Part shown: one piece after another, positions 1 through 64,000 of the stretch
Numbering within the stretch: position 1 is the first letter of the stretch
How the letters are laid out: each line of letters opens with the position of its first letter
NCBI RefSeq assembly: GCF_027533505.1
Contig: NZ_JAPZUB010000056.1
Span: 77-64,076, forward strand
Length of the DNA: 64,000 nt
Direction of reading: 5' to 3'
DNA from: Flavobacterium sp.
GTDB lineage: Bacteria; Bacteroidota; Bacteroidia; Flavobacteriales; Flavobacteriaceae
Program-made: the position numbers and the translations under genes
The notes under the pieces: model-generated
Told to the model about the DNA's origin: nothing
Database searches by the model: none
What the model saw: the letters and a program-made list of their open reading frames with translations, nothing else

Positions 1-27
1 AAACCCGTAACTTCCGTTTTGGGAGTG

Positions 28-60
28 CAAATATAGAAACCTATACACCCTATATCCAAA
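28..60 (-). promoter_or_regulatory. Bacteroidota sigma70-type promoter (TTTG-N21-TATATTTG) driving a gene beyond the left edge
   Basis: Plus strand CAAATATA at 28-35 and CAAA at 57-60 give minus-strand -7 and -33 boxes at consensus spacing. Confidence 0.6.
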
Positions 61-149
61 AAAAACGAAGATGAGTTATTAACAATTGTATAAAAATACA
101 ATAAGAAAGCTGTAGCCTATTAAAATGGTGTGCTTTACAAACCGAGATG

Positions 150-830
150 TTACTTTTTTGCTTTTAAATTTTGTGCTAATTTTTCCCAGTGGGCATTTAA
201 CTCGTCAAAATCAATTGGATTGGCTGCTTTCTGTTCTACCAATCTTCCTTCAACAAAAGCGCGATATAAAATAGTTTCTATCCAATAATCTTCATTGTCC
301 TCCAAAGGACGATAAGTGGCTTTAAGATTTAAATCAAATAAATGAGCCGTTGTATTTGACCAAAAGGCCTTCCAACCACTTTTATACTCTTTAATCAACT
401 CAAAAGTCGAAATACCTGTTTGTCGGTGTATCAATTTAATTAATATCTGCCCCTGCTTTCGGGATAACTTTTTTAAACGCGGTTTAAATTCTTCCTCCAA
501 ATAGGCTTCAACAATCTTCATATAGCGCCTTTTTTCTCGAGCCGTTTTCAAACTTCCTGCCGTCTTTCGGATTGCCATTAACTTTTCGGCCGTTAACTTT
601 GCATAGGGATACACCTTAAAAACCCTATTTTGAAGTAGTAAAAATGCTTTTTTGTCTTCTTCATTCATCGCATTTTTTGAAATCAACACTTCATCCAGTA
701 AAATAGTATCAATGGTTACCGTATCAATCGCTACCGTTTGTGAGGATGTCGATGGAACAGAAGGCTTATCGTCTTGTGCATGAAGATGACAAGAAAAAAG
801 GAACAAAAAAAATGCAGCTATAACTCTCAT
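150..830 (-). CDS. DUF4294-family secreted protein
   Basis: The ORF extends to 878, but ATG at 830 gives a signal-peptide-like start (MRVIAAFFLFLFSCHLHAQ). The core RVFKVYPYAK...LIKLIHRQTG...KAFW is typical of this Bacteroidota family. Confidence 0.75.
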   Translation of the reverse strand: MRVIAAFFLFLFSCHLHAQDDKPSVPSTSSQTVAIDTVTIDTILLDEVLISKNAMNEEDKKAFLLLQNRVFKVYPYAKLTAEKLMAIRKTAGSLKTAREKRRYMKIVEAYLEEEFKPRLKKLSRKQGQILIKLIHRQTGISTFELIKEYKSGWKAFWSNTTAHLFDLNLKATYRPLEDNEDYWIETILYRAFVEGRLVEQKAANPIDFDELNAHWEKLAQNLKAKK

Positions 831-907
831 AAAATCGAATACAAAATTATACAAAACCATATACAACTGTAGTGCCAAATCTTTATTTTAGCCCAAAAAA
901 CATTTCT

Positions 908-1996
908 ATGGGCAAAAAAACCTTACTCAACAAAGCATCACTTCATTTTTTGGAAAACTATTTAAACAATGCATCGCCGACAGGATATGAATCGGAAGGG
1001 CAACGTTTGTGGATGGACTATTTAAAACCCTATGTGGATACCTTTATCACCGACACCTACGGAACGGCTGTTGGGGTAATTAATCCAGAGGCAAGTTATC
1101 GGGTGGTTATTGAAGGCCATTCCGATGAGATTTCATGGTACGTAAATTATATTACAGATAATGGTTTAATTTATGTGATCCGTAATGGCGGTTCCGATCA
1201 TCAAATTGCCCCTTCCAAACGCGTTAACATTCACACCAAAAAAGGAATTGTTAAAGGAGTCTTTGGATGGCCTGCGATTCACACCCGAAATCGTGGGAAA
1301 GAAGAGTCGGCTTCATTGCACAACATTTTCATTGACGTAGGTTGTGCCACCAAAGAAGAAGTAGAAAAATTGGGCATTCATGTAGGCTGTGTTATCACCT
1401 ACCCCGATGAATTCATGGTTTTAAATGGCGATAAGTTTGTATGCCGGGCCTTGGATAATCGGATGGGGGGATTTATGATTGCAGAGGTCGCACGATTGTT
1501 GAAGGAAAACAAGAAAAAACTTCCCTTTGGACTTTATATTGTCAATTCGGTGCAAGAGGAAATTGGTTTGCGAGGCGCTGAAATGATTACTCAAACTTTA
1601 AAACCTAATGTAGCTATTGTTACTGATGTTTGCCATGACACTTCTACTCCGATGATTGAGAAGAAAATCGAAGGAGATTTACAAATTGGCAAAGGTCCTG
1701 TTGTAGCCTACGCCCCAGCGGTTCAGAATAAATTAAGAGATTTGATAACCGATACGGCAACTGTGTGCAACATTCCTTTTCAACGTCATGCGACTTCGAG
1801 AGTAACAGGAACCGACACCGATGCGTTTGCCTATAGTAATGGTGGTGTTGCTTCAGCCTTAATTTCACTTCCGTTACGTTATATGCACACAACTGTTGAA
1901 ATGGTACATCGTGACGATGTTGAACATGTGATTCAGCTTATTTATGAAACTCTTTTACGCATCGAGGATCAACACAATTTTTCCTATTTTAAATAA
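908..1996 (+). CDS. M42 family metallo-aminopeptidase
   Basis: Motifs GHSDEI, RALDNRMG, QEEIGLRGA, DVCHD, GTDTD and RYMHT. The ORF opens at 872; ATG at 908 is the likelier start. Confidence 0.9.
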   Translation: MGKKTLLNKASLHFLENYLNNASPTGYESEGQRLWMDYLKPYVDTFITDTYGTAVGVINPEASYRVVIEGHSDEISWYVNYITDNGLIYVIRNGGSDHQIAPSKRVNIHTKKGIVKGVFGWPAIHTRNRGKEESASLHNIFIDVGCATKEEVEKLGIHVGCVITYPDEFMVLNGDKFVCRALDNRMGGFMIAEVARLLKENKKKLPFGLYIVNSVQEEIGLRGAEMITQTLKPNVAIVTDVCHDTSTPMIEKKIEGDLQIGKGPVVAYAPAVQNKLRDLITDTATVCNIPFQRHATSRVTGTDTDAFAYSNGGVASALISLPLRYMHTTVEMVHRDDVEHVIQLIYETLLRIEDQHNFSYFK

Positions 1997-2001
1997 TAAC
2001 G

Positions 2002-2030
2002 AAGGGCTGTCTATAGAAGACAGCCCTTTT
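2002..2030 (+). terminator. Intrinsic terminator after the M42 peptidase
   Basis: AAGGGCTGTCT-ATAGA-AGACAGCCCTT, a perfect 11-bp stem followed by T residues. Confidence 0.8.
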
Positions 2031-2046
2031 CCTTAATAACCAGGGA

Positions 2047-2490
2047 TTATAAAATCTCTTTACCCACTACCCCAGCCGGTTGAGAAACAGGAACCAAGGG
2101 TCGTACTATCGGTAAGGAATAGTCCTCTTGTTGTTGCCATTGATTGCTTTCGATAACTGATTCATTAAATCGAACCATATCCTCCAACGTAGGCTCTATT
2201 GTTAACCATTGATAGGATTGAGGCGAGGTGTCGGTAATTTTATAGCCTTCTTCGATTTCCTCTTCAGTCGATTTTTGATAATGCCCCACAACCGGAGCCA
2301 ACACATATTGAAGGGTTTGCGCATCAATTTCAGACGCTGTTTCAGGTTTACTTATTTTTTCCTTTGCCACAAAAGCCGTAACATTTGAATCCTCAGCTTC
2401 CATTTGAAATTGTTCTAAATCGCCGTGCGCTAAGGCAAAATTACTTATGAATAAAACGGCTAATCCTAAATACATTTTTGTTGTTTTCAT
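2047..2490 (-). CDS. Hypothetical secreted acidic protein
   Basis: 147-aa ORF with an N-terminal signal peptide (MKTTKMYLGLAVLFISNFALA); no recognisable domain. Confidence 0.65.
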   Translation of the reverse strand: MKTTKMYLGLAVLFISNFALAHGDLEQFQMEAEDSNVTAFVAKEKISKPETASEIDAQTLQYVLAPVVGHYQKSTEEEIEEGYKITDTSPQSYQWLTIEPTLEDMVRFNESVIESNQWQQQEDYSLPIVRPLVPVSQPAGVVGKEIL

Positions 2491-2590
2491 GATCCTATTA
2501 ATTTAGTGTGATTGATGATGATTAAAATACCTTGCATAACCTAGTAGCCTTGTCAGCGTTGACATAATTAACTGCTCGATTATATACTAC

Positions 2591-2618
2591 TAGACGATAC
2601 TTCGAAACTGTTGTTACA
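2591..2618 (-). promoter_or_regulatory. ECF-sigma-type promoter (TGTAAC-N16-CGTCTA) upstream of the hypothetical secreted protein
   Basis: Plus strand TAGACG at 2591-2596 and GTTACA at 2613-2618, 16 nt apart; fits the AAC/CGT ECF consensus. Confidence 0.5.
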
Positions 2619-2647
2619 AAAAAAGGCCGCTTTTTTGAAGCGACCTT
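2618..2647 (-). terminator. Intrinsic terminator after purC
   Basis: AAGGCCGCTT/AAGCGACCTT stem with one mismatch and a T-run on the minus strand. Confidence 0.6.
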
Positions 2648-2670
2648 GTAATTTTAATATTCCATTAACA

Positions 2671-3621
2671 TTAGCGTTCTTGTAAATATGCATTTACATT
2701 ATGTGCAATTCGCTCCTCAAGACTTTCTAGATCGGCTTTGACAAACTTTTCTCCCATAATCGTCTCATATAATTCGATATAACGTTCAGAGACAGAGTTA
2801 ACATATTCTTCAGACATTTCCGGGATGGTTTGCCCCTCTTTCCCTTGAAAATTATGGGCAATTAACCATTGACGGACAAATTCTTTGGATAATTGTTTTT
2901 GAGCTTCGCCATTCTCTTGTCGTTCTTCATACCCTTCGGCATAAAAATAACGTGACGAATCAGGCGTATGGATTTCATCAATAAGTACGATTTCACCTGA
3001 TTTCGTTTTACCAAACTCATATTTGGTATCCACCAGAATCAAACCACGGGCTGCTGCAATTTCGGTGCCCCGTTGAAACAGTGCACGTGTGTATTTTTCG
3101 AGTATTAAATAATCTTCCTCCGAGACAATACCATTGGCTAAAATGGCTTCTCTGGAAATATCCTCATCATGCACTCCAAAATCAGCTTTGGTAGTGGGTG
3201 TAATTATGGGTTCAGGAAAGCGGTCATTTTCTTTCATGCCTTCTGGTAAATCTACGCCACATAGCTTACGTTTTCCAGCCGCATATTCTCGAGCAGCATG
3301 TCCTGATAGATACCCACGTACTACCATTTCTACTTTAAAAGGTGTGCAAAGATGTCCCACGGCTACATTGGGATCGGGTGTTGCCAATAACCAATTGGGC
3401 ACAATATCGGAGGTCAACTCCATAAAACGGGTTGCGATTTGATTTAAAATTTGACCTTTATACGGTATTCCTTTGGGTAAAACGACATCAAAAGCGGAGA
3501 GACGATCGGTGGCAATCATGACCAAAATCGCATCGTTAATAGTATACACCTCGCGAACTTTTCCGCGATATACAGATTTTTGTCCCGGGAACTGGAACTG
3601 GGTACTCGTAAGTGTTTGCAT
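2671..3621 (-). CDS. purC: Phosphoribosylaminoimidazolesuccinocarboxamide (SAICAR) synthase
   Basis: Motifs [35 protein letters not shown] and SKEFVRQW. Confidence 0.95.
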
Positions 3622-3782
3622 TTGTGTTGTGTTGTTGTGAGGTGCAAAAGTAATTTATTGGTTAAAAATAATCAATCAGAGCGCAAAATTTATTGAAATG
3701 AATTGTACAATGGATATGAAAAGAATGCCGATTCAACTATTTTTTTTAAATAAATATGTGTTTGCGAATAGACTACAAAATG

Positions 3783-3815
3783 AAAAAGGCTTCCTCATTC
3801 ATTAACAGGGAGCCT
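3783..3815 (-). terminator. Intrinsic terminator after phoH
   Basis: AGGCTTCCT...AGGGAGCCT stem with a T5 tail on the minus strand. Confidence 0.55.
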
Positions 3816-3840
3816 AATTCATATCTAAAATAGTCTTTCA

Positions 3841-4791
3841 TTAATCTTGGTTTTCGATTCGTTTGTAAGCATCGATAATTTTTTTGACCAAACGATGACG
3901 CACAATATCTTTATCATCCAAGTACAAAATACCCACACCTTCTACATCTTTCAAAATCAAAAGTGCTTCCTTCAATCCTGAAATGGTTCGTCGCGGTAAA
4001 TCGACCTGTCCTGGATCTCCGGTGATAATGAACTTGGCATTTTTCCCCATACGCGTCAAAAACATTTTCATCTGAGAATGGGTCGTATTTTGGGCTTCAT
4101 CCAAAATTACAAAGGCATTATCCAACGTACGCCCGCGCATAAAGGCCAAGGGTGCAATTTGAATAATCCCCTTTAGAAGATAATCCTCCAAGGTTTGAGG
4201 GGGAATCATATCGCGTAAGGCATCATATAGCGGTTGCATGTAGGGATCCAGTTTTTCTTTCATATCGCCCGGCAAAAAACCAAGATTTTCCCCTGCTTCT
4301 ACGGCGGGACGTGTTAGAATGATTCGCTTGACTTGTTTTTCCTTCAACGCTTTAACCGCCAATGCCACTCCGGTGTAGGTTTTACCCGTACCAGCGGGCC
4401 CCACAGCAAAAACCATATCATTTTTCAGTACAGATTCCACCAATTTTTGTTGGTTAGGTGTAATGGCTTTGATTAGCTTTCCCCCCAAGCCATGGACCAA
4501 AATTTTGTCGTGGTCGGGCATCCGTTGTTCCTCAAAAGAATTACTTTGAATAACCCGATCGATAACATTGGTGTCAATATTATTGTAGCGGGTAAAATGC
4601 AACATCAATCGGTTAAAACGGGTTTCAAATTCGTCCAACTCTTCTTTTTCACCAAAAGCTTTTAAAGTGGTTCCCCTTGCAACTATTTTTAGCTTGGGAT
4701 AATATTTTTTGATGGTCTCTAAATGAGCATCTTGAGCGCCCCAAAATTCTTTTGGAGCGATGTCGTGCAGTTCGATGATACGTTCGTTCAA
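3841..4791 (-). CDS. phoH: PhoH-family (PhoH2/YbeZ-like) ATPase
   Basis: Motifs GPAGTGKT, LTRPAVEAGE, LGFLPG, RGRTL and DEAQN. The ORF opens at 4845; TTG at 4791 (MNERIIEL) is the likelier start. Confidence 0.92.
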   Translation of the reverse strand: MNERIIELHDIAPKEFWGAQDAHLETIKKYYPKLKIVARGTTLKAFGEKEELDEFETRFNRLMLHFTRYNNIDTNVIDRVIQSNSFEEQRMPDHDKILVHGLGGKLIKAITPNQQKLVESVLKNDMVFAVGPAGTGKTYTGVALAVKALKEKQVKRIILTRPAVEAGENLGFLPGDMKEKLDPYMQPLYDALRDMIPPQTLEDYLLKGIIQIAPLAFMRGRTLDNAFVILDEAQNTTHSQMKMFLTRMGKNAKFIITGDPGQVDLPRRTISGLKEALLILKDVEGVGILYLDDKDIVRHRLVKKIIDAYKRIENQD

Positions 4792-4898
4792 ATGCCGTGG
4801 TTTTAGGGTTAAAAATTCCTTAGAATTACTTAGCTTTGCATGCATCTCAAATTTAAGAAAGACTGCGGTTTGTTCCCAAATTAGTTATAAACAATTTT

Positions 4899-5720
4899 AT
4901 GTCAATAATTACCCTTACTACCGATTTTGGACACAAAGATTATTTTGTGGGTGCATTAAAAGGGCAGTTGTATACACACTATCCTGAGGTGCGGATTGTG
5001 GATTTATCGCATGAAGTTGCCGCTTTTGACTTGGCGCAGGCCAGCTATCTTGTGGGAGCCGGTTACCGTCATTTTCCGAAAGGAACTGTTCATATCATAG
5101 GTGTTGATGCAGGAAGAACACCTTCCAAAAGGCATATTGCTGCGCTGTGGGAGGGACATTATTTTATTGCGGCTGACAATGGCGTATTGGGTATGATTTT
5201 CCGTAAAAAAGTTCCCGAAACACTTGTCGAAATTACGATACACGATCGATTGCATGAGCAAGCGACTGACATGGAGGTTTTTGCCACAGTTGCGGTACAT
5301 TTAGGCAAAGGAGGGGCACTCAGTGTGATTGGAAAAACCATTACAACACTTAATGAAGTGACCGAACTGCAACCCGTTATTGATCAGGAACAGCGTCAAC
5401 TGAAAGGCTATGTGATGTATATTGATCATTTTGGCAATGCGGTGACCAACATTGAGCAGTCTATGTTTGTGGAATCCGCAAGAGGACGTTCGTATGAAAT
5501 CCTTGTAAAACGCGAAAAACTAAAAACAATATTCCCGCATTATCATGCCATTGAAGCCCTGGACGCTAAAATCGACCATGCTGGGAAAACAATGGCTATT
5601 TTTAATGAAGCTGGATATTTAGAAATTGGCATCTACAAAAGCACCTTACATACTGGAAATGCCGCTAGTTTGTTGGGATTACGCTATCGAGATGCCATTT
5701 GGATTGAATTTAAATCATAA
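4899..5720 (+). CDS. SAM hydrolase / SAM-dependent halogenase superfamily protein (DUF62)
   Basis: Motifs ITLTTDFG, FPKGTVH...VD, AADNG and IDHFGNAVTN. Confidence 0.85.
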   Translation: MSIITLTTDFGHKDYFVGALKGQLYTHYPEVRIVDLSHEVAAFDLAQASYLVGAGYRHFPKGTVHIIGVDAGRTPSKRHIAALWEGHYFIAADNGVLGMIFRKKVPETLVEITIHDRLHEQATDMEVFATVAVHLGKGGALSVIGKTITTLNEVTELQPVIDQEQRQLKGYVMYIDHFGNAVTNIEQSMFVESARGRSYEILVKREKLKTIFPHYHAIEALDAKIDHAGKTMAIFNEAGYLEIGIYKSTLHTGNAASLLGLRYRDAIWIEFKS

Positions 5721-5725
5721 CTATT

Positions 5726-6022
5726 ATGTTGGTTCGTATTGTAAAGCTCTCTTTTCATGAGGAGCATATTCCCACTTTTTTGACGCAATTTGAACTCATG
5801 AAATCCCACATTCGAAACAGTCCCGGCAATCGCTTATTGGAGTTGTACCAAGATGTTCAAAATCCAGGGGTTTTCTTTACTTACAGTTATTGGGATGATG
5901 AAACTGCTTTAAATCAGTATCGGCAATCGGCCTTATTTGATGAAATTTGGACGTTTACCAAAAAACTTTTCAACGACAAACCCGAAGCTTGGAGTGTGAA
6001 TAAATTAGTAAGTTTGCAATAA
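5726..6022 (+). CDS. Antibiotic-biosynthesis-monooxygenase (ABM) family protein
   Basis: 98 aa with a dimeric alpha-beta barrel pattern (PG..LLELYQD...FFTYS.W...AL..YR.S.LF). Confidence 0.8.
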   Translation: MLVRIVKLSFHEEHIPTFLTQFELMKSHIRNSPGNRLLELYQDVQNPGVFFTYSYWDDETALNQYRQSALFDEIWTFTKKLFNDKPEAWSVNKLVSLQ

Positions 6023-6062
6023 ATTTAAAAGACTGCGTTTACCTAGTAAGGAAAAATATACT

Positions 6063-6788
6063 ATGAAATCAATACTATTCAGAGAAATAAAATCGTTTTT
6101 CGGCGCTCCAGTAGGCTACTTGGTTATCGCCATTTTTTTGCTTTTGAACGGTTTATTTCTTTGGATTTTTGAAGGAGAATTCAACATTCTCAACAGTGGT
6201 TTTGCCGATATGACTCCCTTTTTCACTTTGGCGCCATGGATTTTATTGTTTTTAATACCTGCGGTGACCATGCGAAGTTTCTCGGATGAAAAAAAACAAG
6301 GTACCCTCGAATTATTACTTACCAAACCCTTGAGTCTTTGGCAAATTGTGGGTGGCAAATTTTTGGGAGCGGTTGTCCTCATTGCCCTTGCTATAGTGCC
6401 TACGCTACTTTATGCATTTGTGTTAAATGATATGGGAATGAAAGACAATCCATTTGATTTTGGGAGTACTGTTGGTGCCTATTTTGGATTGTTATTTTTA
6501 ATTTCAGGCTACGCTGCTATTGGGATTTTCACTTCTACGCTGTCTGAAAATCAAATTGTAGCTTTTATACTTTCTGTATTTCTATGTTTTCTTTTTTATT
6601 ATGGATTTGAAGGGGTCGCCGTGTTTTTTGGATCGGCTGGTGACTACATCTCAAGAATAGGTATGGAGTACCATTTTAAAAGTATGGGTAAAGGGGTTTT
6701 GGATACCCGTGACATTCTCTATTTTTCCTCTGTTGCTTTCTTTTTCTTATCGTTAACCGTTTACCAATTAAAAGGTCTTAAATCATAA
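6063..6788 (+). CDS. gldF: Gliding motility ABC transporter permease GldF
   Basis: Multi-TM protein with TMRSFSDEKKQGTLELLLTKP and GVLDTRD; directly upstream of gldG. Confidence 0.93.
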   Translation: MKSILFREIKSFFGAPVGYLVIAIFLLLNGLFLWIFEGEFNILNSGFADMTPFFTLAPWILLFLIPAVTMRSFSDEKKQGTLELLLTKPLSLWQIVGGKFLGAVVLIALAIVPTLLYAFVLNDMGMKDNPFDFGSTVGAYFGLLFLISGYAAIGIFTSTLSENQIVAFILSVFLCFLFYYGFEGVAVFFGSAGDYISRIGMEYHFKSMGKGVLDTRDILYFSSVAFFFLSLTVYQLKGLKS

Positions 6789-8464
6789 TGAAGCAAAAAC
6801 AGGCAAAACAAATCGCCATCACGCTCGTATTGTTAATCGTAATCAATGTTTTGGGGAATTTGGTCTTCAAACGGTTTGACCTTACCGCTGACCATCGGTA
6901 TACCTTATCAGCTACTTCGATGACTATTGTAGATAAAGCAAAAGAACCGCTCTATATCGATGTATATTTGGAAGGAAGTTTTCCCGGTGAATTTAAAAAA
7001 CTACAAAGTGAAACCCAACAATTGCTAGAGGAGTTTAAAGCTAAAAACAGCAATATCATCTTTCAATTTATCAACCCTTTGGAAGATGAAAACACGTCTG
7101 AAGCCACCCTTCAAAAGTTATTTGAACGTGGTTTAACTCCCATAAATATCACGGTAAATCACAAAGGAAAACAAACCGAAGAGATGGTATTCCCTTGGGC
7201 CGAGGTTCGTTACGGCGATCGTGTAACCAAAGTCCCTCTCCTTAAAAACATGATGGGTGCCTCGACAGCGCAAAAAGTAGAGAGTTCGGTGCAACATTTA
7301 GAATATGCATTTGCCAACGGATTTAATACAGTGTTGGAAAAAAGACAGAAAAAAATTGCTGTTATCAAAGGGAATGGCGAATTGCACGAGTTGTTAATAG
7401 GCGATTTTCTCCGAACGGTCAAAGAAAATTATTTTATTGGCCCTTTCACCCTGGACTCTGTGGCAACCAATCCTGTAAAAACCAATTTCGATTTACAAAA
7501 ATATGATTTAGCCCTTATTGCCAAGCCCACGGAAGCCTTTACCGATGCGGAAAAACAAGTGCTTGATCAATATATGGTAAACGGTGGAAAATCCCTATGG
7601 TTATTAGATCAGGTGAATATTGAAATGGATAGTTTGATGACCACGGGTGAAGGATTGGCTTTTCCGAGGGACTTGAATCTGGATGATTTGTTCTTTAAAT
7701 ACGGTATACGTATCAAACGTGACTTGGTTAAAGATGTCATGGCATGTCCGATCACCTTGGCCACGGGGCAACAAGGCAATGCTACACAATACAATCAGTA
7801 TCCTTGGCTGTATGCTCCCGCTGTGTATGCAGATGCCAAAAATCCGATTGTAACCAATTTGGACGTAATTAAATTTGATTTCTGTACCCCAATCGAACTT
7901 TTACAGAATTCCATACAAAAAACGGTATTACTTCACTCCTCACCCTATTCAAAAGCGGTGGGCACACCTATTCCCGTAGCTTTAAATATGGTAGCCGAAC
8001 GTCCTGAGCCGGCTTCCTTTCCGAAGGGTGGCGGGTTGATTCCGTTGGCAGTATTGTTGGAGGGACAAATGCATTCGGTCTATGAAAACCGTATCCCCGC
8101 TTTTAAAGACGCCAATTTCAAATCCGTTGGAAAACCGGGAAAAATGATTGTCATTGCCGATGGAGATGTCATTCGAAACCAATACGATAAAAACTACCAA
8201 CCTTTAGAATTAGGCTATGATAAATGGACTGGTAAAATGTATGCCAACAAAGAGTTTTTACTCAATTGCGTCAATTATTTATTAGACGACACGGGACTTA
8301 TCAACATCCGAAATAAAGAGGTGAAGTTAGCCCTATTGGATACTGAAAAAGTCAAAGAGAAGTACACCTTTACGCAAATCGTTACTGTGGTATCGCCCTT
8401 AGTGATTTTAGGTGTTTTCGGACTGTTTTTTACACTACTTCGCAAACGTCGTTATGCCCGCTAG
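6788..8464 (+). CDS. gldG: Gliding motility ABC transporter accessory protein GldG
   Basis: Motifs RFDLT.D.RYTLS and N.EFLLNCVNYLLDD plus a C-terminal TM; TAATG coupling with gldF. Confidence 0.93.
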   Translation: MKQKQAKQIAITLVLLIVINVLGNLVFKRFDLTADHRYTLSATSMTIVDKAKEPLYIDVYLEGSFPGEFKKLQSETQQLLEEFKAKNSNIIFQFINPLEDENTSEATLQKLFERGLTPINITVNHKGKQTEEMVFPWAEVRYGDRVTKVPLLKNMMGASTAQKVESSVQHLEYAFANGFNTVLEKRQKKIAVIKGNGELHELLIGDFLRTVKENYFIGPFTLDSVATNPVKTNFDLQKYDLALIAKPTEAFTDAEKQVLDQYMVNGGKSLWLLDQVNIEMDSLMTTGEGLAFPRDLNLDDLFFKYGIRIKRDLVKDVMACPITLATGQQGNATQYNQYPWLYAPAVYADAKNPIVTNLDVIKFDFCTPIELLQNSIQKTVLLHSSPYSKAVGTPIPVALNMVAERPEPASFPKGGGLIPLAVLLEGQMHSVYENRIPAFKDANFKSVGKPGKMIVIADGDVIRNQYDKNYQPLELGYDKWTGKMYANKEFLLNCVNYLLDDTGLINIRNKEVKLALLDTEKVKEKYTFTQIVTVVSPLVILGVFGLFFTLLRKRRYAR

Positions 8465-8503
8465 TGTTAATAAAAAAACTTTTTTTAATCATCCGCTTTA
8501 GGA

Positions 8504-8511
8504 TATATTTG
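8504..8511 (+). promoter_or_regulatory. -7 promoter box (TATATTTG) for dnaN
   Basis: Matches Bacteroidota TAnnTTTG and ends 15 nt before the dnaN ATG. Confidence 0.6.
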
Positions 8512-8526
8512 TAAAAAATAAAAAAA

Positions 8527-9645
8527 ATGAAATTCATTGTATCGAGTTCGTATTTATTAAAGCAACTTCAAGTTTTAGGAAGTGTTATCAACAGCAGCAA
8601 TACCTTGCCGATTTTAGATAATTTCCTGTTTGAATTGAACCAAAATGCGCTTACCGTTTCGGCCTCTGATCTAGAAACTACGATGTCAGCAACCCTTGAA
8701 ATTGAGTCTACCAATACAGGAAGTGTTGCGGTGCCTGCCAAGTTGTTGTTGGATATCTTAAAAACGTTTCCCGAGCAACCGCTAACCTTTACAGTGGAGG
8801 AAAACAATACCATCGAAATCAGTTCAAATTCAGGTAAATACGCATTAGCCTATGCGCCAGGAGAGGAGTTTCCAAAATCGGTACAGTTAGAAGATCCTTC
8901 CTCAACCCTTGTCCCCGCTGAAGTTTTGGCTACTGCGATTAGCAAAACTATTTTTGCTGCTGGAAATGACGACTTACGCCCAGTGATGTCGGGTGTGTTT
9001 TTCCAGTTTGCTCCAGAAGGATTAATTTTTGTGGCCACTGATGCGCACAAATTAGTAAAGTATGCTCGAACTGACGTTAGCGCTTCGCAAGTGGCTGATT
9101 TTATCATGCCCAAAAAACCGTTGAATATTTTAAAAAATATTTTGGGAACTTCAGACGCGGAAGTGAAAATCGAATACAACGATTCTAACGCCACGTTCTC
9201 TTTTGAAAATTACATTTTAACTTGTCGTTTGATTGATGGCAAGTATCCCAACTACGAAGCGGTGATACCTAAGGAAAACCCTAATAAGTTGATTATTGAT
9301 CGCACACAATTCTTTAACTCGGTACGTCGTGTGGCTATTTTTTCCAACAAAACCACCCACCAAATTCGATTGAAAATTGCCGGTGCCGAATTGAATATTT
9401 CAGCGGAAGATATCGATTACAGCAACAAAGCTGAGGAGCGTTTGACGTGTGATTATCAAGGTGATGACATGCAAATCGGGTTTAACTCCCGCTTTTTATT
9501 AGAAATGCTTTCCAACCTACAATCGGATGAAATTCAATTGGAAATGTCTATGCCTAACCGCGCTGGAATTCTGACGCCTGTCGATGGTTTGGATGAAGGC
9601 GAAACCGTTACTATGTTGGTGATGCCTGTGATGTTGAACAACTAA
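8527..9645 (+). CDS. dnaN: DNA polymerase III beta sliding clamp
   Basis: 372 aa with NTLPILDN, DDLRPVMSG, ATDAHKL, RLIDGKYPNY and IGFNSRFL. Confidence 0.97.
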   Translation: MKFIVSSSYLLKQLQVLGSVINSSNTLPILDNFLFELNQNALTVSASDLETTMSATLEIESTNTGSVAVPAKLLLDILKTFPEQPLTFTVEENNTIEISSNSGKYALAYAPGEEFPKSVQLEDPSSTLVPAEVLATAISKTIFAAGNDDLRPVMSGVFFQFAPEGLIFVATDAHKLVKYARTDVSASQVADFIMPKKPLNILKNILGTSDAEVKIEYNDSNATFSFENYILTCRLIDGKYPNYEAVIPKENPNKLIIDRTQFFNSVRRVAIFSNKTTHQIRLKIAGAELNISAEDIDYSNKAEERLTCDYQGDDMQIGFNSRFLLEMLSNLQSDEIQLEMSMPNRAGILTPVDGLDEGETVTMLVMPVMLNN

Positions 9646-9678
9646 ATAAAACACTAACCCAACCTTTTATACTGAAAG

Positions 9679-9707
9679 AAGCCGCTTGTTTAAAGCGGCT
9701 TTTTTTT
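9679..9707. terminator. Bidirectional terminator between dnaN and the Usp gene
   Basis: AAGCCGCTT-GTTTA-AAGCGGCTT followed by a T-run, between convergent genes. Confidence 0.8.
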
Positions 9708-10536
9708 ATTCATGCATGGCCAAAACAGGAATACTCAAATGATTGGCCATTTTCTCGGTAAAGGATTGTGCAAACAATTGGGCGAAAAATCCTTTTTTAT
9801 AAGTCATCATCGCCAATACATCAATGGAGTTTCCACTAATGAAATCAGCAATTGTTGCTTCTACATCGTCGTTGGGGATAATATGAAATTGAACGGGTTC
9901 CAACGCAAAATGGCTTTTCCAATCATCATAAGTAGCCGGCGTATTGTCGGTATCACGCGTTTCCACATACAAACATTTTACCTTGGCTTGTAATCCTTTG
10001 GCTAACTGAATAACTTCTTGCAGTGCTTTTTTATCTTTTTCTCGAAATCGAGTGGTGAATGCAATTGTTTCAATTCCGGTAAAAGAGGCTTCTTTGGGCA
10101 CGCTCAATACGGGAACCTTCAAATTAGAAATCGCTTCCGTAGTATTGGTGCCCAAAAAATATTCACTCCAACCGGAAGCACCCGCCGTACCCATCACGAC
10201 AAAATCAGCATGTTCCTCTCGAATCAATTCCTTAAGGTTAAAAACCAAATCACCATCGCGTAAAGCATGTGTCAAACGTACCCTCTCGGCCTTGTGTTTT
10301 GCCACAATCACCTTCAATTTTTCTGCTTCCACCTTGAATCGATCAAAATTAATCAACTCCAAGGAATCAAAAAGGGTCTTGTAATTTTGAGGGGCAAATT
10401 GATGGTCGACAATAGGTAATTCGTAGGTATGCAAAAGAATAATCTCTGCATGATACTGTTTTGCCAATGCAAGGGCATAACTAAATGCATTTGTGGCCAC
10501 TTCAGAGAAGTCGGTAGGGAAGACAATTTTTTTCAT
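9706..10536 (-). CDS. Universal stress protein (tandem Usp domains)
   Basis: Starts MKKIVFPTDFS, contains VVMGTAGASG and ends IPVLAM. Confidence 0.9.
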   Translation of the reverse strand: MKKIVFPTDFSEVATNAFSYALALAKQYHAEIILLHTYELPIVDHQFAPQNYKTLFDSLELINFDRFKVEAEKLKVIVAKHKAERVRLTHALRDGDLVFNLKELIREEHADFVVMGTAGASGWSEYFLGTNTTEAISNLKVPVLSVPKEASFTGIETIAFTTRFREKDKKALQEVIQLAKGLQAKVKCLYVETRDTDNTPATYDDWKSHFALEPVQFHIIPNDDVEATIADFISGNSIDVLAMMTYKKGFFAQLFAQSFTEKMANHLSIPVLAMHE

Positions 10537-10657
10537 GATTTCAGTTTTTGTCTTGTAAAATTACTTCCTACTTTCCTACAAAAACATGATAATCATCATA
10601 CTAAAGATACGATAACCTAAAATTAAAACGCAGTTAATACTCCCGAATTAATCCGAG

Positions 10658-12073
10658 CTACATTTCAAAAAACTGATCTTGAAAACCTATCAAATACAAT
10701 CGTTCCTTGGCACGGGTTACGGCGGTGTACAACCATCGTACATCCTCCATTTGAAGTCCGTCGGGAAGATAAGGTTGTTCTACAAAAACAGTATTCCATT
10801 GCCCGCCTTGTGATTTATGGCCTGTAATCGCATAGGCAAATTTTACTTGTAGCCCATTGAAATATTCATTTTGCCGTAAGTGTTCTAAGCGTTTGTATTT
10901 GGATGGTTCGTCGGCGTAATCTAGTAAAACTTCTTCATACAAGCGTTGCGATTGCTCTTGGGTCAATGAAGGAGCTTCGCTAGTTAACGTATCTAATATG
11001 AGTATCGTTTCAAAAGGGATTTGGTCAGGATAATCAACCATTCTAATTTTTACGCGCGCAAATTGAAAACCATACAGTGCTTTGAAACCATAAATTTCAA
11101 GCACTTCAATAGTATCACCGTTGGCAATAAAACCGGCTTCATCGGTCTCTTTCAACCAAAAATAATTATTTTTCACAACCATCAAATAATCCCCCACCGA
11201 GAGTTCACTCTCCTTAAACAAGATACGGGCGCGAATTTGCTGATTGTATTGATTGGCGCGTTTATTGGAACGAACGATAAAAGCAGTATCCTCAATGGAG
11301 TATTGACTGTAGGCATTATTGATGGCGTCTTGAATATCATACCCATCAACCAAGCGAATAATATCTTTGAATCCGCGCAATTGAAATTGAAATCCTTCAA
11401 AAAAAGCGTCGTGTAATACTTCGCGTAACTGGGTTGCATTCCATAATATCCCCGACTTTTCCTCTTGACGCATAACCTCGTCCAGTGTAATGGTATCGAC
11501 TTTTTTTTGATAATGAAGCGACAAGGATTCAATATTCAATGCAGGCGAATCAGTGCGATTAACGGGGGGCAACTGAGCCGTGTCGCCCAAAAGAATGAGT
11601 TTGCAATTTTGATTGTTGTAGACATAAAAAATCAAATCATCCAATAATGAACCCTGTTGATACATACCTGAACCGCCATCATAATCGGAAATCATCGAAG
11701 CTTCATCGACAATAAAAAGCGTGTTTTTATGCTTATTTTGTTGCATGGTAAAAGTGACATTACCCGCCTTTTTCTTCGGAAAATAGATTTTTTTATGGAT
11801 GGTAAATGCGGGCTTATTTGCATAATTGGATATTACTTTGGCGGCACGACCTGTTGGTGCCAACAAAACCGACTTGTATTGAATATCTGGTAAACTTTGA
11901 ACCAAAGCCGCAATCACCGTTGTTTTCCCCGTACCCGCATAGCCTTTTAATACAAAAATCGAATCGTCGTTGGGTTCAAACACAAACTTTGTTATTTTTT
12001 GAAAAAAAACATCCTGTTTCAACGTGGGTTGAAAGGGAAAAGCCTGTTGTAATCGTTGGTAAAATTTTTGCAT
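10658..12073 (-). CDS. RecD2/UvrD-like superfamily-1 ATP-dependent helicase
   Basis: Walker A GYAGTGKTT, LAPTGRAAK, VDEASM, LGDTAQLPPV, HKSQG and WLYTAVTRAK. The ORF opens at 12103; ATG at 12073 is likely. Confidence 0.88.
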   Translation of the reverse strand: MQKFYQRLQQAFPFQPTLKQDVFFQKITKFVFEPNDDSIFVLKGYAGTGKTTVIAALVQSLPDIQYKSVLLAPTGRAAKVISNYANKPAFTIHKKIYFPKKKAGNVTFTMQQNKHKNTLFIVDEASMISDYDGGSGMYQQGSLLDDLIFYVYNNQNCKLILLGDTAQLPPVNRTDSPALNIESLSLHYQKKVDTITLDEVMRQEEKSGILWNATQLREVLHDAFFEGFQFQLRGFKDIIRLVDGYDIQDAINNAYSQYSIEDTAFIVRSNKRANQYNQQIRARILFKESELSVGDYLMVVKNNYFWLKETDEAGFIANGDTIEVLEIYGFKALYGFQFARVKIRMVDYPDQIPFETILILDTLTSEAPSLTQEQSQRLYEEVLLDYADEPSKYKRLEHLRQNEYFNGLQVKFAYAITGHKSQGGQWNTVFVEQPYLPDGLQMEDVRWLYTAVTRAKERLYLIGFQDQFFEM

Positions 12074-12171
12074 AGGACAACAAAGATAGGAGTCTGTCTT
12101 CAAATTTGCCCTCTCGGAAGTCTGCCTTATATTAACAATATTTCGTAAGTTTGCCTCCTCCCGATTAGTTC

Positions 12172-12975
12172 ATGGAAAGTATACTTGATAAAACATATAA
12201 ACGCTTAGTCATTCAGGTTTCTCTGAACGGCTTGTCGTTTGCCGTCATCAATACGATTACTGAACAAATTGAGGTTTTGCAACCGCTACCCTACCCTCCT
12301 TATCAACGTAATACTCCTATCGAAGATTGGTTCACCGTAGTTTTTCACGATCATCCCGAATTGCGTCTGCGGTATGATACCATACAAATTGTTCATACCA
12401 ATGCACTCAACACTTTTGTGCCAACCCCTTTTATTGATGCAGAGTTTAAAGGAAGTTACTTGCAATTCAATACCCGGGTTTTTGAAACCGACTTTTTTGC
12501 CTTTGATACCTTGGCATCCCACGAAATGACCAATGTGTATATCCCGTATGTGAACATGAATAACTTTTTCATCGATCAATACGGTTCGTTTGATTACTGC
12601 CATGCACATTCCATTTTGGTTCAAAAATTATTGGAATACAGTAAGCATTCGGTCGAACCTGTAATGTATGTGCATCGCGCTCCTTCCCATTTTGAAATTG
12701 TAGTAATTGCGCAACGGAAGTTGTTTTTTTTCAATGCGTTTGACTATCAAACCCCTGAGGATTTTATTTATTACATATTATTTACTGCCGAGCAGTTGCA
12801 ACTTAATCCAGAGCAATTTCAATTGGAGTTGTTGGGTACATTTGAGGAAGACGATGCCTATTACCAAATGGCCTATACCTATATTCGACAGGTACAGCTC
12901 ATGCCGTTGCGCGCTATCAATAATGGGCGAAGTGAACAGGAAAACCGTCACCATTTTATTCTTGTTCACGCATGA
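12172..12975 (+). CDS. DUF3822 family protein
   Basis: Bacteroidota protein upstream of rsmD, with LFFFNAFDYQTPEDFIYYILF. Confidence 0.8.
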   Translation: MESILDKTYKRLVIQVSLNGLSFAVINTITEQIEVLQPLPYPPYQRNTPIEDWFTVVFHDHPELRLRYDTIQIVHTNALNTFVPTPFIDAEFKGSYLQFNTRVFETDFFAFDTLASHEMTNVYIPYVNMNNFFIDQYGSFDYCHAHSILVQKLLEYSKHSVEPVMYVHRAPSHFEIVVIAQRKLFFFNAFDYQTPEDFIYYILFTAEQLQLNPEQFQLELLGTFEEDDAYYQMAYTYIRQVQLMPLRAINNGRSEQENRHHFILVHA

Positions 12976-13529
12976 GAATTATTTCCGGAAAATACAAAGG
13001 GCGTCGATTGGTAGCTCCTAAAAACTTACCCGTTCGCCCCACCACGGATATGAGTAAAGAATCCTTGTTTAATATCTTGAATAACCATTTTCATTTTGCA
13101 AACTTGAAGGTGTTGGATTTATTTGCCGGAACGGGAAATATCAGTTATGAATTTGGATCCCGCGGTTGTGAAGATCTAACTTGTGTGGATGCCAACTACA
13201 GTTGCATTCAATACATTAAGAAAACAGCACAGGAACTGAACCTCAATATTACTCCGATAAAAAGTGATGTTTTTTCCTTTTTGGAACGTCATCGAGGAAA
13301 TTATGATGTGATTTTTGCTGACCCACCGTACGATATGGCAGAAAAAGATTTTCATCGATTGGTGGGGTTAATCTTTACACAAGATTTGTTGGATGAACAA
13401 GGGGTTTTGGTGGTTGAACATTCGAAGCACACCCCAATAAAAGATTTGGAAAATTTTGCCTACTATAAAAACTATGGTGCTTCGGTTTTTTCCTTTTTTG
13501 AATATCCTGAAATTGAAGACGAAGCATAA
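12972..13529 (+). CDS. rsmD: 16S rRNA m2G966 methyltransferase RsmD family
   Basis: Motifs MRIISGKYKGRRL, RPTTD, LDLFAGTG and DPPY. Confidence 0.92.
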   Translation: MRIISGKYKGRRLVAPKNLPVRPTTDMSKESLFNILNNHFHFANLKVLDLFAGTGNISYEFGSRGCEDLTCVDANYSCIQYIKKTAQELNLNITPIKSDVFSFLERHRGNYDVIFADPPYDMAEKDFHRLVGLIFTQDLLDEQGVLVVEHSKHTPIKDLENFAYYKNYGASVFSFFEYPEIEDEA

Positions 13530-13532
13530 AAA

Positions 13533-13844
13533 AGCAGACCTGTAAGCCGGATTCTGTATTCCAAATACTCGGAACCCTTATCATTTATCTAGCCGCGTTA
13601 TTACTAACGCGATCCATCTGCCTACCCCCCGGCAACGGACGAGTAACCCTTAACTGCCGGTATACATGGCATTGCACCGCATAGAGTTTACCTGATTTCA
13701 CTACAGCCGAACTGTACATCCTTTCTGTTGCACTGGTCCTTCTCGTTCAAAAAACGAGCGACGGGTGTTACCCGCTATGCTACTCTTTGGTGTCCGGACT
13801 TTCCTCTCTCCCAACGAATCGGGACAGCGATAAGGCGGTCTGCT
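13533..13844 (-). ncRNA. rnpB: RNase P RNA, bacterial type A
   Basis: The minus strand contains GAGGAAAGTCCGG, AGTGCAACAGAAAG and ACAGAATCCGGCTTA. The P1 ends are complementary (AGCAGACC / GGTCTGCT). Confidence 0.97.
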
Positions 13845-13848
13845 GGCG

Positions 13849-13856
13849 CAAAGATA
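13849..13856 (-). promoter_or_regulatory. -7 promoter box (TATCTTTG) for rnpB
   Basis: CAAAGATA on the plus strand lies immediately upstream of the rnpB 5' end. Confidence 0.7.
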
Positions 13857-14027
13857 GTTTTAATTGTTTGTAAAAAGCGGCTTTCTATTTTTAAAAAAGT
13901 AAAAGTAACTATTGGTCATGACAGCATCCATCTACAAGGCAGGATGTGAATAAGTTTTGATGAAAAAGGGATGGGGTAAGCGAACTGATTTTGTAAAAAA
14001 ACTATATTTGTAATCCAATTGAGATTC

Positions 14028-15110
14028 ATGGAACAATTTGTAGTATCTGCCCGAAAATACCGTCCGCAAACGTTTAAAGATGTTGTGGGACAGCAGGCTA
14101 TTACCAATACGTTATTGAATGCCATTGAAACCAATCACTTGGCGCAAGCGTTACTTTTTACAGGTCCTAGAGGAGTAGGAAAAACAACCTGTGCACGTAT
14201 CCTTGCCCGAAAAATCAATCAGCCAGGGTATGACGACCCCAATGAAGACTTTGCCTTTAATGTGTTTGAATTGGATGCCGCATCCAACAATTCGGTAGAT
14301 GACATTCGCAATTTGATTGATCAGGTACGCATCCCACCCCAAACGGGACAATATAAAGTGTACATCATCGACGAGGTTCACATGCTGTCCACGGCGGCTT
14401 TCAATGCGTTTTTGAAAACATTGGAAGAACCCCCAAAGCATGCCATTTTTATTTTGGCGACTACAGAAAAGCACAAAATCATTCCAACCATCTTATCGCG
14501 TTGTCAAATATTTGATTTCAAAAGAATCACCGTCAATGATGCCAAAGAGCATTTAGCGGAAGTAGCACGAAGTCAAGGGGTGCAATTTGAAGATGATGCT
14601 TTACATATCATAGCCCAAAAAGCCGATGGCGCTATGCGAGATGCCCTGTCAATTTTTGACCGTGTGGTATCCTATTGTGGAACAAATTTGACCCGTCAAG
14701 CAGTGACTGAAAATCTCAATGTATTGGATTTTGAGACTTATGTTGCGATGACCAATTTAATTTTAGCCCATGACATTCCTCAAATTTTAGTAGCTTATCA
14801 TCACGTTTTGGCCAAAGGATTTGATGGCCATCACTTTATTGTGGGTTTGGCATCGCATTTTAGAGATTTGATGGTATGTAAAAATCCAGCGACACTTGCC
14901 TTATTGGAAGCGGGAGAACAGGCACAAATGCTGTATAAAGAACAAGCTGAAAAATGTGAAAGTGACTTTTTACTAAAAGCCATAGCCTTGGCCAACGAAT
15001 GCGATTTAAAGTATAAAACATCGCAAAATCAGCGTTTATTAGTAGAACTTACTCTGATGCAATTGTGCTCCATCTCCTTTGATGGAGAAAAAAAAAAGTT
15101 GACTTCATAA
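14028..15110 (+). CDS. dnaX: DNA polymerase III gamma/tau, frame-0 (gamma-length, 360 aa) portion
   Basis: Motifs SARKYRP, GPRGVGKTT, ELDAAS, IIDEVHML and FILATTE. A TATATTTG box at 14003-14010 supports ATG 14028. Confidence 0.95.
   Translation: MEQFVVSARKYRPQTFKDVVGQQAITNTLLNAIETNHLAQALLFTGPRGVGKTTCARILARKINQPGYDDPNEDFAFNVFELDAASNNSVDDIRNLIDQVRIPPQTGQYKVYIIDEVHMLSTAAFNAFLKTLEEPPKHAIFILATTEKHKIIPTILSRCQIFDFKRITVNDAKEHLAEVARSQGVQFEDDALHIIAQKADGAMRDALSIFDRVVSYCGTNLTRQAVTENLNVLDFETYVAMTNLILAHDIPQILVAYHHVLAKGFDGHHFIVGLASHFRDLMVCKNPATLALLEAGEQAQMLYKEQAEKCESDFLLKAIALANECDLKYKTSQNQRLLVELTLMQLCSISFDGEKKKLTS
15088..15098 (+). other. Candidate recoding site in dnaX (A10 run containing in-frame A_AAA_AAG)
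   Basis: GAA AAA AAA AAG TTG ACT TCA TAA in frame 0. The -1 frame is open from 15098 to 15796. Confidence 0.75.
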
Positions 15111-15796
15111 TTCCGCCAACGTATTACAGCACAAGTAAATACTCCATCACTGAACTAAAAAATCAGAAAAAAGAAACGACATCCTCACCAGCCATTGAAA
15201 CTAGCATCCCTCAGCCTTCAGCAGCAGTGATACCGGTATCGGATCCATTGGAAGTTCCCAAATCGGATGCATCGCGTATCGAACCACCTGTTTCCAAACC
15301 TTTACAAACAATAGTGCCTGGTCAGACCGAAATAGGAAAAGTTTCGGCTTTGTCGCTATCGAGTATTCGTGCGAAAAAGGAACTGTTGGAACAGCAAAAA
15401 AATACAGTTCGCGAAGAACAAAAAGCGTTGCCAACGGAACCTTTTACAGCCACAGAACTATTGGAACAATGGTATAAATATGCCGACCGATTAAATGACA
15501 AAGGGCACAAAATTATGGAGGCATTATTGCGCATCAATGATCCGCGACTGGAAGGCACTACCATTATTCATACGTTACCCAATCAGGGGTCAAAATTGGA
15601 CTTTGACAAAGAAAAGCCTGAGCTTGTTGCATTTTTACGCGCCAAACTACACAATCATGAAATCGGACTTGAAGTCGAAGTCAATGAAGAAGTTAAAAGT
15701 AAAATTGCCTTTACGCCCCAAGATAAGTACCTTCGACTACAAGAAATCAATCCTGCATTGGAATTGTTGCGGAAACAATTTGACCTTGATGTATAA
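15098..15796 (+). CDS. dnaX: DnaX tau C-terminal portion, reached by a -1 shift; the track calls it from GTG 15227
   Basis: The -1 frame reads VDFIIPPTYY..., then a P/S/T-rich linker and LSLSSIRAKKE...LQEINPALELLRKQFDL, as expected for a tau tail. Confidence 0.7.
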   Translation, partial: VDFIIPPTYYSTSKYSITELKNQKKETTSSPAIETSIPQPSAAVIPVSDPLEVPKSDASRIEPPVSKPLQTIVPGQTEIGKVSALSLSSIRAKKELLEQQKNTVREEQKALPTEPFTATELLEQWYKYADRLNDKGHKIMEALLRINDPRLEGTTIIHTLPNQGSKLDFDKEKPELVAFLRAKLHNHEIGLEVEVNEEVKSKIAFTPQDKYLRLQEINPALELLRKQFDLDV

Positions 15797-15802
15797 CGTT
15801 TT

Positions 15803-16708
15803 TTAGAACTTTATAGATTCAATTTTTCCGTGATACATTGCCTTTACGATGCCATCGGAGAGACCAATTTTAGGAACATAGATTTTTCTAGCTCCACTCC
15901 ATTTCATGGCGTTTAAATAAATCTTTGTCGCTGGAATAATTACGTCGGCACGGTCTGTATTCAGCGCTAATTCTGCTACACGTTGTTCATAAGTCAACGA
16001 ATTTAAATATTGATATTGTGCATTTAAATACAGATAAGAAAGGGGCTGATCGGGTAATTTTCCTGACAGTTTAAAGAGCTTGTTAATGTTGCCACCAGAT
16101 CCCACTAAAATAACATCGTCATAAGGTTGACATTGGGTGCGCACCCATTCTTCGATGGCATTCCATGTTTCATCGGGAACGCGATCATTGAGTAAACGTA
16201 CGGTTCCGTTTCGGAAGGATTTGGAGGCAATCATTTTACCCTCAGAAAACAAGGAAAACTCTGTACTACCTCCCCCAACATCGACATACAAATACGTTTT
16301 GTCGGCTGTAATAAAGGAGTGTAAATCGGAGGAAGCAATGATCATGGCCTCGGTTTTTCCGTCAATAATTTCAATATCAATAGTTGCTTTTTCCTTGATG
16401 AGTTTCACCACATCGGGTCCGTTTAACGAATCGCGCATAGCCGAAGTAGCACAGGCTTTATAACGTTCAACTTTGTAGACTTTCATCAACAATCGAAATG
16501 CTTCCATGGCATCGACCATGCGTAATGCATTTTCTTGAGAAATGATTCCGGTGGTAAATGAATCTTGCCCTAGACGAATAGGCACCCGAATTAAAGAGGA
16601 CTTATTAAACTGCGGCTCTTTTCCTTCTTGCTCTACAATGTTAGTGATTAACAAGCGCATCGCATTGGAACCAATATCAATCGCAGCATATTTACGAATT
16701 GCAATCAT
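15803..16708 (-). CDS. ppx: Exopolyphosphatase Ppx/GppA family
   Basis: Motifs AIDIGSNAMRL, RLGQD, ATSAMRD, DVGGGSTE and GSGGN; adjacent to ppk1. Confidence 0.92.
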   Translation of the reverse strand: MIAIRKYAAIDIGSNAMRLLITNIVEQEGKEPQFNKSSLIRVPIRLGQDSFTTGIISQENALRMVDAMEAFRLLMKVYKVERYKACATSAMRDSLNGPDVVKLIKEKATIDIEIIDGKTEAMIIASSDLHSFITADKTYLYVDVGGGSTEFSLFSEGKMIASKSFRNGTVRLLNDRVPDETWNAIEEWVRTQCQPYDDVILVGSGGNINKLFKLSGKLPDQPLSYLYLNAQYQYLNSLTYEQRVAELALNTDRADVIIPATKIYLNAMKWSGARKIYVPKIGLSDGIVKAMYHGKIESIKF

Positions 16709-16723
16709 AGGTTTGGGGCTATA

Positions 16724-18838
16724 TTAAGGGAGTAAGGGTTGTTCATCATAGAGGCGTTGAAAATAGGCATACATTTCATATTGTGCTCTAAATACGGGCG
16801 AATGTTCATCACGCGTCCGGTAACGATTGTCTAATTTTTCGGAATGAAAACGGGCTTTCACATTTCCTTTCCATCCAATTTCAAACGTATCGATAAGAAT
16901 TTTTTTGATATCGGCTTGATAAATGGGGCAAGTAACTTCTACCCTACCGTCAAGATTTCGCGTCATAAAATCGGCCGAAGAAATATAGATATCGGGGTTC
17001 CCTTCATTTCCAAAAATAAAAACGCGGGCATGTTCTAGTAAATTATCGACGATACTTATGGCTTGAATATTCTCACTCATCCCAGGAACTCCCGGAATTA
17101 ATGAGCAAATTCCACGTATTTGCAAACGAATTTTTACCCCCGCATTACTCGCTTCATACAGTTTATCAATCATCTCAAAATCAGAGAGTGAATTCATTTT
17201 TAAATCAATCGTTGCTCCTTTGCCGAGGGTAGCATTGAGAATTTCGCGGTCAATTAATTTATAGATGCGATTTCTTGTATAATGAGGGGAAACAATAAGG
17301 TGTTTGTAGCGGTGCAAACGGTAATTGATGTCAAAAAACTCAAAAATTTTAGTAACATCTTTAAGGATTTGTTGATGACTCGTAAATAAGGTGACATCGG
17401 TATACACTTTGGCCGATGATTCATTGAAATTACCTGTAGAAATGAATCCGTATCGTTTTAACTTATGCTCTTCTATTCGTTCGACAACACAAATTTTACT
17501 GTGTACTTTTAATCCTTTGATGCCAAAAATCAATTCAATGCCTTCTTGTTGCATCATTTCTGAGTACGAAATATTACTTTCTTCATCAAAGCGGGCTTGC
17601 AATTCAATTTGAACTACAACCCGTTTGCCATTTTTAGCTGCATTAATGAGGGAACTAATAATTTGCGAGTTTTTGGCCAGACGGTATAATGTAATTTTTA
17701 TGGAAGTAACTTTAGGATCTAAGGCGGCTTCTCGTAAAAACTTAATGAGGTAAGAAAACGATTGGAAAGGGGCATACACCAAATAATCTTTTTGCGCAAT
17801 TTTTTGTAACATATTCCCCTCCAATGAAAGTCCCGGAACGGGTAGCGGTACTTTCTTTTGATACAATAAATCAAATCGTCCTAAGTTGGGGAAATCCATA
17901 TAGTCACGACGGTTGTGGTAACGTCCGCCTGGAATCACACTGTCTGATTTATCAATACCCATTCGATTAAGGAAGAAACTTAAGGTATCTTTATCAATCA
18001 TGGTATCATAGACAAACCGTACAGGTTCACCAACACGACGCTCTTTGACAGAGGACGCAATTTTCTGTAACATACTCTTATTCAAATCACTATCAATATC
18101 CAATTGGGCATCGCGAGTAATTTTGATCATGTGAGCAGAAATACTTTCGTAGTCGAAAATATTGAATATGGAACTCAAGTTATAGCGAATCACATCATCC
18201 AAAAGCATAATATATTGTTTGTTTTCAAGGGCAGGTAAAACCACAACGCGATTGATGTTTTTGGGGATTTCTATAAGGGCGTAACGGACTTCTTTCGGTT
18301 TCATTTTCCCAAATAAACCTGACTTGTTTTCGCTTCGCATAACCAATTTGACCGCCAAGTAGCCGGAGGTATCTTTTAATAGTGGAAATTCAGCCAAATC
18401 ATTTAAAATGACCGTAACTAATTCTGGACTAACATTTTGAATAAAAAAATCATGAACAAAATTTTGATGTTCTTGACAAAGTTGATTTTCGTTAACTATA
18501 ACTATATTTTCCTTTTCTAACTCTTTTTCAATGGTGCTAAGGATACGAAGACTATCGGATTGTTGCTTGATAACTATTTCAGTGATTTCTTTTACTAATT
18601 GTTGCGCAGAGATTCCGCCTAATATTTTCTCACCAGTTTGTCCAGAGAGACTTAAACGACGAATAGCCGCATAACGCACCCTGAAAAATTCATCTAAATT
18701 ATTGGAAAAAATACCTAAAAAACGAAGTCTGTCGAGCAAAGGAACTGTGGGATCAGCGGCCTCTTGAAGAACACGAGCATTGAAGGTGAGCCAACTTTTT
18801 TCGCGGTCAATATAAGTGAATTTACGTGAGTTTGTCAT
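16724..18838 (-). CDS. ppk1: Polyphosphate kinase 1
   Basis: Motifs SWLTFNARVLQEA, NLDEFFRVR, ELQARFDEE, LKVHSK, STGNFNE, LEHAR and SADFMTRN. Confidence 0.96.
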   Translation of the reverse strand: MTNSRKFTYIDREKSWLTFNARVLQEAADPTVPLLDRLRFLGIFSNNLDEFFRVRYAAIRRLSLSGQTGEKILGGISAQQLVKEITEIVIKQQSDSLRILSTIEKELEKENIVIVNENQLCQEHQNFVHDFFIQNVSPELVTVILNDLAEFPLLKDTSGYLAVKLVMRSENKSGLFGKMKPKEVRYALIEIPKNINRVVVLPALENKQYIMLLDDVIRYNLSSIFNIFDYESISAHMIKITRDAQLDIDSDLNKSMLQKIASSVKERRVGEPVRFVYDTMIDKDTLSFFLNRMGIDKSDSVIPGGRYHNRRDYMDFPNLGRFDLLYQKKVPLPVPGLSLEGNMLQKIAQKDYLVYAPFQSFSYLIKFLREAALDPKVTSIKITLYRLAKNSQIISSLINAAKNGKRVVVQIELQARFDEESNISYSEMMQQEGIELIFGIKGLKVHSKICVVERIEEHKLKRYGFISTGNFNESSAKVYTDVTLFTSHQQILKDVTKIFEFFDINYRLHRYKHLIVSPHYTRNRIYKLIDREILNATLGKGATIDLKMNSLSDFEMIDKLYEASNAGVKIRLQIRGICSLIPGVPGMSENIQAISIVDNLLEHARVFIFGNEGNPDIYISSADFMTRNLDGRVEVTCPIYQADIKKILIDTFEIGWKGNVKARFHSEKLDNRYRTRDEHSPVFRAQYEMYAYFQRLYDEQPLLP

Positions 18839-19325
18839 TTTGTAATGCGCTGGGAGTTATAAATCGTATTGTTTTTCCTTTAGTGATTGAAGCCCAACTT
18901 TCTGCTTCAAATGCAATTGTTACCCAAGCTGCTGTGGGAACATTAGGAATAAACAAGTCCCCAAATTTATTAACAAAATCTGTAATAGCATTGTTATGAC
19001 CAAAAAGAAATACCTCAGTGTATTCAGGTTTCATTTTTTTAACGAATCGTTCTAAATCGTTTACATCAAACGTATAAAGTTCCTCGACGATTTCAAGAGT
19101 TGGAAATGGCACCTCTTGATTCGCCGTGATTAGTTTTGCTGTTGCTCGAGCTCTAACTGCCGGACTTGAATAGATTTTTTGAGGCATGCATTGCTGACGA
19201 AGTAACTCTTTTCGCATATTTTCGGCATTCGTAATTCCACGTTCATTTAAGGGGCGCAATCGATCATCCAAAGGAAATTCCCAAGAAGATTTAGCATGTC
19301 GTATTAGTGAAAGACTGAATTTCAT
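18822..19325 (-). CDS. sixA: SixA-like histidine phosphatase
   Basis: Motifs LIRHAKS, SSPAVRA, GHN and VPTA. Confidence 0.85.
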   Translation of the reverse strand: MKFSLSLIRHAKSSWEFPLDDRLRPLNERGITNAENMRKELLRQQCMPQKIYSSPAVRARATAKLITANQEVPFPTLEIVEELYTFDVNDLERFVKKMKPEYTEVFLFGHNNAITDFVNKFGDLFIPNVPTAAWVTIAFEAESWASITKGKTIRFITPSALQNDKLT

Positions 19326-19504
19326 TTTTTTTGTAAGATTTTACATGTTATATATGTCTTTTTTTGCCTTTTATCCATTTTTTTTACACTTTATCGATTT
19401 TTTATTTGGTCAGCTAAATTTAACACTGTACTTACGATTTGTTAAAAGTATGCATTTTGTCGATGTTTTTTGACTTCGTTTGTAGTATTAAATGCGTTTT
19501 AACA

Positions 19505-19555
19505 TCGATGAATGCTGAAAATTATGTCGTTGAAAAACATATATTTTTCGACGAA
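19505..19555 (+). promoter_or_regulatory. Three phased direct repeats TCG(A/T)(T/C)GAA, candidate transcription-factor site
   Basis: TCGATGAA at 19505, TCGTTGAA at 19527 and TCGACGAA at 19548 (22/21-bp spacing), upstream of the adhesin operon. Confidence 0.45.
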
Positions 19556-19680
19556 TGATTGAAAAACATGGAAAAATGGAAGTTTAACGAGTTTTAGCGC
19601 AGTTCACAGATAAAATTGAAATAGCAAAACTTATCAACATAATTTTGAACAATGTTAACTTTTTCCTAAAAGTATAAAAC

Positions 19681-20223
19681 ATGAATAGTATCAACCCAAA
19701 TAAATCAAACATGAACAAACCCCATGGTTCCCGCTCGTTTTGGAGTTTTATAGTCATCACATTGACTTTATTCTTCACGTTTTCAAGCGAAGTCTTTGCA
19801 CAGGGCAGGCAAAATGCCCCATCAGTCCGATCATTAGATGCCTACATCAATGGTGGAAATGATCCCGAGCGCACGCGCTTGAAGGATTTGGTCTTCGAGG
19901 TACAGTCCTCGGTTTACTTTTTCGACAACGTAGTCAAAACCTACGGTAGTACACCTGTAAATGTCTATACTGACTTCAACGGATTTATCCGTTTACCACA
20001 GGCAAATTTTCAAAAACAAACCATCGAATTGATTACTATTCGCATTGACGAACCTTCCCAAATTATCGGTGCATTAAATTTGAATACGCTATCAAGTTTC
20101 ACCAAGCTTCGTTATGTGTATGTGTTAACAGCTTTTCCATACACGCTACCTCAAATTTCGCAGGTAGTAACGTCAGCTGGAACAAACTATATTGTTGTAT
20201 TTAAAAGCGAACCTGGATCTTAA
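19681..20223 (+). CDS. Hypothetical exported protein heading the T9SS adhesin operon
   Basis: 180-aa ORF with a hydrophobic signal segment ending VFAQ; 26 nt upstream of the adhesin ATG. Confidence 0.7.
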   Translation: MNSINPNKSNMNKPHGSRSFWSFIVITLTLFFTFSSEVFAQGRQNAPSVRSLDAYINGGNDPERTRLKDLVFEVQSSVYFFDNVVKTYGSTPVNVYTDFNGFIRLPQANFQKQTIELITIRIDEPSQIIGALNLNTLSSFTKLRYVYVLTAFPYTLPQISQVVTSAGTNYIVVFKSEPGS

Positions 20224-20249
20224 TCCAGTTTATTTAAAAGTTGAATACC

Positions 20250-23200
20250 ATGAAAAACAACTATATGACTTTCAAATCGAACAAAACCCACTTTTTACTG
20301 CTTCAGCTCATCCTTCTTTTTGGAAGCTTAAGTTTGCTTCATGCACAGGTTTATGTTCCGTTTTCACAACGTACCTCTTCGTTTACGCCTACACAAACGG
20401 TTTACAATGTGAAAGGAGATTTTACCATGATTGGTAATACCAACCTGACCTTACAAAACTATGGGAATAATACTAATAACAACAATAATACTATGGTATA
20501 TGTTGATGTTGATGGTAATTCACCCATTGGATTAGGAGGAAGTCCTACTTTTAACTCCTCTTCAGCTAACTTAACTTTCTCAACAGAAAATGGAGCTATC
20601 CCTTCTTGTTCTAAAATCGTTTTTGCTGGATTATATTGGACAGGTCGGGCTAGTCAATCCACTGCTGGAACTTCAAATACTTTTAATGTAATTCGTACCA
20701 TTAATGGAACTAGTTACACAAAACAATTTGATAAACGAAGAGTAATGTTAAGAGGTCCTAGCGCATCTACATATACTATGATGACGGCTACTAATAATAA
20801 CATTTATTACCCAACTAACACATCAGACTACATCTATTCTGGATATACAGAAATTACAGACTATGTTCGTCAAAACGGTTTGGGAACTTATACAGTAGCA
20901 GATATTGCTCTTCGTGATGGTAACGGAGGTGGAACAGGATACTCTGGAGGATGGGGTATAGTAGTTGTATATGAAAACTCCAAAATGAAGTACCGAGACA
21001 TCACAATTTTTGACGGTCATGCATACATGAATGGTTTATCAACAACGAACCTACCGGTTTCTGGTTTTAACACCGTACAAAACGGAAATGTAGGTGTCAA
21101 ATTAGGTTTGATGGCTTCTGAAGGGGATGTTAGCCTTACTGGTGATTTTTTCAGAATTCAGAATCTAAACACCGCTAATTATACTAATTTATCGCACAGT
21201 GGTAATAGCGCCTCTAACTTTTTTAACTCGTCCATAGCGACCGGTGGAAATACTCGTAATCCGAATTTACAAAATAATACGGGGATCGATATTTCCATGT
21301 TTAATTTGAATAACACCAATAACGCTATTATTGGAAATAGTCAAACGTCAACCAATTTCCAATACGGAAGTGGTGGTGACGTATATGCTATTTTTAATAT
21401 CACCATGGCGGTTGATGCTTATATTCCAGAACCTGAAGGTTTATTGACTGTAACACAACTCAATGGTGTCAATGTCTCTGCAGCACCTTACACAATTCAG
21501 CCTGGTCAAGACATGACTTTTACGGTTGATATTCGCAATCAAGGTACCGAAGCAATCAACAATGCAAAAATTGTGATTCCTGTCCCTTACAATGCGACTT
21601 ATGTACCTAATACGGCTTCGGGTAGTGTATTTTTTACTCCGCTTCCAACACCCAATTCAATCACGTTTAACCCTTCATTAGGGGCTACAGGTTCAATTGT
21701 TTGGGATTTTGGTCGTTTACCATTACCTACTACTCCCAACCAAGTGTTGGCTCGTTTGACATTTAAATTAAGAGCGACAACGGATTGTACTATTTTAAAT
21801 AATAGTGCTTGTGGTAATGCCATATTAGTAAATGGTACTTTATCTGGTACAGGTGCAATAACAGGAGTAGTATTTAATAACCGTCCTTTAATTCAAGGTC
21901 ACACCTCAAACGGAACATGTATTGGGGAGCCTATTACACAATCGATATCAATTGCAATAAATGGAACCAATTATGTTAATGCAAATTGTCAAGGGGTACC
22001 TGCAATTCGAAACTTTGCGTATTGTGGTTCTGGAAATACGGTTCCTGTCACTGATGTAGCCTCAAGTTTTCCTGTAGGCTCTTCTTTCTACAATGAATTC
22101 CCTGTAGATTCCAATACGATTCAATATACAAGCACAAACCCCTTTCCAATTACACCCGGTTCAACCGTAACCTATTATGCTGTACCTGCTGGTGCAAGCG
22201 GTTGTTTTATTCCATTTACGATTTCGCGTTGTAATAAAATTATCGCCAATGATGATGCCGGTTCGTCGGTTGTTGGTGCTGCGGGTGGAGTTTCATTTAC
22301 CAATGTTTTAATCAATGATACATTGAATGGAAACCCAGTGACAACATCACAAGTAGTTATTTCGCAAATTTCAACATCCAATGCTGGGGTAACATTATCA
22401 GGTAACAATGTTGTTGTTGCTCCAGGTACCCCTGCTGGCAACTATACTTTAGTTTACCAAATTTGTGAAGTATCCAATCCAACCAACTGTGATACTGCAA
22501 CAGTTACAGTACCTGTCTCAGCTGCTGTTATTAATGCTGTTGATGATTCTGGAAGCGCTAATGGCGCTACTGGTGGCACAGCAGTACCTAATGTATTGGT
22601 TAACGATACATTAAACGGACAGCCTGTAGTATTAGCGCAGGTAAATTTAACCCAAGTTTCTACTTCAAATCCAAATGTAACTTTAGATCCTACAACGGGT
22701 GCGGTGAATGTAGCTGCTGGAACTCCGGCCGGTAATTATACTTTAGTATACCAAATCTGTGAAATCGTAAATCCATCGAACTGTGATACCGCTATCGTAA
22801 CAGTAACTGTTGCTGCGCCTATCATTGTGGCTAATGACGATGCAGGAACTCCTGTAAACGGTTTTGCAGGTGGAACTTCATTCACTAACGTTTTAGTAAA
22901 CGATACCTTAAACGGGCAGCCTGTGGTGGCTTCTCAAGTGAATACTACTTTCGTTTCTTCTACCCATCCAGGTATTACCCTTGTTGGTACTGATGTGGTA
23001 GTAGCGCCTGGTACACCTGCGGGTTCATACCAATTGGTATATCAAATCTGTGAAGTAATCAATCCTTCGAATTGTGATACTGCTACAGTATTTGTTACTG
23101 TTCATCTACCACAGATCATTGCTAACGATGACAACTTTACAATTCTTTGTTCAGCTAACGGTTCTTTAGGTAATGCAATCTCAAATGATACTTTGAATGG

Positions 23201-24959
23201 ATTACCAATAACTAGTGGATTAGTAAACTTTACAATTCTATCTGGTGCAGCACCAAATATTGTAATTGATACCAATGGAAATATTTCACTTACTGAGACG
23301 GGTAGTTGTGGAACTTATACTTTCACTTACCAAATTTGTGAAGTTTTAAACCCAAATAACTGTGACACTGCTACTATAACAATTACTATCCAAGATACAA
23401 CCAACCCAACGTTCGTAGAAGCGTTACCTGCGGATGTAACAGCGGAATGTTCTAACGTTCCTGCTGCGGTAACTTTAACCGCTACGGATGATTGTGGTGA
23501 GGCTAACGTAACTTTCAACGAAGTAACTACTGCGGGGGCTTGTCCGGGTGCTTATACCTTGACACGTACGTGGACGGCAACAGATGCTTGTGGCAACACT
23601 ACATCACACGTTCAAACCGTAACGGTTCAAGATACAACCAACCCAACTTTCGTAGAAACGTTACCTGCGGATGTAACGGCGGAATGTTCTAACGTTCCTG
23701 CTGCGGTAACTTTAACCGCTACGGATAACTGTGGGGCGGCTAACGTAACTTTCAACGAAGTAACTACTGCGGGAGCTTGTCCTGGTGCTTATACCTTGAC
23801 ACGTACGTGGACGGCAACAGACGCTTGTGGTAACACAACCACGCACGTTCAAACCGTAACTGTTCAAGATACAACCAACCCAACGTTCGTAGAATCATTA
23901 CCTGCAGATGTAACAGCGGAATGTTCTAACGTTCCTGCTGCGGCTACCCTTACTGCTACTGACAACTGTGGGGCAGCTAACGTAACTTTCAACGAAGCAA
24001 CTACTGCGGGGGCTTGTCCTGGTGCATATACCTTGACACGTACGTGGACGGCAACAGATGCTTGTGATAACACAACATCGCACGTTCAAACCGTAACTGT
24101 TCAAGATACGACAGCGCCTCAGATTGCAACAGCATATCAAACTGTAATTAGTGCTACTTGTGATGCAGTTCCTGCAGCTCCAGAATTACAGTTTACAGAT
24201 AACTGTGCTGCTACGGTTACTGTAGTGTTTAATGAAACAAGTACTACACCTGTTAATGGATCGTATACAATTGTTCGTACATGGACAGTTTCTGATAGTT
24301 GTAATAACACAAACACGTATACACAAACTGTAAACGTTACTGTTAATGCAACGACAAATCAGTATGCTTATCCTGAGGCTGTATGTACCGATGATAATAC
24401 TTTATTAATTGATATTGCTGCTGTTATTGCTACGCAGTTCCCTGGTACAGATACTACTTCTGGAACTTGGACTGACATGAACAATTCAGGAGGTTTAAAT
24501 ACAACAACTGGAGTATTTAATCCATACCAATTGCCTGATGACACTTATGTAATTAAGTATACATTACCAACAGCAACGTGTCCGATTGAATTCTTAGTAT
24601 CTATTAATGCAAATGATGAAGTTTGTACTGTATTACCAGCTTGTCAACCTATCATTGTTAACAATGCAGTTACACCAAATGGTGACGGTGCTAATGATTT
24701 CTTTATCATTGAAAATATTCAAGATATTACATGTTACCCGGAAAATACGGTTGAAATTTACAACCGTTGGGGTGTGAAAGTATTTGATACTACAAATTAC
24801 GACAACACTTCAAGAGTATTCCGTGGAATTTCAGAAGGTAGAGCAACCGTAAATCAGTCTGCTGAATTACCAACAGGTACCTACTTCTACATTTTGAAAT
24901 ATAAAAAAGCGGATGGTAACTTTGTAACTAAAAACGGATATTTGTATTTGTCAAGATAA
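20250..24959 (+). CDS. Large T9SS type-B-CTD (gliding-motility-associated C-terminal domain) adhesin, SprB-like
   Basis: Signal peptide, DUF11-like segment, 4 ANDD Ig-like repeats and HYR-like repeats. The CTD reads [14 protein letters not shown]...N.VEIYNRWG...GTYFYIL...GYLYLSR. Confidence 0.9.
22239..23390 (+). repeat. Four roughly 97-aa ANDD/AVDD Ig-like repeats in the adhesin
   Basis: The N/V-DD motif codons start at 22248, 22539, 22833 and 23124 (291-294 bp period). Each repeat ends YQICE..NP.NCDTA.V. Confidence 0.8.
23391..24101 (+). repeat. Three near-identical 237-bp (79-aa) HYR-like tandem repeats, with a degenerate fourth from 24102
   Basis: CAAGATAC starts at 23391, 23628, 23865 and 24102; the first three copies are nearly identical at DNA level. 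Confidence 0.95.
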
Positions 24960-24965
24960 TCTATC

Positions 24966-24994
24966 AACGGGGGGTTATGCCCTAACCCCCGGTT
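24966..24994 (+). other. Intra-operon GC hairpin between the adhesin and sprF-like genes
   Basis: GGGGGTTA-TGCCC-TAACCCCC stem with no U-tract; possibly stabilises the mRNA. Confidence 0.5.
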
Positions 24995-25015
24995 GTTAAT
25001 TTAACACCCAAATAA

Positions 25016-25927
25016 ATGAAAACAAGAATTTTAATTTTCGGAATGCTGTTAACGGGTTGGATGAGCTTTGCTCAACAAGACGCCCAGTATACGCAATATA
25101 TGTATAACACCATCAATATCAATCCAGCTTATGCAGGGTCGCGTGGTGTGATGAGCTTTTTCGGGTTACACCGAACTCAGTGGGTAGGTTTAGATGGAGC
25201 ACCGGTAACCAATGCGTTTTCGATGAACACTCCTATTGAATTTACCAATTTGGGACTAGGATTATCTTTTGTAAACGATCGTATAGGTCCAACGTCTGAA
25301 AATACAATTTCAGCGGATGTTTCCTACTCGGTTCAAACTTCAGAGAATTATAAATTATCCTTTGGAGTAAAAGCAACAGGGAACTTATTCAACTTGGATG
25401 TTACGCGTTTGACTTATCAAAATCCAAATGACCCCTTATTACAAAATTTGAATAACAACTTTAGTATGAATGTAGGGGCAGGCGTTTATTTCCACTCTGA
25501 TAAATCATATGTTGGGTTGTCGGTTCCTAATTTCTTTGAAACCAAGCGTTACGATGATAATGATGTGGCCGTTTATAAAGAGCGAATGAACTTTTATTTA
25601 ATTGGTGGATACGTTTTTGATTTGTCACCCAATTTAAAATTCAAACCCGCTTTCTTGTCTAAAGTTGTTGAAGGGGCTCCCTTTCAATTGGATGTTTCTG
25701 GTAACTTCTTAATTCAAGAAAAACTGACGCTAGGTGCTGCTTGGCGTTGGGGTGCAGCCATGAGTGCTATGGTTGGATTTCAAATTACAGACGGTTTATT
25801 TGCCGGATATGCGTATGATTTGGAAACCACACGTTTGGCAAACTATAACTCAGGATCTCACGAGATTTTCTTGCGCTTTGAATTATTCAGACGCGATGAT
25901 CGAATTGTATCACCAAGATTCTTTTAA
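25016..25927 (+). CDS. T9SS membrane protein, PorP/SprF family
   Basis: AQQDAQYTQYMYN..NINPAYAG, RTQWVGLDGAP, GYAYD and C-terminal GSHEIFLRFEL...SPRFF. Confidence 0.93.
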   Translation: MKTRILIFGMLLTGWMSFAQQDAQYTQYMYNTININPAYAGSRGVMSFFGLHRTQWVGLDGAPVTNAFSMNTPIEFTNLGLGLSFVNDRIGPTSENTISADVSYSVQTSENYKLSFGVKATGNLFNLDVTRLTYQNPNDPLLQNLNNNFSMNVGAGVYFHSDKSYVGLSVPNFFETKRYDDNDVAVYKERMNFYLIGGYVFDLSPNLKFKPAFLSKVVEGAPFQLDVSGNFLIQEKLTLGAAWRWGAAMSAMVGFQITDGLFAGYAYDLETTRLANYNSGSHEIFLRFELFRRDDRIVSPRFF

Positions 25928-25945
25928 TCTAATTACCAGCACACC

Positions 25946-27898
25946 ATGAAAAATAAATTTTTACATATCGCTTTAATCGCCATTGCTACCTGTAGTACTT
26001 TGACGGCTCAAAATAACAAAGTGGCCAAAGGAACCAAGCAATACGATAACTACGCCTATGTTGATGCGATAAAAACCTACGAACGTATTTTTGCGAAGGG
26101 ATACAAATCTCAAGATATGCTGCAAAAGTTAGGAGACTCCTATTATTACAAAGGAGATTATGACAATGCAGCCAAATGGTACACCGAATTATTTGCGTTT
26201 ACCAAAGAGGTAACTCCTGAATACTATTTCCGTTATGCTCAAGCATTAAAGGCAACAAAAGATTATAAAAAAGCCGATGAGATGATGGCTGCTTTTAACC
26301 AAAAAAGTGGGAATGAGCAACGTGCTAAATTGGCGGCATCGCAAAAGGACTATATGGCCCAAATCAAGAAAAACTCAGGACGCTTTACGCTTGAAAACGC
26401 AGGCATAAACTCGGAGTACTCGGATTATGGAACGTCCTATTATGGCACTAAAGTTGTTTTCTCTACTGCCCGCGATACGGGAGGAATAGGAAAACGTAAA
26501 CACACTTGGACCGGAGAAAGTTTTACCAATTTGTACACTGCTGACCTGGGGGAACAAGGAGCTTTATCCAATCCTAAACGTATGAATGAAGGTTTGAATT
26601 CACGTTTTAATGAATCGACATCAGCCTTCACCAAAGATGGAAAAACCGTATACTTCACTCGAAACAGCTTTTTGACCAAACGTGAGAAAAACAGTAAAGG
26701 GTCTACGTTACAGAAAATCTACACTGCAACCTTAGAAAATGGAAAATGGGTAAATATCAAAGAATTACCTTTTTGTAGTGAGGATTACCAAGTGGCGCAC
26801 CCAACCTTGAGCGCAGACGAGAAAACATTGTACTTTGCTTCGGATATGCCTGGAACTAAAGGAGTTTCTGACTTGTATAAAGTGGCTATCAATGGCGATG
26901 GCACTTTTGGAACTCCCGAAAACTTAGGCGATGTAATCAACACTGAGGGACGTGAAACGTTTCCAATGATTGCTGCCGACGGGGAATTTTACTTTGCCTC
27001 TGACGGACACCCTGGATTAGGTGGTTTGGATGTATTTATGGCCAAAGTACAACCCGATGGTAGTTTCAAACGCGTACACAATGTGGGTGAGCCTGTAAAT
27101 AGCAATAAAGATGATTTTGCTTTCATTATTAACGCCAAAGACCGAACAGGATACGTATCTTCCAACCGCGAAGGGGGTAATGGTAATGATGACATTTACC
27201 GTTTCAAAGAAAACACCCGATTGGTCGATTGTGAACAAGCGGTACACGGTATTGTTACCGACAAAGAAACAGGCAAACCTTTGGCAGGGGTATCCGTAGT
27301 GTTGCAAGATCAAAACTTCAAAATCTTGAAGGAAATGAAAACCGATGCAGAAGGAAAATTTGATTTTGGTACGCAAGATTGTGAAACCAAGTTTTATATC
27401 AAGTCTACTTTACCGGAATACAACACAGTCGATACTCCTTTAATGACCGCGAATGAAACTGGTAAAACGTTTGTTCATGTAGAAATGGAGCGCACGGTTA
27501 AACCTGTAACGGTTGGCGACGACTTATTTAAAGCGTTTGGTATTAAGATCATTTATTTTGACTTAGATAAATCAAATATCCGTCCGGATGCTGCCGTTGA
27601 GTTGGCCAAAATTTTGGATATCTTAGAACAATATCCTACAATGGAAATCGATGTGCGTTCGCATACCGACTGTCGTCAAACTTATAAGTACAACATGTCC
27701 TTATCTGATCGTAGAGCAAAATCTACCGTGGCTTGGTTGATCAAAAATGGTATTGCTGCGAGTCGTTTGACAGGCAAAGGTTACGGAGAGTCACAATTGG
27801 TTAACGATTGTGCTTGTGAACCAACCAACAAGTCCGAATGTACCGAAGAACAACACCAAGCCAACCGTCGTTCAGAATTCATCATTACTAAATTATAA
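25946..27898 (+). CDS. OmpA-family PorE-like protein (TPR, PD40 propeller, carboxypeptidase-regulatory-like and OmpA domains)
   Basis: PD40 motifs LYFASDMPG and FYFASDGHPGLGGLD; OmpA motifs IYFDLDKSNIR, SHTDCR and NRRSEF. Confidence 0.9.
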   Translation: MKNKFLHIALIAIATCSTLTAQNNKVAKGTKQYDNYAYVDAIKTYERIFAKGYKSQDMLQKLGDSYYYKGDYDNAAKWYTELFAFTKEVTPEYYFRYAQALKATKDYKKADEMMAAFNQKSGNEQRAKLAASQKDYMAQIKKNSGRFTLENAGINSEYSDYGTSYYGTKVVFSTARDTGGIGKRKHTWTGESFTNLYTADLGEQGALSNPKRMNEGLNSRFNESTSAFTKDGKTVYFTRNSFLTKREKNSKGSTLQKIYTATLENGKWVNIKELPFCSEDYQVAHPTLSADEKTLYFASDMPGTKGVSDLYKVAINGDGTFGTPENLGDVINTEGRETFPMIAADGEFYFASDGHPGLGGLDVFMAKVQPDGSFKRVHNVGEPVNSNKDDFAFIINAKDRTGYVSSNREGGNGNDDIYRFKENTRLVDCEQAVHGIVTDKETGKPLAGVSVVLQDQNFKILKEMKTDAEGKFDFGTQDCETKFYIKSTLPEYNTVDTPLMTANETGKTFVHVEMERTVKPVTVGDDLFKAFGIKIIYFDLDKSNIRPDAAVELAKILDILEQYPTMEIDVRSHTDCRQTYKYNMSLSDRRAKSTVAWLIKNGIAASRLTGKGYGESQLVNDCACEPTNKSECTEEQHQANRRSEFIITKL

Positions 27899-27923
27899 TC
27901 GCAATTATAAATTGTTTAAACCC

Positions 27924-27955
27924 GAAAACGCCCTGCTTAATGTGGGGCGTTTTTC
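27924..27955 (+). terminator. Intrinsic terminator of the adhesin operon
   Basis: AAAACGCCC...GGGCGTTTTT stem with a T-tail. Confidence 0.75.
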
Positions 27956-28366
27956 ATTGTACTCCCCCTCTATTTCCATTCCCTTAAAGTACGCTTCCAT
28001 CAAGGATGGACGATACAACATTTGCAGTGCACTTTTCCCGCTTTGTTGCCTTTACAAGGCCGCGTTGTAAACATTCTGAATATCATTGCTACATAATGAT
28101 AAATCCATGCTTAAATGCATTCAAACAAACGATTATTGCAGGCGGGTACGGTTTACATTTAAAAGCAAATGGAACGCGAAACTTGTATTTTCTGAAAGGC
28201 AAGTTCAAATACGGTTTAAGGCTTTCAAAGCTTTCGAGTAATCACTAATCCAAATCGTCATAGAACATTTTTTAAAGCTAACGAAAAGCCTTAAAAATTG
28301 CCTTTACATCAAATGTTGATTGCACCGTTCTATCCTGCAGTGCTTTTTGAAAAATGAGGTTGTACT

Positions 28367-28432
28367 CAGCCCGGATAGAGCCGGCATCCCCCGATGGATA
28401 TCGGGGATATAGGCGAAAGCCGGATCGGGTTG
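28367..28432 (+). ncRNA. Structured intergenic RNA motif resembling Flavo-1
   Basis: Nested pairings CAGCCCG/CGGGTTG, CCGGC/GCCGG and CCCCGAT/ATCGGGG. The layout GGATAGAG.CGGCATCC-[stem]-GATATAG.CGAAAGCC matches my recollection of Flavo-1; not verified. Confidence 0.5.
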
Positions 28433-28470
28433 TAAAGAACGTGGAATTGTGTTGCTGCCCAACATAAAAC

Positions 28471-28496
28471 AAAAAAAAACCACTCCGGAGAGTGGT
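28471..28496 (-). terminator. Intrinsic terminator after the CAP gene
   Basis: ACCACTC-CGGA-GAGTGGT stem with T9 on the minus strand. Confidence 0.8.
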
Positions 28497-28527
28497 CATT
28501 TCAAAATCAAACAAAACTATAAATCAA

Positions 28528-29025
28528 TTATCTTTTCATAAATATGTTCGTAAAGTAACGGCGTCCGTTGGCGGGATTAATGGTAATTGATACGCCAAAG
28601 TGGGTGTAATCGCCTTCGATGTTGGCTTTGTGGCCTGGGCTATTCAACCAAGCATTCAATGCAGAGGCTGGAGTTGAAAAATTGTAAGCTACATTCTCAC
28701 CTACCCGTACAGCGCCCAATACATGCTTGATATTGTCGGCACGCTCCTCAAATAGGTCGTGACTTACCACATTATTTTCAATCATGTATTCGTTATGCTC
28801 AAAGGATTTGAATGAGATGTGGTTTACGATTTCCAAGCGGTTTAACCCTTGGCTGGCACGGTAATCGTTTAAACGGGTAGCTAAATCCGTTTCTTCTGCG
28901 GTATAATCATAAGCAGTGACTAATCGATAATCGTTGGTTGAAGTAGCTTCTTCATCTTTGGAACACGATACTAATGTAAACACCAATGCGATTGGTAAAA
29001 ACATTCTAAGTAGTTTTGCTTTCAT
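28528..29025 (-). CDS. CAP (SCP/Tpx-1/Ag5/PR-1) domain lipoprotein
   Basis: Lipobox LVSC; motifs NDYRASQGL, SHD, GENVAYN and WLNSPGHKANI. Confidence 0.9.
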   Translation of the reverse strand: MKAKLLRMFLPIALVFTLVSCSKDEEATSTNDYRLVTAYDYTAEETDLATRLNDYRASQGLNRLEIVNHISFKSFEHNEYMIENNVVSHDLFEERADNIKHVLGAVRVGENVAYNFSTPASALNAWLNSPGHKANIEGDYTHFGVSITINPANGRRYFTNIFMKR

Positions 29026-29197
29026 AGTAGTAGGTTAAGTTTTGACGGATAGATGTGGGGCAAATATCTTGTCAGTTAGTAATTGATGAACGTTGTTTTG
29101 ATTTGGTTACCCAAACTTACTACTATACCGTTAAAGTGACAAATAAAATCGATGAATTACACTATAAATTTAAATTTATAGGTATTTTTCTTACAAT

Positions 29198-29842
29198 TTA
29201 TGGAGATAAACGTTCTATTTTCCAGTGGAAGTCAGCCTGAAGTGTATACCGAATGCGATCGTGAAGTCGGTTGGGACGCCCTTGCCAGAATTCGACCGAA
29301 TGAGGACGGACGAGATAACCGCCCCAGTGCGCAGGTCTTGGAATGGGTTGTTGTGCAAAGGTTTGTTCGAGGTCTTTTAACTTTTCATCCAAAAAAGTGC
29401 GGGAGGGTATGGGTTGACTTTGTGCTGAGACTAGGGCTCCCAATTTACTACCGTCGGGTCGTGAGTCAAAATACGCATCAGAAACGGCCTCTGGTGTTTT
29501 TTCGGCAGTGCCTTTAATGATGACCTGTCTTTCGATACCCGGCCAGAAAAAAGAAAGGCATACCTGCGGATTTACGGCTAAGGCCCTCCCCTTTTCGGAT
29601 TCATAATTGGTGTAAAAAATAAAACCTTCTTCGTTGTACTTTTTGAGTAATACTACGCGTGATTTGGGAAAACCATCCAATCCAATGGTTGCAACCGTCA
29701 TGGCATTAACTTCATCGACGCCCCCGAAATCTTCGGCTTCATGAAACCAACGATGAAAGAGATTGATAGGATCTTCAGGTATTTGAGTTTCCAGTAACTC
29801 GCTTTTGGTATAACTTTTACGGTAATCGCCTAAATCGTGCAT
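29198..29842 (-). CDS. pdxH: Pyridoxamine 5'-phosphate oxidase
   Basis: Motifs SRVVLLK, FYTNYES.KG, ERQVII, YFDSRP and EFWQGRPNRLHDR. Confidence 0.95.
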   Translation of the reverse strand: MHDLGDYRKSYTKSELLETQIPEDPINLFHRWFHEAEDFGGVDEVNAMTVATIGLDGFPKSRVVLLKKYNEEGFIFYTNYESEKGRALAVNPQVCLSFFWPGIERQVIIKGTAEKTPEAVSDAYFDSRPDGSKLGALVSAQSQPIPSRTFLDEKLKDLEQTFAQQPIPRPAHWGGYLVRPHSVEFWQGRPNRLHDRIRYTLQADFHWKIERLSP

Positions 29843-29880
29843 GATTTTTTTTTACAAAATTACGGTAAAGTACGATAAGT

Positions 29881-30795
29881 TTACCGTTGGGGTATTTCAA
29901 ATTCTTTCCCATCTTCGGCAAGCCATACGTGTGGAAAAATAGTTTCAGCTTCGGTTTTAAATGGTTCCGTCGAGCCGTAACGGGTTGAAAAATGCCCTAA
30001 AAGCAGTTGACGGACCTCGGCTTGCAAAGCGATGGAAGCGGCTTGCTTAGCTGTAGCGTGCATCGTTCGTTCGGCGAGATGCCATTCATTTTCCAGAAAA
30101 GTACTTTCATGATACAACAAATCTACTCCTTTGATCAAGGGCACTATGCGCGCATCATAACACGTATCACTGCAATAGGCATAGCTGCGCGCCATGGCAG
30201 GATCAAACGTAAGTACTTCGTTGGGTATCACACGGCCGTCTTCGAGGGTAATGTCGCCACCGTATTGAATTTTTCGAAAATACACCGGCTCGATTTCCAA
30301 TTCGGTGATGGCTGGCATATTCAGTTTTCGTTCTTTATTTTTTTCTTGAAATAAAAACCCGTTGGTATAGACGCGATGGTTGAGCGGAATGGTAGCTACC
30401 CGAACTTTCTCGTCCTCATATAAGATTTCGGAGGAGGTGGATTCTAACTCATGAAAATATAAGTTATAACCGGTATACGACCCTGACGCGCGAAGTTGTA
30501 ATAAACTAATTTCCTTGATGCCTTTGGGACCGTAAACATGCAAATCGTTTTCTCGATTGAGTAACATGAAGGTAGAAAGGAGTCCGATGAGTCCATAAAA
30601 ATGATCCCCATGCAAATGAGAAATAAATATATGGTTAATCTTGGAAAACTTAATCTTGCTTTTTCGCAATTGTACTTGCGTTCCTTCGGCACAATCAATC
30701 AAAAAAATATGGTTTTTGATTTCTAATACCTGTGATGTAGGATTAGAAAAAGTACGCGGGGTAGCGGCGTAACAACCGAGGACTGTGAGTTTCAA
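29881..30795 (-). CDS. rnz: Ribonuclease Z
   Basis: Motifs IDCAEGTQ, SHLHGDH, SDT, HESTF and GHFSTRY. Confidence 0.93.
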   Translation of the reverse strand: MKLTVLGCYAATPRTFSNPTSQVLEIKNHIFLIDCAEGTQVQLRKSKIKFSKINHIFISHLHGDHFYGLIGLLSTFMLLNRENDLHVYGPKGIKEISLLQLRASGSYTGYNLYFHELESTSSEILYEDEKVRVATIPLNHRVYTNGFLFQEKNKERKLNMPAITELEIEPVYFRKIQYGGDITLEDGRVIPNEVLTFDPAMARSYAYCSDTCYDARIVPLIKGVDLLYHESTFLENEWHLAERTMHATAKQAASIALQAEVRQLLLGHFSTRYGSTEPFKTEAETIFPHVWLAEDGKEFEIPQR

Positions 30796-30996
30796 TTACG
30801 AATCGGTTTTTTGGTTTTCAATTTTTCCAAGGCGAATAATTTTAAGAATCAATACAATAATGATTCCCAAATTGAGTCCTAACTTCAAATAATCAAAGTC
30901 GCCCGTTTTGATGTTCTCGAACAACCTTCGCACAAAAAGAAAGGTCAGTCCAAATAAAACTACGGTATAAATATATACAAAGGTTTTATTGCTCAT
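30796..30996 (-). CDS. Small two-TM hypothetical membrane protein
   Basis: 66 aa with two hydrophobic segments; fills the gap exactly between its operon neighbours. Confidence 0.6.
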   Translation of the reverse strand: MSNKTFVYIYTVVLFGLTFLFVRRLFENIKTGDFDYLKLGLNLGIIIVLILKIIRLGKIENQKTDS

Positions 30997-30997
30997 A

Positions 30998-31327
30998 TTA
31001 AAATCCTAAATCACGTTCAATTTCCTCCATTTCGATGATGTCATGCGCTTCTTGCAGTGAAGGTACAACATGCAAATGCGCGGGTACAGCATTAAAGTCA
31101 ATGGCTTTCACCACAATTACAAAGGACTTTTTTCCTTTTTGATGGGTTTTAGCCAAAGGAGAAAAAAGTTTTACTGCGTTTACATCAACTTCGATATGCG
31201 TTAAATCAATAATTAGATTTTGGGGTACAAATTGCCCATGCTCACGGGTCACTTTGGCACAAAAATCGGCTACGGGTTCGACTGTATCCCGAACAATAGT
31301 GGTATGTCCTTTTGTTTCTACTTTCAT
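30998..31327 (-). CDS. Conserved Flavobacteriia hypothetical protein of the pyrB-rnz operon
   Basis: 109 aa ending VVPSLQEAHDIIEMEEIERDLGF; coupled to pyrB. Confidence 0.75.
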   Translation of the reverse strand: MKVETKGHTTIVRDTVEPVADFCAKVTREHGQFVPQNLIIDLTHIEVDVNAVKLFSPLAKTHQKGKKSFVIVVKAIDFNAVPAHLHVVPSLQEAHDIIEMEEIERDLGF

Positions 31328-32256
31328 TAGGGTTTTAATTTTGAAGCCAACAAATAAATGACCGCCATTCGAATAGCCACGCCATTTTCTACTTGATCCA
31401 AAATGACTGAATGGGCACCATCAGCGACTTCGGAGGTAATTTCAACTCCACGATTGATCGGCCCAGGGTGCATGATCACAATTTCTTTGGACAACGAATT
31501 CAAAAGCGCTTGATTGACGCCATATTGCTGCACATAGTCCCGCGTGGAAGGAAAATACGAAACATCCAAACGTTCGTTTTGAATACGAAGCATATTCGCC
31601 ACATCACACCATTCGAGGGCTTGACGCAAATTGGATTCTACTTTGACACCTAAACTTTCAATATACTTAGGAATGAGCGTTTTGGGGCCACATACACGTA
31701 CTTCGGCACCTTGCATTTGGAGGGCAAAAATATTGGAAAGCGCTACCCGCGAATGTAAAATATCGCCCACAATGACCACTTTTTTTCCAGCCACATCGCC
31801 CAAACGTTCGCGTATGGAATAGCTGTCAAGTAACGCTTGCGTAGGATGTTCATGAGCGCCATCGCCAGCGTTAATGATACTTGCATTGACATGTTGCGCC
31901 AAGAAATAAGCCGCGCCAGGGTGCGCATGACGCATGACCACCATATCTACTTTCATGGCCAAAATATTATTGACGGTATCGATAAGGGTCTCTCCTTTTT
32001 TGACCGACGATTGGGCTGCCGAAAAACTAATGACATCGGCTGACAAACGTTTTTGGGCCAATTCAAAGGATAACTTTGTACGGGTACTGTTTTCAAAAAA
32101 GATATTGGCAATGGTAATATCACGTAGGGATGGAACCTTTTTGATGGGTCGGTTGATCACTTCTTTAAAATGATCGGCGGTTTCAAAAATCAGTTGAATA
32201 TCTTGTGGTTTTAGATATTTGATGCCGAGCAAATGATGGACAGAAAGTTCAGACAT
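31327..32256 (-). CDS. pyrB: Aspartate carbamoyltransferase catalytic subunit
   Basis: Motifs FFENSTRT, HEHPTQALLD, GDILHSRV, LRIQNER and MHPGPINRG. Confidence 0.97.
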   Translation of the reverse strand: MSELSVHHLLGIKYLKPQDIQLIFETADHFKEVINRPIKKVPSLRDITIANIFFENSTRTKLSFELAQKRLSADVISFSAAQSSVKKGETLIDTVNNILAMKVDMVVMRHAHPGAAYFLAQHVNASIINAGDGAHEHPTQALLDSYSIRERLGDVAGKKVVIVGDILHSRVALSNIFALQMQGAEVRVCGPKTLIPKYIESLGVKVESNLRQALEWCDVANMLRIQNERLDVSYFPSTRDYVQQYGVNQALLNSLSKEIVIMHPGPINRGVEITSEVADGAHSVILDQVENGVAIRMAVIYLLASKLKP

Positions 32257-32268
32257 GGGTGTGTTGCA

Positions 32269-32811
32269 TTAAGGTTGTGTGACCAAATAAACGGCATCTT
32301 CGCCCTCTTTTTCTTGCCAACAAACTTTGACAACTTCATCGTTGATGGCATCTACTTGACGTCCGCGGTAATCGGGTTGAATGGGTAAATGACGGCTAAA
32401 TCTCCGGTCGATTAGGGTTAGTAACTCCACCTCCGAAGGACGCCCAAAGGATTGAATTGCTGTGAGCGCAGCGTTAATACTTCGTCCGGTGAACAAAACA
32501 TCATCTATGAAAACGACTTTTTGATTTTCAACCAAAAAATCGATTTGTGTTTTATTGGCCTCCAAAGGTTTTCCACTGCGACGGAAATCATCGCGAAAAA
32601 AAGTGATGTCTAAAAATCCCAACCGAATGGAGGTTACCCCGTAATCATTTTGCAACAATTGAGTTAACCGTTGCGCAAGATATTTACCTCTCGGTTGCAG
32701 TCCAATCAATACGGTATGCTGAAAATCGGAATGGTTCTCGATCAACTGACAAGCCAAACGATGCAGGATAATGTGTACTTCGGTAGCATTGAGTAGTAGT
32801 TTTTGACTCAT
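32269..32811 (-). CDS. pyrR: Pyrimidine regulatory protein / UPRT PyrR
   Basis: Motifs LDITFFRDD, IDDVLFTGRSI and DRRFSRHLPIQPDY. The ORF opens at 32868; ATG at 32811 is likely. Confidence 0.93.
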   Translation of the reverse strand: MSQKLLLNATEVHIILHRLACQLIENHSDFQHTVLIGLQPRGKYLAQRLTQLLQNDYGVTSIRLGFLDITFFRDDFRRSGKPLEANKTQIDFLVENQKVVFIDDVLFTGRSINAALTAIQSFGRPSEVELLTLIDRRFSRHLPIQPDYRGRQVDAINDEVVKVCWQEKEGEDAVYLVTQP

Positions 32812-32866
32812 GGAGAAGTGTGCTGTTTGGGTGGTAAAAGTACGGATTTTTTCTTCATCATCGTTC

Positions 32867-32893
32867 AAAAAAAATCCCCTGACGAGCAGGGGA
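32867..32893 (-). terminator. Intrinsic terminator after the glutathione peroxidase gene
   Basis: TCCCCTG-ACGAG-CAGGGGA stem with T8 on the minus strand. Confidence 0.7.
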
Positions 32894-32898
32894 AGCTA

Positions 32899-33495
32899 TT
32901 ATTTAGAAATCCAATCCACGATTTTGGCATCCATGGGCGAAATTTGAGGCGAAATCACTTGCTCCAAATGACCCTCGGTTCCGATGAGATACTTTTGAAA
33001 GTTCCACTCCACCCGACTGTCTTGCAACCCATTTCGGGCTTGTTGGGTAAGAAACTGATAGACTTCACACATATCACTACCTTTTACAGAAACCTTTGCC
33101 ATCATAGGAAAACTGACGCCGTAATTTTTTTGACAAAAAGACGCAATCTCCGCATTGGTTCCCGGTTCTTGTTGTCCAAAATTATTGGCTGGAAAACCCA
33201 CAATCACAAAGTTTTTATCTTTAAACTTTTGATACAAGGCTTCCAAGTCTTTGTACTGTGGTGTCAATCCACATTTGGAAGCGGTGTTCACAATTAAAAT
33301 TTTCTTTCCTTTTAAAGACGAAAAATCAAAGGTATTGCCTTCCAAATCTTCTACTTTAAATTGGTAAATCGTTTCTTTGGCCATAGGGGTTTCATTTTGT
33401 GTCGCTGGAATAGCTGCTTGGGCTATCGATGTTTCACTTTGTTTGCATGAAAGCAAACCGTAAATTAAGGCAACGGTGATTAATTTTAGTTTCAT
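32899..33495 (-). CDS. Glutathione peroxidase family lipoprotein (Cys type)
   Basis: Lipobox LLSC; motifs VNTASKCGLTPQY, GFPANNFGQQEPG and WNFQKYL. Confidence 0.92.
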   Translation of the reverse strand: MKLKLITVALIYGLLSCKQSETSIAQAAIPATQNETPMAKETIYQFKVEDLEGNTFDFSSLKGKKILIVNTASKCGLTPQYKDLEALYQKFKDKNFVIVGFPANNFGQQEPGTNAEIASFCQKNYGVSFPMMAKVSVKGSDMCEVYQFLTQQARNGLQDSRVEWNFQKYLIGTEGHLEQVISPQISPMDAKIVDWISK

Positions 33496-33583
33496 GAATT
33501 ATTTTTGTTTAAAAATACAATAAAAAAATTAAACACTTTTGCCAAGCACCTCCAAAATTTATGTTAATTTTCAAAAAAATAAA

Positions 33584-33607
33584 ATCCAAAAGATTCGAAC
33601 TTACGTA
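33584..33607 (+). promoter_or_regulatory. Candidate autoregulatory ECF promoter (ATCC-N16-CGTA)
   Basis: ATCC at 33584 and CGTA at 33604, upstream of the ECF sigma gene; ECF genes are commonly autoregulated. Confidence 0.35.
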
Positions 33608-33653
33608 GATGATGTAACTCTAAATAAAATTTGTGAAACTAATAGACGCTATT

Positions 33654-34187
33654 ATGACCCAGGAACAATTGATTCCGCTCTTACAAAATAAGGACGAGCG
33701 GGCTTTTACTACGATGTATGACATGTATTCCAAAAGTTTATTTGCGGTGATTTCGAATTTAATTAAAGATTCGGAAGAAGCCGAAGATGTGCTGCAGGAA
33801 GCTTTTGTCAAAATTTGGAAAAACATCGACACATACAACGACAGCAAAGGTCGTTTTTACACTTGGATTTTAAACATTGCTCGAAACACGGCCATCGACA
33901 AACTCCGCTCTAAAGGCTATAACAACAGCCAAAAAAACCTATCAGTAGAAAACTTCGTATCTATGGTAGGAGACAACAGTCGCATGAACCATCGCATAGA
34001 CACTATTGGGATTAAAGATTTTGTGAAAAAATTAAAACCCAAATGCATCCAGTTGTTGGATTTGTTGTTTTTCAAGGGATATACCCAGCAAGAGGCTTCT
34101 GAAGAATTGAATCTTCCTCTTGGAACGGTAAAAACCCAAAATCGGAATTGTATAAATGATTTAAGAACGTATTTGAACGTATCATGA
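33654..34187 (+). CDS. ECF RNA polymerase sigma factor
   Basis: Region 2 AEDVLQEAFVKIW...TWILNIARN.AID and region 4 TQQEASEELNLPLGTVKT. The ORF opens at 33633. Confidence 0.93.
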   Translation: MTQEQLIPLLQNKDERAFTTMYDMYSKSLFAVISNLIKDSEEAEDVLQEAFVKIWKNIDTYNDSKGRFYTWILNIARNTAIDKLRSKGYNNSQKNLSVENFVSMVGDNSRMNHRIDTIGIKDFVKKLKPKCIQLLDLLFFKGYTQQEASEELNLPLGTVKTQNRNCINDLRTYLNVS

Positions 34188-34972
34188 AAGCAGCAGAAAT
34201 AATTGAATCTGGACAACTCGAATTGTATGTGTACGGCGTTTTAACGACTGAAGAAACGGCAGCAATTGCGTCACTAGCAAAAAAAGAAAATGAGGTTAAT
34301 GAGGAAATCATTGCCATTGAAAAATCGGTTATTAACCTTTCCTCAAGTTTGGCTCCTGCCCTATCTGCGGGCGTATTTGAACGGTTAAAAACTTCTTTAG
34401 CACTCACATCAACCTCTGTTATCCCAATACCGCGTCGTCGTAACACGACCATGTACCTGGGTTGGGCCGCTTCGATTGCTTTGCTATTGGGTGTCGTTTT
34501 CCAGTACAACCAAACTAACGAAGTGACGACACAATTGAAATCGACCGAAACGGAAAAATCGAATTTACAAAAATCGGTTGTCACGTTAACCCTTGAAAAG
34601 CAACAAACAGAAGTCGCTTTGCAGGTGATTCGCGATCGTCAAAATACAGTCGTTGCCTTGGCAGGGCAAACCGTTGCACCGCAAGCCACAGCGACTATTT
34701 ATTGGAATCAAAAGACACAACAAGTTTATGTCGATGTCTCGGGATTGCCTGAGCCGCCCCAAGGAAAAGTCTATCAAATATGGTCGTTAAAGTTAACCCC
34801 AACACTCACGCCAACGAGCATAGGTTTACTCAACGATTTTACCAAAAATTCAGCTAAAGTTTTTGCCGTGGAAACTACGGATGATGCCCAAGCTTTTGGA
34901 ATTACTCTTGAACCTGCGGGAGGTAGCGCCACACCTACTATGGAGCAATTGTATACCCTCGGAAAAGTCTAA
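34184..34972 (+). CDS. Anti-sigma factor, RskA type
   Basis: N-terminal SGQLELYVYG, one TM, and C-terminal GKVYQIW...FGITLEPAGGS..PT; overlaps the sigma stop. Confidence 0.88.
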   Translation: MKAAEIIESGQLELYVYGVLTTEETAAIASLAKKENEVNEEIIAIEKSVINLSSSLAPALSAGVFERLKTSLALTSTSVIPIPRRRNTTMYLGWAASIALLLGVVFQYNQTNEVTTQLKSTETEKSNLQKSVVTLTLEKQQTEVALQVIRDRQNTVVALAGQTVAPQATATIYWNQKTQQVYVDVSGLPEPPQGKVYQIWSLKLTPTLTPTSIGLLNDFTKNSAKVFAVETTDDAQAFGITLEPAGGSATPTMEQLYTLGKV

Positions 34973-34994
34973 CCCTTTCAACACCCCAAATCCA

Positions 34995-35029
34995 AAAAAA
35001 GGTTCAACACATAAAGTTGAACCTTTTTT
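34995..35029. terminator. Bidirectional intrinsic terminator
   Basis: AAAAAAGGTTCAAC-ACATAAA-GTTGAACCTTTTTT, a perfect inverted repeat between convergent genes. Confidence 0.85.
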
Positions 35030-35041
35030 CATTATAATATG

Positions 35042-38000
35042 TTAGGCTTTTTTGGGCTTCGCGTATAGCTTTCGATAGCGCCAAAACACAAAAGAGGCAA
35101 ACACCATAAAGACGACAAAAATCCGAATGTAGATGTCAACATTTTGTTTTTCTCCAGTCGCATACGAGTGCATGCCTGTAAGGTGGAAATTGACCCCAAA
35201 ATAGGTCATTAAAATAGACGCAAAGGCCAAAACACTCATAAAGTTAAATGCAAACAAACCGCGTAAACCAGGAACCAATCGAGCGTGAATCACAAAAGCA
35301 TACACCATAATACTGATCAAAGCCCAAGTTTCTTTCGGGTCCCAGCCCCAATAACGACCCCAACTTTCATTGGCCCACTGTCCACCCAAAAAGTTACCAA
35401 TGGTCAATAGCACTAATCCAATGGTTAAGGCCATTTCGTTGATATAGGTAATTTCTTTGATATGCAATTCCATGGCATTTTTGTTTTTGGCCGTGGTCAC
35501 CAGCATCAAGAACATGGCTACGATTCCCAAAATCATTCCCAAAGTAAAGGGTCCGTAACTGGCCACAATGACGGCCACGTGAATCATCAACCAATAGGAA
35601 TTTAATACGGGTTGTAAATTGGCAATCTGTGGATCCATCCAACTCATGTGCGCTACCATCAAAATCATCGAAGCTACAAAGGTTCCCGCAGCAATGGTTA
35701 ATTTTGACTTTTTATCAAACGCTAAAGTGAAAAACATGGTCGCCCACGCCACATATATCATACTTTCATACGCATCACTCCAAGGCGCATGTCCCGATAC
35801 ATACCAGCGGGCAATCAACCCCAAAGTATGGGTTGCAAACAGAAGACCAATAATCACATGAAAAGTAGTGATCGCATAGCGCAACGGTTTGTTGTTGGTG
35901 AAAATTTGAACAATCACTAAAATCAACATGAGGCTCCCCGCCAACATATACCAAGTGAACAAACTTCGAAATACATCGTATTTGTTCAACAGTATTTCGG
36001 AGGTAATTTGATCATCGGAGGGACGAACGGCTTTACCAAACTTCTTCTGGTAATCTTCAATCCCCTGAAGCAAGGTATTGGCCATCGTGTAATTTTGGGT
36101 AGTAGCGCCTTTTCCTAATTCATTGAGATAATAGGGAAATGCGTTTTTAATTTTATCCAAATCGGTTCCCGTGGGTTGATTGATTTCCATAAAGGATACC
36201 CACTTATTCCCTTTGTCGTTGGGTACTGGGAATATTTTCAAAATTCCCCCGTACATCGCGCTAAACATGAGATTGATTTTTTTATCGGCCTCTACAAAGT
36301 CTTTTTGAAAGTTGTTGGGATTGGTCGTTTTGTAAGCGTCCTCAAGGTATGGCGATAACTTGTAATTCCCTTCAGGTGTAATAAAATCTTTAAATCGAAC
36401 GTATTTTGCTTCTTTGTCTACCCCGATTAACTTACGAATGCTGTCGTTCCCGCGTTTCAAATAGATGATGGGTAAATTTTCCCAAGCTTTCGGATACATG
36501 ACCATAGAAAGAAATACCTGATCGGCATTGAGTCCTTCATACGTATCGCTTTTACTCACTTTTCGCAATAATTCAGAAGAAAACGTATTTACAGGTTTCA
36601 TGCGTCCGCCTTCATCTTGAATGACCAAGCGTCCAAATTGTGCGGCTTGTTTCTCAGGAACCGCATATTTTTTTACCGAATCCAAGTAATTGAACACAAC
36701 CTCTTTTTTGGGCTTGGCAGGCGCATGTTGGTGTCCGTCATGATCAGAATGTTGCGCAGCTAGTGACCCTGATAAGCCAAACAACAATAGCAGTGTTAAG
36801 GCCGCTTTTTGTTCTTTGAGTTGCCCTAACTTTCGTTTTAAATTGGCAAAGCGTGTGTTTTTGTCGAATAAAATGGCCAACATGGCAAAAAACAGTAAGA
36901 AATAACCAATGTAGGTAATCAATGTTCCCCAAAAATCATGGTTTACTGAAAGAATTGTTCCTTTTTCATCGGGATCGAAGGAGGATTGGAAAAAACGGTA
37001 GCCTCCATAATCTAATATATGGTTCATGTAAATCTCGGCATCGGTCTTTTTCGCTTTATCAATAACGGTAACGATACTCTTGAAAGCAGAATAACTTTTC
37101 TCTGTCCCTGGATATTTATCAGCGATAAAATCGTTCAACTTCATAGAGAACGGCAATTCATAAACCTTACTTCCAAATTGGAGTGTAAACTCTAAATCCC
37201 CAACTTTAATGATGCGGGGCTCCCCTGTTTTTCCTTTTGAGCCTACTAAAGTCACTCGTTCCGTTTTACCTCCGGTGTGAATTTTAACCGTAAGAGCGTC
37301 ATCAGCGTTTTTGGCTTTGTAATCACCCCCAGAGACAAAATCTTTTACACCACGCATCGGAGGTTCAGGAAAAACAAACTGTGAACCTCCCACGTTATAT
37401 AAGGAGCGGAGCATCAATGCCGCTTCGGTATTGGCTGTTACCTCGCCTTTCAACTGGTCGGCCATGCGCATGAAGTTGCCCGCAAACGGCGTTTTTAGGG
37501 TTGTATTTGTGGCATCGGAAGTGATATTGATGGCGCCTTCCATGGGTTTGTTAAAGGCAAATAACAAGCCGTGGATGCTTTGCACTTCGCCTTCAGCAAG
37601 GTAATGTTCGTGTCGTTCGCCGTTGCCTGCCTCAACCAATTTGAAATACAATTTCCCTTTTGGATCAGCTTTGATCGATTCCTTGACATTCATCAAAAAA
37701 CTGTCGTATTCAATGGTAAATGGTACCGTGTCAAAACGTTCTTCGAGGGCAAAATGATTGGAGGCAAAAGGGGGATACACCGCTTCAGAAAGAATCAGTG
37801 GTTTTTCTAAAATACGCCGTTTTAATTCCCCTTTGTAATTTCCATCCACCAAAACGGTAAGGAAAGTTCGATCGGAATAAAACTGATTAGCACTTTCCCC
37901 TTCGCGTATGGGCATCATCCCCTCATAACTGATGTAACGGGTGATTCCTGCGCCAATAATGATAAATATAAAGGAAAGGTGGAGTAACAATGTAGCCCAA

Positions 38001-38227
38001 TTTTTGCGCAAATGCAATTGGTAGCGCTTGATGTTTCCAATAAAGTTAATTAAAAAAAAGAATAGAATAAGCTCAAACCAGCGGGTATTATACACCCAAA
38101 TCCGAGCGGTGTCGGTATTGTAGGCACTCTCAATAAACGTTCCCGCTGCCATAGCGGCGGCATAAACTATGAATAAAACCGCCATTAAACGGGTAGAAAA
38201 CAAGAGCGCAAGAATTCGATTCGCCAT
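35042..38227 (-). CDS. ccsA: Fused system II cytochrome c biogenesis protein CcsBA
   Basis: ResB-like N-terminal half; C-terminal WLMIHV and the WWD domain WANESWGRYWGWDPKETW. Confidence 0.92.
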   Translation of the reverse strand: MANRILALLFSTRLMAVLFIVYAAAMAAGTFIESAYNTDTARIWVYNTRWFELILFFFLINFIGNIKRYQLHLRKNWATLLLHLSFIFIIIGAGITRYISYEGMMPIREGESANQFYSDRTFLTVLVDGNYKGELKRRILEKPLILSEAVYPPFASNHFALEERFDTVPFTIEYDSFLMNVKESIKADPKGKLYFKLVEAGNGERHEHYLAEGEVQSIHGLLFAFNKPMEGAINITSDATNTTLKTPFAGNFMRMADQLKGEVTANTEAALMLRSLYNVGGSQFVFPEPPMRGVKDFVSGGDYKAKNADDALTVKIHTGGKTERVTLVGSKGKTGEPRIIKVGDLEFTLQFGSKVYELPFSMKLNDFIADKYPGTEKSYSAFKSIVTVIDKAKKTDAEIYMNHILDYGGYRFFQSSFDPDEKGTILSVNHDFWGTLITYIGYFLLFFAMLAILFDKNTRFANLKRKLGQLKEQKAALTLLLLFGLSGSLAAQHSDHDGHQHAPAKPKKEVVFNYLDSVKKYAVPEKQAAQFGRLVIQDEGGRMKPVNTFSSELLRKVSKSDTYEGLNADQVFLSMVMYPKAWENLPIIYLKRGNDSIRKLIGVDKEAKYVRFKDFITPEGNYKLSPYLEDAYKTTNPNNFQKDFVEADKKINLMFSAMYGGILKIFPVPNDKGNKWVSFMEINQPTGTDLDKIKNAFPYYLNELGKGATTQNYTMANTLLQGIEDYQKKFGKAVRPSDDQITSEILLNKYDVFRSLFTWYMLAGSLMLILVIVQIFTNNKPLRYAITTFHVIIGLLFATHTLGLIARWYVSGHAPWSDAYESMIYVAWATMFFTLAFDKKSKLTIAAGTFVASMILMVAHMSWMDPQIANLQPVLNSYWLMIHVAVIVASYGPFTLGMILGIVAMFLMLVTTAKNKNAMELHIKEITYINEMALTIGLVLLTIGNFLGGQWANESWGRYWGWDPKETWALISIMVYAFVIHARLVPGLRGLFAFNFMSVLAFASILMTYFGVNFHLTGMHSYATGEKQNVDIYIRIFVVFMVFASFVFWRYRKLYAKPKKA

Positions 38228-38367
38228 TTTATTTTAAAATTTACGCAAAAGTAACGCAAAAAATAAAACACATCGTGGCGAAAGGATGGAATTTAAAGGA
38301 ATATTAGGAAATGTTGTGAAAGCATGCATCAATTGGGAAATTCCCTTTTTTTACTACCTTTACGACC

Positions 38368-39117
38368 ATGATACGATTGGTCATTATTGGCTCCGGAAAT
38401 GTGGCACAGCATCTGATTCAAGCATTTGAAAAATCGCTGGTTCAGGTGGTTGCTCGTCACCCAGAAGCGTTACATTCGCTTGCAATCCCTTGTCCCGTAG
38501 TGACTTCGCTAGACGAGGTGGCCGACGCAGATGTGTATCTGCTTGCCGTGAGTGATCATGCTATTGCCTCTTTGGCGCATGAAATTCCAGGGTCGGGGAA
38601 ATTGGTGGTGCACACCTCGGGCGCAACGGGAATGCAGGTACTTCCCAAGCACCATCGCTTTGGCGTATTATATCCATTACAAACCTTCACCAAAGGAAAA
38701 GCATTGGATTACAGCATCATCCCCTTTTGCCTAGAAGCTGAGAAAAAGGAAGACTATATCCTTTTGGAGCAACTTGCACGTACCGTTTCTAATACCATTT
38801 TTCCCATCGATGAACAGCAGCGCTTGGCCTTGCATTTGGCGGCAGTTTTTGTATGCAATTTCACGAATCATTTGTACCAATTGGGCGCTGACCTTTGTGT
38901 TGCGCAGGGTGTTTCCTTTGATGTGCTTAAACCCTTAATCATGGAAACCGCGGCCAAAGTACAAATTCTAACTCCAGCCCAAGCCCAAACCGGACCAGCC
39001 CTTCGGGGTGATACAGTCACATTGGATCGCCATCAATCGATGCTTACACAACCTTATCCTAAAGAAATTTATCAATTACTCACCCAATCTATAATTGATT
39101 ATGTCCAAAAGCTATAA
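38368..39117 (+). CDS. Rossmann-like / DUF2520 domain protein
   Basis: Motifs IIGSGNVA, AVSDHAI, HTSGA, YPLQTF and QTGPALRGD. Confidence 0.88.
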   Translation: MIRLVIIGSGNVAQHLIQAFEKSLVQVVARHPEALHSLAIPCPVVTSLDEVADADVYLLAVSDHAIASLAHEIPGSGKLVVHTSGATGMQVLPKHHRFGVLYPLQTFTKGKALDYSIIPFCLEAEKKEDYILLEQLARTVSNTIFPIDEQQRLALHLAAVFVCNFTNHLYQLGADLCVAQGVSFDVLKPLIMETAAKVQILTPAQAQTGPALRGDTVTLDRHQSMLTQPYPKEIYQLLTQSIIDYVQKL

Positions 39118-39628
39118 AGAAGTAATGAATGCCATTACGACATTTGTCTTTGATGTTGACGGAGTTTTAACCGACGGCACCGTGCACGTGTCTCCAACGG
39201 GTGAAATGCTCCGTGAAATGCATATTCGCGATGGTTTTGCAATGAAAGCAGCCCTTGAAAGTGGGTATTCGGTTTGCATAATTTCGGGGGGAAGTAATGA
39301 AGGCGTGCGGATTCGTTTACGCAATTTGGGCATTACGGATATTTATTTGGGTACGCCCGACAAGGTAGAAACCTTCAAAGAATACTGTGAACTATACCAA
39401 ATCAACCCGGCACACGTTTTGTATATGGGCGATGACATTCCCGATTTTCATGTGATGCAACGCGTTGGGTTACCCACTTGTCCTCAAGATGCAAGTCCCG
39501 AAATCAAGGCGATTTCCCACTACATTTCGCACAAACACGGTGGAAAAGGAGCTGTACGGGATGTTATTGAACAAGTAATGAAAGTACAAGGCAAATGGCT
39601 CGCCTATTATAATGGCCAACACGATTAA
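39101..39628 (+). CDS. kdsC: KdsC-family HAD phosphatase
   Basis: Motifs FDVDGVLTDG, DGFA, ISGG, YMGDDIPD and GGKGAVRDVIE. Confidence 0.88.
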   Translation: MSKSYKEVMNAITTFVFDVDGVLTDGTVHVSPTGEMLREMHIRDGFAMKAALESGYSVCIISGGSNEGVRIRLRNLGITDIYLGTPDKVETFKEYCELYQINPAHVLYMGDDIPDFHVMQRVGLPTCPQDASPEIKAISHYISHKHGGKGAVRDVIEQVMKVQGKWLAYYNGQHD

Positions 39629-39655
39629 TTTTTAAAGACATTCGATTACACAACC

Positions 39656-40591
39656 ATGAACTATTTCAAACTTATACGGTTTCAAAATTTGCTTTTACTT
39701 GCCTTCATGCTTCTCATTTTTCGGTATGGATTTTTGATGCAACAAAACATTTTTTTAGCATTGACCGACTTTGAATACAGTCTTTTCATTTTGGCCATGG
39801 TTTGCATCGCGGCTGGAGGCTATGTCATCAATGATATTTTTGATCAAGAGGTGGATGCAGTTAACAAACCGGAACGCCGTATCATTGGCGTTTCCATTTC
39901 GGAAGAAAAAGGCTATTATGCCTACGGAGCGCTCTCGATTTTAGGTGTAGCCTTGGGTTTTTATTTATCTAATGTGATTGAAAAACCCGGATTTGCGGTC
40001 TTCTACGTCTTGGTGGTCGCCCTATTGTATGTGTATGCCGCTTCACTCAAACAAATGCCTGTCATTGGAAATTTGGTAGTGGCATTATTGGCTGGCGCGA
40101 GCATCCTCTTTATTGTGATTTTTGATTTGTACCCCGTGACGTATGACGGCAATCGGCAAACGATGAAAGTAATGTTTGATATGCTCAAGGATTACGCGCT
40201 ATTTGCTGTGGTGCTTACCTTTTTACGTGAAATAATTAAAGATCAAGAAGATATTGAAGGAGACCAACGCGAAGGATTGCAGACCCTACCCATTGTTTTA
40301 GGTCAACGAAAAACAAATTACATTACCGCAAGTATTGCACTCGCCGCGGGTGCTGTTTTACTGCTCTACACGTTTACCCAAGTATTGGAATATAAACTTT
40401 GGATTACCGTAATTTATGCTACGGTTACGGTGATTGCCCCCTTATTTTGGGTGGCGATTAAGGCGTGGGCAGCGCGTGCAAAAGCCGATTATCGATTGAT
40501 GAGTCGCGTACTCAAATTGATTTTCTTTTTCGGTATACTTTCCATAGCAGTACTCACCTACAACGTGATTCAAAATGCCAAAATCGTTTAA
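39656..40591 (+). CDS. UbiA-family prenyltransferase (DGGGP-synthase-like)
   Basis: Multi-TM protein with the aspartate-rich motifs INDIFDQEVD.VNKP.R and REIIKDQEDIEGD. Confidence 0.88.
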   Translation: MNYFKLIRFQNLLLLAFMLLIFRYGFLMQQNIFLALTDFEYSLFILAMVCIAAGGYVINDIFDQEVDAVNKPERRIIGVSISEEKGYYAYGALSILGVALGFYLSNVIEKPGFAVFYVLVVALLYVYAASLKQMPVIGNLVVALLAGASILFIVIFDLYPVTYDGNRQTMKVMFDMLKDYALFAVVLTFLREIIKDQEDIEGDQREGLQTLPIVLGQRKTNYITASIALAAGAVLLLYTFTQVLEYKLWITVIYATVTVIAPLFWVAIKAWAARAKADYRLMSRVLKLIFFFGILSIAVLTYNVIQNAKIV

Positions 40592-41174
40592 AATCATCCT
40601 TGCTTCGGGTTCGCCCCGACGGCAACAGTTTTTTAAGGAATTGGATTTGAACTTTGAAATTCGACTGAAAGAAATTGACGAAGTATATCCTGAAACCTTG
40701 CGCGCAGAGGAAATCACCAATTATATTGCTCGCGAAAAAGCCCGCGCATTTGAAGGTTCACTTGCCGACGACGAATTGCTAATTACCAGCGACACCTTAG
40801 TTTGGCTCAACGATCGTGCCTTGGGAAAACCCAAAGATTATGACGACGCTGTAGCCATGTTGCAACAACTATCGGGTGTAACGCATGAAGTGATTACCTC
40901 CGTGTGTTTTAAAACGTCAGCCTCTGAAGCGTTGTTATTTGATAAAACAAAAGTAACCTTTGCTTCGCTCGATTTGGAGGCCATTCACTACTACCTCAAC
41001 CGATACCAACCCTTTGATAAGGCGGGTGCTTATGGAATTCAGGATTGGATTGGACTGGTCGGTATTGCCAAAATCGAAGGTTCCTACACCAATGTCGTTG
41101 GCTTACCCACTGAAAAAGTTTATCGCTTTTTAACAACACACTACTTAAAAATAGTTGTACTTTTAAAGGGATAA
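40575..41174 (+). CDS. maf: Maf-family nucleoside triphosphate pyrophosphatase
   Basis: Motifs ILASGSPRR, SDT, LGKP, DKAGAYGIQ and NVVGLP. Confidence 0.92.
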   Translation: MPKSFKIILASGSPRRQQFFKELDLNFEIRLKEIDEVYPETLRAEEITNYIAREKARAFEGSLADDELLITSDTLVWLNDRALGKPKDYDDAVAMLQQLSGVTHEVITSVCFKTSASEALLFDKTKVTFASLDLEAIHYYLNRYQPFDKAGAYGIQDWIGLVGIAKIEGSYTNVVGLPTEKVYRFLTTHYLKIVVLLKG

Positions 41175-41192
41175 AAAATACCGATTCAATAC

Positions 41193-41438
41193 ATGGAAAC
41201 GGAACAAGAGCTTAATGCCAAGATTTTAAAAATTACCATGGTGATTCGCGATAATTATCCCGAATTGCATCACTACCTCAACGAAATGCCTGTCACAATT
41301 CCGGTGGATCAAAATCCGGAAATTAATGTACAACATTTAAAAAAATACTACGATTCCTTGGTGGCGATTTTTCGGAATTATGTAGCCGAACACCAACTCA
41401 ATTACATCAACCAACGTAACGCAGAAGGTCATTTATAA
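41193..41438 (+). CDS. Small conserved hypothetical protein
   Basis: 81-aa ORF (YPELHHYLNEMPVTIP) in operon spacing with mscS. Confidence 0.7.
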   Translation: METEQELNAKILKITMVIRDNYPELHHYLNEMPVTIPVDQNPEINVQHLKKYYDSLVAIFRNYVAEHQLNYINQRNAEGHL

Positions 41439-41439
41439 T

Positions 41440-41967
41440 ATGGATTTCCAACGTTTTTCCACTGAATTTATCGCAACATTCATCGTCATTATGGCAGTGA
41501 TTATTTTACGAGTAGTGATGGCGAAACTCGTACGTCGTTATGCGCAAAACAATCACACATTGGAGCACCGTACTAATTTGATAATCAAATATATTAATTT
41601 ACTGATTAACATCGTTGCTTTCATTGCCTTGATCATTGTTTGGGGCGTACAACAAGAAGATATTTTTCTCACAGTCTCTTCGGTTACCACCGTAATTGGA
41701 GTGGCTATGTTTGCCCAATGGTCGATTTTGAGCAACGTTACTTCGGGCGTGATTCTCTTTTTCTTTTTCCCGTTTAAAATTGGCGACGTGATTAAAATTC
41801 ACGACAAAGATTTTCCCGTAGAAGGAGAAATTGAAGACATCAATGCCTTTCATGTGGATTTACGCACACGAGAAGGCGAACGAATCACATATCCCAACAA
41901 TTTATTATTGCAAAAAGGAATTTCGATTGTGCAGCATGAGGCAGACCCTCGAGAGTTTATGGATTAG
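41440..41967 (+). CDS. Small-conductance mechanosensitive channel (MscS) family protein
   Basis: TM segments followed by FPFKIGDVIKI...GEIEDI...ITYPNNLLLQK. Confidence 0.88.
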   Translation: MDFQRFSTEFIATFIVIMAVIILRVVMAKLVRRYAQNNHTLEHRTNLIIKYINLLINIVAFIALIIVWGVQQEDIFLTVSSVTTVIGVAMFAQWSILSNVTSGVILFFFFPFKIGDVIKIHDKDFPVEGEIEDINAFHVDLRTREGERITYPNNLLLQKGISIVQHEADPREFMD

Positions 41968-41985
41968 CATTAAAAGTACGTAACC

Positions 41986-42414
41986 ATGAAGCTAAGTTTT
42001 TTATTAATAACAACATTTTTTATCCTAAACCTATCTTTTGCTCAAGTAACTAAACTAGATGATTGGGATAGTGCTAAAGAGCAATCGGAATTGTCAGGAA
42101 AAAAGATTCTAATCATTTTAACGGGGGCAGAGTGGTGCAAACCTTGTGTGAAAATGGAGAAAAATGTAATGGAGAATCAACAATTTATTGATTATGCCAA
42201 TCAAAACCTTATAATTTTTGAGATTAACATTCCGCGAAATCAAAATTATAATACAAAAACAATGAAAGACTATTTGCATTTCAAAAACAAATACGTAACA
42301 AACGCATTACCAATAATGATTTTAGTCGATAAAAACGGTACGGAGATATTAAGAATTTCTAATAATCTAAGCTCATTAGAGAACGTACTTGAGAAATTAA
42401 AAAAATACAACTAA
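41986..42414 (+). CDS. Exported thioredoxin-like protein
   Basis: Signal peptide, WCKPC active site, and cis-Pro motif ALPIMILVD. Confidence 0.85.
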   Translation: MKLSFLLITTFFILNLSFAQVTKLDDWDSAKEQSELSGKKILIILTGAEWCKPCVKMEKNVMENQQFIDYANQNLIIFEINIPRNQNYNTKTMKDYLHFKNKYVTNALPIMILVDKNGTEILRISNNLSSLENVLEKLKKYN

Positions 42415-42633
42415 GTCTACTACAATTAAACTCCCCAATCGAATTCCCTCTTCTCCTGACTGTTTTCACCTAACCCTTTATCGCACAACTACCTTAGAAC
42501 GCTTATAAAGAAAGGACTCCAAAAACCTCCCAATATCATTTCGCCCCCTTTTCTATTTTTGTTAAAGAAAACGAAAAACAAAAACCCACTTCAGGGAAAT
42601 CCTTACTTTTGAATGAAATCAAAAAGTATACTC

Positions 42634-45126
42634 ATGCGTCAATCGTTTTGGTGGGTAGCCCTGGTGTGGACAAGCCTCGTTGCCACTGCGCAACGTCCAG
42701 AAAAACCTAGTGCTTCAGACATTTATCATCAAATTGAAAAATTAAATTTTCTAGGGAATGTGCTCTACGTAGCTGCACATCCCGATGACGAAAACACCCG
42801 ACTCATCGCTTACCTCGCCAATCACGTTCATGCCCGAACAGGCTATTTGTCGCTCACCCGCGGCGATGGGGGACAGAATCTAATCGGTCCCGAATTACGG
42901 GAGTTGCTCGGTGTTATTCGCACGCAAGAGTTGATCGAAGCACGAAAAATTGACGGCGGAGAACAATATTTCACCCGCGCTAACGATTTTGGTTTTTCTA
43001 AAAATCCAACGGAAACGCTTGCGATATGGGATAAAGAGCAGGTATTGAGCGATATGGTTTGGGTTATCCGTCAATTTCGCCCCGATATTATCATCAATCG
43101 TTTTGATCATCGTTCCCCCGGAACCACCCATGGGCATCATACCGCCTCTGCGCAATTGGCATTGGAAGCTTTTGACCTTAGTGCTTCAGCCGCTTCATTT
43201 CCTGAGCAGTTAGCATTTACCCAACTTTGGCAACCCAAACGTATTTATTTTAATACTTCGTGGTGGTTTTATGGCAGTAAAGAAAAATTTGAAAAAGCCG
43301 ATAAGTCCAATTTAACGGGCTTAGACATTGGTGTTTTTTATCCCTACAATGGAAAATCCAACCAAGAAATCGCCGCTTTGAGTAGCAGTTGCCACCAATC
43401 ACAAGGTTTCGGAAACACGGGTACTCGCGGAAGTGAAATGGAATATTTAGAATGGTTAAAAGGCGATAAACCCATCGCTTCATCCCATCTTTTTGAAGGT
43501 ATCGATACCACTTGGAACCGCTTACCGGAAGGAAAACCTATTGGAGACCTTTTGGAAGGCGTTCAAAAATCGTTCAACTTCAATAATCCTGCGGCAAGTC
43601 TCCCCGAGTTGGTTAAAGCGTATGCCTTAATTCAAGAAATCGCTGATCCGTTTTGGCGGGAACAAAAATCGGAGGAAATCAAACGAATTATAGCAGCATG
43701 TGCGGGACTTTATCTAGAAGCCGTAGCCGACACTCAAGAAGCTACTCCTGGAAGTACTCTTGGCATTAAAGTCGAAGCCATCAACCGAAGTACGGCCGCT
43801 ATTCGTTTGACACGAATAGAATCCTATCCTTCAACCCCAGTAGCATGGAACAATGTTTCACTTCCCTACAATCAGGCCAAGACCCATAGTTTTACTTTGA
43901 CATTACCGGCGAACTACCCCTACACGGCACCTTACTATTTGGAAGAATCGGCAAGTTTGGGAATGTATACAGTTTCATCGCTTACCCGTCGTGGCAAACC
44001 CGATGTGGAGCGCCCGACCTGCATTACTTTTACCCTATCGATTTTAGGGGTTGATATTCCCTACACCAAAAAGGTAGTGTACAAGTACAATGACGATGTA
44101 AAAGGCGAAGTCTACCAACCGCTCGATATCGTGCCTGCGGTAACTTCGTCAGTCAAAGACAAGGTGATGATTTTTCCCAAGAATAGAGCGCGAGAAGTTC
44201 AAGTAGTCGTCAAAGCAGGGAAAGACAACATCGCGGGAACCGTACGTGTGGAAGTTCCCGCCACTTGGAAGATGAGCCCCGAATCCATCCCTTTTTCGCT
44301 CCAACGAAAAGGCGAAACGACTACGCTAACCTTTACGCTTACACCACCAAAAGAAGCCTCAGAAGCGGTTATACAGAGTGTAGTTACCGTGGGTGAAGCA
44401 ACCTATTCATGGGATAAAGTGGATATTCAATACCCCCATATTTACAAACAAATGGTATTGAAACCCGCAACGGCCAAAGCGATCAAGTTGGATATCAAAA
44501 CCAATGAAGAGAAAATTGGCTATATCAGGGGCGCTGGCGATGAAGTCCCCACAAGTTTGCAGCAAATGGGGTATTCGGTGACGCTTTTACAACCCGAATC
44601 GTTGACAGCCCAAACACTTCAAGCCTTTGATGTAGTGATTACGGGAATTCGGGCCTACAATGTGGTCAGTGCATTGGGGTACAAGCAAGCCTTGTTATTG
44701 GATTTTGTAAAAAATGGAAAAACGTTAATTGTGCAGTACAATACCTTGGATGATTTTGTGACCAAAGACTTTGCCCCCTACCCGATCAAAATTTCGCGCG
44801 ATCGCGTCACTGAAGAGACCGCAGAGGTGCGCTTCTTACAGCCCAACCATCGAATCATGACAAGCCCCAACAAGCTTACCCTTGCCGATTTTAAAGGATG
44901 GAAACAAGAACAAGGACTCTATTATCCGAGCGAATGGGATCGTCAATACACAGCACTCCTTTCGGCAAATGATACGGGAGAAAAACCCAATGACGGCGCA
45001 TTATTGGTGGCAACCTATGGAAAAGGAACGTATATTTACACGGGGTTAAGCTTTTTCCGAGAGCTTCCAGAAGGAGTTCCAGGAGCTTATCGATTATTGG
45101 CCAATTTAATTTCGGCCGGAAAATAA
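42634..45126 (+). CDS. Secreted PIG-L/LmbE-family deacetylase with C-terminal accessory domains
   Basis: Motifs AAHPDDEN, TRGDGGQN, DFGFSK and HGHHTAS. A TACTTTTG box at 42604-42611 makes ATG 42634 likelier than 42613. Confidence 0.88.
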   Translation: MRQSFWWVALVWTSLVATAQRPEKPSASDIYHQIEKLNFLGNVLYVAAHPDDENTRLIAYLANHVHARTGYLSLTRGDGGQNLIGPELRELLGVIRTQELIEARKIDGGEQYFTRANDFGFSKNPTETLAIWDKEQVLSDMVWVIRQFRPDIIINRFDHRSPGTTHGHHTASAQLALEAFDLSASAASFPEQLAFTQLWQPKRIYFNTSWWFYGSKEKFEKADKSNLTGLDIGVFYPYNGKSNQEIAALSSSCHQSQGFGNTGTRGSEMEYLEWLKGDKPIASSHLFEGIDTTWNRLPEGKPIGDLLEGVQKSFNFNNPAASLPELVKAYALIQEIADPFWREQKSEEIKRIIAACAGLYLEAVADTQEATPGSTLGIKVEAINRSTAAIRLTRIESYPSTPVAWNNVSLPYNQAKTHSFTLTLPANYPYTAPYYLEESASLGMYTVSSLTRRGKPDVERPTCITFTLSILGVDIPYTKKVVYKYNDDVKGEVYQPLDIVPAVTSSVKDKVMIFPKNRAREVQVVVKAGKDNIAGTVRVEVPATWKMSPESIPFSLQRKGETTTLTFTLTPPKEASEAVIQSVVTVGEATYSWDKVDIQYPHIYKQMVLKPATAKAIKLDIKTNEEKIGYIRGAGDEVPTSLQQMGYSVTLLQPESLTAQTLQAFDVVITGIRAYNVVSALGYKQALLLDFVKNGKTLIVQYNTLDDFVTKDFAPYPIKISRDRVTEETAEVRFLQPNHRIMTSPNKLTLADFKGWKQEQGLYYPSEWDRQYTALLSANDTGEKPNDGALLVATYGKGTYIYTGLSFFRELPEGVPGAYRLLANLISAGK

Positions 45127-45240
45127 ATGCATATGAAATCAGACAACGAATCCCGCTGGACCAATCGATACACATGGCTGTTGGTCATTAACGCTGTGTA
45201 TATCTTAATTTTCTTTTTACTCATGCAAAATTACTCTTAG
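45127..45240 (+). CDS. Unannotated 37-aa single-TM protein between the PIG-L and symporter genes
   Basis: MHMKSDNESRWTNRYTWLLVINAVYILIFFLLMQNYS*. It fills the gap exactly, from the PIG-L stop at 45126 to the symporter ATG at 45241. Confidence 0.7.
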   Translation: MHMKSDNESRWTNRYTWLLVINAVYILIFFLLMQNYS

Positions 45241-46959
45241 ATGCAGCAAATCGATTGGATTATTTTATCGGTCACATTACTTACCATTGTGGTGTATGGG
45301 GTATACAAAACCCAAGGCAGCCGTAATGTCGAAGAATATATTTTGGGCAACAAACAAACCAATTGGTTTACCGTAGGGATTTCGGTAATGGCCACACAAG
45401 CCAGTGCGATTACCTTTCTTTCTACGCCAGGGCAAGCCTACCACGATGGTATGGGCTTTGTGCAATTTTACTTCGGTTTGCCCATTGCTATGGTGGTCAT
45501 TTCGCTCACCTTTATTCCCATTTACCATAAATTACGAGTCTTCACTGCTTACGAGTACCTGGAGCAGCGCTTTGATTTAAAAACCCGATCGCTGGCCTCC
45601 ATTCTCTTTTTGATTCAACGGGGATTGGGAACAGGATTAACCATTTATGCCCCTTCCATCATTTTATCAACGCTTTTGGGGTGGAATCTAACGTTACTCA
45701 ACGTCATTATTGGAATTCTTGTAATTATCTATACCTTTTCGGGAGGAACCAAGGCAGTCAATGTGACGCAAAAACAACAAATGTTTGTTATCATGAGTGG
45801 CATGTTTATTACCTTTTTTCTTATTTTATACATGTTGCCCAATGATATGACCTTTTCCAATGCGTTGCATATCGCAGGGGCCAATGAAAAAATGAATATT
45901 GTCGATTTTTCATTTGATCCTGAAACGCGCTATACTATTTGGAGCGGAATCGCAGGTGGATTTTTCTTGAGCTTAGCTTATTTTGGAACCGATCAATCGC
46001 AGGTAGGCCGTTATCTTTCAGGAAAATCAGACAAAGAAAGTCAGATGGGTTTGATTATGAATGGGTTTTTGAAGGTTCCCATGCAGTTTTTTATTCTTTT
46101 GATAGGCGTCATGGTTTTTGTGTTTTTCCAATTTCATGAAGTGCCTCTAAATTTTAACCCTGTCAACAAAGCGGCTATTGAAAAATCGCCTTATGCTGCC
46201 CAATACCAACAGTTGGAAGAGCAACTCAAAGCCCTCACCGAGGAGAAAAAAGAATACAACTTACTGTATATTGACCATCTTAATCAAAATTACGATAATC
46301 CTATTTTACGGAATCGTTTGACGGCCATTTCTGGTAAGGAGCGTGATCTTCGTGACCAAGCTAAAGAACTCATTGCCAAAGCCGATCCAAAAGCGGAGAC
46401 CAACGATAAAGACTATGTGTTTTTGTACTTCATTTTAAATTACCTTCCCAAGGGATTGATCGGTTTACTGCTCGCAGTAATTCTTTCTGCAGCCATGTCG
46501 TCGTCGGCATCGGGATTGAATGCCCTGGCATCAACTACGGCGATTGATATTTACAAGCGCAATCTGAAAACGGAAAAGAGTGACCGGCACTATGTCATGG
46601 CTACCCGTTATTTTACGCTACTTTGGGGCATAATTGCCATTTTGTTTGCCTGTGTGGGAACGCTTTTTGAAAACTTGATTCAATTGGTTAACATTGTTGG
46701 GTCGATTTTCTACGGCACTGTTTTGGGTATTTTCTTGGTAGGCTTCTACATCCGTTCCATCAAAGCGCATGCGATTTTCTATGGGGCCGTACTTTGCCAA
46801 TTGTTGATTTTCTATATCTATTATCTGGATGTGGTGAGTTTCCTATGGTTGAATTTTATTGGTGCCATGTTGACCATCACCTTGGCGTGGATAATTCAAA
46901 AAACACAACCCAAAGCCCCAAATGCATCTGAAATCACAGCGGAAACACCCCTTACTTAA
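45241..46959 (+). CDS. Sodium:solute symporter (SSS) family protein
   Basis: Motifs SVMATQASAITF, TAYEYLEQRFD, GTDQSQVGRYL and AAMSSSASGLNALAS. Confidence 0.92.
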   Translation: MQQIDWIILSVTLLTIVVYGVYKTQGSRNVEEYILGNKQTNWFTVGISVMATQASAITFLSTPGQAYHDGMGFVQFYFGLPIAMVVISLTFIPIYHKLRVFTAYEYLEQRFDLKTRSLASILFLIQRGLGTGLTIYAPSIILSTLLGWNLTLLNVIIGILVIIYTFSGGTKAVNVTQKQQMFVIMSGMFITFFLILYMLPNDMTFSNALHIAGANEKMNIVDFSFDPETRYTIWSGIAGGFFLSLAYFGTDQSQVGRYLSGKSDKESQMGLIMNGFLKVPMQFFILLIGVMVFVFFQFHEVPLNFNPVNKAAIEKSPYAAQYQQLEEQLKALTEEKKEYNLLYIDHLNQNYDNPILRNRLTAISGKERDLRDQAKELIAKADPKAETNDKDYVFLYFILNYLPKGLIGLLLAVILSAAMSSSASGLNALASTTAIDIYKRNLKTEKSDRHYVMATRYFTLLWGIIAILFACVGTLFENLIQLVNIVGSIFYGTVLGIFLVGFYIRSIKAHAIFYGAVLCQLLIFYIYYLDVVSFLWLNFIGAMLTITLAWIIQKTQPKAPNASEITAETPLT

Positions 46960-47600
46960 GGCAAGATAAAGTAATAGATCGCCACAAAATGACTGGTACT
47001 TCCTGCCAATACAAAGAGGTGCCAAATAGGATGGTAATAGCGTTTTCGATCGTTGGCATAAAAGTAAATTCCCGCGGTGTAAAAGAAGCCCCCTAAGGCA
47101 ATTCCAATAAGCGCTTCTCGCGATAGTCGTTCGATCATAGGGTCAATGGCAATGACGCATATCCAACCCATTAACGCATATAAACCAAGGGAAATGCGCT
47201 CCTGGTGGCGAAAACGCGAAAATTTGAAACCGAAACCCACGATAGCCAAAGTCCAAATGAGAACAAGCAACGTCCAACCCCATACCCCTTGAAGTCCCAC
47301 CAAAACTACAGGAGTATACGTTCCGGCAATGAGCACATAAATACTCAAATGATCCAGACGCTGCCCTATTTTTTTATGACGCAAACGCCAAACCGCATGA
47401 TAAAAGGTTGAAGCGGCATACAACAGTAACAAACTCCCCCCAAAAGTCAATGCTGCAATAGCCGTCACCCAATCAGCGTACTGCACACTTTTTTGGAGCA
47501 ATAAAAAAAGAGCGACACACGATAAAATTGTGCCCATCCCGTGGGTGATGACATTGTACCGTTCTTCTATTTTTCTGTTCTTACGAGGTTTGAGCATCAT
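46956..47600 (-). CDS. PAQR / hemolysin-III family membrane protein
   Basis: Motifs EERYN.ITHG, STFYH, LDHLSIYVLIAGTYTP and WHLFVLAGS..H. The ORF opens at 47618; ATG at 47600 follows a TATCTTTG box. Confidence 0.88.
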   Translation of the reverse strand: MMLKPRKNRKIEERYNVITHGMGTILSCVALFLLLQKSVQYADWVTAIAALTFGGSLLLLYAASTFYHAVWRLRHKKIGQRLDHLSIYVLIAGTYTPVVLVGLQGVWGWTLLVLIWTLAIVGFGFKFSRFRHQERISLGLYALMGWICVIAIDPMIERLSREALIGIALGGFFYTAGIYFYANDRKRYYHPIWHLFVLAGSTSHFVAIYYFILP

Positions 47601-47616
47601 ACGGCAAAGATACTTC

Positions 47617-47640
47617 AAAAAAAAAGCCCCTTATTGGGGC
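47617..47640 (-). terminator. Intrinsic terminator after the DUF2911 gene
   Basis: GCCCC-TTATT-GGGGC stem with T9 on the minus strand. Confidence 0.65.
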
Positions 47641-47647
47641 CTTTTAC

Positions 47648-48499
47648 TTATTTACTCCATTCTTTTATAGAGTCATTATTCATTTTGACATAATCGTCAT
47701 TTTTCTCTTTTTGGGCTCCCGCCAACGACAACTTAGCCGTTTCAATGGCGCCTTTTTTATCCCCTAATTTCGCTTGAATCAAGGACTTTAGACGCAAATG
47801 CCAAAACGGTGCATCTTCCCCTGGTTTTACCATGCTGATGGCTTTGTTGATAAACTCCAAGGCCTTGTTGTGGTCAATGTTGGCTTGGTAATAGTACTGT
47901 GCTGATGAAAAATAATCGCCAGCCGTTGGACCCGCCAATACTTTTGCAATACTTGCCATAGCCGCTTTTTTGGAAGGCACTTCAAATTTTAATGCCACAA
48001 ACGTTTTTTCCCAAGCAATTTCCAACTCTGCCGAATCATTCGTAACATTGCCGATACTCAAGGTAAACGTCTCCACACGACGATCGGTCAAAATAGGTTT
48101 AGCATTTGCACGTAACGCTACTTCTGATTCTTTAAACTCTTCAGGCGTACCCCAATTGTCGGTATTCTTGTAAAAAATAATTTCCCAAGTATCTGCTTTG
48201 GGCACTGTAAATAAGGCATATTTCCCTTTCGGTAAAACCTTTCCCTCTATAGTTACATCATCAGAAAATGTGATTAGGGAATTGTAATTGGCTCCCGTTC
48301 TCCATAATTTCCCAAAAGGAACCAAATCCCCAAAAATAGTACGTCCTTTGGCACTTGGACGGGAGTAGTCTAATGTAACATCGGTTAACCCTACCACTTG
48401 TTGAACAGTGGTTTTTGGACTCGGTTGTGGTGTTTTTACTTGCGCTTCAATGGCATAGGTGGCCAACATGAAGGCGACAGCATAGATTAGTTTTTTCAT
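47648..48499 (-). CDS. DUF2911 domain exported protein with C-terminal TPR-like helices
   Basis: Motifs PQPSP...Q.VGLTD..LDYSRPSAKGR.IFG.LVPFGKLWRTGAN. Confidence 0.85.
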   Translation of the reverse strand: MKKLIYAVAFMLATYAIEAQVKTPQPSPKTTVQQVVGLTDVTLDYSRPSAKGRTIFGDLVPFGKLWRTGANYNSLITFSDDVTIEGKVLPKGKYALFTVPKADTWEIIFYKNTDNWGTPEEFKESEVALRANAKPILTDRRVETFTLSIGNVTNDSAELEIAWEKTFVALKFEVPSKKAAMASIAKVLAGPTAGDYFSSAQYYYQANIDHNKALEFINKAISMVKPGEDAPFWHLRLKSLIQAKLGDKKGAIETAKLSLAGAQKEKNDDYVKMNNDSIKEWSK

Positions 48500-48639
48500 T
48501 TGTTCTGTTTTTTAGTACCGTCAAAATTACTAAATCACGGTAGGCAAACTGTTAATTTAAACTTAAATGAATATAAATTTTGTTTAACATACTTTTCTAT
48601 TAGTTAAACAAACTATATCTTTACCCAAAATATAAACGT

Positions 48640-49110
48640 ATGAAAATTTACACCCTTAAGTCCAAACAAAAATTGCCCATCTCGTTGGAGCAAGCTTGGG
48701 ATTTCTTTTCCGACCCGATGAACTTGAACACCATTACACCTGATGATATGGGATTCAAGACCCTTTCGGGAGCCGATCGCAAAATGTATCCTGGACAGGT
48801 AATTCAATATATTGTAACGCCGCTATTAGGCATTCCTATGAAATGGGTTACTGAAATTACACACGTAATTGACAACGAATATTTTGTCGATGAACAACGT
48901 TTCGGTCCTTATGCCTTATGGCACCACAAACATTTTTTCAAAGAAATTCCGGGTGGTGTTGAAATGGAAGATATCGTTGATTACAAATTGCCCATGGGCG
49001 TTTTGGGACAACTGATGCATCCGGTGTTGGTCCGTCCGCGGTTGGAACAAATTTTTGCCTATCGTACCCAAAAACTTATCGAATTATTTGGTGAATATAA
49101 ATCAGCATAA
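48640..49110 (+). CDS. SRPBCC family protein
   Basis: Motifs AWDFFSDP.NL..ITP, WVTEIT, FVDEQR.GPY..WHHKH and DIVDY. Confidence 0.85.
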   Translation: MKIYTLKSKQKLPISLEQAWDFFSDPMNLNTITPDDMGFKTLSGADRKMYPGQVIQYIVTPLLGIPMKWVTEITHVIDNEYFVDEQRFGPYALWHHKHFFKEIPGGVEMEDIVDYKLPMGVLGQLMHPVLVRPRLEQIFAYRTQKLIELFGEYKSA

Positions 49111-49112
49111 TC

Positions 49113-49811
49113 ATGAAAAATATACTACTCATTGGCGGTTCCAAGGGAATTGGTCGTGCTTTAGCCCAACAATTGCAATTTGAAAGCAATCTTTTTGTTG
49201 CTTCACGAAGTATTGAAGACTTGGGCGATTTAAAGTTGACCCACATCCCTTTTGACGCTACACACGACACCTTAGATACGAGTGCGTTACCCGCTGAACT
49301 TCACGGATTGGTATACCTTCCTGGAAGTATAAATTTACGTCCGTTTAAAGGACTAAAACCTGAAGCCTTTGAGTCCGATTTGCATATCAACTTTTTAGGC
49401 CTGGTCAAAGTAATGCAAACGGTTTTACCGCAACTCACGGCTGCGCCACAATCGAGTGTTGTGGCCTTCAGTTCGGTAGCGGCAACGATGGGAATGCCTT
49501 TCCATACCTCTGTTGCAGCTGCCAAAGGAGCCATTGAAGGGTTTTCCAAAGCGTTTGCTGCCGAATATGCCCCTAAAGTTCGCATGAATGTTATCGCTCC
49601 TTCGTTGACGGACACTCCATTGGCAGACAAATTTTTAAATTCGGAGGAGAAAAAGGAAAAGGCAGCCTTGCGCAACCCCATGAAAAAAGTAGGAACGCCC
49701 CAAGATATTGCGCAAATGACAGCCTTTTTGCTGAGCGAACAGAGCAATTGGATTACGGGACAGGTATTTGCCGTCGATGGTGGAATGTCTACACTTTTAG
49801 TCAATGGATAA
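49113..49811 (+). CDS. Short-chain dehydrogenase/reductase
   Basis: GGSKGIG, RMNVIAPSLTDT and WITGQ..VDGG. The catalytic YxxxK is degenerate (V-AAA-K). Confidence 0.88.
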   Translation: MKNILLIGGSKGIGRALAQQLQFESNLFVASRSIEDLGDLKLTHIPFDATHDTLDTSALPAELHGLVYLPGSINLRPFKGLKPEAFESDLHINFLGLVKVMQTVLPQLTAAPQSSVVAFSSVAATMGMPFHTSVAAAKGAIEGFSKAFAAEYAPKVRMNVIAPSLTDTPLADKFLNSEEKKEKAALRNPMKKVGTPQDIAQMTAFLLSEQSNWITGQVFAVDGGMSTLLVNG

Positions 49812-51099
49812 AATTTCTATTTTTTGGTTTCGAAGAGACCTCCGGGTGACTGACAATGTTGGGCTGTTTCATGCGTTAAACAGCGGCCATCCTGTTTTGC
49901 CTATTTTCATTTTTGACACCAGTATTTTGTCACAATTACCGCCCGATGATGCCCGCGTGAGTTTTATACACCGTTGCTTGGAGGAAATTCAAAGTGCCTT
50001 GCAACAAGTGGGTAAATCATTGGCGGTTTTTCATGGAACCCCTGAGGCGGTTTTTACCGAATTGGTGAAGAAGCACGTTATCGATACCGTATATACCAAC
50101 CACGATTATGAACCCTATGCCCGTAAACGTGACAAGACGTTACACCAACTCTTTCAAGCGCATAACATTGCTTTTAAAACTTCGAAAGACCAAGTGATTT
50201 TTGAAAAAAATGAAGTGGTTAAAGACGATGGTACGCCTTATGTGGTTTATACCCCCTACAGCCGACGTTGGAAAGAACGTTTCAAAACCATTACCGTAAC
50301 ACACCATCCATCGGAGACGCTGCTCCATCAAGTGTGCGCGCATGATTATCCGTTCCTTACGTTGGAAGATATTGGATTTAAACCAACTGCAATTGCCGTT
50401 CGACCCTACGATATCTCGGCTTCGTTGATTCAGAATTATGAAGCCACGCGCAACTTTCCAGCGCTAAATAAAACCTCTTTTTTGGGGATTTACTTACGGT
50501 TTGGTGCCGTTTCCATTCGGCAGATGATCGCCAAAGCCATAGCTGAAAAAAACGAAACCTTTTGGAATGAATTGATATGGCGCGAATTTTTCATGCAAAT
50601 TCTATGGCATTTCCCGCATACGGTTCATCAAAGTTTTAAGTCAAAATACGATGAGATTGCCTGGGATAACAACACCGATTGGTTTGAAAAATGGTGCCAA
50701 GGGCAAACAGGTTACCCCATTGTTGATGCCGGAATGCGCGAACTCAATGCGACAGGCCATATGCACAACCGCGTTCGCATGATTACGGCCAGTTTTTTAT
50801 GCAAACATCTCCTTATCGATTGGCGTTGGGGTGAAAGTTATTTTGCCTTAAAACTTCTCGACTACGAACAAGCCAGTAATGTTGGCAATTGGCAATGGGC
50901 CGCAGGAAGTGGTGTAGATGCTGCGCCGTATTTTCGTATTTTCAATCCTACAGAGCAGCAAAAAAAATTTGATAAAGATTGGAAATACATTCGCCATTGG
51001 GTTCCCGAAGTAGACACTACTGCGTATACCCAACCCATTGTTGACCATAAAGAAGCCCGTGATCGTTGTTTGCGGGTATACAAAGCCGCTGTAGGATAA
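49804..51099 (+). CDS. phrB: DNA photolyase (CPD photolyase / cryptochrome family)
   Basis: Motifs [38 protein letters not shown] and [10 protein letters not shown]. Confidence 0.88.
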
Positions 51100-51115
51100 C
51101 CCAAATGTAGACCTC

Positions 51116-52570
51116 ATGAAACTGGTATGGCTTAAACGCGACTTACGCTTGCAGGATCACGAAGCTTTATTTCGTGCCTTAGAAAGCAAGGAAAAAGTCC
51201 TTTTGCTGTATATTTTCGAACCCTCCCTGCTGCAGGATTGCCATTACAGTGTGCGCCATTTTGATTTTATCCGACAAAGTTTACAGGATTTACAACAGGA
51301 GCTTCTGCCCTACCATACGCAAATATTGGTCGTGGAAGAGGAAGCCACGAGTGTATTTCAAAAGCTGATAGACCGGTGTTGTATCACTGGTGTTTATTCG
51401 CATCAAGAAACGGGTATCCAACGAACTTTTCATCGGGACATCGCTGTGGCCGAATTGTTGCGTGCTAATGGCATTCCCTGGTTTGAATACGTTACCAATG
51501 GTGTCATTCGGGGCTTACGAAACCGACAAACCTGGAAAGAAGATTGGTATGATTTTATGGAAAAACCATGCTTTCCCTTCAGCGCCAACGGTCGATCGTT
51601 TGTAAAATACGCTGAAATCGAAAAGCTAGAAATTCATTTTAAAATTCCCTCCCTAGAAACTCCCTCCGACACCCCTTTTCAAAAAGGTGGGCGTCGTATG
51701 GGATTGCGCTACCTGCAATCCTTTTTACAAGAACGGGTTGAAAATTACAGCCGCCATATTTCCAAACCCGAATTGGGACGCAAAGGGTGTAGCCGTTTAT
51801 CACCCTATATTGCGTGGGGGAACGTATCCATACGGGAAATTTATCAATGGACATGGAACACCCGTCAAAAAGGAAAATTCAAACGTCAAATCGACAATTT
51901 TGCCTCCCGTTTGCGCTGGCAAGCCCATTTTATTCAAAAATTTGAAATGGAATGTTCGATGGAATTTCATCCCGTCAACAAAGGCTATATGCACATTCAA
52001 CTTCCCGTTAATACGGCCTATCATGAAGCTTGGTGCACGGGGCAAACGGGAGTTCCTTTGGTCGATGCCTGCATGCGCTGTTTGAATACTACGGGCTACC
52101 TTAACTTTCGAATGCGGGCGTTGGTGGTTTCGTTTTACACCCACCATTTGATGCAACCTTGGCAAAATTGCAGTCCCCATCTCGCCCAGCAATTTTTAGA
52201 TTTTGAACCGGGCATTCATTATCCACAAATCCAAATGCAAGCGGGCGTTACGGGTGTAAACATGATTCGCATTTACAATCCTATCAAAAATTCGATGGAG
52301 CATGATGCCGAGGGCACGTTTATTCGCAAATGGGTACCCGAACTGCGGAATATTCCAGCGCCGTTCATTCATGAGCCTTGGAAACTAACGCCTATCGAAC
52401 AAATGCTGTATCACTTTGAACCGGGCTATGACTATCCTTTTCCCATTGTTCCCTTGGAAGAAGCTCAAAAAGCTGCTACCGATTTTTGGTGGGGACTGCG
52501 CAAAAAAAACGAAGTTCGCAAAGACAGCAGCCGGGTTTTAGCCAAACATACCTTCCCCGATCGCGATTAG
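51116..52570 (+). CDS. Second cryptochrome/photolyase-family FAD-binding protein
   Basis: Motifs [47 protein letters not shown] and RIYNP. Confidence 0.85.
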
Positions 52571-53223
52571 ATACGAGTCGCCATTGCTTCAAACGAAAGT
52601 TCGTCAAAATGTTTGACTACCCAATCGGCTCGACTATAATCTTGATTTTTCGAATGAAAGCTGTCGTACCCAATGCAAAATACTCCAGCGCCTTTGGCCG
52701 CTGCAATGCCGTTGGTACTGTCTTCAATGACCATACATTCCTGCGCTTGGTGTTGCGACAACCGAACCGCCTCTAGAAATATTGCGGGATGCGGTTTGGA
52801 CTGCGGAAAATCTTCACCCGAAACAATATGCGTAAAATAGGGAAACAATTGAAAGCGATTAAATACCCTCTGAATCGTGACTTTGGCCGAGGAAGAGGCT
52901 AAAATAAGTTGGATATCATTCGCTTTGAGTTCCTTGATTAAACGTTCTACGCCATCGAGCAGCGTCAAATCGTCTTTATGGTCAAAAGCGTCGTTAAACA
53001 AATCGCGTTTGGCTTGCACTAATTCTTCAACGGATTGGGATAGTTCAAATTGCGCTTTTAGTTTTTGAAAAATATTCTTGGTGGAATTACCTGTAAATGA
53101 GGCATACAAGTCGGGCGAAACGGTAATCCCTAATTGATTAAAAAGTTGGTGATACGCAAAATGATGCACGGGCTCGGTATCAACGATTACCCCATCCATA
53201 TCAAAAATAACAGTTTTGAGCAT
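52567..53223 (-). CDS. HAD-superfamily phosphatase (beta-PGM-like)
   Basis: Motifs [22 protein letters not shown] and IEDSTNG. Confidence 0.9.
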
Positions 53224-53720
53224 TAGCTTTGTTTGAAGAGTTGGATTAAATAATAAAAAATAGTCCCAAAAAGCGCTATCAAAATACCCCCAATGACATA
53301 AGCCGTCCCCGAAAAATCAGGATGCAAAGCAACTTGTACCGTTTGCCATTGAATAGCCGCAAAAATCCCGACCAGAACCACTTTCAAACTGCGCATCATT
53401 TGCAAAGCCCAACCGTAGAGTCGCGGCGCATTATCGGTAGTCACCTTAACCGGATAATTAAACCATTCGGGATGACGCCCTAGGAAGGTAAGCAAAACAT
53501 ACAACGCTGTCCCTACGGCCACTTCTATTAGAAAAAACACTTTCCCGCCATAGCCGTCGGGATTGCCCTGGCCGTCAAAATGGATGGCGATCGTTTCGGG
53601 CAACTTTGGGTACATGAGGAGGGCGTATATCCAAGAACCCAACAAAAGGAAAAGCGCCAATACTTCTAGTAGACGATCGGTGGCGGTGAGTGGAACTAGG
53701 ATTTTGGGAGGGTGTGCCAT
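53223..53720 (-). CDS. DUF1648 membrane protein
   Basis: LPETIAIHF...G.PDGYG and FNYPV plus TM segments. ATG 53720 is coupled to the tcdA stop (TAATG). Confidence 0.8.
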   Translation of the reverse strand: MAHPPKILVPLTATDRLLEVLALFLLLGSWIYALLMYPKLPETIAIHFDGQGNPDGYGGKVFFLIEVAVGTALYVLLTFLGRHPEWFNYPVKVTTDNAPRLYGWALQMMRSLKVVLVGIFAAIQWQTVQVALHPDFSGTAYVIGGILIALFGTIFYYLIQLFKQS

Positions 53721-54436
53721 TATTTTTTCAACAAATAACGTACAACGGTTTCTGCGGCATGGAGTCCAAACAAACAAGGCATCCAAGAATTCGTTCCGTA
53801 AAACGATTTTTTAAAATTGCTTCCGTCGGTATGTTTTACACTATCATAATCCGGACGTTCGCTGGAGTAAACCACTTTGATACCCCCTGAAATTCCTTCC
53901 TTTTTAAGGCGTTTCCGCACGTGTTTGGCCAAGGGACAGTAATCGGTTTTGCTGATATCGGTGACTTTTACCTTAGCTGCCAAATATTTTCCACCTGCAC
54001 CCATATTACTGATTACTTTGACGCCTTTGCGTTTGGCGGCCAATAATAAATTCAATTTGGGAGTTACACTATCGATACAATCTAAGACATAATCAAACTC
54101 AGGCGAAACCAATTCAAAGGCCCGTTCGGGTGATAAAAACTCTTTCAAAGGAGTCAATTCCAATTCGGGGTTGATGTCCCACAAACGCGCGGCCATAAGT
54201 TCAACTTTAGGTAAACCTACTGTAGAATGCAACGCGGGTAATTGCCTGTTAATGTTGGTGATATCTACGACATCGCCATCCACAATAGTCATTTTTCCGA
54301 CGCCTGCACGCGCTAAAAATTCGGCGGCAAACGAACCTACGCCTCCCAAACCTACTACCAATACATTTGCCTGACGTAATTTTTCTAAACCTTCCGTCTT
54401 AAATAATAGTTCTGCACGTTCTTGCCAAACAGCCAT
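53720..54436 (-). CDS. tcdA: tRNA threonylcarbamoyladenosine dehydratase (ThiF family)
   Basis: Motifs GLGGVGS, DGDVVDITNINRQ, DCID and SNMGAGG. Confidence 0.9.
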   Translation of the reverse strand: MAVWQERAELLFKTEGLEKLRQANVLVVGLGGVGSFAAEFLARAGVGKMTIVDGDVVDITNINRQLPALHSTVGLPKVELMAARLWDINPELELTPLKEFLSPERAFELVSPEFDYVLDCIDSVTPKLNLLLAAKRKGVKVISNMGAGGKYLAAKVKVTDISKTDYCPLAKHVRKRLKKEGISGGIKVVYSSERPDYDSVKHTDGSNFKKSFYGTNSWMPCLFGLHAAETVVRYLLKK

Positions 54437-54446
54437 GATTTTAGAA

Positions 54447-54502
54447 TTATGAGTTATGAATTATGAGTTATGAGTTATGAGTTATGAGTTATGAGTTATG
54501 AA
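54447..54502. repeat. Heptamer tandem array (TTATGAR)x8
   Basis: Eight contiguous 7-mers: six TTATGAG and two TTATGAA. Confidence 0.95.
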
Positions 54503-54509
54503 TGGACTG

Positions 54510-54517
54510 CAAAAATA
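54510..54517 (-). promoter_or_regulatory. -7 promoter box (TATTTTTG) for tcdA, between two heptamer arrays
   Basis: CAAAAATA on the plus strand matches TAnnTTTG. Confidence 0.55.
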
Positions 54518-54530
54518 AGGATTTGGTGGG

Positions 54531-54607
54531 AGAAGAAAGAAGAAAGAAGAAAGAAGAAAGAAGAAAGAAGAAAGAAGAAAGAGAAAAGAGAAAAGAGAAA
54601 AGAGAAA
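54531..54607. repeat. Heptamer tandem array (AGAAGAA)x7 followed by (AGAGAAA)x4
   Basis: Eleven contiguous purine-only 7-mers between the tatD stop and the tcdA promoter. Confidence 0.95.
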
Positions 54608-54635
54608 AGACTCTTGCAGCGCAGCGGTCTTGCTT

Positions 54636-55277
54636 CTATTTCCCAAACACCTGCGCTACATTCCGTTGGATTTGTTGTTGGAGCTCGTTGACTTCCACAT
54701 TACGATAAAGGGCGGCTTGGGCATATACCGCGGCGATAGATACCTCTAGGGTATCGGTTTCCAGAAAAAAGCGATCCTTGGGAACCGTCAAAAACGTTTC
54801 GCGAAGGTCGGGATTGTGTAACAAGTATTTCCCAAACGAAAGGTATAATCCATGCCGCACGAGCTCTTGGGCCAATTGGGCGCTTTTGGAAAATCCATGA
54901 ACTATTAAAGGAACGGAAATATTCAGTTGTTTTTTTATCGAAAGTAGTTCTTGAAACGCCCCAACTAGGTGAAGCACAACCGGTTTTTGATGGTGTTCTG
55001 CCAATACAAGGTGGGCTTTAAAGACGTCGCACTGTAGGTCAAAGGGCACCTCAATACGTTTATCCAAACCGCACTCCCCTATAGCCCAACAGCCCTTTTG
55101 TGTGAGGTGTTGCGCCACAATATCCAAATGTTCGGGCCATTTTTTTTCATCAATATACCAGGGATGAATCCCGATGGAGTACACCGGTGATTTTCCCTCA
55201 AAAGCCCAAGGATATTCATTGACAAGTTCGACCACTTCGGGCGAGTTTGTATAACGATGGGTGTGTAGATTGAACAT
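54636..55277 (-). CDS. tatD: TatD-family hydrolase
   Basis: Motifs NLHTH, GIHPW, IGECGLDK, HGF and FLETD. Confidence 0.9.
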   Translation of the reverse strand: MFNLHTHRYTNSPEVVELVNEYPWAFEGKSPVYSIGIHPWYIDEKKWPEHLDIVAQHLTQKGCWAIGECGLDKRIEVPFDLQCDVFKAHLVLAEHHQKPVVLHLVGAFQELLSIKKQLNISVPLIVHGFSKSAQLAQELVRHGLYLSFGKYLLHNPDLRETFLTVPKDRFFLETDTLEVSIAAVYAQAALYRNVEVNELQQQIQRNVAQVFGK

Positions 55278-55464
55278 GAAACAAGCATTAACGATTACGT
55301 CACCTTCCTTTTTGATCGGTTGTGGCCATTGAAATCACTAACGAAAGTACGTAAAGATTTTTATTTTTTGGAACATGAATTTGAGAGTCGTTTGTAGGAA
55401 CGTCTATTTCTTATTAAAAATGCACCCATTACAATTGCCAAAAAGGCATTTTTATTGTGCTTTT

Positions 55465-55568
55465 TTTGAACGTTTTCTTCGAACGTTGTTCGGACGTTCT
55501 TCGGGACTTGTTCGGCAAAATGCCGTTTTTCGGGGGTTTTTCCGAACAAGTCCCGAACAAGTCCCGAA
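55465..55568. repeat. 11-mer repeats forming an inverted repeat
   Basis: TTCGAACGTTG/TTCGGACGTTC/TTCGGGACTTG on the left. TTCGGGACTTGTTCGG (55500-55515) is the exact reverse complement of 55542-55557 and of 55553-55568. Confidence 0.9.
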
Positions 55569-55586
55569 GGAGGTGGTGTGGATTTA

Positions 55587-55703
55587 GCCCCCTAGCCCCC
55601 AAAGTGGGGATTAGTTGATGGTTGTCGGTTGATGGTTGTTAGAAGTTGGTCTTGAAACTTCGCGAGGGATTTGGAATTTGATTTTTGAAATTTGAATTTT
55701 TGA
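55587..55703. repeat. REP-like CCCC/GGGG hairpin plus two degenerate heptamer arrays
   Basis: GCCCCCTAGCCCCCAAAGTGGGGA at 55587-55610, four NRGTTGW units at 55612-55639, and five ATTTGAA-like units at 55669-55703. Confidence 0.65.
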
Positions 55704-55759
55704 TTGATATTGGCATACTGCTTCTATTTAACTCTTTACTTTTTGTCTTGACAGAGGTG

Positions 55760-56110
55760 AGTCGTTGGACGTATGAGTGACTAGTGATTAGTGACTAGTC
55801 GTTAGACGTTAGACGTTAGACGTTAGTTAAGGAGGACATGTTAGCACGCCCATTTCTAATTTATAATTCAACATTTAAAATACCTCCAAAAAGGGGTCTT
55901 TGTTCTTTCTTCTTTGTTCTTTCTTCTCAACTTAAAAGTCGTTAGAATTTAGAGTAATTAGTGATTAGTGACTAGTGATTAGTCGTTAGACGTTAGACAT
56001 TAGACGTTAGTCAAGAAGGACGTGTTAGAAAACCCATTTATAATTTAAAATTCAACATTTAAAATACTTCCAAAGAGGGTCTTTGTTCTTGCTTCTTTGC
56101 TCTTTTTTCT
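55760..56110. repeat. Two tandem roughly 170-bp direct repeats, each a mosaic of four heptamer arrays
   Basis: Copies at 55760-55927 and 55937-56110. Each has the order (TAGTGAY)n, (GTTAGAC)n, spacer, (ATTTAAA-like)x4, spacer, (CTTTSTT)x4. Confidence 0.92.
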
Positions 56111-56148
56111 AAAACAAACGATTCAGCCTTTGAATGACTCACAATATC

Positions 56149-56176
56149 AGTTGCTTAGCTTCTCAGCGGCTTTTTT
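56149..56176 (+). terminator. Terminator-like hairpin upstream of the integrase promoter
   Basis: AGTTGCT...AGCGGCT stem with G-U wobbles, followed by T6. Confidence 0.4.
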
Positions 56177-56229
56177 AATAAACGGTTTAGTGGTTCAGCT
56201 TCTCGATGATTTTTTACTTCATTTTTTTG

Positions 56230-56237
56230 TATATTTG
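56230..56237 (+). promoter_or_regulatory. -7 promoter box (TATATTTG) for the integrase
   Basis: Ends 19 nt before ATG 56257. Confidence 0.6.
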
Positions 56238-56256
56238 TCATTCAACTACACGCCAT

Positions 56257-58005
56257 ATGACTTTAATTATTCGAAAAATTGAACACAAAGGAGCGGTACG
56301 CATTGGCATTTTTTTTGAAAGGAATAATGCGATACAGCAACAATTAAAAGGGATTGGAGCTACCTATAGCAAGACGTTTCAATGTTGGTATATTGATTAC
56401 AACAAAGCAGCGTATCAACAGCTAAAAATTTTATTTCCCGATTTACAAATACAGCAACCGGTGGCCGGCGAAACGAGTAGCCGTGACCTTCCACCCATAG
56501 CCCAAAGCGAACTTCAGTTAGGTTTACCTCCTTTGGTAAACAACCCTGAACCTATAACGAACAAGGCTTCGTTAGCCCATAAGTTGCGATTAGAATTATT
56601 ACCACCCTTGGGGAAATATTGGGTTTTTAAAATTCGGTATGTGCAATCGGTTGTGAATCAACTTAAGTTGGTAAAAGGCGTATATTGGCATTCGACGTAC
56701 AAAGTATATATGGCCAATCGGCATCCGAAAGTGAAAGAAGCGGTGGAACGTATTTTGGAAGTTTCCAATTTTTTTCCTGAAAACTATTTGGAAAAAGAGG
56801 TTGTTTTTGAAGGCAAGTCGATTGTTTTGCGTCCACACCTTGAGAATGTGAAATGGATGCAGGTGTATGTTCCTGCACAATTGGTGTTATTGGAAAAAAT
56901 AAAACGCATTTCGATGGTTCGGTACAGTAAACCGAATGCTTGTTTTTTATTGCCTGCAACCCCAGCTGTTGTTAATGCATTAGTGGTACATTTTGAACCG
57001 CATCGTGTTGTGATTCAATCGGAATTGCCTCAGGGATATGTAAACCGACGAAATGTTGTTAATAAAAAGCAACTTGATTTGGCGCGAACAAAATCACATT
57101 TGTTTTCCAAACTTCCTGAGCCGGCACATTATTTTGTTTCCAATTACATGGATACGTTAATGGCGGTGAATTATAGTGTTTCAACCATTCGTACTTATAC
57201 ACAACAATTTTTACAATTTTTACGCGATTTTGAGTACAGAGACCCCAAGGATATCACGTATAAAGAAACGGTTCGTTATTTAGCCTCCTTGATGGAACGC
57301 GGATTGAGTGCAACCTCTGGTCATGCGATGGTGAATGCATTGCTGTTTTATTATAATCAGGTGGAACAAATACCGGGTTATGAATTAAAACTACCTCGGC
57401 CTAAAAAGGAAAAAAAGTTGCCTACTGTTTTGACAAAGGAAGAATGTTTATTGCTTTTTGGGGTGGTTGAAAATCCGAAGCATAAGTTATTGTTATTAAT
57501 TGGTTATGGAGCGGGTTTACGCGTGAGTGAAATTGTGAATTTAGAGTGGCGTGATATTCTGTTTGCGGAACACAAGATTCACATCAGGAATGCGAAAGGA
57601 AAGAAAGATAGAATGGTGATGTTGCCTATGCGTATAGTTCGTTCATTGGAATACTATAAAGAGACGTATCAAACCAAAAAGTACGTATTTGAGGGGCAAT
57701 TTGCAGGTGAGCCCTATTCTGTGCGAAGTGTTCAGGAGGTTATGCGAATGGCATTAAAGAAGACTGGTTTGGAGAAAAAGGCCACGGTACATTCGTTACG
57801 ACATAGTTTTGCTACACATTTGCTGGAGCATGGAACGGATATTCGATATATTCAGCAGATATTGGGTCATTCGAGTATCAAGACCACAACGATTTACACG
57901 CATATTAGTGCAAGTGCTATGAATAAAATCATCAGTCCATTGGATCAGATTACCGAACAAGAATATGAGAAAAAAAGTGAATACGAATTGAAACCTAAGA
58001 AATAG
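56257..58005 (+). CDS. Tyrosine recombinase (integron-integrase-like / Xer-like) with a long N-terminal extension
   Basis: SAM-like segment NYSVSTIRTY and catalytic set GLRVSE, AKGKKDR, HSLRHS, LGH and TTTIYTH. The ORF opens at 56206; 582 aa from ATG 56257. Confidence 0.92.
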   Translation: MTLIIRKIEHKGAVRIGIFFERNNAIQQQLKGIGATYSKTFQCWYIDYNKAAYQQLKILFPDLQIQQPVAGETSSRDLPPIAQSELQLGLPPLVNNPEPITNKASLAHKLRLELLPPLGKYWVFKIRYVQSVVNQLKLVKGVYWHSTYKVYMANRHPKVKEAVERILEVSNFFPENYLEKEVVFEGKSIVLRPHLENVKWMQVYVPAQLVLLEKIKRISMVRYSKPNACFLLPATPAVVNALVVHFEPHRVVIQSELPQGYVNRRNVVNKKQLDLARTKSHLFSKLPEPAHYFVSNYMDTLMAVNYSVSTIRTYTQQFLQFLRDFEYRDPKDITYKETVRYLASLMERGLSATSGHAMVNALLFYYNQVEQIPGYELKLPRPKKEKKLPTVLTKEECLLLFGVVENPKHKLLLLIGYGAGLRVSEIVNLEWRDILFAEHKIHIRNAKGKKDRMVMLPMRIVRSLEYYKETYQTKKYVFEGQFAGEPYSVRSVQEVMRMALKKTGLEKKATVHSLRHSFATHLLEHGTDIRYIQQILGHSSIKTTTIYTHISASAMNKIISPLDQITEQEYEKKSEYELKPKK

Positions 58006-58018
58006 TTACATAAATTTG
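57988..58018 (+). promoter_or_regulatory. Consensus promoter TTG-N20-TAAATTTG overlapping the integrase 3' end (Pc-like)
   Basis: TTG at 57988-57990 and TAAATTTG at 58011-58018 match Bacteroidota -33/-7 spacing. Confidence 0.6.
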
Positions 58019-58042
58019 AATATATTTACTAGTTACAAGCAA
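58003..58042 (+). other. Candidate attI-like recombination site
   Basis: TAGTTACA is repeated at 58003 and 58030; G|TTACAAGCAA begins at 58032. The site function is inference. Confidence 0.4.
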
Positions 58043-58200
58043 CCCTAAAAGACCGACAGTGCGACCATCAAACGACAGAAAAAAAAGCCACCGCACATTT
58101 TAGCACATTTGGTCTTGCCCGACACACAAGCCAACCCTTCGCAAAACCAAAAGAGCTAAAATTTTCCTACCGCACGGACTGACATTCCGAAAATAAGTAT

Positions 58201-58225
58201 TAAATTTGACCAGTTTTGTCAAAAC
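58201..58225 (+). promoter_or_regulatory. -7 box overlapped by an inverted-repeat operator upstream of the Xre gene
   Basis: TAAATTTG at 58201-58208, TTTGAC-N7-GTCAAA at 58205-58223, and GTTTTG-T-CAAAAC at 58213-58225. Confidence 0.55.
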
Positions 58226-58237
58226 ACATATTGTCTT

Positions 58238-58531
58238 ATGAGTAACTTTGGTGACCTAATACGAATAGCAAGAGAAGAGAAAGGTTTGTTCCTGCGACAA
58301 GTTGCAGCTGAACTGGACATTGACCAAGCTATCATTAGCAAATTTGAACGCAACGAACGCAAGCCGACAAAGGAACAGGTTCTGAAATTTGCTAAGTTCT
58401 ATAAGCTCGACAAGGAAACTTTATTAGTTGAGTGGTTAAGCGACAAAGTAGCTTACGACCTGCAAGACGAGAATTTGGCTGACAAAGTTTTGAAAGCTGC
58501 TGAACAGAAAATTAAATACAAGAAAAAGTAA
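58238..58531 (+). CDS. Xre-family HTH regulator (controller-like)
   Basis: REEKGLFLRQVAAELDIDQAIISKFERNERKP HTH_3 pattern; TAATG-coupled to res. Confidence 0.9.
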   Translation: MSNFGDLIRIAREEKGLFLRQVAAELDIDQAIISKFERNERKPTKEQVLKFAKFYKLDKETLLVEWLSDKVAYDLQDENLADKVLKAAEQKIKYKKK

Positions 58532-61422
58532 TGCTTCATTATATCATACAAGAAAAGAAAAACAAATGGTTGCAGTCTGACGACTGCACCATTAGTGATT
58601 TGATAAAGTATATCCGTGACAAAGGACAGTTACGTGATACGCAAATTGAAGCAATTGAGACTTATTTGTTTTTGAAAATACAAGGACAGAATAAACCACT
58701 TTGGCAATTATTTTCAGAAGGCTTTTTCACTAACGGCACAGACTTATCAAAACTTAATATTAATCAAACGGCAAGAGATTTTTTAACCGCCAACAAAGAC
58801 GCTTTTGCATTGTATGACTTTGCAAGAACAAAAAACGGAAACGGTTCTTTACTCCCCGAACTCGAAAAACTAATTGTTGACAAACCAACTGAATTAGATT
58901 ACGACACTATTATAAAAAGCATTTTCTACAATGTAAGCTATGCCGACTACTTAATGAGTTTGCCGATGGGTGCAGGTAAAACATTTCTAATGGCTGCTTT
59001 CATTTATTTGGACTTGTATTTTGCCGACAACGAACCAGAGAATAAAGCATTTGCACATAATTTTTTGGTGCTTATTCCTTCGGGCTTAAAATCTTCTATC
59101 GTTCCGAGTTTAAAGACAATTGAAAATTACGACCCTTCTTGGGTGTTGCCCGAACCATCGGCAAGCAAACTAAAAAAACTATTGAAGTTTGATGTTTTGG
59201 ACGAGCAGAAATCAGCGAAGAAAAGTAACAAGGCAAGAAACCCCAATGCTCAAAAAGTAAATGCTTGCTTACCTAATCCATTCGGACAAGTGTTTGTTGT
59301 AAATGCAGAGAAAGTGATTTTGGAAAGTTTCAAATTCAATGCTCAAACAGAATTGGAACTGGAGGAAGAAGAAAAAGATACAAGCAACGATTTAAAAAGA
59401 TTGTTCGGACAAATTCCGAACTTGACAATCCTTATAGATGAAGTTCACCACGCTGCAACCGATGATATTAAATTACGGCAAGCCGTAAATTATTGGCACA
59501 GCAAAGGGAACATCACAACCGTTTTAGGTTTCTCGGGAACGCCATATTTGCAGGGTGCTGAAACTATCAAAGCAGGTGATTACGCTTTTAAGTTTTCTCA
59601 AATAACCAACACGGTATATTATTATCCATTGGTTACAGCAATTAAGAAATTTCTGAAAACACCAACAGTAAAAATCGGACAAAACCTTGACCGTTTTCAA
59701 ATCATTAAAAAAGGAATTGAGGACTTTGATACACTATACAAGAAAACTGTTTATGAAAATGGTGCTATTGCTAAAATAGCTATCTATTGCAGTAACATTG
59801 AGGTTTTAGAAGAAGAAGTTTATCCGTTCCTGACAAGTGAATTGAAAATAAATCCTGCCGAGATTTTAAAATTTCATGGAGGAAATAAAAAATACACTTT
59901 GCCAAAAGAGAATGAATTAGAATTCCGTTCATTGGATTTGGCTATTTCAAAAAAGCGTTACATTCTTTTAGTTCAAGTGGGAAAAGAAGGTTGGGACTGT
60001 CCAAGTTTAACAGGTGTAATCCTTTCGCAAAAAGGCGACAGCCCACAAAATATGGTGCTGCAAACATCTTGCAGATGTTTACGCCAAGTGGACAAAGGAA
60101 AAGAAGAAACTGCTTTGATTTGGTTGAATAAAGATAATGCCGATACATTGAACAAACAGTTAAAGCAAGAACAAAACAGCAGCATTGACGAACTGAACAG
60201 CACCAAACGAATTGGGAAAGCCGAAATGGTTGAACGCCACAGCCGTATGGAATACTTGCAGTTGCCGAAAGTGGAATTTTATCAAATGAAAGTTACTTAT
60301 CAAAGCATTGATGAGGAAGAAACAGCAAACACAAAAGCCAAGTTAAAAGCTATCATTAAAAAGATGGAAGATTACAAGGCTTCTGCCTTAATCAGCACCA
60401 GTGAAATTTCAAACATTGATACTGGAACTATTGACATTATTAACGAAACAGGAATTGCATTTGCCAATTACAACCAATGGCTTTTTGAAATGAGCCGCCA
60501 AAGTTTTGGGTTGATTTCGGAAACACAATTGCATCAATACGATACAGAATTAAACGAAATATTTGAAACCGTTTCTTTTGAAAAAGACGGAAACCGCTTT
60601 TTCAATGAACTGTATGATTTGCATTTGATACAATCAAAAATTCGTGTTGCGTTTAGCATCAAAAGAGATTTACAAACCGACACAGAAGTAATTCCAAAAC
60701 AAGCGGAATTATTGATTGCCGAACGCTTGACCAATGTAGAGAAAAATCCAAAACTCTATCCGAACGAAGCTGATACAAACAAAATTCTTGAATTAGATAA
60801 AAGCAATGCCGATGTTGAATTTGACTGGGCAGAAGTTGAAAAGGCTTATCTGGTAATGAAGGAGACAATGATAAGTCAAGGAATGGAAAAGTGGGTTCCT
60901 GAATATGAAACTTTCAAATCCGATAAAGATTATTCTCTACCAACAAAATCTAAAAATAATTCCTTTCATTATTTACCCTACAATTTTGGAGCTAGCGGAA
61001 GCAGTGGTTTTGAAATACAAGCACTTCAAGAAACCTTAAGATTAGCTGATTTCAAAACTAAAGAGTTGGAAATATACTACAATGGCGAACGTGGCTTAAC
61101 CGAATTTGTCATTAACTGCTTTGCCAAAGAAGGAAAGTATTGGAAAAACATTGGGAAATACACTACTGACTTTTTAATTGTGAAACGAACCGCTAAAGAT
61201 AAAATTCATAAAGCCCTACTTATTGAAACCAAAGGTGCTTTGTATGCAGAAGACAAGGTTTTTCAGAAAAAGAAAAACTATGTAGAAACAGAGTTTTTAA
61301 AACTCAACCAAGATAAATTCGGCTATCAACGTTTCGACTTCCTGTATTTGGAAGACAGCAAAAACATTGCAGCCAACATCACAGAATTGAACAATAAGTT
61401 AAACCAGTTCTTCAATGATTAA
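58531..61422 (+). CDS. Type III restriction (Res)-like SF2 helicase-nuclease
   Basis: Motifs SLPMGAGKT, DEVHH, FSGTP, VGKEGWDCP and QTSCRCLR; C-terminal PD-(D/E)xK-like TTDFLIV...LIETKG. Confidence 0.82.
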   Translation: MLHYIIQEKKNKWLQSDDCTISDLIKYIRDKGQLRDTQIEAIETYLFLKIQGQNKPLWQLFSEGFFTNGTDLSKLNINQTARDFLTANKDAFALYDFARTKNGNGSLLPELEKLIVDKPTELDYDTIIKSIFYNVSYADYLMSLPMGAGKTFLMAAFIYLDLYFADNEPENKAFAHNFLVLIPSGLKSSIVPSLKTIENYDPSWVLPEPSASKLKKLLKFDVLDEQKSAKKSNKARNPNAQKVNACLPNPFGQVFVVNAEKVILESFKFNAQTELELEEEEKDTSNDLKRLFGQIPNLTILIDEVHHAATDDIKLRQAVNYWHSKGNITTVLGFSGTPYLQGAETIKAGDYAFKFSQITNTVYYYPLVTAIKKFLKTPTVKIGQNLDRFQIIKKGIEDFDTLYKKTVYENGAIAKIAIYCSNIEVLEEEVYPFLTSELKINPAEILKFHGGNKKYTLPKENELEFRSLDLAISKKRYILLVQVGKEGWDCPSLTGVILSQKGDSPQNMVLQTSCRCLRQVDKGKEETALIWLNKDNADTLNKQLKQEQNSSIDELNSTKRIGKAEMVERHSRMEYLQLPKVEFYQMKVTYQSIDEEETANTKAKLKAIIKKMEDYKASALISTSEISNIDTGTIDIINETGIAFANYNQWLFEMSRQSFGLISETQLHQYDTELNEIFETVSFEKDGNRFFNELYDLHLIQSKIRVAFSIKRDLQTDTEVIPKQAELLIAERLTNVEKNPKLYPNEADTNKILELDKSNADVEFDWAEVEKAYLVMKETMISQGMEKWVPEYETFKSDKDYSLPTKSKNNSFHYLPYNFGASGSSGFEIQALQETLRLADFKTKELEIYYNGERGLTEFVINCFAKEGKYWKNIGKYTTDFLIVKRTAKDKIHKALLIETKGALYAEDKVFQKKKNYVETEFLKLNQDKFGYQRFDFLYLEDSKNIAANITELNNKLNQFFND

Positions 61423-61447
61423 TGGTTAATTGTAAATTGTTAATGAA
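61419..61447. repeat. Left heptamer array (TTAATTG-like x4) of the four-helix element
   Basis: TTAATGG TTAATTG TAAATTG TTAATGA fills the gap from the res stop to ATG 61448. Confidence 0.8.
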
Positions 61448-61807
61448 ATGACAGAGAATATTATAAAAAATAAAAGTTTTGCATTTGCAATTAGAGTTGT
61501 AAAACTATATCAGTTTTTATGTGAAACAAAAAAGGAGTTTGTTCTTTCAAAGCAATTGTTGAGAAGCGGAACTGCTGTTGGTGCATTAGTTCGAGAAGCT
61601 GAACACGCTGAAAGCAAAGCAGATTTTAAACACAAAATGTCAATTGCTCAAAAAGAAATAAATGAAAGTATCTATTGGCTCGAATTGCTAAAAGAAACGG
61701 ACTATTTAACCAATGAACAATTTCAAAGCATCAATGCAGATGCAGTAGAAATAATCAAACTACTTACATCAATAATCAAATCGACCAAAGCAAACATTAA
61801 CAACTAA
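61448..61807 (+). CDS. Four helix bundle protein (23S rRNA-IVS-protein / bAvd-like family)
   Basis: 119 aa with KSFAFAIRVVKLY, LSKQLLRSGTAVGALVREA, AESKADFKHK.SIA.KE..ES.YWLELL. Confidence 0.92.
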   Translation: MTENIIKNKSFAFAIRVVKLYQFLCETKKEFVLSKQLLRSGTAVGALVREAEHAESKADFKHKMSIAQKEINESIYWLELLKETDYLTNEQFQSINADAVEIIKLLTSIIKSTKANINN

Positions 61808-61828
61808 CAATTGATAATTAACAATTAG
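61794..61828. repeat. Right heptamer array (CAATTAA-like x5), inverted relative to the left array
   Basis: ACATTAA CAACTAA CAATTGA TAATTAA CAATTAG, ending 5 nt before the mod ATG. Confidence 0.8.
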
Positions 61829-61833
61829 AAAAA

Positions 61834-63702
61834 ATGCCAATAAAATACATTCCATATTACCCTAACACGGTTGAAGGACAAGCAGTTTTGAATAATATAA
61901 CACGCAATCAAAGAGTATTGCGATACCGTGAAAATGATAAGGTTTTTGACCGCATAAAAAGAGGTATGCCCTTTTATGAAGTAGAACCTATTGAAACAGT
62001 AGGAGCACCTTCTAAAAATTTGGTTATACGTGGCGAATGTATATCGGCTTGTGCATATTTGAAGGAACAAGGAATTAAGGTTGATTTGGTTTGCATTGAC
62101 CCACCATTTGCAAGTGGTATTGATTATTCAAAAAAAGTTTTTATCCGTAGAAATCCAAATATTGCCAAAAAAATTGAAGAGGCTGAACAACAAATGGATA
62201 TTGAGGAATTAAGAGCATTTGAAGAAAAAATGTATGGAGACATTTGGTCAAAAGAAGATTATCTCAATTGGATGTATGAAAATCTTTTAGCTATTAAATC
62301 AGTTATGGATGAAAAGGCCAGTATTTATGTTCACCTAGATTGGCATATTGGCCATTATGTAAAAATACTTATGGATGAAGTCTTTGGAGAGGACTTGTTT
62401 AGAAATGAGATTATATGGTATTATGCTGATTATATACAAGGTAATGCCACCACAGGTTTTGCTAAAAAGCACGATGTGATATATTTCTATACAAAATCGG
62501 ACAATTATACCTTTCAAAGGGTAACCGAAAAACTTGACAAGCCAGTTGAAAGAAATAAAGTAGTATGGGACAAAGAAACCCAGACACTAAAAGTTGCGAG
62601 AGATGAAAATGGTAAAATAATCTATGAAACATTTACAGAAAAATTCCTTGATAGTGTTTGGGCAATTGGTCAAACTTCAGTGACAAGAAAAACTAGTAGT
62701 GAAAATGTCGGTTATTCAACACAAAAGCCCAAAGCACTGTTAGAAAGGTTCATTAAGGCAAGTAGTAATGAAGGAATGATAATCGCTGATTTCTTTGGCG
62801 GTAGTGGAGTAACAGCAAAAGTAGCAAACGACTTAGGCAGAAAATTTATTCATTGTGATATTGGAATAAACAGTATTCAGACAGTTAGAGATAGATTAGT
62901 TGAAGCCAAAGCCAACTTTCAAATATTGGAAATAAAAGACGGTGTTAGCTTATTCCGCAACCCACAGCAAACAATGGATAAGTTGGCAACACTTATTCCA
63001 GGATTACAAAAAGGAGTAAAAGGAATTAGCAATTTTTGGTTTGGTGCAATCACAAAAAGTAAAGAAGGCATTGTGCCGGTTTACGTTCCCAATTTGCTTA
63101 ATACACAAGAAAAGGTTTTGGACATTCCCACCATAAACACCATAATCAATCAGGAACTATCAAACTTAGAAGTCAATGCCAAAAAAGTAATTGTGTATTA
63201 CATAGACATTGACGACCAAAAGGCATTGGAGAAATTTATAAAAGACAACAACGCCACAGAAATAGAGGTTGAATTAAAAGACCTTAAAAATCTATTGCAC
63301 GATGTAGTAATTGAGGACATTATAGATTTTAAAACTACTAAAACAAAAGACGGTTACGAAACAGAAATAAACAAATTCATTAGCGACCGTCTAATTCAGA
63401 AAATCGGTGAATTTAACCAAAAAGGAAATTTACAATCTGTTGCCAAAGGCAAGAAATTCAATCCCATCAACATCAGTGAAGAAGGATTAGAACTCATTGA
63501 GCTTATTGCCCTTGACTGCGAAAACACAGAAGGACAATGGCACAGCACCACAGAAATTAAAATTGACAAACTCGGTTATGTAATTACCAACGGAGTAAAA
63601 TCAAAAAACTTTTGGAACGGCAAAATTACCAGCGACAAAAATCCATTGAGAATAAAAGTGAGAAACATAAGCGGAGACGAAACAATAAAAACAGTAGAAT
63701 AA
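61834..63702 (+). CDS. Type III Mod-like N6A/N4C DNA methyltransferase
   Basis: Catalytic DPPF, YVHLDWHIGHY, YSTQKP..LLERFI and SAM-binding DFFGGSGVT. Confidence 0.9.
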   Translation: MPIKYIPYYPNTVEGQAVLNNITRNQRVLRYRENDKVFDRIKRGMPFYEVEPIETVGAPSKNLVIRGECISACAYLKEQGIKVDLVCIDPPFASGIDYSKKVFIRRNPNIAKKIEEAEQQMDIEELRAFEEKMYGDIWSKEDYLNWMYENLLAIKSVMDEKASIYVHLDWHIGHYVKILMDEVFGEDLFRNEIIWYYADYIQGNATTGFAKKHDVIYFYTKSDNYTFQRVTEKLDKPVERNKVVWDKETQTLKVARDENGKIIYETFTEKFLDSVWAIGQTSVTRKTSSENVGYSTQKPKALLERFIKASSNEGMIIADFFGGSGVTAKVANDLGRKFIHCDIGINSIQTVRDRLVEAKANFQILEIKDGVSLFRNPQQTMDKLATLIPGLQKGVKGISNFWFGAITKSKEGIVPVYVPNLLNTQEKVLDIPTINTIINQELSNLEVNAKKVIVYYIDIDDQKALEKFIKDNNATEIEVELKDLKNLLHDVVIEDIIDFKTTKTKDGYETEINKFISDRLIQKIGEFNQKGNLQSVAKGKKFNPINISEEGLELIELIALDCENTEGQWHSTTEIKIDKLGYVITNGVKSKNFWNGKITSDKNPLRIKVRNISGDETIKTVE

Positions 63703-63980
63703 TGCCAGTATATTTAGTAGTTACAGACGACACATTTTCATTAGATAAAATTAAGCACAAATTCCCTGCTGACTTTGTGGAAGTTTTTAACAATACATTT
63801 CTTTTAAGTTATTAGCTTTCAGACTGGCAACTTAATGACGAAATTGCTGAATTAATTTATGAAGAATATCCAAATTTTGAAATTGTAATTACAGAAGTTA
63901 ATAAAGCAGATTTGTTTCATTTTAAGGAAGCGGACAAGTATGTAAAATATCTTTTTGACAGAGAACAAACTAAAAACTAA
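63702..63980 (+). pseudogene. 92-codon ORF interrupted by an in-frame TAG at 63813-63815
   Basis: ATG 63702 is coupled to the mod stop. The same frame stays open after the TAG (LSDWQLNDEIAELIYEEYP...EQTKN) until TAA at 63978-63980. Confidence 0.6.
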
Positions 63981-64000
63981 AATGCCAACCCTTCGCAGTC

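What the first reader, a model, noticed from the sequence alone, without database searches (positions are those of the whole stretch)
15081..15796. dnaX recoding with inverted logic: gamma by default, tau only after a -1 shift at A10
Seen: frame 0 ends ...DGEKKKLTS* at 15110 (360 aa). The run G-A10-G (15088-15097) contains an in-frame A_AAA_AAG. The -1 frame has no stop from 15098 to 15796, so one extra A gives a 589-aa tau (...EKKKVDFIIPPTYY...). Established: E. coli dnaX makes gamma by -1 frameshifting at A_AAA_AAG, and Thermus uses transcriptional slippage on an A run. Inference: here the full-length tau, which is normally essential, depends on recoding. Standard annotation would split the gene into two.
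Basis: partly seen in the sequence, partly recalled or inferred. Interest (0 to 1): 0.7.

Follow-up and report, generated by a model that had tools for sequence, protein, structure and literature searches.

The report
Split dnaX gene needing slippage for tau
The replication clamp-loader gene dnaX of this freshwater Flavobacterium-like bacterium really is broken by a run of ten A's, so the short gamma protein is the default product and the long tau protein needs one extra A in the RNA (or a ribosome slip); this reversed arrangement was already described in 2013 for other Flavobacterium species.

Summary
dnaX (14028-15110) ends 3 codons after G-A10-G (15088-15097). The -1 frame continues to 15796, and the join gives a 589-aa protein collinear with full-length DnaX of relatives.

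It is not an assembly error. DNA contigs from 9 independent metagenome studies, and 16 contigs carrying the identical 360-aa product, all have A10.

The architecture is conserved. Of 86 Bacteroidota loci, 67 have exactly A10 at this junction, with tau in frame 0 (40), -1 (24) or +1 (3). The two non-tau frames stop within a median of 2 codons.

The reversed layout is already published (Antonov et al. 2013, including F. johnsoniae and F. psychrophilum; Atkins et al. 2016 review). This is a new member of a known kind.

The mechanism is more likely transcriptional slippage than the E. coli-type -1 ribosomal frameshift:
- the codon phase of the run varies between lineages;
- a +1 class exists;
- there is no 3' stem-loop and no Rfam dnaX-element hit;
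- metatranscriptome contigs carry A10, A11 and A12 side by side, while DNA shows only A10.

One added detail: a 7-bp hairpin (15068-15087) abuts the run and recurs across lineages. It may stimulate slippage, but it could also cause a reverse-transcriptase artefact in the RNA data.

The parts
14028..15110 (+). dnaX frame-0 ORF: gamma, 360 aa, clamp-loader domains I-III. An alternative TTG start lies at 14019.
   Evidence: ORF list. Pfam DNA_pol3_delta2, AAA and DNAX_ATPase_lid. NCBIfam NF011531 positions 1-369 and TIGR02397. Residues 4-345 align to E. coli DnaX 3-355 in PDB 1jr3 and 3glh.
15068..15087 (+). Predicted RNA hairpin CUCCAUC-N6-GAUGGAG (7 bp) whose 3' arm ends on the base before the A run.
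   Evidence: Fold of 15030-15087: -15.7 kcal/mol, z = -2.72. 34 of 73 loci have a hairpin with at least 5 bp ending within 3 nt of the run, against 13% at control positions (Fisher p = 1e-11). 86% of cells are paired and 2 pairs show double changes. The Ile codon is ATC in 19 of 21 cases against a 22% background.
15088..15097 (+). A10 slippage-prone run, the recoding site.
   Evidence: Sequence. A10 in 67 of 86 Bacteroidota loci. DNA contigs show A10 only. RNA contigs show A10, A11 and A12.
15092..15098 (+). In-phase A_AAA_AAG heptamer, a possible secondary -1 ribosomal frameshift site.
   Evidence: Codon phasing. The heptamer is in phase in only 10 of 26 tau(-1) loci.
15108..15110 (+). TAA stop of frame 0, which ends gamma 3 codons after the run.
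15100..15102 (+). TGA stop of the +1 frame, which ends the products of A9 and A12 transcripts (...EKKS*, ...EKKKS*).
15098..15796 (+). -1-frame segment encoding the tau-specific 232 aa, with stop TAA at 15794-15796. Its layout is a conserved junction peptide, a variable linker and a folded C-terminal domain.
   Evidence: Translation. NF011531 positions 397-613. Collinear with full-length Flavobacterium DnaX of 573-623 aa, and the junction DGEKKK.DFIIPPTYY is conserved. Homologues carry PF28557.
15431..15793 (+). Folded C-terminal domain of tau (residues 112-232 of the -1 part).
   Evidence: AF2 block-mean pLDDT is about 78-95 over this stretch. The best Foldseek matches are DnaA domain I (4tps_D, probability 1.0, TMt 0.67) and DciA, with weak matches to E. 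coli tau domain V (5fku_E, 2aya). No match reaches E <= 0.001.

Best explanation
This is a genuine two-ORF dnaX. Faithful transcription and translation of the DNA give gamma (360 aa, clamp-loader domains I-III), which ends 3 codons after an A10 run.

Tau (589 aa) is made from the subset of mRNAs in which RNA polymerase slipped on the T10 template and added one A (A11; also A8 or A14). That brings the 232-codon downstream segment into frame. A12, A9 and A13 transcripts give gamma-like products.

The 7-bp nascent-RNA hairpin that abuts the run probably promotes the slippage. Its geometry resembles an intrinsic terminator, with a stem followed by a homopolymer that fills the 9-10 bp hybrid.

Ribosomal -1 slippage on the in-phase A_AAA_AAG may add a minor share.

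Shown here: the architecture, its conservation, A10 in DNA, and mixed run lengths in RNA assemblies. Inferred: that the RNA variants arise during transcription, that the hairpin stimulates slippage, and the tau:gamma ratio.
For: 1. The two halves form one DnaX. NF011531 matches 1-369 and 397-613. All 120 listed hits (the best-scoring of 8000 scored) are continuous 573-623-aa proteins with the same junction peptide.

2. The DNA really is A10. Ten runs from 9 studies show no gaps over the run. The 6 fetched contigs differ by 0-24 SNPs from the window and all have A10, and 16 contigs encode the identical 360-aa product.

3. The run is conserved whatever the frame. Across 86 loci the counts are A10/tau 0 = 40, A10/tau -1 = 24, A10/tau +1 = 3, A11/tau 0 = 4 and A12/tau -1 = 2. 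The non-tau frames stop after a median of 2 and at most 13 codons.

4. Close relatives flip frame by an indel in or next to the run. L038 has A10+GCTGAC and is split. F. buctense L084 has A11+GCTGAC and is in frame. F. wongokense L085 has A10+GCCTGAC and is in frame.

5. The mechanism looks phase-independent. The run starts at codon position 0, 1 or 2 in 4, 14 and 8 of the tau(-1) loci. An in-phase A_AAA_AAG is present in only 10 of 26.

6. RNA assemblies are mixed.
- X24 has an A11 contig with flanks identical to the window.
- X38 and X44 hold co-existing short contigs with +0, +1 and +2 A. The +1 A share is 21 of 52 in X38 and 10 of 42 in X44; +2 A is 7 of 42 in X44.
- Seven RNA contigs laid on this window, in six runs of four studies, stop aligning at 15097.
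- Over 20 kb this is the only site with partial-depth indels in more than one RNA run.

7. The hairpin abuts the run and is enriched across lineages.

8. There is precedent. T. thermophilus dnaX uses A9 slippage, reversed dnaX with A10 is described, and a nascent-RNA stem-loop is known to stimulate slippage.
Against: - All RNA evidence comes from assembled contigs at low depth (about 3-14x), not raw reads, and none is from a sample that also gave DNA.
- X38 and X44 contain at least two related strains, so some length variants could be genomic.
- Reverse transcriptase also slips on homopolymers. Template structure ahead of the enzyme is reported to stimulate this (PMC5737552 abstract). That is exactly the position of this hairpin relative to the run during cDNA synthesis, so the RNA heterogeneity could be partly an artefact.
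- The in-phase A_AAA_AAG is the most shift-prone -1 heptamer in E. coli, so ribosomal frameshifting is not excluded for this locus.
- Hairpin covariation is modest: 2 pairs with double changes, and 6 of 500 shuffles reach the score. It overlaps a conserved peptide.
- No protein-level evidence exists for either product.
Confidence: 0.68

Rival explanations
1. E. coli-like programmed -1 ribosomal frameshifting on A_AAA_AAG (15092-15098) is the main route to tau. The mRNA is homogeneous A10.
For: The heptamer is in phase with frame 0. [quoted passage not shown] A GGAG lies just upstream. The Atkins 2016 review words the reversed dnaX cases as tau 'derived from frameshifting'.
Against: - No 3' stem-loop is predicted: 15098-15160 folds at -3.6 kcal/mol, z = 0.00.
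- Rfam's DnaX frameshift element does not match, even at E <= 10.
- The GGAG ends 4 nt before the heptamer, not about 10 nt as in E. coli. The E. coli spacing is from my own knowledge.
- Only 10 of 26 tau(-1) loci keep the in-phase heptamer.
- Three A10 loci and one A9 locus need the +1 frame.
- A10 is conserved equally where tau is in frame 0.
- RNA contigs with A11 and A12 exist.
Confidence: 0.17
2. Homopolymer sequencing or assembly error: the true genome has A11 and an ordinary continuous dnaX.
For: A close relative's contig (L081, 76% aa identity) and F. buctense (L084) have A11 in frame with near-identical flanks. Homopolymers are error-prone.
Against: Ten DNA runs from 9 independent studies give A10 with no indel, at depths up to 187x. 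These include strain variants with up to 24 SNPs in 1769 nt. Sixteen contigs encode the identical 360-aa ORF. Twenty-four other loci share the A10/-1 layout. The layout was published for finished Flavobacterium genomes.
Confidence: 0.02
3. Split gene or pseudogene: gamma alone is made from ORF1, and the distal part is translated separately from GTG 15227 or not at all.
For: Gene callers report a 189-aa ORF from GTG 15227 carrying PF28557.
Against: The -1 frame is open from 15083. The 22 residues right after the run (VDFIIPPTYY..YSI.E) are conserved in all 120 listed full-length homologues, upstream of the GTG. A tau tail unlinked to the clamp-loader domains could not tether polymerase to the clamp loader (established DnaX biology, my own knowledge). 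The layout recurs in 24 or more genomes with the stop placement conserved.
Confidence: 0.03
4. DNA-level phase variation: replication slippage gives A10 and A11 subpopulations, and the tau-proficient cells carry A11 DNA.
For: Run length and frame flip between related species. RNA runs hold mixed lengths that could reflect mixed genomes.
Against: No DNA contig shows an A11 branch in 9 studies, although contigs drop rare variants. dnaX is essential in every cell, so an OFF state for tau would be lethal rather than adaptive (inference).
Confidence: 0.04

Closest known systems
Two-ORF dnaX with a poly-A junction, in which tau requires recoding (Antonov et al. 2013, NAR, PMC3711429; cited in Atkins et al. 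2016)
   Same: dnaX is split into two ORFs with a -1 shift at an A10 run. The frame-0 stop lies just after the run. It occurs in Flavobacterium (F. johnsoniae, F. psychrophilum), Cytophaga, Chlorobi and others, and transcriptional realignment was the predicted mechanism.
   Different: Nothing essential differs. This is another, uncultured freshwater member. Added here: the census of frame classes around a fixed A10, the frame flips between sister species, the upstream hairpin, and the DNA-versus-RNA contig comparison.
Thermus thermophilus dnaX transcriptional slippage (Larsen et al. 2000, PNAS; summarised in PMC1088944)
   Same: A long A run at the gamma/tau junction, stops close by in both other frames, and a population of mRNAs with variable A number.
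   Different: In Thermus the run is A9 and tau is the DNA-encoded frame. Here the run is A10 and gamma is the DNA-encoded frame.
E. coli dnaX -1 programmed ribosomal frameshift (Rfam DnaX element)
   Same: The same gene, the same in-phase A_AAA_AAG heptamer, and two products that share an N-terminus.
   Different: The roles are reversed. No 3' stem-loop is predicted, the SD-like element is not at the E. coli spacing, and there is no Rfam match. The site lies at the end of domain III (about E. coli residue 355) rather than residue 430 (my own knowledge).
Shigella flexneri mxiE; Citrobacter rodentium tssM
   Same: Transcriptional slippage on a homopolymer is needed to fuse two ORFs and make the longer, functional protein (title and abstract).
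   Different: Different genes. Those runs are T/A tracts in virulence regulators or T6SS genes and are not conserved across a phylum.
Roseiflexus IS630 stem-loop-stimulated transcriptional slippage (Penno et al. 2015, as described in Atkins 2016, Fig. 18)
   Same: A nascent-RNA hairpin directly 5' of the slippage motif, proposed to melt the upstream end of the RNA-DNA hybrid.
   Different: There the motif is U5C4 in a transposase gene and the dependence on the hairpin was shown experimentally. Here the hairpin is only predicted and statistically enriched.

Membership tests
Two-ORF (tau-by-recoding) dnaX of Antonov et al. 2013 | The gene is a dnaX orthologue. | tested here: met
   NF011531, TIGR02397 and Pfam hits. 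76% identity to Flavobacterium DnaX. Same synteny with ppx and ppk as F. sangjuense.
Two-ORF (tau-by-recoding) dnaX of Antonov et al. 2013 | The tau-specific part lies in the -1 frame of the DNA, in a second ORF adjacent to the gamma ORF. | tested here: met
Two-ORF (tau-by-recoding) dnaX of Antonov et al. 2013 | A poly-A tract (typically A10) at the frame junction. | tested here: met
   A10 at 15088-15097. It aligns with the published F. johnsoniae and F. psychrophilum motifs.
Two-ORF (tau-by-recoding) dnaX of Antonov et al. 2013 | The frame break is conserved in orthologues, so it is not a one-off mutation or error. | tested here: met
   24 A10/-1 loci, including L038, L011-L014 and L017. Nine DNA studies agree.
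Two-ORF (tau-by-recoding) dnaX of Antonov et al. 2013 | Full-length tau is actually produced. | not testable with these tools
   No proteomic data. Only RNA contigs with A11 are available.
Thermus-type dnaX transcriptional slippage | A homopolymer of at least 9 A with stops close by in both non-tau frames. | tested here: met
   A10. Stops come 3 codons (frame 0) and 1 codon (+1 frame) after the run.
Thermus-type dnaX transcriptional slippage | A heterogeneous mRNA population differing in A number, from a homogeneous DNA template. | tested here: inconclusive
   RNA contigs show A10, A11 and A12, while DNA contigs show A10 only. However, these are contigs rather than reads, the samples differ, and an RT artefact is possible.
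Thermus-type dnaX transcriptional slippage | Tau is encoded in the zero frame. | tested here: not met
   Tau is in the -1 frame.
E. coli-type dnaX -1 PRF cassette | In-phase A_AAA_AAG. | tested here: met
   15092-15098.
E. coli-type dnaX -1 PRF cassette | A stimulatory stem-loop a few nt 3' of the heptamer. | tested here: not met
   z = 0.00 for 15098-15160.
E. coli-type dnaX -1 PRF cassette | A match to the Rfam DnaX frameshifting element. | tested here: not met
   No such hit at gathering score or at E <= 10.
E. coli-type dnaX -1 PRF cassette | An SD-like stimulator about 10 nt 5' of the heptamer. | tested here: not met
   The only SD-like GGAG (15084-15087) ends 4 nt before the heptamer. 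The E. coli spacing is from my own knowledge.
Stem-loop-stimulated transcriptional slippage (Penno 2015 type) | A nascent-RNA hairpin immediately 5' of the slippage motif. | tested here: met
   A 7-bp stem at 15068-15087 ends at the base before the run.
Stem-loop-stimulated transcriptional slippage (Penno 2015 type) | The hairpin is conserved or covarying in relatives. | tested here: inconclusive
   Enriched at 47% against 13% at controls. In lineages without the GATGGAG flank the figure is 32%, p = 2e-4. Covariation is modest. There is synonymous codon bias. The hairpin overlaps a conserved peptide.
Stem-loop-stimulated transcriptional slippage (Penno 2015 type) | Slippage efficiency depends on the hairpin. 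| not testable with these tools
   Needs mutagenesis.

The most novel reading that the evidence does not exclude
Across Bacteroidota, dnaX carries a fixed module: a nascent-RNA hairpin, exactly A10, and stops in two frames. This module makes RNA polymerase spread transcripts over all three frames at high frequency. Which frame the DNA encodes for tau then becomes nearly neutral and flips freely between sister species (A10 to A11, or a 1-nt indel next to the run). The hairpin would be a conserved, terminator-like stimulator of slippage in an essential chromosomal gene. To my knowledge, and in the papers searched, this has not been described for dnaX.
Probability: 0.35. Interest if true: 0.55.

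Novelty: new member of a known kind. Interest (0 to 1): 0.35.

Why it matters
Tau is the subunit that couples the polymerase cores and the helicase to the clamp loader. A genome in which it can be made only through a decoding 'error' shows how far cells can rely on programmed infidelity for an essential protein.

In practice, annotation pipelines split this gene. Bacteroidota genomes then appear to lack tau, or to carry a dnaX pseudogene plus a DUF8439 orphan ORF. Flagging the A10 junction would correct many annotations.

The case itself is not new (Antonov 2013). What would be new if confirmed:
- A10 is fixed across the phylum while the encoded frame drifts.
- A hairpin abuts the run.

Both are testable in Flavobacterium johnsoniae. 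They would link slippage mechanistically to intrinsic termination.

Tried and rejected
- Raw reads: none of the runs that hold this sequence is kept as raw reads, only Logan contigs. True A-length distributions could not be counted.
- No DNA run from the same studies as the RNA runs (P10, P11, P12, P15) was offered, so there is no paired DNA/RNA comparison.
- Rfam over the whole window and the junction found only RNase P RNA and nothing at the junction.
- The downstream RNA structure search was negative.
- tRNA-Lys repertoire: there are no tRNA genes in the window, so the single-tRNA-Lys argument for AAG slipperiness could not be tested.
- Pfam on the -1 part gave no hit. PDB sequence search of the -1 part gave no hit. 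The fold search gave only sub-threshold matches: DnaA domain I, DciA and tau domain V. I treat these as weak support for a tau domain-V-like fold, not as proof.
- The column-wise covariation test of the hairpin was only suggestive. Hairpins in distant lineages are in different registers and cannot be put in one alignment.
- A control at other homopolymers showed no indel at the A8/T8 runs in 1-20000, but coverage there is patchy. RNA contigs also break at the A8 at 805-812, which I did not follow up.
- A literature search for later experimental work on Flavobacterium dnaX slippage found none in the held library.
Full report
**1. What is in the sequence**

- Positions 15088-15097 are ten As flanked by G on both sides.
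- The upstream ORF is 360 aa from ATG 14028, or 363 aa from TTG 14019. It reads ...GAT GGA GAA AAA AAA AAG TTG ACT TCA TAA and stops at 15108-15110.
- The heptamer A_AAA_AAG (15092-15098) is in phase.
- The -1 frame is open from 15083 to TAA 15794-15796.
- The +1 frame stops at TGA 15100-15102.
- This is the only A/T run of 10 or more in the window. The three A9/T9 runs are intergenic. A/T runs of 9 or more are rarer than in shuffled sequence (5 matches against 19.6 expected).

**2. What the two halves are**

The N part:
- It has the DNA_pol3_delta2, AAA and DnaX-lid domains.
- It matches the Bacteroidota DnaX equivalog NF011531 at model positions 1-369 of 614.
- It aligns to E. coli DnaX residues 3-355, the crystallised domain I-III clamp-loader core.

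The -1 part:
- It matches NF011531 positions 397-613.
- Joined after EKKK, the 589-aa protein is 70-76% identical over 100% of its length to continuous 573-623-aa DnaX proteins of Flavobacterium.
- The junction, DGEKKK-x-DFIIPPTYY..YSI.E, is conserved in all 120 listed homologues. Translation therefore enters the -1 frame at the run, not at the GTG at 15227.
- An AF2 model shows about 110 disordered linker residues followed by a confident alpha/beta domain.
- The best structural matches of that domain are DnaA domain I and DciA, with weak matches to E. coli tau domain V. All are below significance.

Synteny (rsmD-like methyltransferase, RNase P RNA, dnaX, ppx, ppk) matches Flavobacterium genomes.

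**3. Not an artefact**

- Logan contigs of ten DNA runs from nine independent freshwater metagenome studies cover the run with no indel, at depths up to 187x.
- Sixteen contigs in JGI and Logan assemblies encode the identical 360-aa product.
- The six contigs that were fetched differ from the window by 0-24 SNPs over 1769 nt and all have A10.

**4. Comparative anatomy**

I examined 85 related loci plus the window (analysis).
- 67 have exactly A10 at the gamma/tau junction. In 40 of these tau is in frame 0, in 24 it is in frame -1 (as here) and in 3 it is in frame +1.
- Four have A11 (tau frame 0), two have A12 (-1), two have A9 and one has A7.
- Ten, mostly Bacteroidales MAGs, have no run.
- In the two non-tau frames a stop follows after a median of 2 and at most 13 codons.

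Sister taxa flip frame by one base in or next to the run:
- L038 (91% N-part identity to the window) has A10+GCTGAC and is split.
- F. buctense has A11+GCTGAC and is in frame.
- F. wongokense has A10+GCCTGAC and is in frame.
- L081 has the window's flanks with A11.

Among the 26 tau(-1) loci, the run begins at codon position 0, 1 or 2 in 4, 14 and 8 loci. Only 10 keep an in-phase A_AAA_AAG.

So the length of the run is held at 10, while its codon phase, the base after it and the encoded tau frame all vary. This is what a transcription-level mechanism predicts, and it is hard to fit to a single ribosomal shift.

**5. RNA versus DNA**

Metatranscriptome assemblies behave differently from the DNA assemblies.
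- Run X24 has a contig with flanks identical to the window and one extra A.
- X38 and X44, from two further studies, each hold a cluster of 31-50-nt contigs across 15068-15117 with +0, +1 and, in X44, +2 As. The rough depth shares are +1 A at 21 of 52 (X38) and 10 of 42 (X44), and +2 A at 7 of 42.
- X29 has a 93%-identical relative with +3 As.
- Seven RNA contigs laid on this window, in six runs of four studies, stop aligning at 15097, the last A. A de Bruijn graph branches there if the next base is G in some molecules and A in others.
- Over 20 kb in four RNA runs, this is the only site with partial-depth indels in more than one run.
- By translation, A11 gives tau (589 aa). A12, A9 and A13 give 358-, 357- and 361-aa gamma-like products.

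Caveats:
- These are contigs at low depth, not reads.
- No DNA is available from the same samples.
- X38 and X44 contain at least two strains.
- Reverse transcriptases slip on such motifs when RNA structure lies ahead of them (PMC5737552 abstract). The hairpin described next is in exactly that position during cDNA synthesis.

**6. A hairpin abutting the run**

- CUCCAUC-N6-GAUGGAG (15068-15087) is predicted to pair. Its last base pair is adjacent to the first A. The 58-nt stretch 15030-15087 that contains it folds at -15.7 kcal/mol, z = -2.7.
- In 73 loci with a run of 9 or more, the 32 nt upstream fold better than control segments (-6.2 against -3.1 kcal/mol, p = 1e-16).
- 47% have a hairpin of at least 5 bp ending within 3 nt of the run, against 13% at 2920 control positions (p = 1e-11).
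- Excluding the Flavobacteriaceae GATGGAG type, the figure is still 32% (p = 2e-4).
- Within Flavobacteriaceae, 86% of cells pair. Two pairs show double changes (for example Ile...Asp ATC/GAT to Leu...Gln CTG/CAG), and 6 of 500 shuffles reach the covariation score.
- The Ile codon in the stem is ATC in 19 of 21 cases, against 22% ATC in the same genes. The Gly codon is GGA in 17 of 22 cases, against 35%.
- There is no structure downstream (z = 0.0) and no Rfam DnaX-element match.
- A stem directly followed by a homopolymer long enough to fill the 9-10 bp RNA-DNA hybrid is the geometry described for stem-loop-stimulated slippage (Atkins 2016, Fig. 18).
- That the hairpin acts this way here is inference.

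**7. What is already known**

- Antonov et al. [quoted passage not shown] They found 17 genes in 12 genera. Nine have A10, among them F. johnsoniae, F. psychrophilum, Cytophaga hutchinsonii and Chlorobi. They proposed transcriptional realignment by analogy with Thermus.
- Atkins et al. 2016 restate this. [quoted passage not shown]
- T. thermophilus A9 slippage is the experimental precedent.
- I found no later experimental study of the reversed form in the searchable library.

**8. Verdict**

The finding is real and correctly described. It is a further member of a published class, not a new kind.

The most likely mechanism is transcriptional slippage on A10, with a possible minor ribosomal contribution. 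Confidence is about 0.68 for slippage as the main route. I put the probability that tau needs recoding at this site at all above 0.9.

Modestly new material:
- the phylum-wide fixation of A10 with a drifting frame;
- the frame flips between sister species;
- the conserved hairpin next to the run;
- the environmental DNA-versus-RNA contrast.

Interest is 0.35.

Noticed in passing
window 13527-13846 (- strand): Bacterial RNase P RNA class A (RF00010, 193.9 bits) lies just upstream of dnaX. It is by far the most abundant RNA of the region in metatranscriptomes (bin depth up to 51,441 in X44)..
   Followed up: partly
window 15087: One RNA contig (run X39, depth 3) has G15087>A with no length change. 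This turns GAG+A10 into GA+A12 and removes the closing pair of the hairpin. It could be a strain SNP or an error; the cause was not resolved.
   Followed up: no
window 805-812: RNA contigs break on either side of an A8 run: X39 ends at 804 and X38 starts at 814. This could be a gene boundary or heterogeneity at another homopolymer.
   Followed up: no
window 28471-28479, 29845-29853, 47617-47625: All other A/T runs of 9 in the window fall between ORFs. The dnaX A10 is therefore the only long homopolymer inside a coding region, consistent with selection against such runs in genes.
   Followed up: partly
L015 1514-1522 (Flavobacterium sp. YO12); L046, L047, L072: These are dnaX loci in which tau lies in the +1 frame: A9 in L015 and A10 in the others. 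They would need loss of one A or gain of two. L015 differs from its A10/-1 relatives only by one A, so it may be an assembly error or a real third class.
   Followed up: partly
L040, L042, L050, L060, L061, L064, L069, L073, L077, L080: Ten loci, mostly Bacteroidales or Bacteroidaceae MAGs, have no A run of 7 or more at the junction. How, or whether, they make gamma is open. L064 and L059 carry the same species name (Chryseobacterium ginsenosidimutans) but have very different dnaX loci: 45% identity with no run, against a split A10.
   Followed up: no
window 15098-15163 (-1 frame): The first 22 tau-specific residues (VDFIIPPTYY..YSI.E) are as conserved as the catalytic domains, yet they precede a long disordered, variable linker. 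Their function is unknown, and they are exactly what gamma lacks.
   Followed up: no
window 15803-18838 (- strand): ppx/gppA (301 aa) and ppk1 (704 aa) converge on the 3' end of dnaX. Only 6 nt separate the dnaX tau stop from the ppx stop.
   Followed up: no

What the first reader, a model, noticed from the sequence alone, without database searches (positions are those of the whole stretch)
55760..56110. Tandem roughly 170-bp non-coding unit built from four ordered heptamer modules, just upstream of the integrase
Seen: two diverged copies share the order TAGTGAY, GTTAGAC, spacer, ATTTAAA-like x4, spacer, CTTTSTT x4. They differ by one whole heptamer plus point changes. GTTAGAC (five exact copies) fits the integron core consensus GTTRRRY. 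Inference: a higher-order repeat grammar not explained by simple slippage; possibly recombinase landing sites, duplication scars or a modular ncRNA. The GTTRRRY match may be coincidental.
Basis: partly seen in the sequence, partly recalled or inferred. Interest (0 to 1): 0.65.

Follow-up and report, generated by a model that had tools for sequence, protein, structure and literature searches.

The report
Duplicated mosaic of seven-base repeats
Two side-by-side copies of a 176-base patchwork of 7-base repeats sit upstream of an integrase gene in a freshwater Flavobacterium; they look like a fast-changing, species-specific piece of the ordinary 7-base-repeat DNA that fills gene spacers in this group, not a recombinase docking site.

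Summary
Window 55760-55935 and 55936-56113 are two tandem copies, 87-88% identical. Each is built in the same order from TAGTGAY, GTTAGAC, ATTTAAA-like and CTTTSTT heptamer arrays.

The interpretation as recombinase sites is not supported.
- The whole unit occurs only in this species (four strains). It is absent from 80 other species that carry the same integrase family.
- Its individual heptamer modules recur in many Bacteroidota contigs that lack this integrase.
- Per kb of intergenic DNA, heptamer arrays are no denser upstream of this integrase family than elsewhere (0.256 against 0.266).
- Between strains the units differ by whole-heptamer indels and by patches exchanged between the two copies. 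The adjoining 143-nt promoter region is invariant.
- The unit has no significant fold, no ORF, no Rfam match and no promoter box. Transcript contigs of the integrase start at 56252, downstream of the unit.
- GTTRRRY occurs 132 times in the window, so that match carries no information.

Best reading: a segmental duplication of a slippage-born heptamer mosaic (a known kind of long simple sequence repeat), kept changing by slippage and copy-to-copy conversion.

The conserved feature upstream of related integrases is a different element, an 11-mer-array hairpin at 55462-55575.

The parts
55760..55935 (.). Unit 1. TAGTGAY array 55775-55800; GTTAGAC array 55801-55828; spacer 55829-55851; ATTTCTA/ATTTATA/ATTCAAC/ATTTAAA array 55852-55879; small A/T hairpin with G run 55880-55896; TCTTTGT/TCTTTCT array 55897-55927; junction 55928-55935.
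   Evidence: weak terminator-like site at 55882-55897
55936..56113 (.). Unit 2, 87-88% identical to unit 1. TAGTGAY array 55959-55984; GTTAGAC/ATTAGAC array 55985-56012; spacer 56013-56035; ATTTAAA-like array 56036-56063; 56064-56079 hairpin CAAAGA-GGG-TCTTTG; CT-rich array 56080-56107.
55388..55472 (.). U0: a compact, array-poor third copy of the unit's core plus T-rich tail, lying just before the 11-mer hairpin.
   Evidence: Local alignment score 57-58 against a shuffle mean of 28, sd 5, maximum 51. nhmmer E = 0.037, which is weak.
55462..55575 (.). Hairpin made of inverted 11-mer arrays (NNNNTTGTTCG x3-4 / CGAACAANNNN x2-3). This, not the unit, is the conserved element upstream of related integrases.
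   Evidence: Fold z-score -4.87. The same arrays lie 190-330 nt upstream of the integrase in L006, L007, L008, L015, L019 and L054.
55576..55759 (.). Module C: TAGCCCCC x2 with a small GGGG/CCCC hairpin, NRGTTGW heptamers, TTTGAWW heptamer-like tract, and CTTTACTTTTTGTCTTGACA. Its right part (about 82 nt, 90% identical) occurs twice in strains L001 and L210.
56114..56256 (+). Invariant integrase promoter and leader region. The Bacteroidota -7 box TATATTTG lies at 56230-56237. Exact RNA contigs begin at 56252.
   Evidence: 0 of 143 columns vary among four strains; -7 box; RNA contigs
56257..58005 (+). 582-aa tyrosine recombinase with a Xer/IntI-like catalytic domain that scores below the integron-integrase cutoff.
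54447..54610 (.). Heptamer arrays of the ThiF-TatD spacer: TTATGAG x8, AGAAGAA x8, AAAGAGA x4.7. Comparable arrays (an AYTCATA leader before the ThiF start and a CT-rich tract before its -7 box) fill this spacer in species without this integrase at the site. The AGAAAGA array is the inverted complement of the unit's CT-rich module.

Best explanation
The 176-nt 'unit' is non-coding repeat DNA of a known kind. It is a mosaic of heptanucleotide microsatellites (long simple sequence repeats) that grew by replication slippage inside the spacer upstream of the integrase promoter. The mosaic was then copied once as a block, giving a segmental tandem duplication. Since then it has been kept in flux by three processes: gain and loss of whole heptamers, gene conversion or unequal exchange between the two copies, and point mutation.

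Shown here: the structure, its restriction to one species, the slippage and conversion footprints, and the independence of its modules from the integrase.

Inferred: that it has no sequence-specific role for the integrase, and acts at most as a length or spacer element upstream of the promoter.
For: 1. Structure. There are two copies, 87-88% identical, with nested period-7 arrays. A third, array-poor copy (U0) lies at 55388-55472. The tail of unit 2 aligns with the post-hairpin spacer of related integrase loci. Both fit arrays expanding inside older sequence.

2. Turnover among four strains.
- The promoter region has 0 of 143 variable columns, the upstream non-repeat DNA 1 of 476, and the integrase about 5 of 1,710 ungapped columns.
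- Unit 1 has 21 variable columns and unit 2 has 7. All array-length differences are 7 nt.
- L210's unit 1 carries a unit-2-type core. The window's unit 2 carries the AAAGA-GGG / TTGCTTC patch found in unit 1 of other strains. Both are conversion tracts.

3. Not tied to the integrase.
- The unit is absent from 80 other species' loci of this integrase family.
- Heptamer arrays occur at 0.256 per kb of intergenic DNA directly upstream of the integrase, against 0.266 elsewhere in the same loci.
- Period 7 is simply the commonest array period (55 arrays, against 25 for period 8 and 11 for period 11).

4. Modules are generic.
- The ATTTAAA-type array occurs in at least 119 metagenome contigs, none with this integrase. 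It is often one arm of a hairpin or sits directly before an ATG.
- ATTTAAA plus CT-rich combinations recur in unrelated contigs L087 and L134.
- AYTCATA, ATTTAMA and CT-rich arrays flank TatD and ThiF in species without this integrase.

5. No sign of a product or site.
- Fold z-scores are 0.45 and 0.01.
- Stop codons occur in all six frames.
- There is no Rfam match and no TAnnTTTG box inside the unit.
- Exact metatranscriptome contigs begin at 56252-56295, and none spans the unit.

6. Literature. Heptanucleotides are the commonest long simple sequence repeat. Mixed 'assemblages of heptamer repeats' in intergenic regions are described for Gramella, Aequorivita and Elizabethkingia (PMC4679880).
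Against: - All four strains keep exactly two full units, so some constraint on copy number cannot be excluded. The strains are very close, however.
- The unit abuts a perfectly conserved promoter region.
- In freshwater metagenomes, summed contig depth over the unit is 5-35 times that of the flanks.
- A 42-nt string spanning the TAGTGAC/GTTAGAC junction sits in a 1,217-nt RNA contig with unrelated flanks. Blocks of the mosaic therefore exist at one or more other loci or organisms.
- Arrays are locally concentrated: eight period-7 arrays lie in 54.4-61.8 kb and none in the first 54 kb.
- The first heptamer of the CT-rich module, GTCTTTG, equals the Bacillus subtilis CspB binding consensus (PMC1904285). 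This could point to a binding role.
Confidence: 0.65

Rival explanations
1. The arrays are phased binding sites for a protein that binds single-stranded nucleic acid or shapes the nucleoid, for example a cold-shock-domain protein at one monomer per heptamer. Together with the small A/T hairpin, they would tune or insulate the integrase promoter, acting as an upstream spacer, terminator or insulator.
For: - B. subtilis CspB binds a heptanucleotide with consensus GTCTTTG/T (PMC1904285). Module 4 starts with GTCTTTG and continues TTCTTTC / TTCTTTG.
- A CT-rich array lies just upstream of the ThiF -7 box in several species.
- A weak terminator-like hairpin lies in unit 1 at 55882-55897, and a stronger A/T hairpin sits at the equivalent place in relatives.
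- All four strains keep two units.
Against: - The heptamer words are highly diverse: 87 canonical words among 248 arrays. Most are not pyrimidine-rich.
- The unit varies far more than its flanks, which is unlike a conserved operator.
- Most integrase loci of the family lack any such arrays.
- No binding data exist for any Flavobacterium protein.
Confidence: 0.14
2. The unit, or blocks of it, belongs to a dispersed, non-autonomous repeat family: MITE/REP-like, or remnants of the heptamer 'arms' of four-helix-bundle gene cassettes. Such a family would be copied between loci, and the two copies here would be two insertions or one insertion that was later duplicated.
For: - Contig depth over the unit is excess in four metagenomes, with many different flanks.
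- The 42-nt module 1-2 junction occurs in a foreign RNA contig.
- A four-helix-bundle gene bracketed by inverted heptamer arrays lies 5 kb away at 61419-61833.
- Strain L209 has the units in a different upstream context.
- Strains L001 and L210 gained a 196-nt palindromic element beside the units.
Against: - No second full-length unit occurs in the 64-kb window or in 1.8 Mb of related loci.
- The unit has no terminal inverted repeats and no hairpin.
- It shows no similarity to the four-helix-bundle gene.
- The excess depth can be explained by the generic arrays alone.
- L209 is a metagenome-bin contig whose breakpoint lies inside a repeat, so it may be chimeric.
Confidence: 0.12
3. The arrays are arm-type or landing sites of the adjacent tyrosine recombinase, or they mark the left end of the integrase-bearing element.
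For: - The unit lies 143 nt upstream of the integrase.
- In strain L209, homology with the window starts inside the unit array.
- The TatD flank is a hot spot for different islands in other species.
Against: - The unit is absent from 80 other species with the same integrase family.
- Heptamer density upstream of the integrase equals the intergenic background.
- Cargo in four strains diverges about 30-40 nt after the integrase stop codon, not upstream.
- There is no inverse core (GTCTAAC) to form an attC-like hairpin: the only minus-strand GTTAGAC is at 34967.
- The integrase scores 202.8 bits against TIGR02249, whose cutoff is 265.
Confidence: 0.06
4. The unit encodes a modular non-coding RNA.
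For: Heptamer arrays of the same type occur in metatranscriptome contigs from other contexts.
Against: - Fold z-scores are 0.45 and 0.01.
- There is no Rfam match and no -7 promoter box in or before the unit.
- No RNA contig covers the unit-specific spacers at 95% identity or more, and integrase RNA contigs start at 56252.
- The sequence turns over rapidly.
Confidence: 0.03

Closest known systems
Intergenic heptanucleotide direct repeats / long simple sequence repeats. This covers the TAACTGA-type repeats and the mixed 'assemblages of heptamer repeats' described in Gramella forsetii, Aequorivita sublithincola and Elizabethkingia anophelis (MacGregor 2015, PMC4679880), and the survey by Mrazek et al. 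2007 as summarised there.
   Same: - Period 7, intergenic, with several different heptamer words side by side.
- Copy number differs between close relatives.
- Arrays often sit next to start codons or promoters.
- Function unknown; polymerase slippage has been proposed as the generator.
   Different: Here a whole mosaic of four arrays plus spacers has been duplicated as a 176-nt block, and the two blocks exchange patches. The words TAGTGAY and GTTAGAC are not the ones described in those papers.
Cyanobacterial STRR (short tandemly repeated repetitive) heptamer sequences (own knowledge; mentioned in papers found)
   Same: Tandem heptamers of several sequence types in intergenic DNA, with no established function.
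   Different: A different phylum and different words. STRR are defined by a few consensus heptamers, whereas here the vocabulary is open (87 words among 248 arrays).
Bacterial minisatellites / VNTR with higher-order structure (own knowledge)
   Same: A repeat of a repeat, evolving by unequal exchange and conversion and hypervariable against invariant flanks.
   Different: Only two copies (plus one degenerate copy) in all four strains seen. No copy-number variation of the 176-nt block could be shown.
Integron attI/attC sites with core GTTRRRY, read by IntI integrases (own knowledge of the consensus)
   Same: GTTAGAC fits GTTRRRY, and a tyrosine recombinase with an IntI/Xer-like catalytic domain lies next to it.
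   Different: - The copies are tandem direct repeats with no inverse core and no imperfect hairpin.
- The consensus occurs 132 times in the window by chance.
- The integrase is below the TIGR02249 cutoff.
- The variable cargo starts downstream of the integrase, not at the unit.
Arm-type binding sites of lambda-type integrases (own knowledge)
   Same: Short repeated sequences near an integrase gene or attachment site.
   Different: Arm sites are conserved with their integrase. These arrays are not shared by any of 80 related integrase loci, and they change between strains.

Membership tests
Heptanucleotide long simple sequence repeats (intergenic heptamer direct repeats) | Head-to-tail copies of a 7-nt unit, three or more copies, longer than chance | tested here: met
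   TRF finds period-7 arrays of 3.4-4.6 copies inside both units and 8 copies nearby. Period 7 is the commonest period in 1.1 Mb of related loci.
Heptanucleotide long simple sequence repeats (intergenic heptamer direct repeats) | Non-coding, intergenic position | tested here: met
   Stop codons occur in all six frames. The unit lies between TatD and the integrase.
Heptanucleotide long simple sequence repeats (intergenic heptamer direct repeats) | Length polymorphism in steps of the unit between close relatives (slippage) | tested here: met
   7-nt indels occur in module 1 and module 2 among the window, L001, L210 and L209. The ThiF-TatD arrays have 7.9 against 6.6 copies and 8.1 against 7.1 copies.
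Integron attC / attI recombination site | Pair of inverse core (RYYYAAC) and core (GTTRRRY) sites forming an imperfect hairpin | tested here: not met
   Only direct GTTAGAC copies are present, and the sole minus-strand copy is at 34967. The unit has no significant fold.
Integron attC / attI recombination site | Adjacent integrase is an IntI (TIGR02249) | tested here: not met
   202.8 bits against a cutoff of 265, matched in two stretches.
Integron attC / attI recombination site | Cassette junctions coincide with the site | tested here: not met
   Four strains diverge in cargo about 30-40 nt after the integrase stop codon (58034-58042), not in the unit.
Arm-type / accessory sites of this integrase family | Sequence conserved together with the integrase across species | tested here: not met
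   No unit or core match in 80 loci from other species.
Arm-type / accessory sites of this integrase family | Bound by the integrase | not testable with these tools
   Needs EMSA or ChIP.
Structured non-coding RNA | Stable or conserved secondary structure, or a match to a known family | tested here: not met
   z-scores 0.45 (+ strand) and 0.01 (- strand). No Rfam hit over the unit at E <= 1.
Structured non-coding RNA | Transcribed as a discrete RNA | tested here: inconclusive
   Four metatranscriptomes give exact contigs only from 56252 onward. Over the unit there are only 24-42-nt array matches inside foreign contigs. Depth is low, and contigs cannot prove absence.
Heptamer-armed four-helix-bundle (IVS-protein-like) cassette | Two mutually inverted heptamer arrays bracketing a small four-helix-bundle gene, or abutting each other when empty | tested here: not met
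   The arrays within a unit are not complementary to each other, although the unit's CT-rich array does pair with the distant 54530-54561 array. There is no hairpin and no similarity to the 4HB gene at 61448-61807.
Dispersed MITE/REP-like repeat | Multiple full-length copies at unrelated loci of the same genome | not tested
There is no second copy in the 64-kb window. Metagenome contig depth is raised, but the generic arrays can explain that.

The most novel reading that the evidence does not exclude
Heptamer mosaics such as this one may not be mere slippage debris. They may be phased landing pads for cold-shock-domain (or similar single-strand-binding) proteins, with one heptamer per protein.
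- The CT-rich module begins with the exact CspB heptanucleotide consensus GTCTTTG.
- Comparable arrays lie just before -7 boxes and start codons across Flavobacterium.
- Blocks of arrays (TAGTGAC followed by GTTAGAC) appear in the same order at another transcribed locus.

If true, the 7-nt period of bacterial simple repeats would reflect a protein footprint, and the duplicated unit would be a tunable insulator or leader in front of the integrase.
Probability: 0.07. Interest if true: 0.75.

Novelty: new member of a known kind. Interest (0 to 1): 0.25.

Why it matters
The main value is negative and clarifying. The conspicuous 'grammar' next to an unusual integrase is not part of the recombination machinery. 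People studying this integrase platform should look instead at two places: the site just after the integrase stop codon, and the conserved 11-mer-array hairpin upstream.

The locus also gives a clean, small example of how heptamer microsatellites evolve in Flavobacterium. Arrays are born inside older sequence, a block is duplicated, lengths change in 7-nt steps, and the copies exchange patches, all against invariant flanks. This adds to the evidence that 7-nt arrays are a general and still unexplained feature of Bacteroidota gene spacers.

Tried and rejected
- Known RNA families: only a spurious miRNA-model hit on the 11-mer hairpin, far below its gathering score.
- Small ORF: the 35-codon frame after AAGGAGG-ATG in unit 1 is not kept in unit 2. 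Rejected.
- Decayed four-helix-bundle gene: tblastn found nothing better than E = 2.5. Rejected.
- DGR-like template/variable pair: no reverse transcriptase domain turned up in the neighbouring genes scanned, and the differences between the two copies are of mixed types rather than adenine-specific. Considered and rejected by inspection only.
- Enrichment of heptamer arrays near the integrase: raw distance bins showed 2.95 arrays per 10 kb in the last 500 nt, against 0.3-0.55 further away. The excess vanished after normalising to intergenic DNA: 0.256 against 0.266 per kb. The ORF mask was crude.
- Copy-number variation of the 176-nt block in metagenomes: short-read contigs break inside the arrays, so the joints seen (for example 'skips 185') cannot be told from assembly collapse or from other organisms.
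- Literature search for Flavobacterium heptanucleotide repeats or integron-like platforms: nothing specific was found.

Full report
**The observation**

The region is as described. Tandem Repeats Finder reports a period-184 array at 55776-56110 (1.8 copies, 88% matches, score 542), with nested period-7 arrays. A local alignment pairs 55760-55930 with 55936-56113. The two copies differ by 7 nt of gap near the 5' end, one 1-nt gap and scattered substitutions. BLAST gives 87% identity over 158 nt, E = 2e-50.

Each copy reads, in order: TAGTGAY x3-4, GTTAGAC x3-4, a 23-nt spacer, four ATTTAAA-like heptamers, a 16-17-nt spacer holding a small A/T hairpin, then four TCTTTSY heptamers. GTTAGAC has five exact + strand copies here. 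The integrase is 582 aa and starts at 56257, 143 nt after the unit.

**The surroundings**

To the left lie photolyase, HAD, DUF1648, ThiF/TcdA and TatD genes. To the right lie the tyrosine recombinase, an HTH gene and a type III restriction-modification system. The organism is a freshwater Flavobacterium.

The whole stretch from 54447 to 56110 is a patchwork of short-period arrays:
- TTATGAG x8, AGAAGAA x8 and AAAGAGA x4.7 between ThiF and TatD;
- an inverted pair of 11-mer arrays at 55462-55575 that folds strongly (z = -4.87);
- NRGTTGW heptamers and a TTTGAWW tract;
- then the two units.

**Is the unit linked to the integrase family?**

I fetched 80 loci from other species that encode this integrase family, with up to 10 kb on each side. 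I also fetched several close strains. BLAST and an nhmmer profile of the unit core find the unit only in four strains of this one species: the window, L001, L209 and L210, plus the fragment L002. No other integrase locus has it.

Period 7 is the commonest array period in these loci: 55 arrays, against 25 of period 8 and 11 of period 11. Raw counts looked enriched in the 500 nt before the integrase. Per kb of intergenic DNA, however, the density is the same as elsewhere: 0.256 against 0.266. Heptamer arrays are therefore a general property of intergenic DNA in this genus, not of this integrase.

**Do the modules occur without the integrase?**

Yes.
None encodes this integrase; the best tblastn hit was 27% identity.
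- In many of those contigs the array is one arm of an AT-rich hairpin or ends a few bases before an ATG.
- Two unrelated contigs (L087, L134) repeat the combination of an ATTTAAA array with CT-rich arrays.
- In Flavobacterium stagni and two other relatives, TatD and ThiF lie next to other genes rather than this integrase. Their spacers still hold AYTCATA arrays before the start codons and a CT-rich array before the ThiF -7 box.

**How does the unit evolve?**

Counts of variable columns among the four strains:

| Segment | Variable columns |
|---|---|
| 143 nt between unit and integrase | 0 of 143 |
| 476 nt of non-repeat DNA to the left | 1 of 476 |
| Integrase | about 5 of 1,710 |
| Unit 1 | 21 |
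| Unit 2 | 7 |

- All length differences inside the arrays are exactly 7 nt.
- L210's unit 1 carries a unit-2-type core.
- The window's unit 2 carries a patch (AAAGA-GGG, TTGCTTC) that other strains have in unit 1.

These are footprints of slippage and of conversion between the two copies.

A third, compact and array-poor copy of the core lies at 55388-55472 (alignment score 57-58, against a shuffle mean of 28 and maximum of 51). The tail of unit 2 also aligns with the spacer that follows the 11-mer hairpin in related integrase loci. Both fit arrays that expanded inside older sequence, followed by duplication of the block.

**Signs of a product or a site**

There are none.
- The unit folds no better than shuffled sequence on either strand (z = 0.45 and 0.01).
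- It has stop codons in all six frames and no conserved small ORF.
- It matches no Rfam family.
- It contains no Bacteroidota -7 box. The only two boxes in 54400-56300 serve ThiF and the integrase.
- In four metatranscriptomes, contigs that match exactly begin at 56252, 56261, 56261 and 56295. None runs from the unit into the gene. This is weak evidence, because depth is low and contigs cannot show absence.

**The integron idea**

- GTTRRRY occurs 132 times in the window, against 150 expected.
- There is no inverse core nearby.
- The integrase scores 202.8 bits against the integron-integrase model, whose cutoff is 265.
- Four strains with 99-100% identical integrases carry four different cargos, which begin about 30-40 nt after the integrase stop codon.

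The active junction is therefore downstream of the gene, not at the unit.

**What is conserved upstream of the integrase**

In the closest relatives the conserved feature is the 11-mer-array hairpin, 190-330 nt before the start codon. In this species it sits about 700-800 nt upstream, because module C and the two units lie in between.

**Comparison with what is known**

Heptanucleotides are reported as the commonest long simple sequence repeat in prokaryotes, with polymerase slippage proposed as the cause. Intergenic 'assemblages' of several heptamer repeats are described in the flavobacteria Gramella, Aequorivita and Elizabethkingia (PMC4679880). This locus is a new member of that kind. Its particular feature is that a whole mosaic was duplicated as a block.

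**What remains open**

- Summed contig depth over the unit in freshwater metagenomes is 5-35 times that of the flanks.
- A 42-nt string across the TAGTGAC/GTTAGAC junction lies in a 1,217-nt RNA contig with other flanks. Blocks of the mosaic therefore exist elsewhere.
- The first heptamer of the CT-rich module equals the CspB heptanucleotide consensus GTCTTTG/T (PMC1904285). This is a lead for a binding role, not evidence.

**Earlier notes of this scan**

Earlier notes describe heptamer arrays as genus-wide spacer features and describe this integrase platform. My own tests agree with the first point. They add that the unit is not part of the second.

Noticed in passing
window 55462-55575: Hairpin built from inverted 11-mer arrays (TTGTTCG / CGAACAA), fold z-score -4.87. 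The same arrays lie 190-330 nt upstream of the integrase in L006, L007, L008, L015, L019 and L054. CCGAACAA 11-mers also precede accessory genes in F. lacus (L003:3767-3800) and F. stagni (L206:3456-3488). This is a better candidate than the unit for a site read by the platform.
   Followed up: partly
L006, L007, L008, L009, L015, L019: the last 40-120 nt before the integrase promoter; window 56150-56172 (remnant): Arrays of the octamer CTCAGCNN abut the integrase promoter in several species. Period-8 arrays are enriched in the intergenic DNA directly upstream of this integrase: 10 seen against 1.6 expected, Poisson P about 8e-6.
   Followed up: partly
window 58006-58045; L001:6750-6798; L209:3468-3520; L210:4001-4071: Four strains with 99-100% identical integrases carry four different gene sets that begin about 30-40 nt after the integrase stop codon: HTH-Res-4HB-Mod, OMP plus a Por_Secre_tail protein, an unknown 175-aa product, and DUF4184. 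The short segment before the break is conserved across many species.
   Followed up: partly
L205:536-1579; L206:1-4307; L207:3478-4770: The chromosomal flank of TatD is occupied by different things in related species: a different 347-aa integrase; an HTH_17, DUF6266, Por_Secre_tail and RHS island; or an MFS transporter. It looks like an insertion hot spot.
   Followed up: no
L001:4175-4370 and L210:1472-1667: A 196-nt insertion is present in two strains and absent from the window. It folds into a long imperfect hairpin (z = -2.43) and is accompanied by a second copy of the right part of module C. It looks like a small palindromic mobile repeat.
   Followed up: partly
window 54437-54635; L205:2470-2605; L206:5658-6074; L207:5658-6139: The ThiF (TcdA) leader is an AYTCATA heptamer array that ends a few bases before the ATG, and a CT-rich heptamer array sits just upstream of its TAnnTTTG box. 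This layout is kept across species whose TatD proteins are 69-90% identical to the window's, while copy numbers differ.
   Followed up: partly
metagenome loci L086-L204, for example L103, L106, L110, L122, L203: ATTYAAM heptamer arrays often occur as inverted pairs (TATTTTGAATGTTGAATTTTAAAT ... ATTTAAAATTCAACATTTAAAATA) that form AT-rich hairpins. The right arm often ends 5-10 nt before a start codon. This is seen in soil, freshwater and marine Bacteroidota-like contigs.
   Followed up: no
metatranscriptome run X25, a 1,217-nt contig laid at window 55783-55824: The string TGACTAGTCGTTAGAC x3 (42 nt, one mismatch) lies inside an RNA contig with unrelated flanks (...AAATGGGATTTG and GGAATTTGGGAT...). 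The same two arrays therefore occur in the same order at another, transcribed locus.
   Followed up: no
L206:4330-4950: F. stagni has three copies of a repeat of roughly 150-250 bp containing a long hairpin (GTCATTTCGACGCAAGGAGAAATCCCAT ... ATGGGATTTCTCCCGATGGTCGAAATGAC) in the spacer upstream of TatD.
   Followed up: no
locus table: In many draft assemblies the contig ends within about 2 kb after the integrase gene. This suggests repeated or strain-variable sequence there that breaks assemblies.
   Followed up: no
window 23391-24317: A 237-bp tandem repeat (3 copies, 92% matches) lies inside the 1,572-aa ORF 20241-24959. It is presumably a repeated protein domain.
   Followed up: no

What the first reader, a model, noticed from the sequence alone, without database searches (positions are those of the whole stretch)
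56257..57010. Tyrosine recombinase with three HARP-like N-terminal repeats and no IntI-specific insertion
Seen: about 250 extra N-terminal residues with three similar motifs, LKGIGATYSKTFQCWYI (aa30-46), LKLVKGVYWHSTYKVYM (136-152) and IKRISMVRYSKPNACFLL (215-232). The GKKDR-to-HSLRH distance is about 65 aa, which is Xer-like. Established: IntI uses an extra insertion in this interval to recognise folded ssDNA attC, and HARP domains act at ss/dsDNA junctions. Inference: these repeats may provide ssDNA-hairpin recognition by a different route.
Basis: partly seen in the sequence, partly recalled or inferred. Interest (0 to 1): 0.7.

Follow-up and report, generated by a model that had tools for sequence, protein, structure and literature searches.

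The report
Unusual integron integrase in Flavobacterium
This gene encodes a tyrosine recombinase that appears to run an integron-like gene-cassette system in Flavobacterium, but it lacks the insertion that defines known integron integrases and instead has three N-terminal HARP-like DNA-structure-binding domains, so it would offer a second, testable way of recognising folded DNA hairpins.

Summary
Window 56257-58005 (+) encodes a 582-aa tyrosine recombinase. Its first 252 residues form three homologous beta-beta-alpha-beta-beta-alpha units. A profile of these units hits SMARCAL1 HARP (PDB 4o66) first, and the fold matches the XPB damage-recognition domain. The catalytic core is XerA/IntI-like with all catalytic residues, but about 42 residues of the IntI-specific insertion are missing.

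- In 55 related loci, mostly Flavobacterium genomes, a conserved ~30-bp site follows the stop codon. In the window this is 58006-58034.
- Similarity between related genomes ends exactly after its GTT.
- Downstream lie arrays of co-oriented short ORFs separated by ~132-nt attC-like hairpin sites with strong compensatory covariation.
- Each cassette's inverse core is complementary to its 5' junction in 102 of 112 cases.

This is an integron-like platform. The window shows only the integrase, the attI-like site and most of one large restriction-modification cassette. That cassette's attC starts about 120 bp beyond the window.

Relatives with a single HARP unit (385-396 aa) sit beside the same kind of cassettes. 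That the HARP-like domains read the folded attC is an inference and is untested. I found no prior description.

The parts
56257..58005 (+). Recombinase gene, 582 aa plus stop. Proposed integrase of an integron-like platform.
   Evidence: ORF and homologue starts. Pfam Phage_integrase at aa 391-551 (E 2.8e-38) and SAM_4 at aa 297-371. Best NCBIfam hits are XerA_Arch (205 bits, cut-off 220) and integron integrase TIGR02249 (203 bits, cut-off 265), both below cut-off.
56257..56442 (+). HARP-like unit 1 (aa 1-62). This is the unit shared with the one-unit relatives.
   Evidence: AF2 strands 3-10, 13-19, 36-38 and 43-47, helices 24-32 and 50-59, pLDDT 96-98. hhalign to units 2 and 3. One-unit proteins in L068, L074 and L079 start the same way.
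56443..56577 (+). Disordered linker (aa 63-107) with the conserved short motifs SRDLPPIA (aa 75-82) and QLGLPPL.
   Evidence: pLDDT 27-55. R76, P80 and I81 are nearly invariant in close homologues.
56578..56766 (+). HARP-like unit 2 (aa 108-170), including the invariant GKYWV strand.
   Evidence: AF2 strands 113-118, 121-125, 142-145 and 150-154, helices 130-138 and 157-167. hhalign. G119, K120, Y121 and V123 are invariant.
56812..57012 (+). HARP-like unit 3 (aa 186-252).
   Evidence: AF2 strands 188-193, 200-204, 222-224 and 229-233, helices 209-216 and 236-249. hhalign U1-U3 probability 97.4%.
57127..57369 (+). SAM-like core-binding domain (aa 291-371).
   Evidence: Pfam PF13495 and PF02899. 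Aligns with XerA and IntI4 N-terminal domains.
57427..57909 (+). Catalytic domain (aa 391-551) with R422, the KGKKDR lysines (447-452), H512, R515, H538 and Y547. The IntI-specific insertion is absent.
   Evidence: Motif positions. Alignment to 2a3v has 27 versus 69 residues between the two matched blocks.
58006..58034 (+). attI-like site TTACATAAATTTGAATATATTTACTAGTT. The proposed crossover is in GTT at 58032-58034.
   Evidence: Consensus of 55 loci is aAAAAAGTTgtATATATTTGatGATATTTACTAGTT. Information is ~2 bits per position up to GTT and collapses after it. blastn similarity to other genomes ends at 58034/58035. The Logan contig L064 begins exactly at 58006.
58011..58018 (+). TAAATTTG, which matches the Bacteroidetes -7 promoter box TAnnTTTG and faces the cassettes. 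It may act like the integron Pc promoter. This is inference.
   Evidence: The box is conserved inside the attI consensus. The promoter consensus comes from general knowledge and was not tested with a tool.
58035..64000 (+). First cassette, incomplete in the window. It carries an HTH controller (58238-58531), a ResIII-type enzyme (58531-61422), a 23S_rRNA_IVP four-helix protein (61448-61807) and an N6/N4 DNA methyltransferase (61834-63702). Its attC starts at about 64122, outside the window.
   Evidence: Pfam. L064 runs 157 bp past the window end and contains GCTTGTAAC, the reverse complement of the first junction GTTACAAGC. G+C falls to 0.34-0.36. The cassette is absent, or at lower depth than the integrase, in other metagenomes.

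Best explanation
The gene encodes the site-specific recombinase of a chromosomal integron-like cassette platform of Flavobacterium.

1. The enzyme is resident in the chromosome. Its attI-like site lies 0-50 bp after its own stop codon.
2. Circular cassettes, each with one attC-like site, are inserted there by strand exchange at G|TT. They accumulate as a co-oriented array downstream.
3. A conserved outward-facing TAnnTTTG box in the attI region may drive their expression.
4. The catalytic core is Xer/IntI-like but lacks the IntI insertion, which in canonical integrases reads the extrahelical bases of the folded attC strand.
5. In its place the protein has three N-terminal HARP/XPB-DRD-like domains (relatives have one or two). 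I propose that these recognise the conserved irregularities of the folded attC: a 1-nt versus 5-nt asymmetric internal loop between the R and L boxes, and an invariant T-G pair, which is an A/C mismatch on the other strand.

Shown here: domain architecture, absence of the insertion, the attI boundary, attC structure and covariation, cassette logic, and cassette polymorphism in natural populations. Inferred: that this enzyme catalyses the reactions, which strand is used, and that the HARP-like domains are the hairpin readers.
For: Architecture:
- Three homologous units.
- HARP is the top PDB and Pfam match for the unit profile.
- XPB DRD and 4o66 are the fold matches.
- IntI insertion absent and catalytic residues intact.

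Platform:
- The upstream flank is syntenic between related genomes, and the gene block is conserved. Similarity ends ~55-80 bp after the stop, for example L013/L014 at 94% in the gene and none downstream.
- The attI consensus collapses exactly after GTT.
- A covariance model built from 47 spacer repeats finds 167 sites at E <= 0.01 in 874 kb. All but one are on the + strand. Of the best 150, 149 lie downstream of the gene, in 37 loci.
- The hairpin has 13 pairs, 10 with compensatory changes. 95.9% of cells are paired versus 68.6% in shuffles, and the covariation score is 0.621 versus 0.116 (0/500). Slid controls score 0.03-0.09.
- The four variable bases of R'' of attC(n+1) are perfectly complementary to GTTnnnn at the end of attC(n) in 102/112 cases. 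From attI to the first attC the figure is 26/36.
- 164/187 cassette ORFs are co-oriented, and 95/149 cassettes have exactly one ORF of 60 aa or more.
- Cargo is diverse and includes many defence genes: GmrSD, HaeIII R-M, EcoRI and type I methylases, an AriA-like ATPase and ParE.

Mobility:
- In metagenome run X11 the same integrase (9 differences in 2030 nt, depth 38) continues into different DNA from 58043, and the R-M cassette has depth 0.
- In run X2 the cassette is at 1-8x against 20x for the integrase.

Generality:
- One-unit relatives of 385-396 aa (L068, L079, also L074 and L078) are followed by cassettes that the same model detects. In L068 the junction GTTAGCGGT faces R'' ACCGCTAAC.
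Against: - The window itself contains no attC. Its first cassette is atypically large, about 6 kb with four genes.
- The attC of that cassette is seen only as ~36 nt at the end of contig L064.
- HARP similarity is below Pfam's gathering score (best 22.7 versus 25 bits). The window's own units give no HARP hit, and no Foldseek match reaches E < 0.05.
- Nothing here shows DNA binding by the N-terminal domains.
- A canonical IntI elsewhere in these genomes was not excluded, because only 20-kb loci were read.
- The X11 variant diverges 8 nt after GTT, not at it.
- 10 of 36 attI-to-first-attC comparisons are not complementary. Missed sites are the likely cause, but this was not checked.
Confidence: 0.7

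Rival explanations
1. The enzyme is the integrase of the cassette platform, but the N-terminal repeats are ordinary accessory domains. They would bind double-stranded arm-type sites in the attI region, or mediate multimerisation, as the N-terminal domains of lambda-type integrases do. The Xer-like core alone would handle the hairpin, as XerCD does with the folded CTX phage attP (general knowledge).
For: - N-terminal arm-binding domains of beta-sheet-plus-helix type are common in tyrosine recombinases (general knowledge).
- Two of 95 units give weak AP2 hits.
- The attI region holds ~30 conserved bp to the left of GTT that could carry extra binding sites.
- HARP similarity is sub-threshold.
Against: - The commonest and best matches are HARP, XPB-DRD and MutS-related structure-specific modules, not arm-binding domains.
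- The conserved attI is short and shows no obvious triple repeat.
- The intergenic DNA upstream of the gene is not conserved between close relatives.
- The domain co-occurs with loss of the IntI hairpin-reading insertion in both one-unit and three-unit proteins that flank attC arrays.
Confidence: 0.2
2. The recombinase is only a conserved neighbour. The arrays would be built by another enzyme encoded elsewhere, such as a canonical IntI. Alternatively the gene's 3' flank is simply a favoured target for unrelated mobile elements.
For: Only 20-kb loci were inspected, so other recombinases in these genomes were not excluded. No activity data exist.
Against: - Adjacency of gene, attI-like site and array holds in 37 loci and in distant one-unit relatives from other metagenomes.
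- The site co-varies with the recombinase lineage, for example TATATACAAGTT in the F. frigoris group.
- F. sasangense has two copies of the gene+site block, each with its own array (L048 has 6 sites, L049 has 1).
- No other integrase-like match is found in the window or in the fetched flanks.
- The IntegronFinder 2.0 survey reports almost no canonical integrons in Bacteroidetes (PMC9024848).
Confidence: 0.06
3. It is a single-recombinase Xer system for chromosome dimer resolution, with its dif-like site beside the gene as in XerS/difSL. The variable DNA would consist of elements that exploit Xer.
For: - The catalytic core is closest to XerA (4a8e, 141.8 bits).
- A site directly adjacent to the gene recalls xerS/difSL (general knowledge).
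- The cumulative GC skew turns near 54-56 kb.
Against: - There are two gene+site copies in one genome (L048 and L049, 98.5% identical).
- The downstream elements are hairpin-site cassettes with R''/R' complementarity, not dif-flanked elements.
- The skew change coincides with the low-G+C cassette and is weak.
- All Xer equivalog scores are far below their cut-offs.
Confidence: 0.03

Closest known systems
Integrons and integron integrases (IntI; for example VchIntIA, PDB 2a3v; NCBIfam TIGR02249)
   Same: - A tyrosine recombinase sits next to a primary site (attI).
- The cassette boundary is at G|TT.
- attC-like sites have an R''(..YAAC)-L''...L'-R'(GTTR..) layout maintained by compensatory changes.
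- One attC per cassette, with R'' complementary to the cassette's own 5' end.
- ORFs are mostly single and co-oriented.
- Cargo is diverse and rich in defence and toxin genes.
- Cassette content is polymorphic in populations.
   Different: - It lacks the IntI-specific additional domain that defines IntI (27 versus 69 residues) and scores below the TIGR02249 cut-off.
- It has three N-terminal HARP-like domains that IntI lacks.
- attI lies after the 3' end of the integrase gene, and the array is co-oriented with it. This resembles the attIs reported downstream of intI in archaeal integrons (PMC9668308).
- The spacer between the R and L boxes is asymmetric (1 nt versus 5 nt).
- The host phylum is one where canonical integrons are reported as nearly absent (PMC9024848).
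XerA / XerC / XerD recombinases
   Same: The catalytic and core-binding domains are most similar to XerA (4a8e, 5hxy). The spacing between the KGKKDR hairpin and HxxR is Xer-like.
   Different: - All equivalog scores are below their cut-offs.
- It has about 290 extra N-terminal residues.
- Its site borders cassette arrays.
- One genome holds two copies.
SMARCAL1 HARP domain (PDB 4o66), with the related XPB damage-recognition domain
   Same: The ~60-residue b-b-a-b-b-a unit and its sequence pattern (..Y....l...K.lp.r.Ys...K.W..). 4o66 is the top PDB sequence hit, and XPB DRD is the top fold match. In those proteins the module recognises DNA structure rather than sequence (general knowledge).
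   Different: Here the module is fused to a tyrosine recombinase instead of an SF2 motor and is present in three copies. Similarity is below family thresholds, and DNA-structure binding has not been tested.
XerCD-mediated integration of the folded single-stranded CTX phage attP
   Same: It is a precedent for a Xer-type core, without the IntI insertion, recombining a folded single-stranded hairpin with a double-stranded site (general knowledge).
   Different: That is a phage hijacking host Xer at dif. It has no cassette arrays, no dedicated integrase and no HARP-like domains.

Membership tests
Integron integrase (IntI) | Tyrosine recombinase catalytic residues (R, K, H-x-x-R, H/W, Y) | tested here: met
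   R422, KGKKDR 447-452, H512, R515, H538 and Y547. Pfam Phage_integrase E 2.8e-38.
Integron integrase (IntI) | IntI-specific additional domain around patch III (Messier and Roy 2001, as cited in PMC9668308) | tested here: not met
   The alignment to VchIntIA 2a3v splits. Query residues 181-207 (27 aa) face IntI residues 178-246 (69 aa).
Integron integrase (IntI) | Score at or above the curated cut-off of NCBIfam TIGR02249 / NF011946 | tested here: not met
   202.8 bits in two stretches versus a cut-off of 265, and 138.1 versus 435.
Integron (system) | Primary recombination site next to the integrase gene, with the boundary at G|TT | tested here: met
   Window 58006-58034. The consensus of 55 loci and between-genome similarity both stop after GTT.
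Integron (system) | Array of cassettes, each ending in a structured attC with R''/R' complementarity | tested here: met
   Met in 37 related loci. In the window itself only the start of the first cassette's attC is inferred, from contig L064, and the covariance model finds none inside the window.
Integron (system) | Promoter (Pc) reading into promoterless cassettes | tested here: inconclusive
   A conserved TAnnTTTG box lies in attI, and 164/187 ORFs are co-oriented. There are no transcript data, and the promoter tool covers only sigma-70-type sites.
Integron (system) | Recombination of a folded single strand of attC by the integrase | not testable with these tools
   This needs genetic or biochemical assays. 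Bottom strands fold slightly better in 36/47 sites, which is only a hint.
HARP domain (Pfam PF07443) | Score at or above the gathering threshold (25 bits) | tested here: not met
   The best unit in relatives scores 22.7 bits (E 7.1e-5, model positions 2-37 of 55). The window's three units give no hit. 20/95 units match at E <= 10.
HARP domain (Pfam PF07443) | HARP / XPB-DRD fold | tested here: inconclusive
   Foldseek gives XPB N-terminal domain at probability 0.96-0.99 and rmsd 2.5-3.0 A over ~70 columns, and 4o66 at probability 0.54. All E-values are 0.06 or higher, with a three-domain query. The unit profile hits 4o66 at E 1.7e-4 by sequence.
XerC / XerD / XerA equivalogs | Score at or above the NCBIfam cut-off | tested here: not met
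   XerA_Arch 205.1 versus 220, XerC 167.8 versus 335, XerD 163 versus 330.

The most novel reading that the evidence does not exclude
Bacteroidota carry a second, previously unrecognised class of integrons. In this class a Xer-like integrase without the IntI insertion uses one to three HARP/XPB-DRD-like structure-specific DNA-binding modules to recognise folded attC hairpins. Current tools require the IntI insertion, so these elements would have been missed, and integrons would have been wrongly regarded as nearly absent from this phylum.
Probability: 0.5. Interest if true: 0.9.

Novelty: new variant of a known kind. Interest (0 to 1): 0.85.

Why it matters
Integron integrases are defined by one inserted domain that reads extrahelical bases of the folded attC strand. 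Integron detection in genomes depends on that domain.

An integron-like platform whose integrase lacks the domain, and carries HARP-like modules instead, would have three consequences:
- It would show that hairpin-site cassette recombination has more than one protein solution.
- It would give a natural experiment for how DNA structure, rather than sequence, is recognised. Units can be truncated or swapped, and the attC bulge and mismatch can be mutated.
- It would reveal a large hidden reservoir of mobile cassettes, many of them defence systems, in Flavobacterium and other Bacteroidota. Surveys currently report almost no integrons in that phylum.

It also links the eukaryotic HARP fork-recognition module to a bacterial recombination system.

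Tried and rejected
- Self-BLAST of the N-terminus found no repeat, and hhalign with only 9 homologues was weak. Both were superseded by deeper alignments.
- Direct Pfam, NCBIfam and PDB sequence searches of the N-terminus gave nothing.
- The word-indexed protein search found only 10 relatives, twice. The exhaustive search found 914.
- Scanning for further copies of the 12-nt attI arm with up to 2 mismatches gave chance-level density (0.33 per kb downstream versus 0.23 per kb upstream). The idea of an array of attI-like sites was dropped.
- The copy at 63711 is not the cassette end, because the complement of the first junction lies further on, in L064.
- A strict inverted-repeat finder and an exact gapped pattern missed the attC sites because of bulges and loop length. 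A looser regular expression and then a covariance model worked.
- The leader of the first cassette (58036-58237) is not a general repeat. It is shared only with loci that carry related R-M cargo, and its fold is unremarkable (z = -2.2).
- The dif/Xer hypothesis and a tRNA-type integration site were rejected. There are no tRNAs in the window, and one genome has two gene copies.
- Ten literature searches found no description of HARP-like domains in recombinases or of Flavobacterium integrons.
Full report
**1. The observation**

The ORF overlapping the finding runs from 56206 to 58005 (+).

- The three quoted motifs lie at aa 30-46, 136-152 and 215-232.
- GKKDR is at aa 448-452 and HSLRH at 512-516.
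- Pfam sees only the C-terminal half: Phage_integrase at aa 391-551 and a SAM-like domain at aa 297-371.
- The best NCBIfam models are XerA_Arch (205 bits) and integron integrase TIGR02249 (203 bits, in two stretches). Both are below their cut-offs.
- Residues 1-290 match no Pfam, NCBIfam or PDB sequence directly.

**2. The repeats are real**

Self-BLAST finds nothing, and profiles from nine close homologues give only weak in-register matches. An exhaustive HMMER search with the N-terminal alignment found 914 representative proteins at E <= 0.001. Many are 570-610 aa long with the same architecture.

- With 32-sequence sub-alignments, the three units align to each other over their full ~60 residues. 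hhalign probabilities are 96-97% (P 2.8e-9, 4.6e-11, 1.9e-9).
- AlphaFold2 on a 33-sequence alignment gives mean pLDDT 89. It predicts three copies of a b-b-a-b-b-a unit (residues 3-59, 113-167, 188-249), joined by a disordered linker at 66-105 (the full-length model agrees).
- Two homologues (P0009, P0010) carry an in-register deletion that fuses the first half of unit 2 to the second half of unit 3. This is what is expected of true repeats.

**3. HARP-like**

- A profile of 95 units (alignment A3) searched against all PDB sequences gives SMARCAL1 HARP (4o66) as the top hit, at E 1.7e-4.
- When each unit is scanned alone against Pfam, HARP (PF07443) is the family matched by the most units: 20 of 95, best E 7.1e-5. 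DUF5710 follows with 15.
- All these scores are below the gathering threshold (best 22.7 versus 25 bits). The window's own three units give no HARP hit.
- In the Foldseek search of the N-terminal model against the PDB, the highest-probability matches are the N-terminal damage-recognition domain of archaeal XPB (5tnu, 6p4w, 2fz4; probability 0.96-0.99, rmsd 2.5-3.0 A over ~70 columns) and 4o66 (probability 0.54, 19% identity). No E-value is below 0.06, which is not surprising for a 60-residue domain within a three-domain query.

From general knowledge, HARP, the XPB DRD, MutS domain I and the UvsW N-terminal domain have been described as one structural class of DNA-structure recognition modules. 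I therefore call the units HARP-like by remote homology. They do not qualify as members of the Pfam family.

**4. No IntI insertion**

- The best solved relatives of the C-terminal half are XerA (4a8e, 141.8 bits), VchIntIA (2a3v, 130.6 bits) and XerA (5hxy, 127.1 bits).
- The IntI alignment breaks into two blocks, with 27 query residues opposite 69 IntI residues. About 42 residues of the IntI-specific domain are therefore missing.
- The catalytic R422, KGKKDR lysines, H512, R515, H538 and Y547 are all present.

**5. Genomic context**

The N-terminal alignment retrieved 62 genome loci, mostly Flavobacterium. Pairwise comparison shows a consistent pattern:

- The upstream flank is syntenic between related species.
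- The gene, with a few tens of bp on each side, is conserved.
- Similarity ends ~55-80 bp after the stop codon. For example, L013 and L014 are 88% identical upstream and 94% in the gene block, with no similarity downstream.
- Many contigs end just after the gene.
- F. sasangense has two copies of the gene block (98.5% identical) with different flanks.

Aligning the 3' tails reveals a conserved site, aAAAAAGTTgtATATATTTGatGATATTTACTAGTT. Information is near 2 bits per position up to GTT and collapses immediately after it. In the window the site is 58006-58034 and starts directly after the stop codon. It contains TAnnTTTG, the Bacteroidetes -7 promoter box (general knowledge), oriented towards the variable DNA.

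**6. The variable DNA is a cassette array**

- Downstream ORFs are overwhelmingly co-oriented with the recombinase (157 of 177). They are often 100-250 aa long and are separated by spacers of 140-190 bp.
- The spacers hold repeats of the form NNNYAAC-A-GCGGTTTGC ... GCAAGCCGC-GAAAC-GTTRNNN.
- A loose pattern finds 71 such sites downstream and 1 upstream.
- An alignment of 47 sites folds into a hairpin with 13 consensus pairs, 10 of which show compensatory changes.
- With controls, 95.9% of cells are paired versus 68.6% in shuffles. The covariation score is 0.621 versus 0.116 (0 of 500 shuffles reach it), and slid partners score 0.03-0.09.
- A covariance model built from these sites finds 167 sites at E <= 0.01 in 874 kb. 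All but one are on the + strand. Of the best 150, 149 lie downstream of the gene, in 37 loci, with up to 13 sites per 9 kb.
- Median site length is 132 nt, and the median cassette body is about 700 nt.

The diagnostic feature of integron cassettes is present. The four variable bases of the inverse core (R'') of each site are perfectly complementary to the four bases after GTT at the end of the preceding site in 102 of 112 cases. From the attI junction to the first site the figure is 26 of 36. The chance expectation is 1/256 per comparison. This is what results when circular cassettes, each with one attC, are inserted by exchange at G|TT.

Of 149 cassettes, 95 have exactly one ORF of 60 aa or more, and 164 of 187 ORFs are co-oriented. 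Cargo is very diverse, with 100 Pfam families in 124 ORFs. Defence and addiction genes recur: GmrSD, HaeIII and EcoRI-type R-M, type I R-M subunits, an AriA-like ATPase, ParE, and also beta-lactamase-fold proteins.

**7. What the window itself shows**

The covariance model finds no attC in the window, even without filters. The ~6 kb after the attI-like site are taken up by one large unit:

- an HTH controller,
- a ResIII-type enzyme,
- a 23S_rRNA_IVP protein,
- an N6/N4 methyltransferase.

This region has lower G+C and a strong AT skew. A public contig carrying exactly this unit (L064) starts at window 58006, which is at the attI site. It runs 157 bp past the window end, where it reads GCTTGTAAC-ACGGGT.... 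That is the reverse complement of the first junction GTTACAAGC, followed by an L''-like start. The first cassette therefore extends from 58035 to just beyond the window, and its attC begins at about 64122.

Laying metagenome contigs on the region shows natural polymorphism:

- In run X11 the same integrase (9 differences in 2030 nt, depth 38) continues into different sequence from 58043, and the R-M unit has depth 0.
- In run X2 the integrase is at ~20x and the R-M unit at 1-8x, and a contig at depth 17 joins 58035 to other DNA.

**8. Generality**

A metagenome scan with more distant family members returned recombinases of 385-396 aa that have a single HARP-like unit, corresponding to unit 1. 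The Flavobacterium attC model detects sites after four of them: L078 (47 bits), L068 (39 bits), L079 (34 and 22 bits) and L074 (weak).

- In L068 the junction GTTAGCGGT is matched by R'' ACCGCTAAC.
- In L079 GTTATGCGG is matched by CCGCATAAC.

The link between HARP-like N-terminal units, a Xer-like core without the IntI insertion, and attC-type cassettes is thus not limited to the three-unit Flavobacterium proteins.

**9. Mechanism**

The best-supported reading is an integron-like platform with a non-canonical integrase. I propose the following steps, all inferred by analogy with IntI:

- The enzyme binds the conserved double-stranded attI.
- It binds a folded strand of attC.
- It exchanges one strand pair at G|TT.
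- The product is resolved by replication.

The folded site has conserved irregularities that could serve as landmarks:

- One unpaired base on the 5' side faces five (R-A-A-A-C) on the 3' side, between the R and L stems.
- An invariant T-G pair sits in the L stem. On the complementary strand it would be an A/C mismatch.
- Bottom strands fold slightly better in 36 of 47 sites, which is only a hint about strand choice.

HARP, XPB-DRD and MutS-I type modules recognise junctions, distortions and mismatches. This integrase lacks the IntI element that reads extrahelical bases. The most economical hypothesis is therefore that the HARP-like units are the readers of attC structure. This step is not shown.

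The main rival is that the units bind double-stranded accessory sites or organise the synapse. The other rivals are disfavoured by the evidence listed with each of them. These are that the gene is a bystander, or that it is a Xer/dif system exploited by mobile elements.

**10. Comparison and novelty**

At the system level this works like an integron. The integrase fails two defining IntI tests, the additional domain and the curated model cut-off. It should therefore not be filed as IntI.

Ten full-text searches found no paper linking HARP-like domains to recombinases or describing integrons in Flavobacterium. The IntegronFinder 2.0 survey reports only In0 elements and a single complete integron (Salinibacter) in Bacteroidetes (PMC9024848). 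Reviews treat the additional domain as the defining IntI trait (PMC9668308). The library does not cover all journals, so a prior description cannot be excluded.

I rate this as a new variant of a known kind, with high interest.

Noticed in passing
window 55736-56113 (also 54435-54610): The intergenic DNA upstream of the integrase holds a 184-bp tandem duplication (80% identical) made largely of 7-bp repeats (TAGTGAC/TAGACGT, TCTTTGT/TCTTTCT). Its contig depth in metagenomes is 3-4 times that of the integrase, so it looks like a multi-copy element. Similar heptamer arrays lie between the ThiF and TatD genes.
   Followed up: partly
window 63711-63725: TATTTAGTAGTTACA lies directly after the methyltransferase stop codon and matches 14 of the 15 bases of the right part of the attI-like site (58023-58037). 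It is not the cassette end. It may be chance, or a trace of how the R-M module entered the cassette.
   Followed up: partly
window 58128-58141 and 63985-63998; L035, L063, L026: An A/C-rich motif, GCCAACCCTTCGCA, recurs in the leader and the tail of the first cassette and in loci with related R-M cargo. Many cassettes begin with A/C-rich leaders (...GACGACAC...).
   Followed up: partly
window 56479-56535 (aa 75-93): The disordered linker between units 1 and 2 carries conserved short motifs: SRDLPPIA, then QLGLPPL. The second resembles a beta-clamp-binding QLxLxL peptide, which would link the enzyme to replication forks. This was not tested.
   Followed up: no
L062 10699-11948: In one Flavobacterium MAG the integrase gene is interrupted between aa 224 and 229 by a ~1.25-kb insert that ends in an attC-like site (11814-11945). 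It appears to be a cassette inserted at a secondary site inside the integrase gene.
   Followed up: partly
L016 8861-8992 (-); L019 8080-8200 (+): There are isolated attC-like sites upstream of the integrase gene. One is strong (100 bits) and inverted. They may be remnants of rearranged arrays.
   Followed up: no
L068, L074, L079 (metagenome contigs): Recombinases of 385-396 aa with a single HARP-like unit are followed by longer (~195 nt) attC-like sites with the same R''/R' logic. The attI junction in L068 lies ~165 nt after the stop codon.
   Followed up: partly
window 55489-55568: A 32-nt imperfect inverted repeat (84% complementary, 16 nt apart) lies in the TatD-integrase intergenic region. 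Its function is unknown.
   Followed up: no
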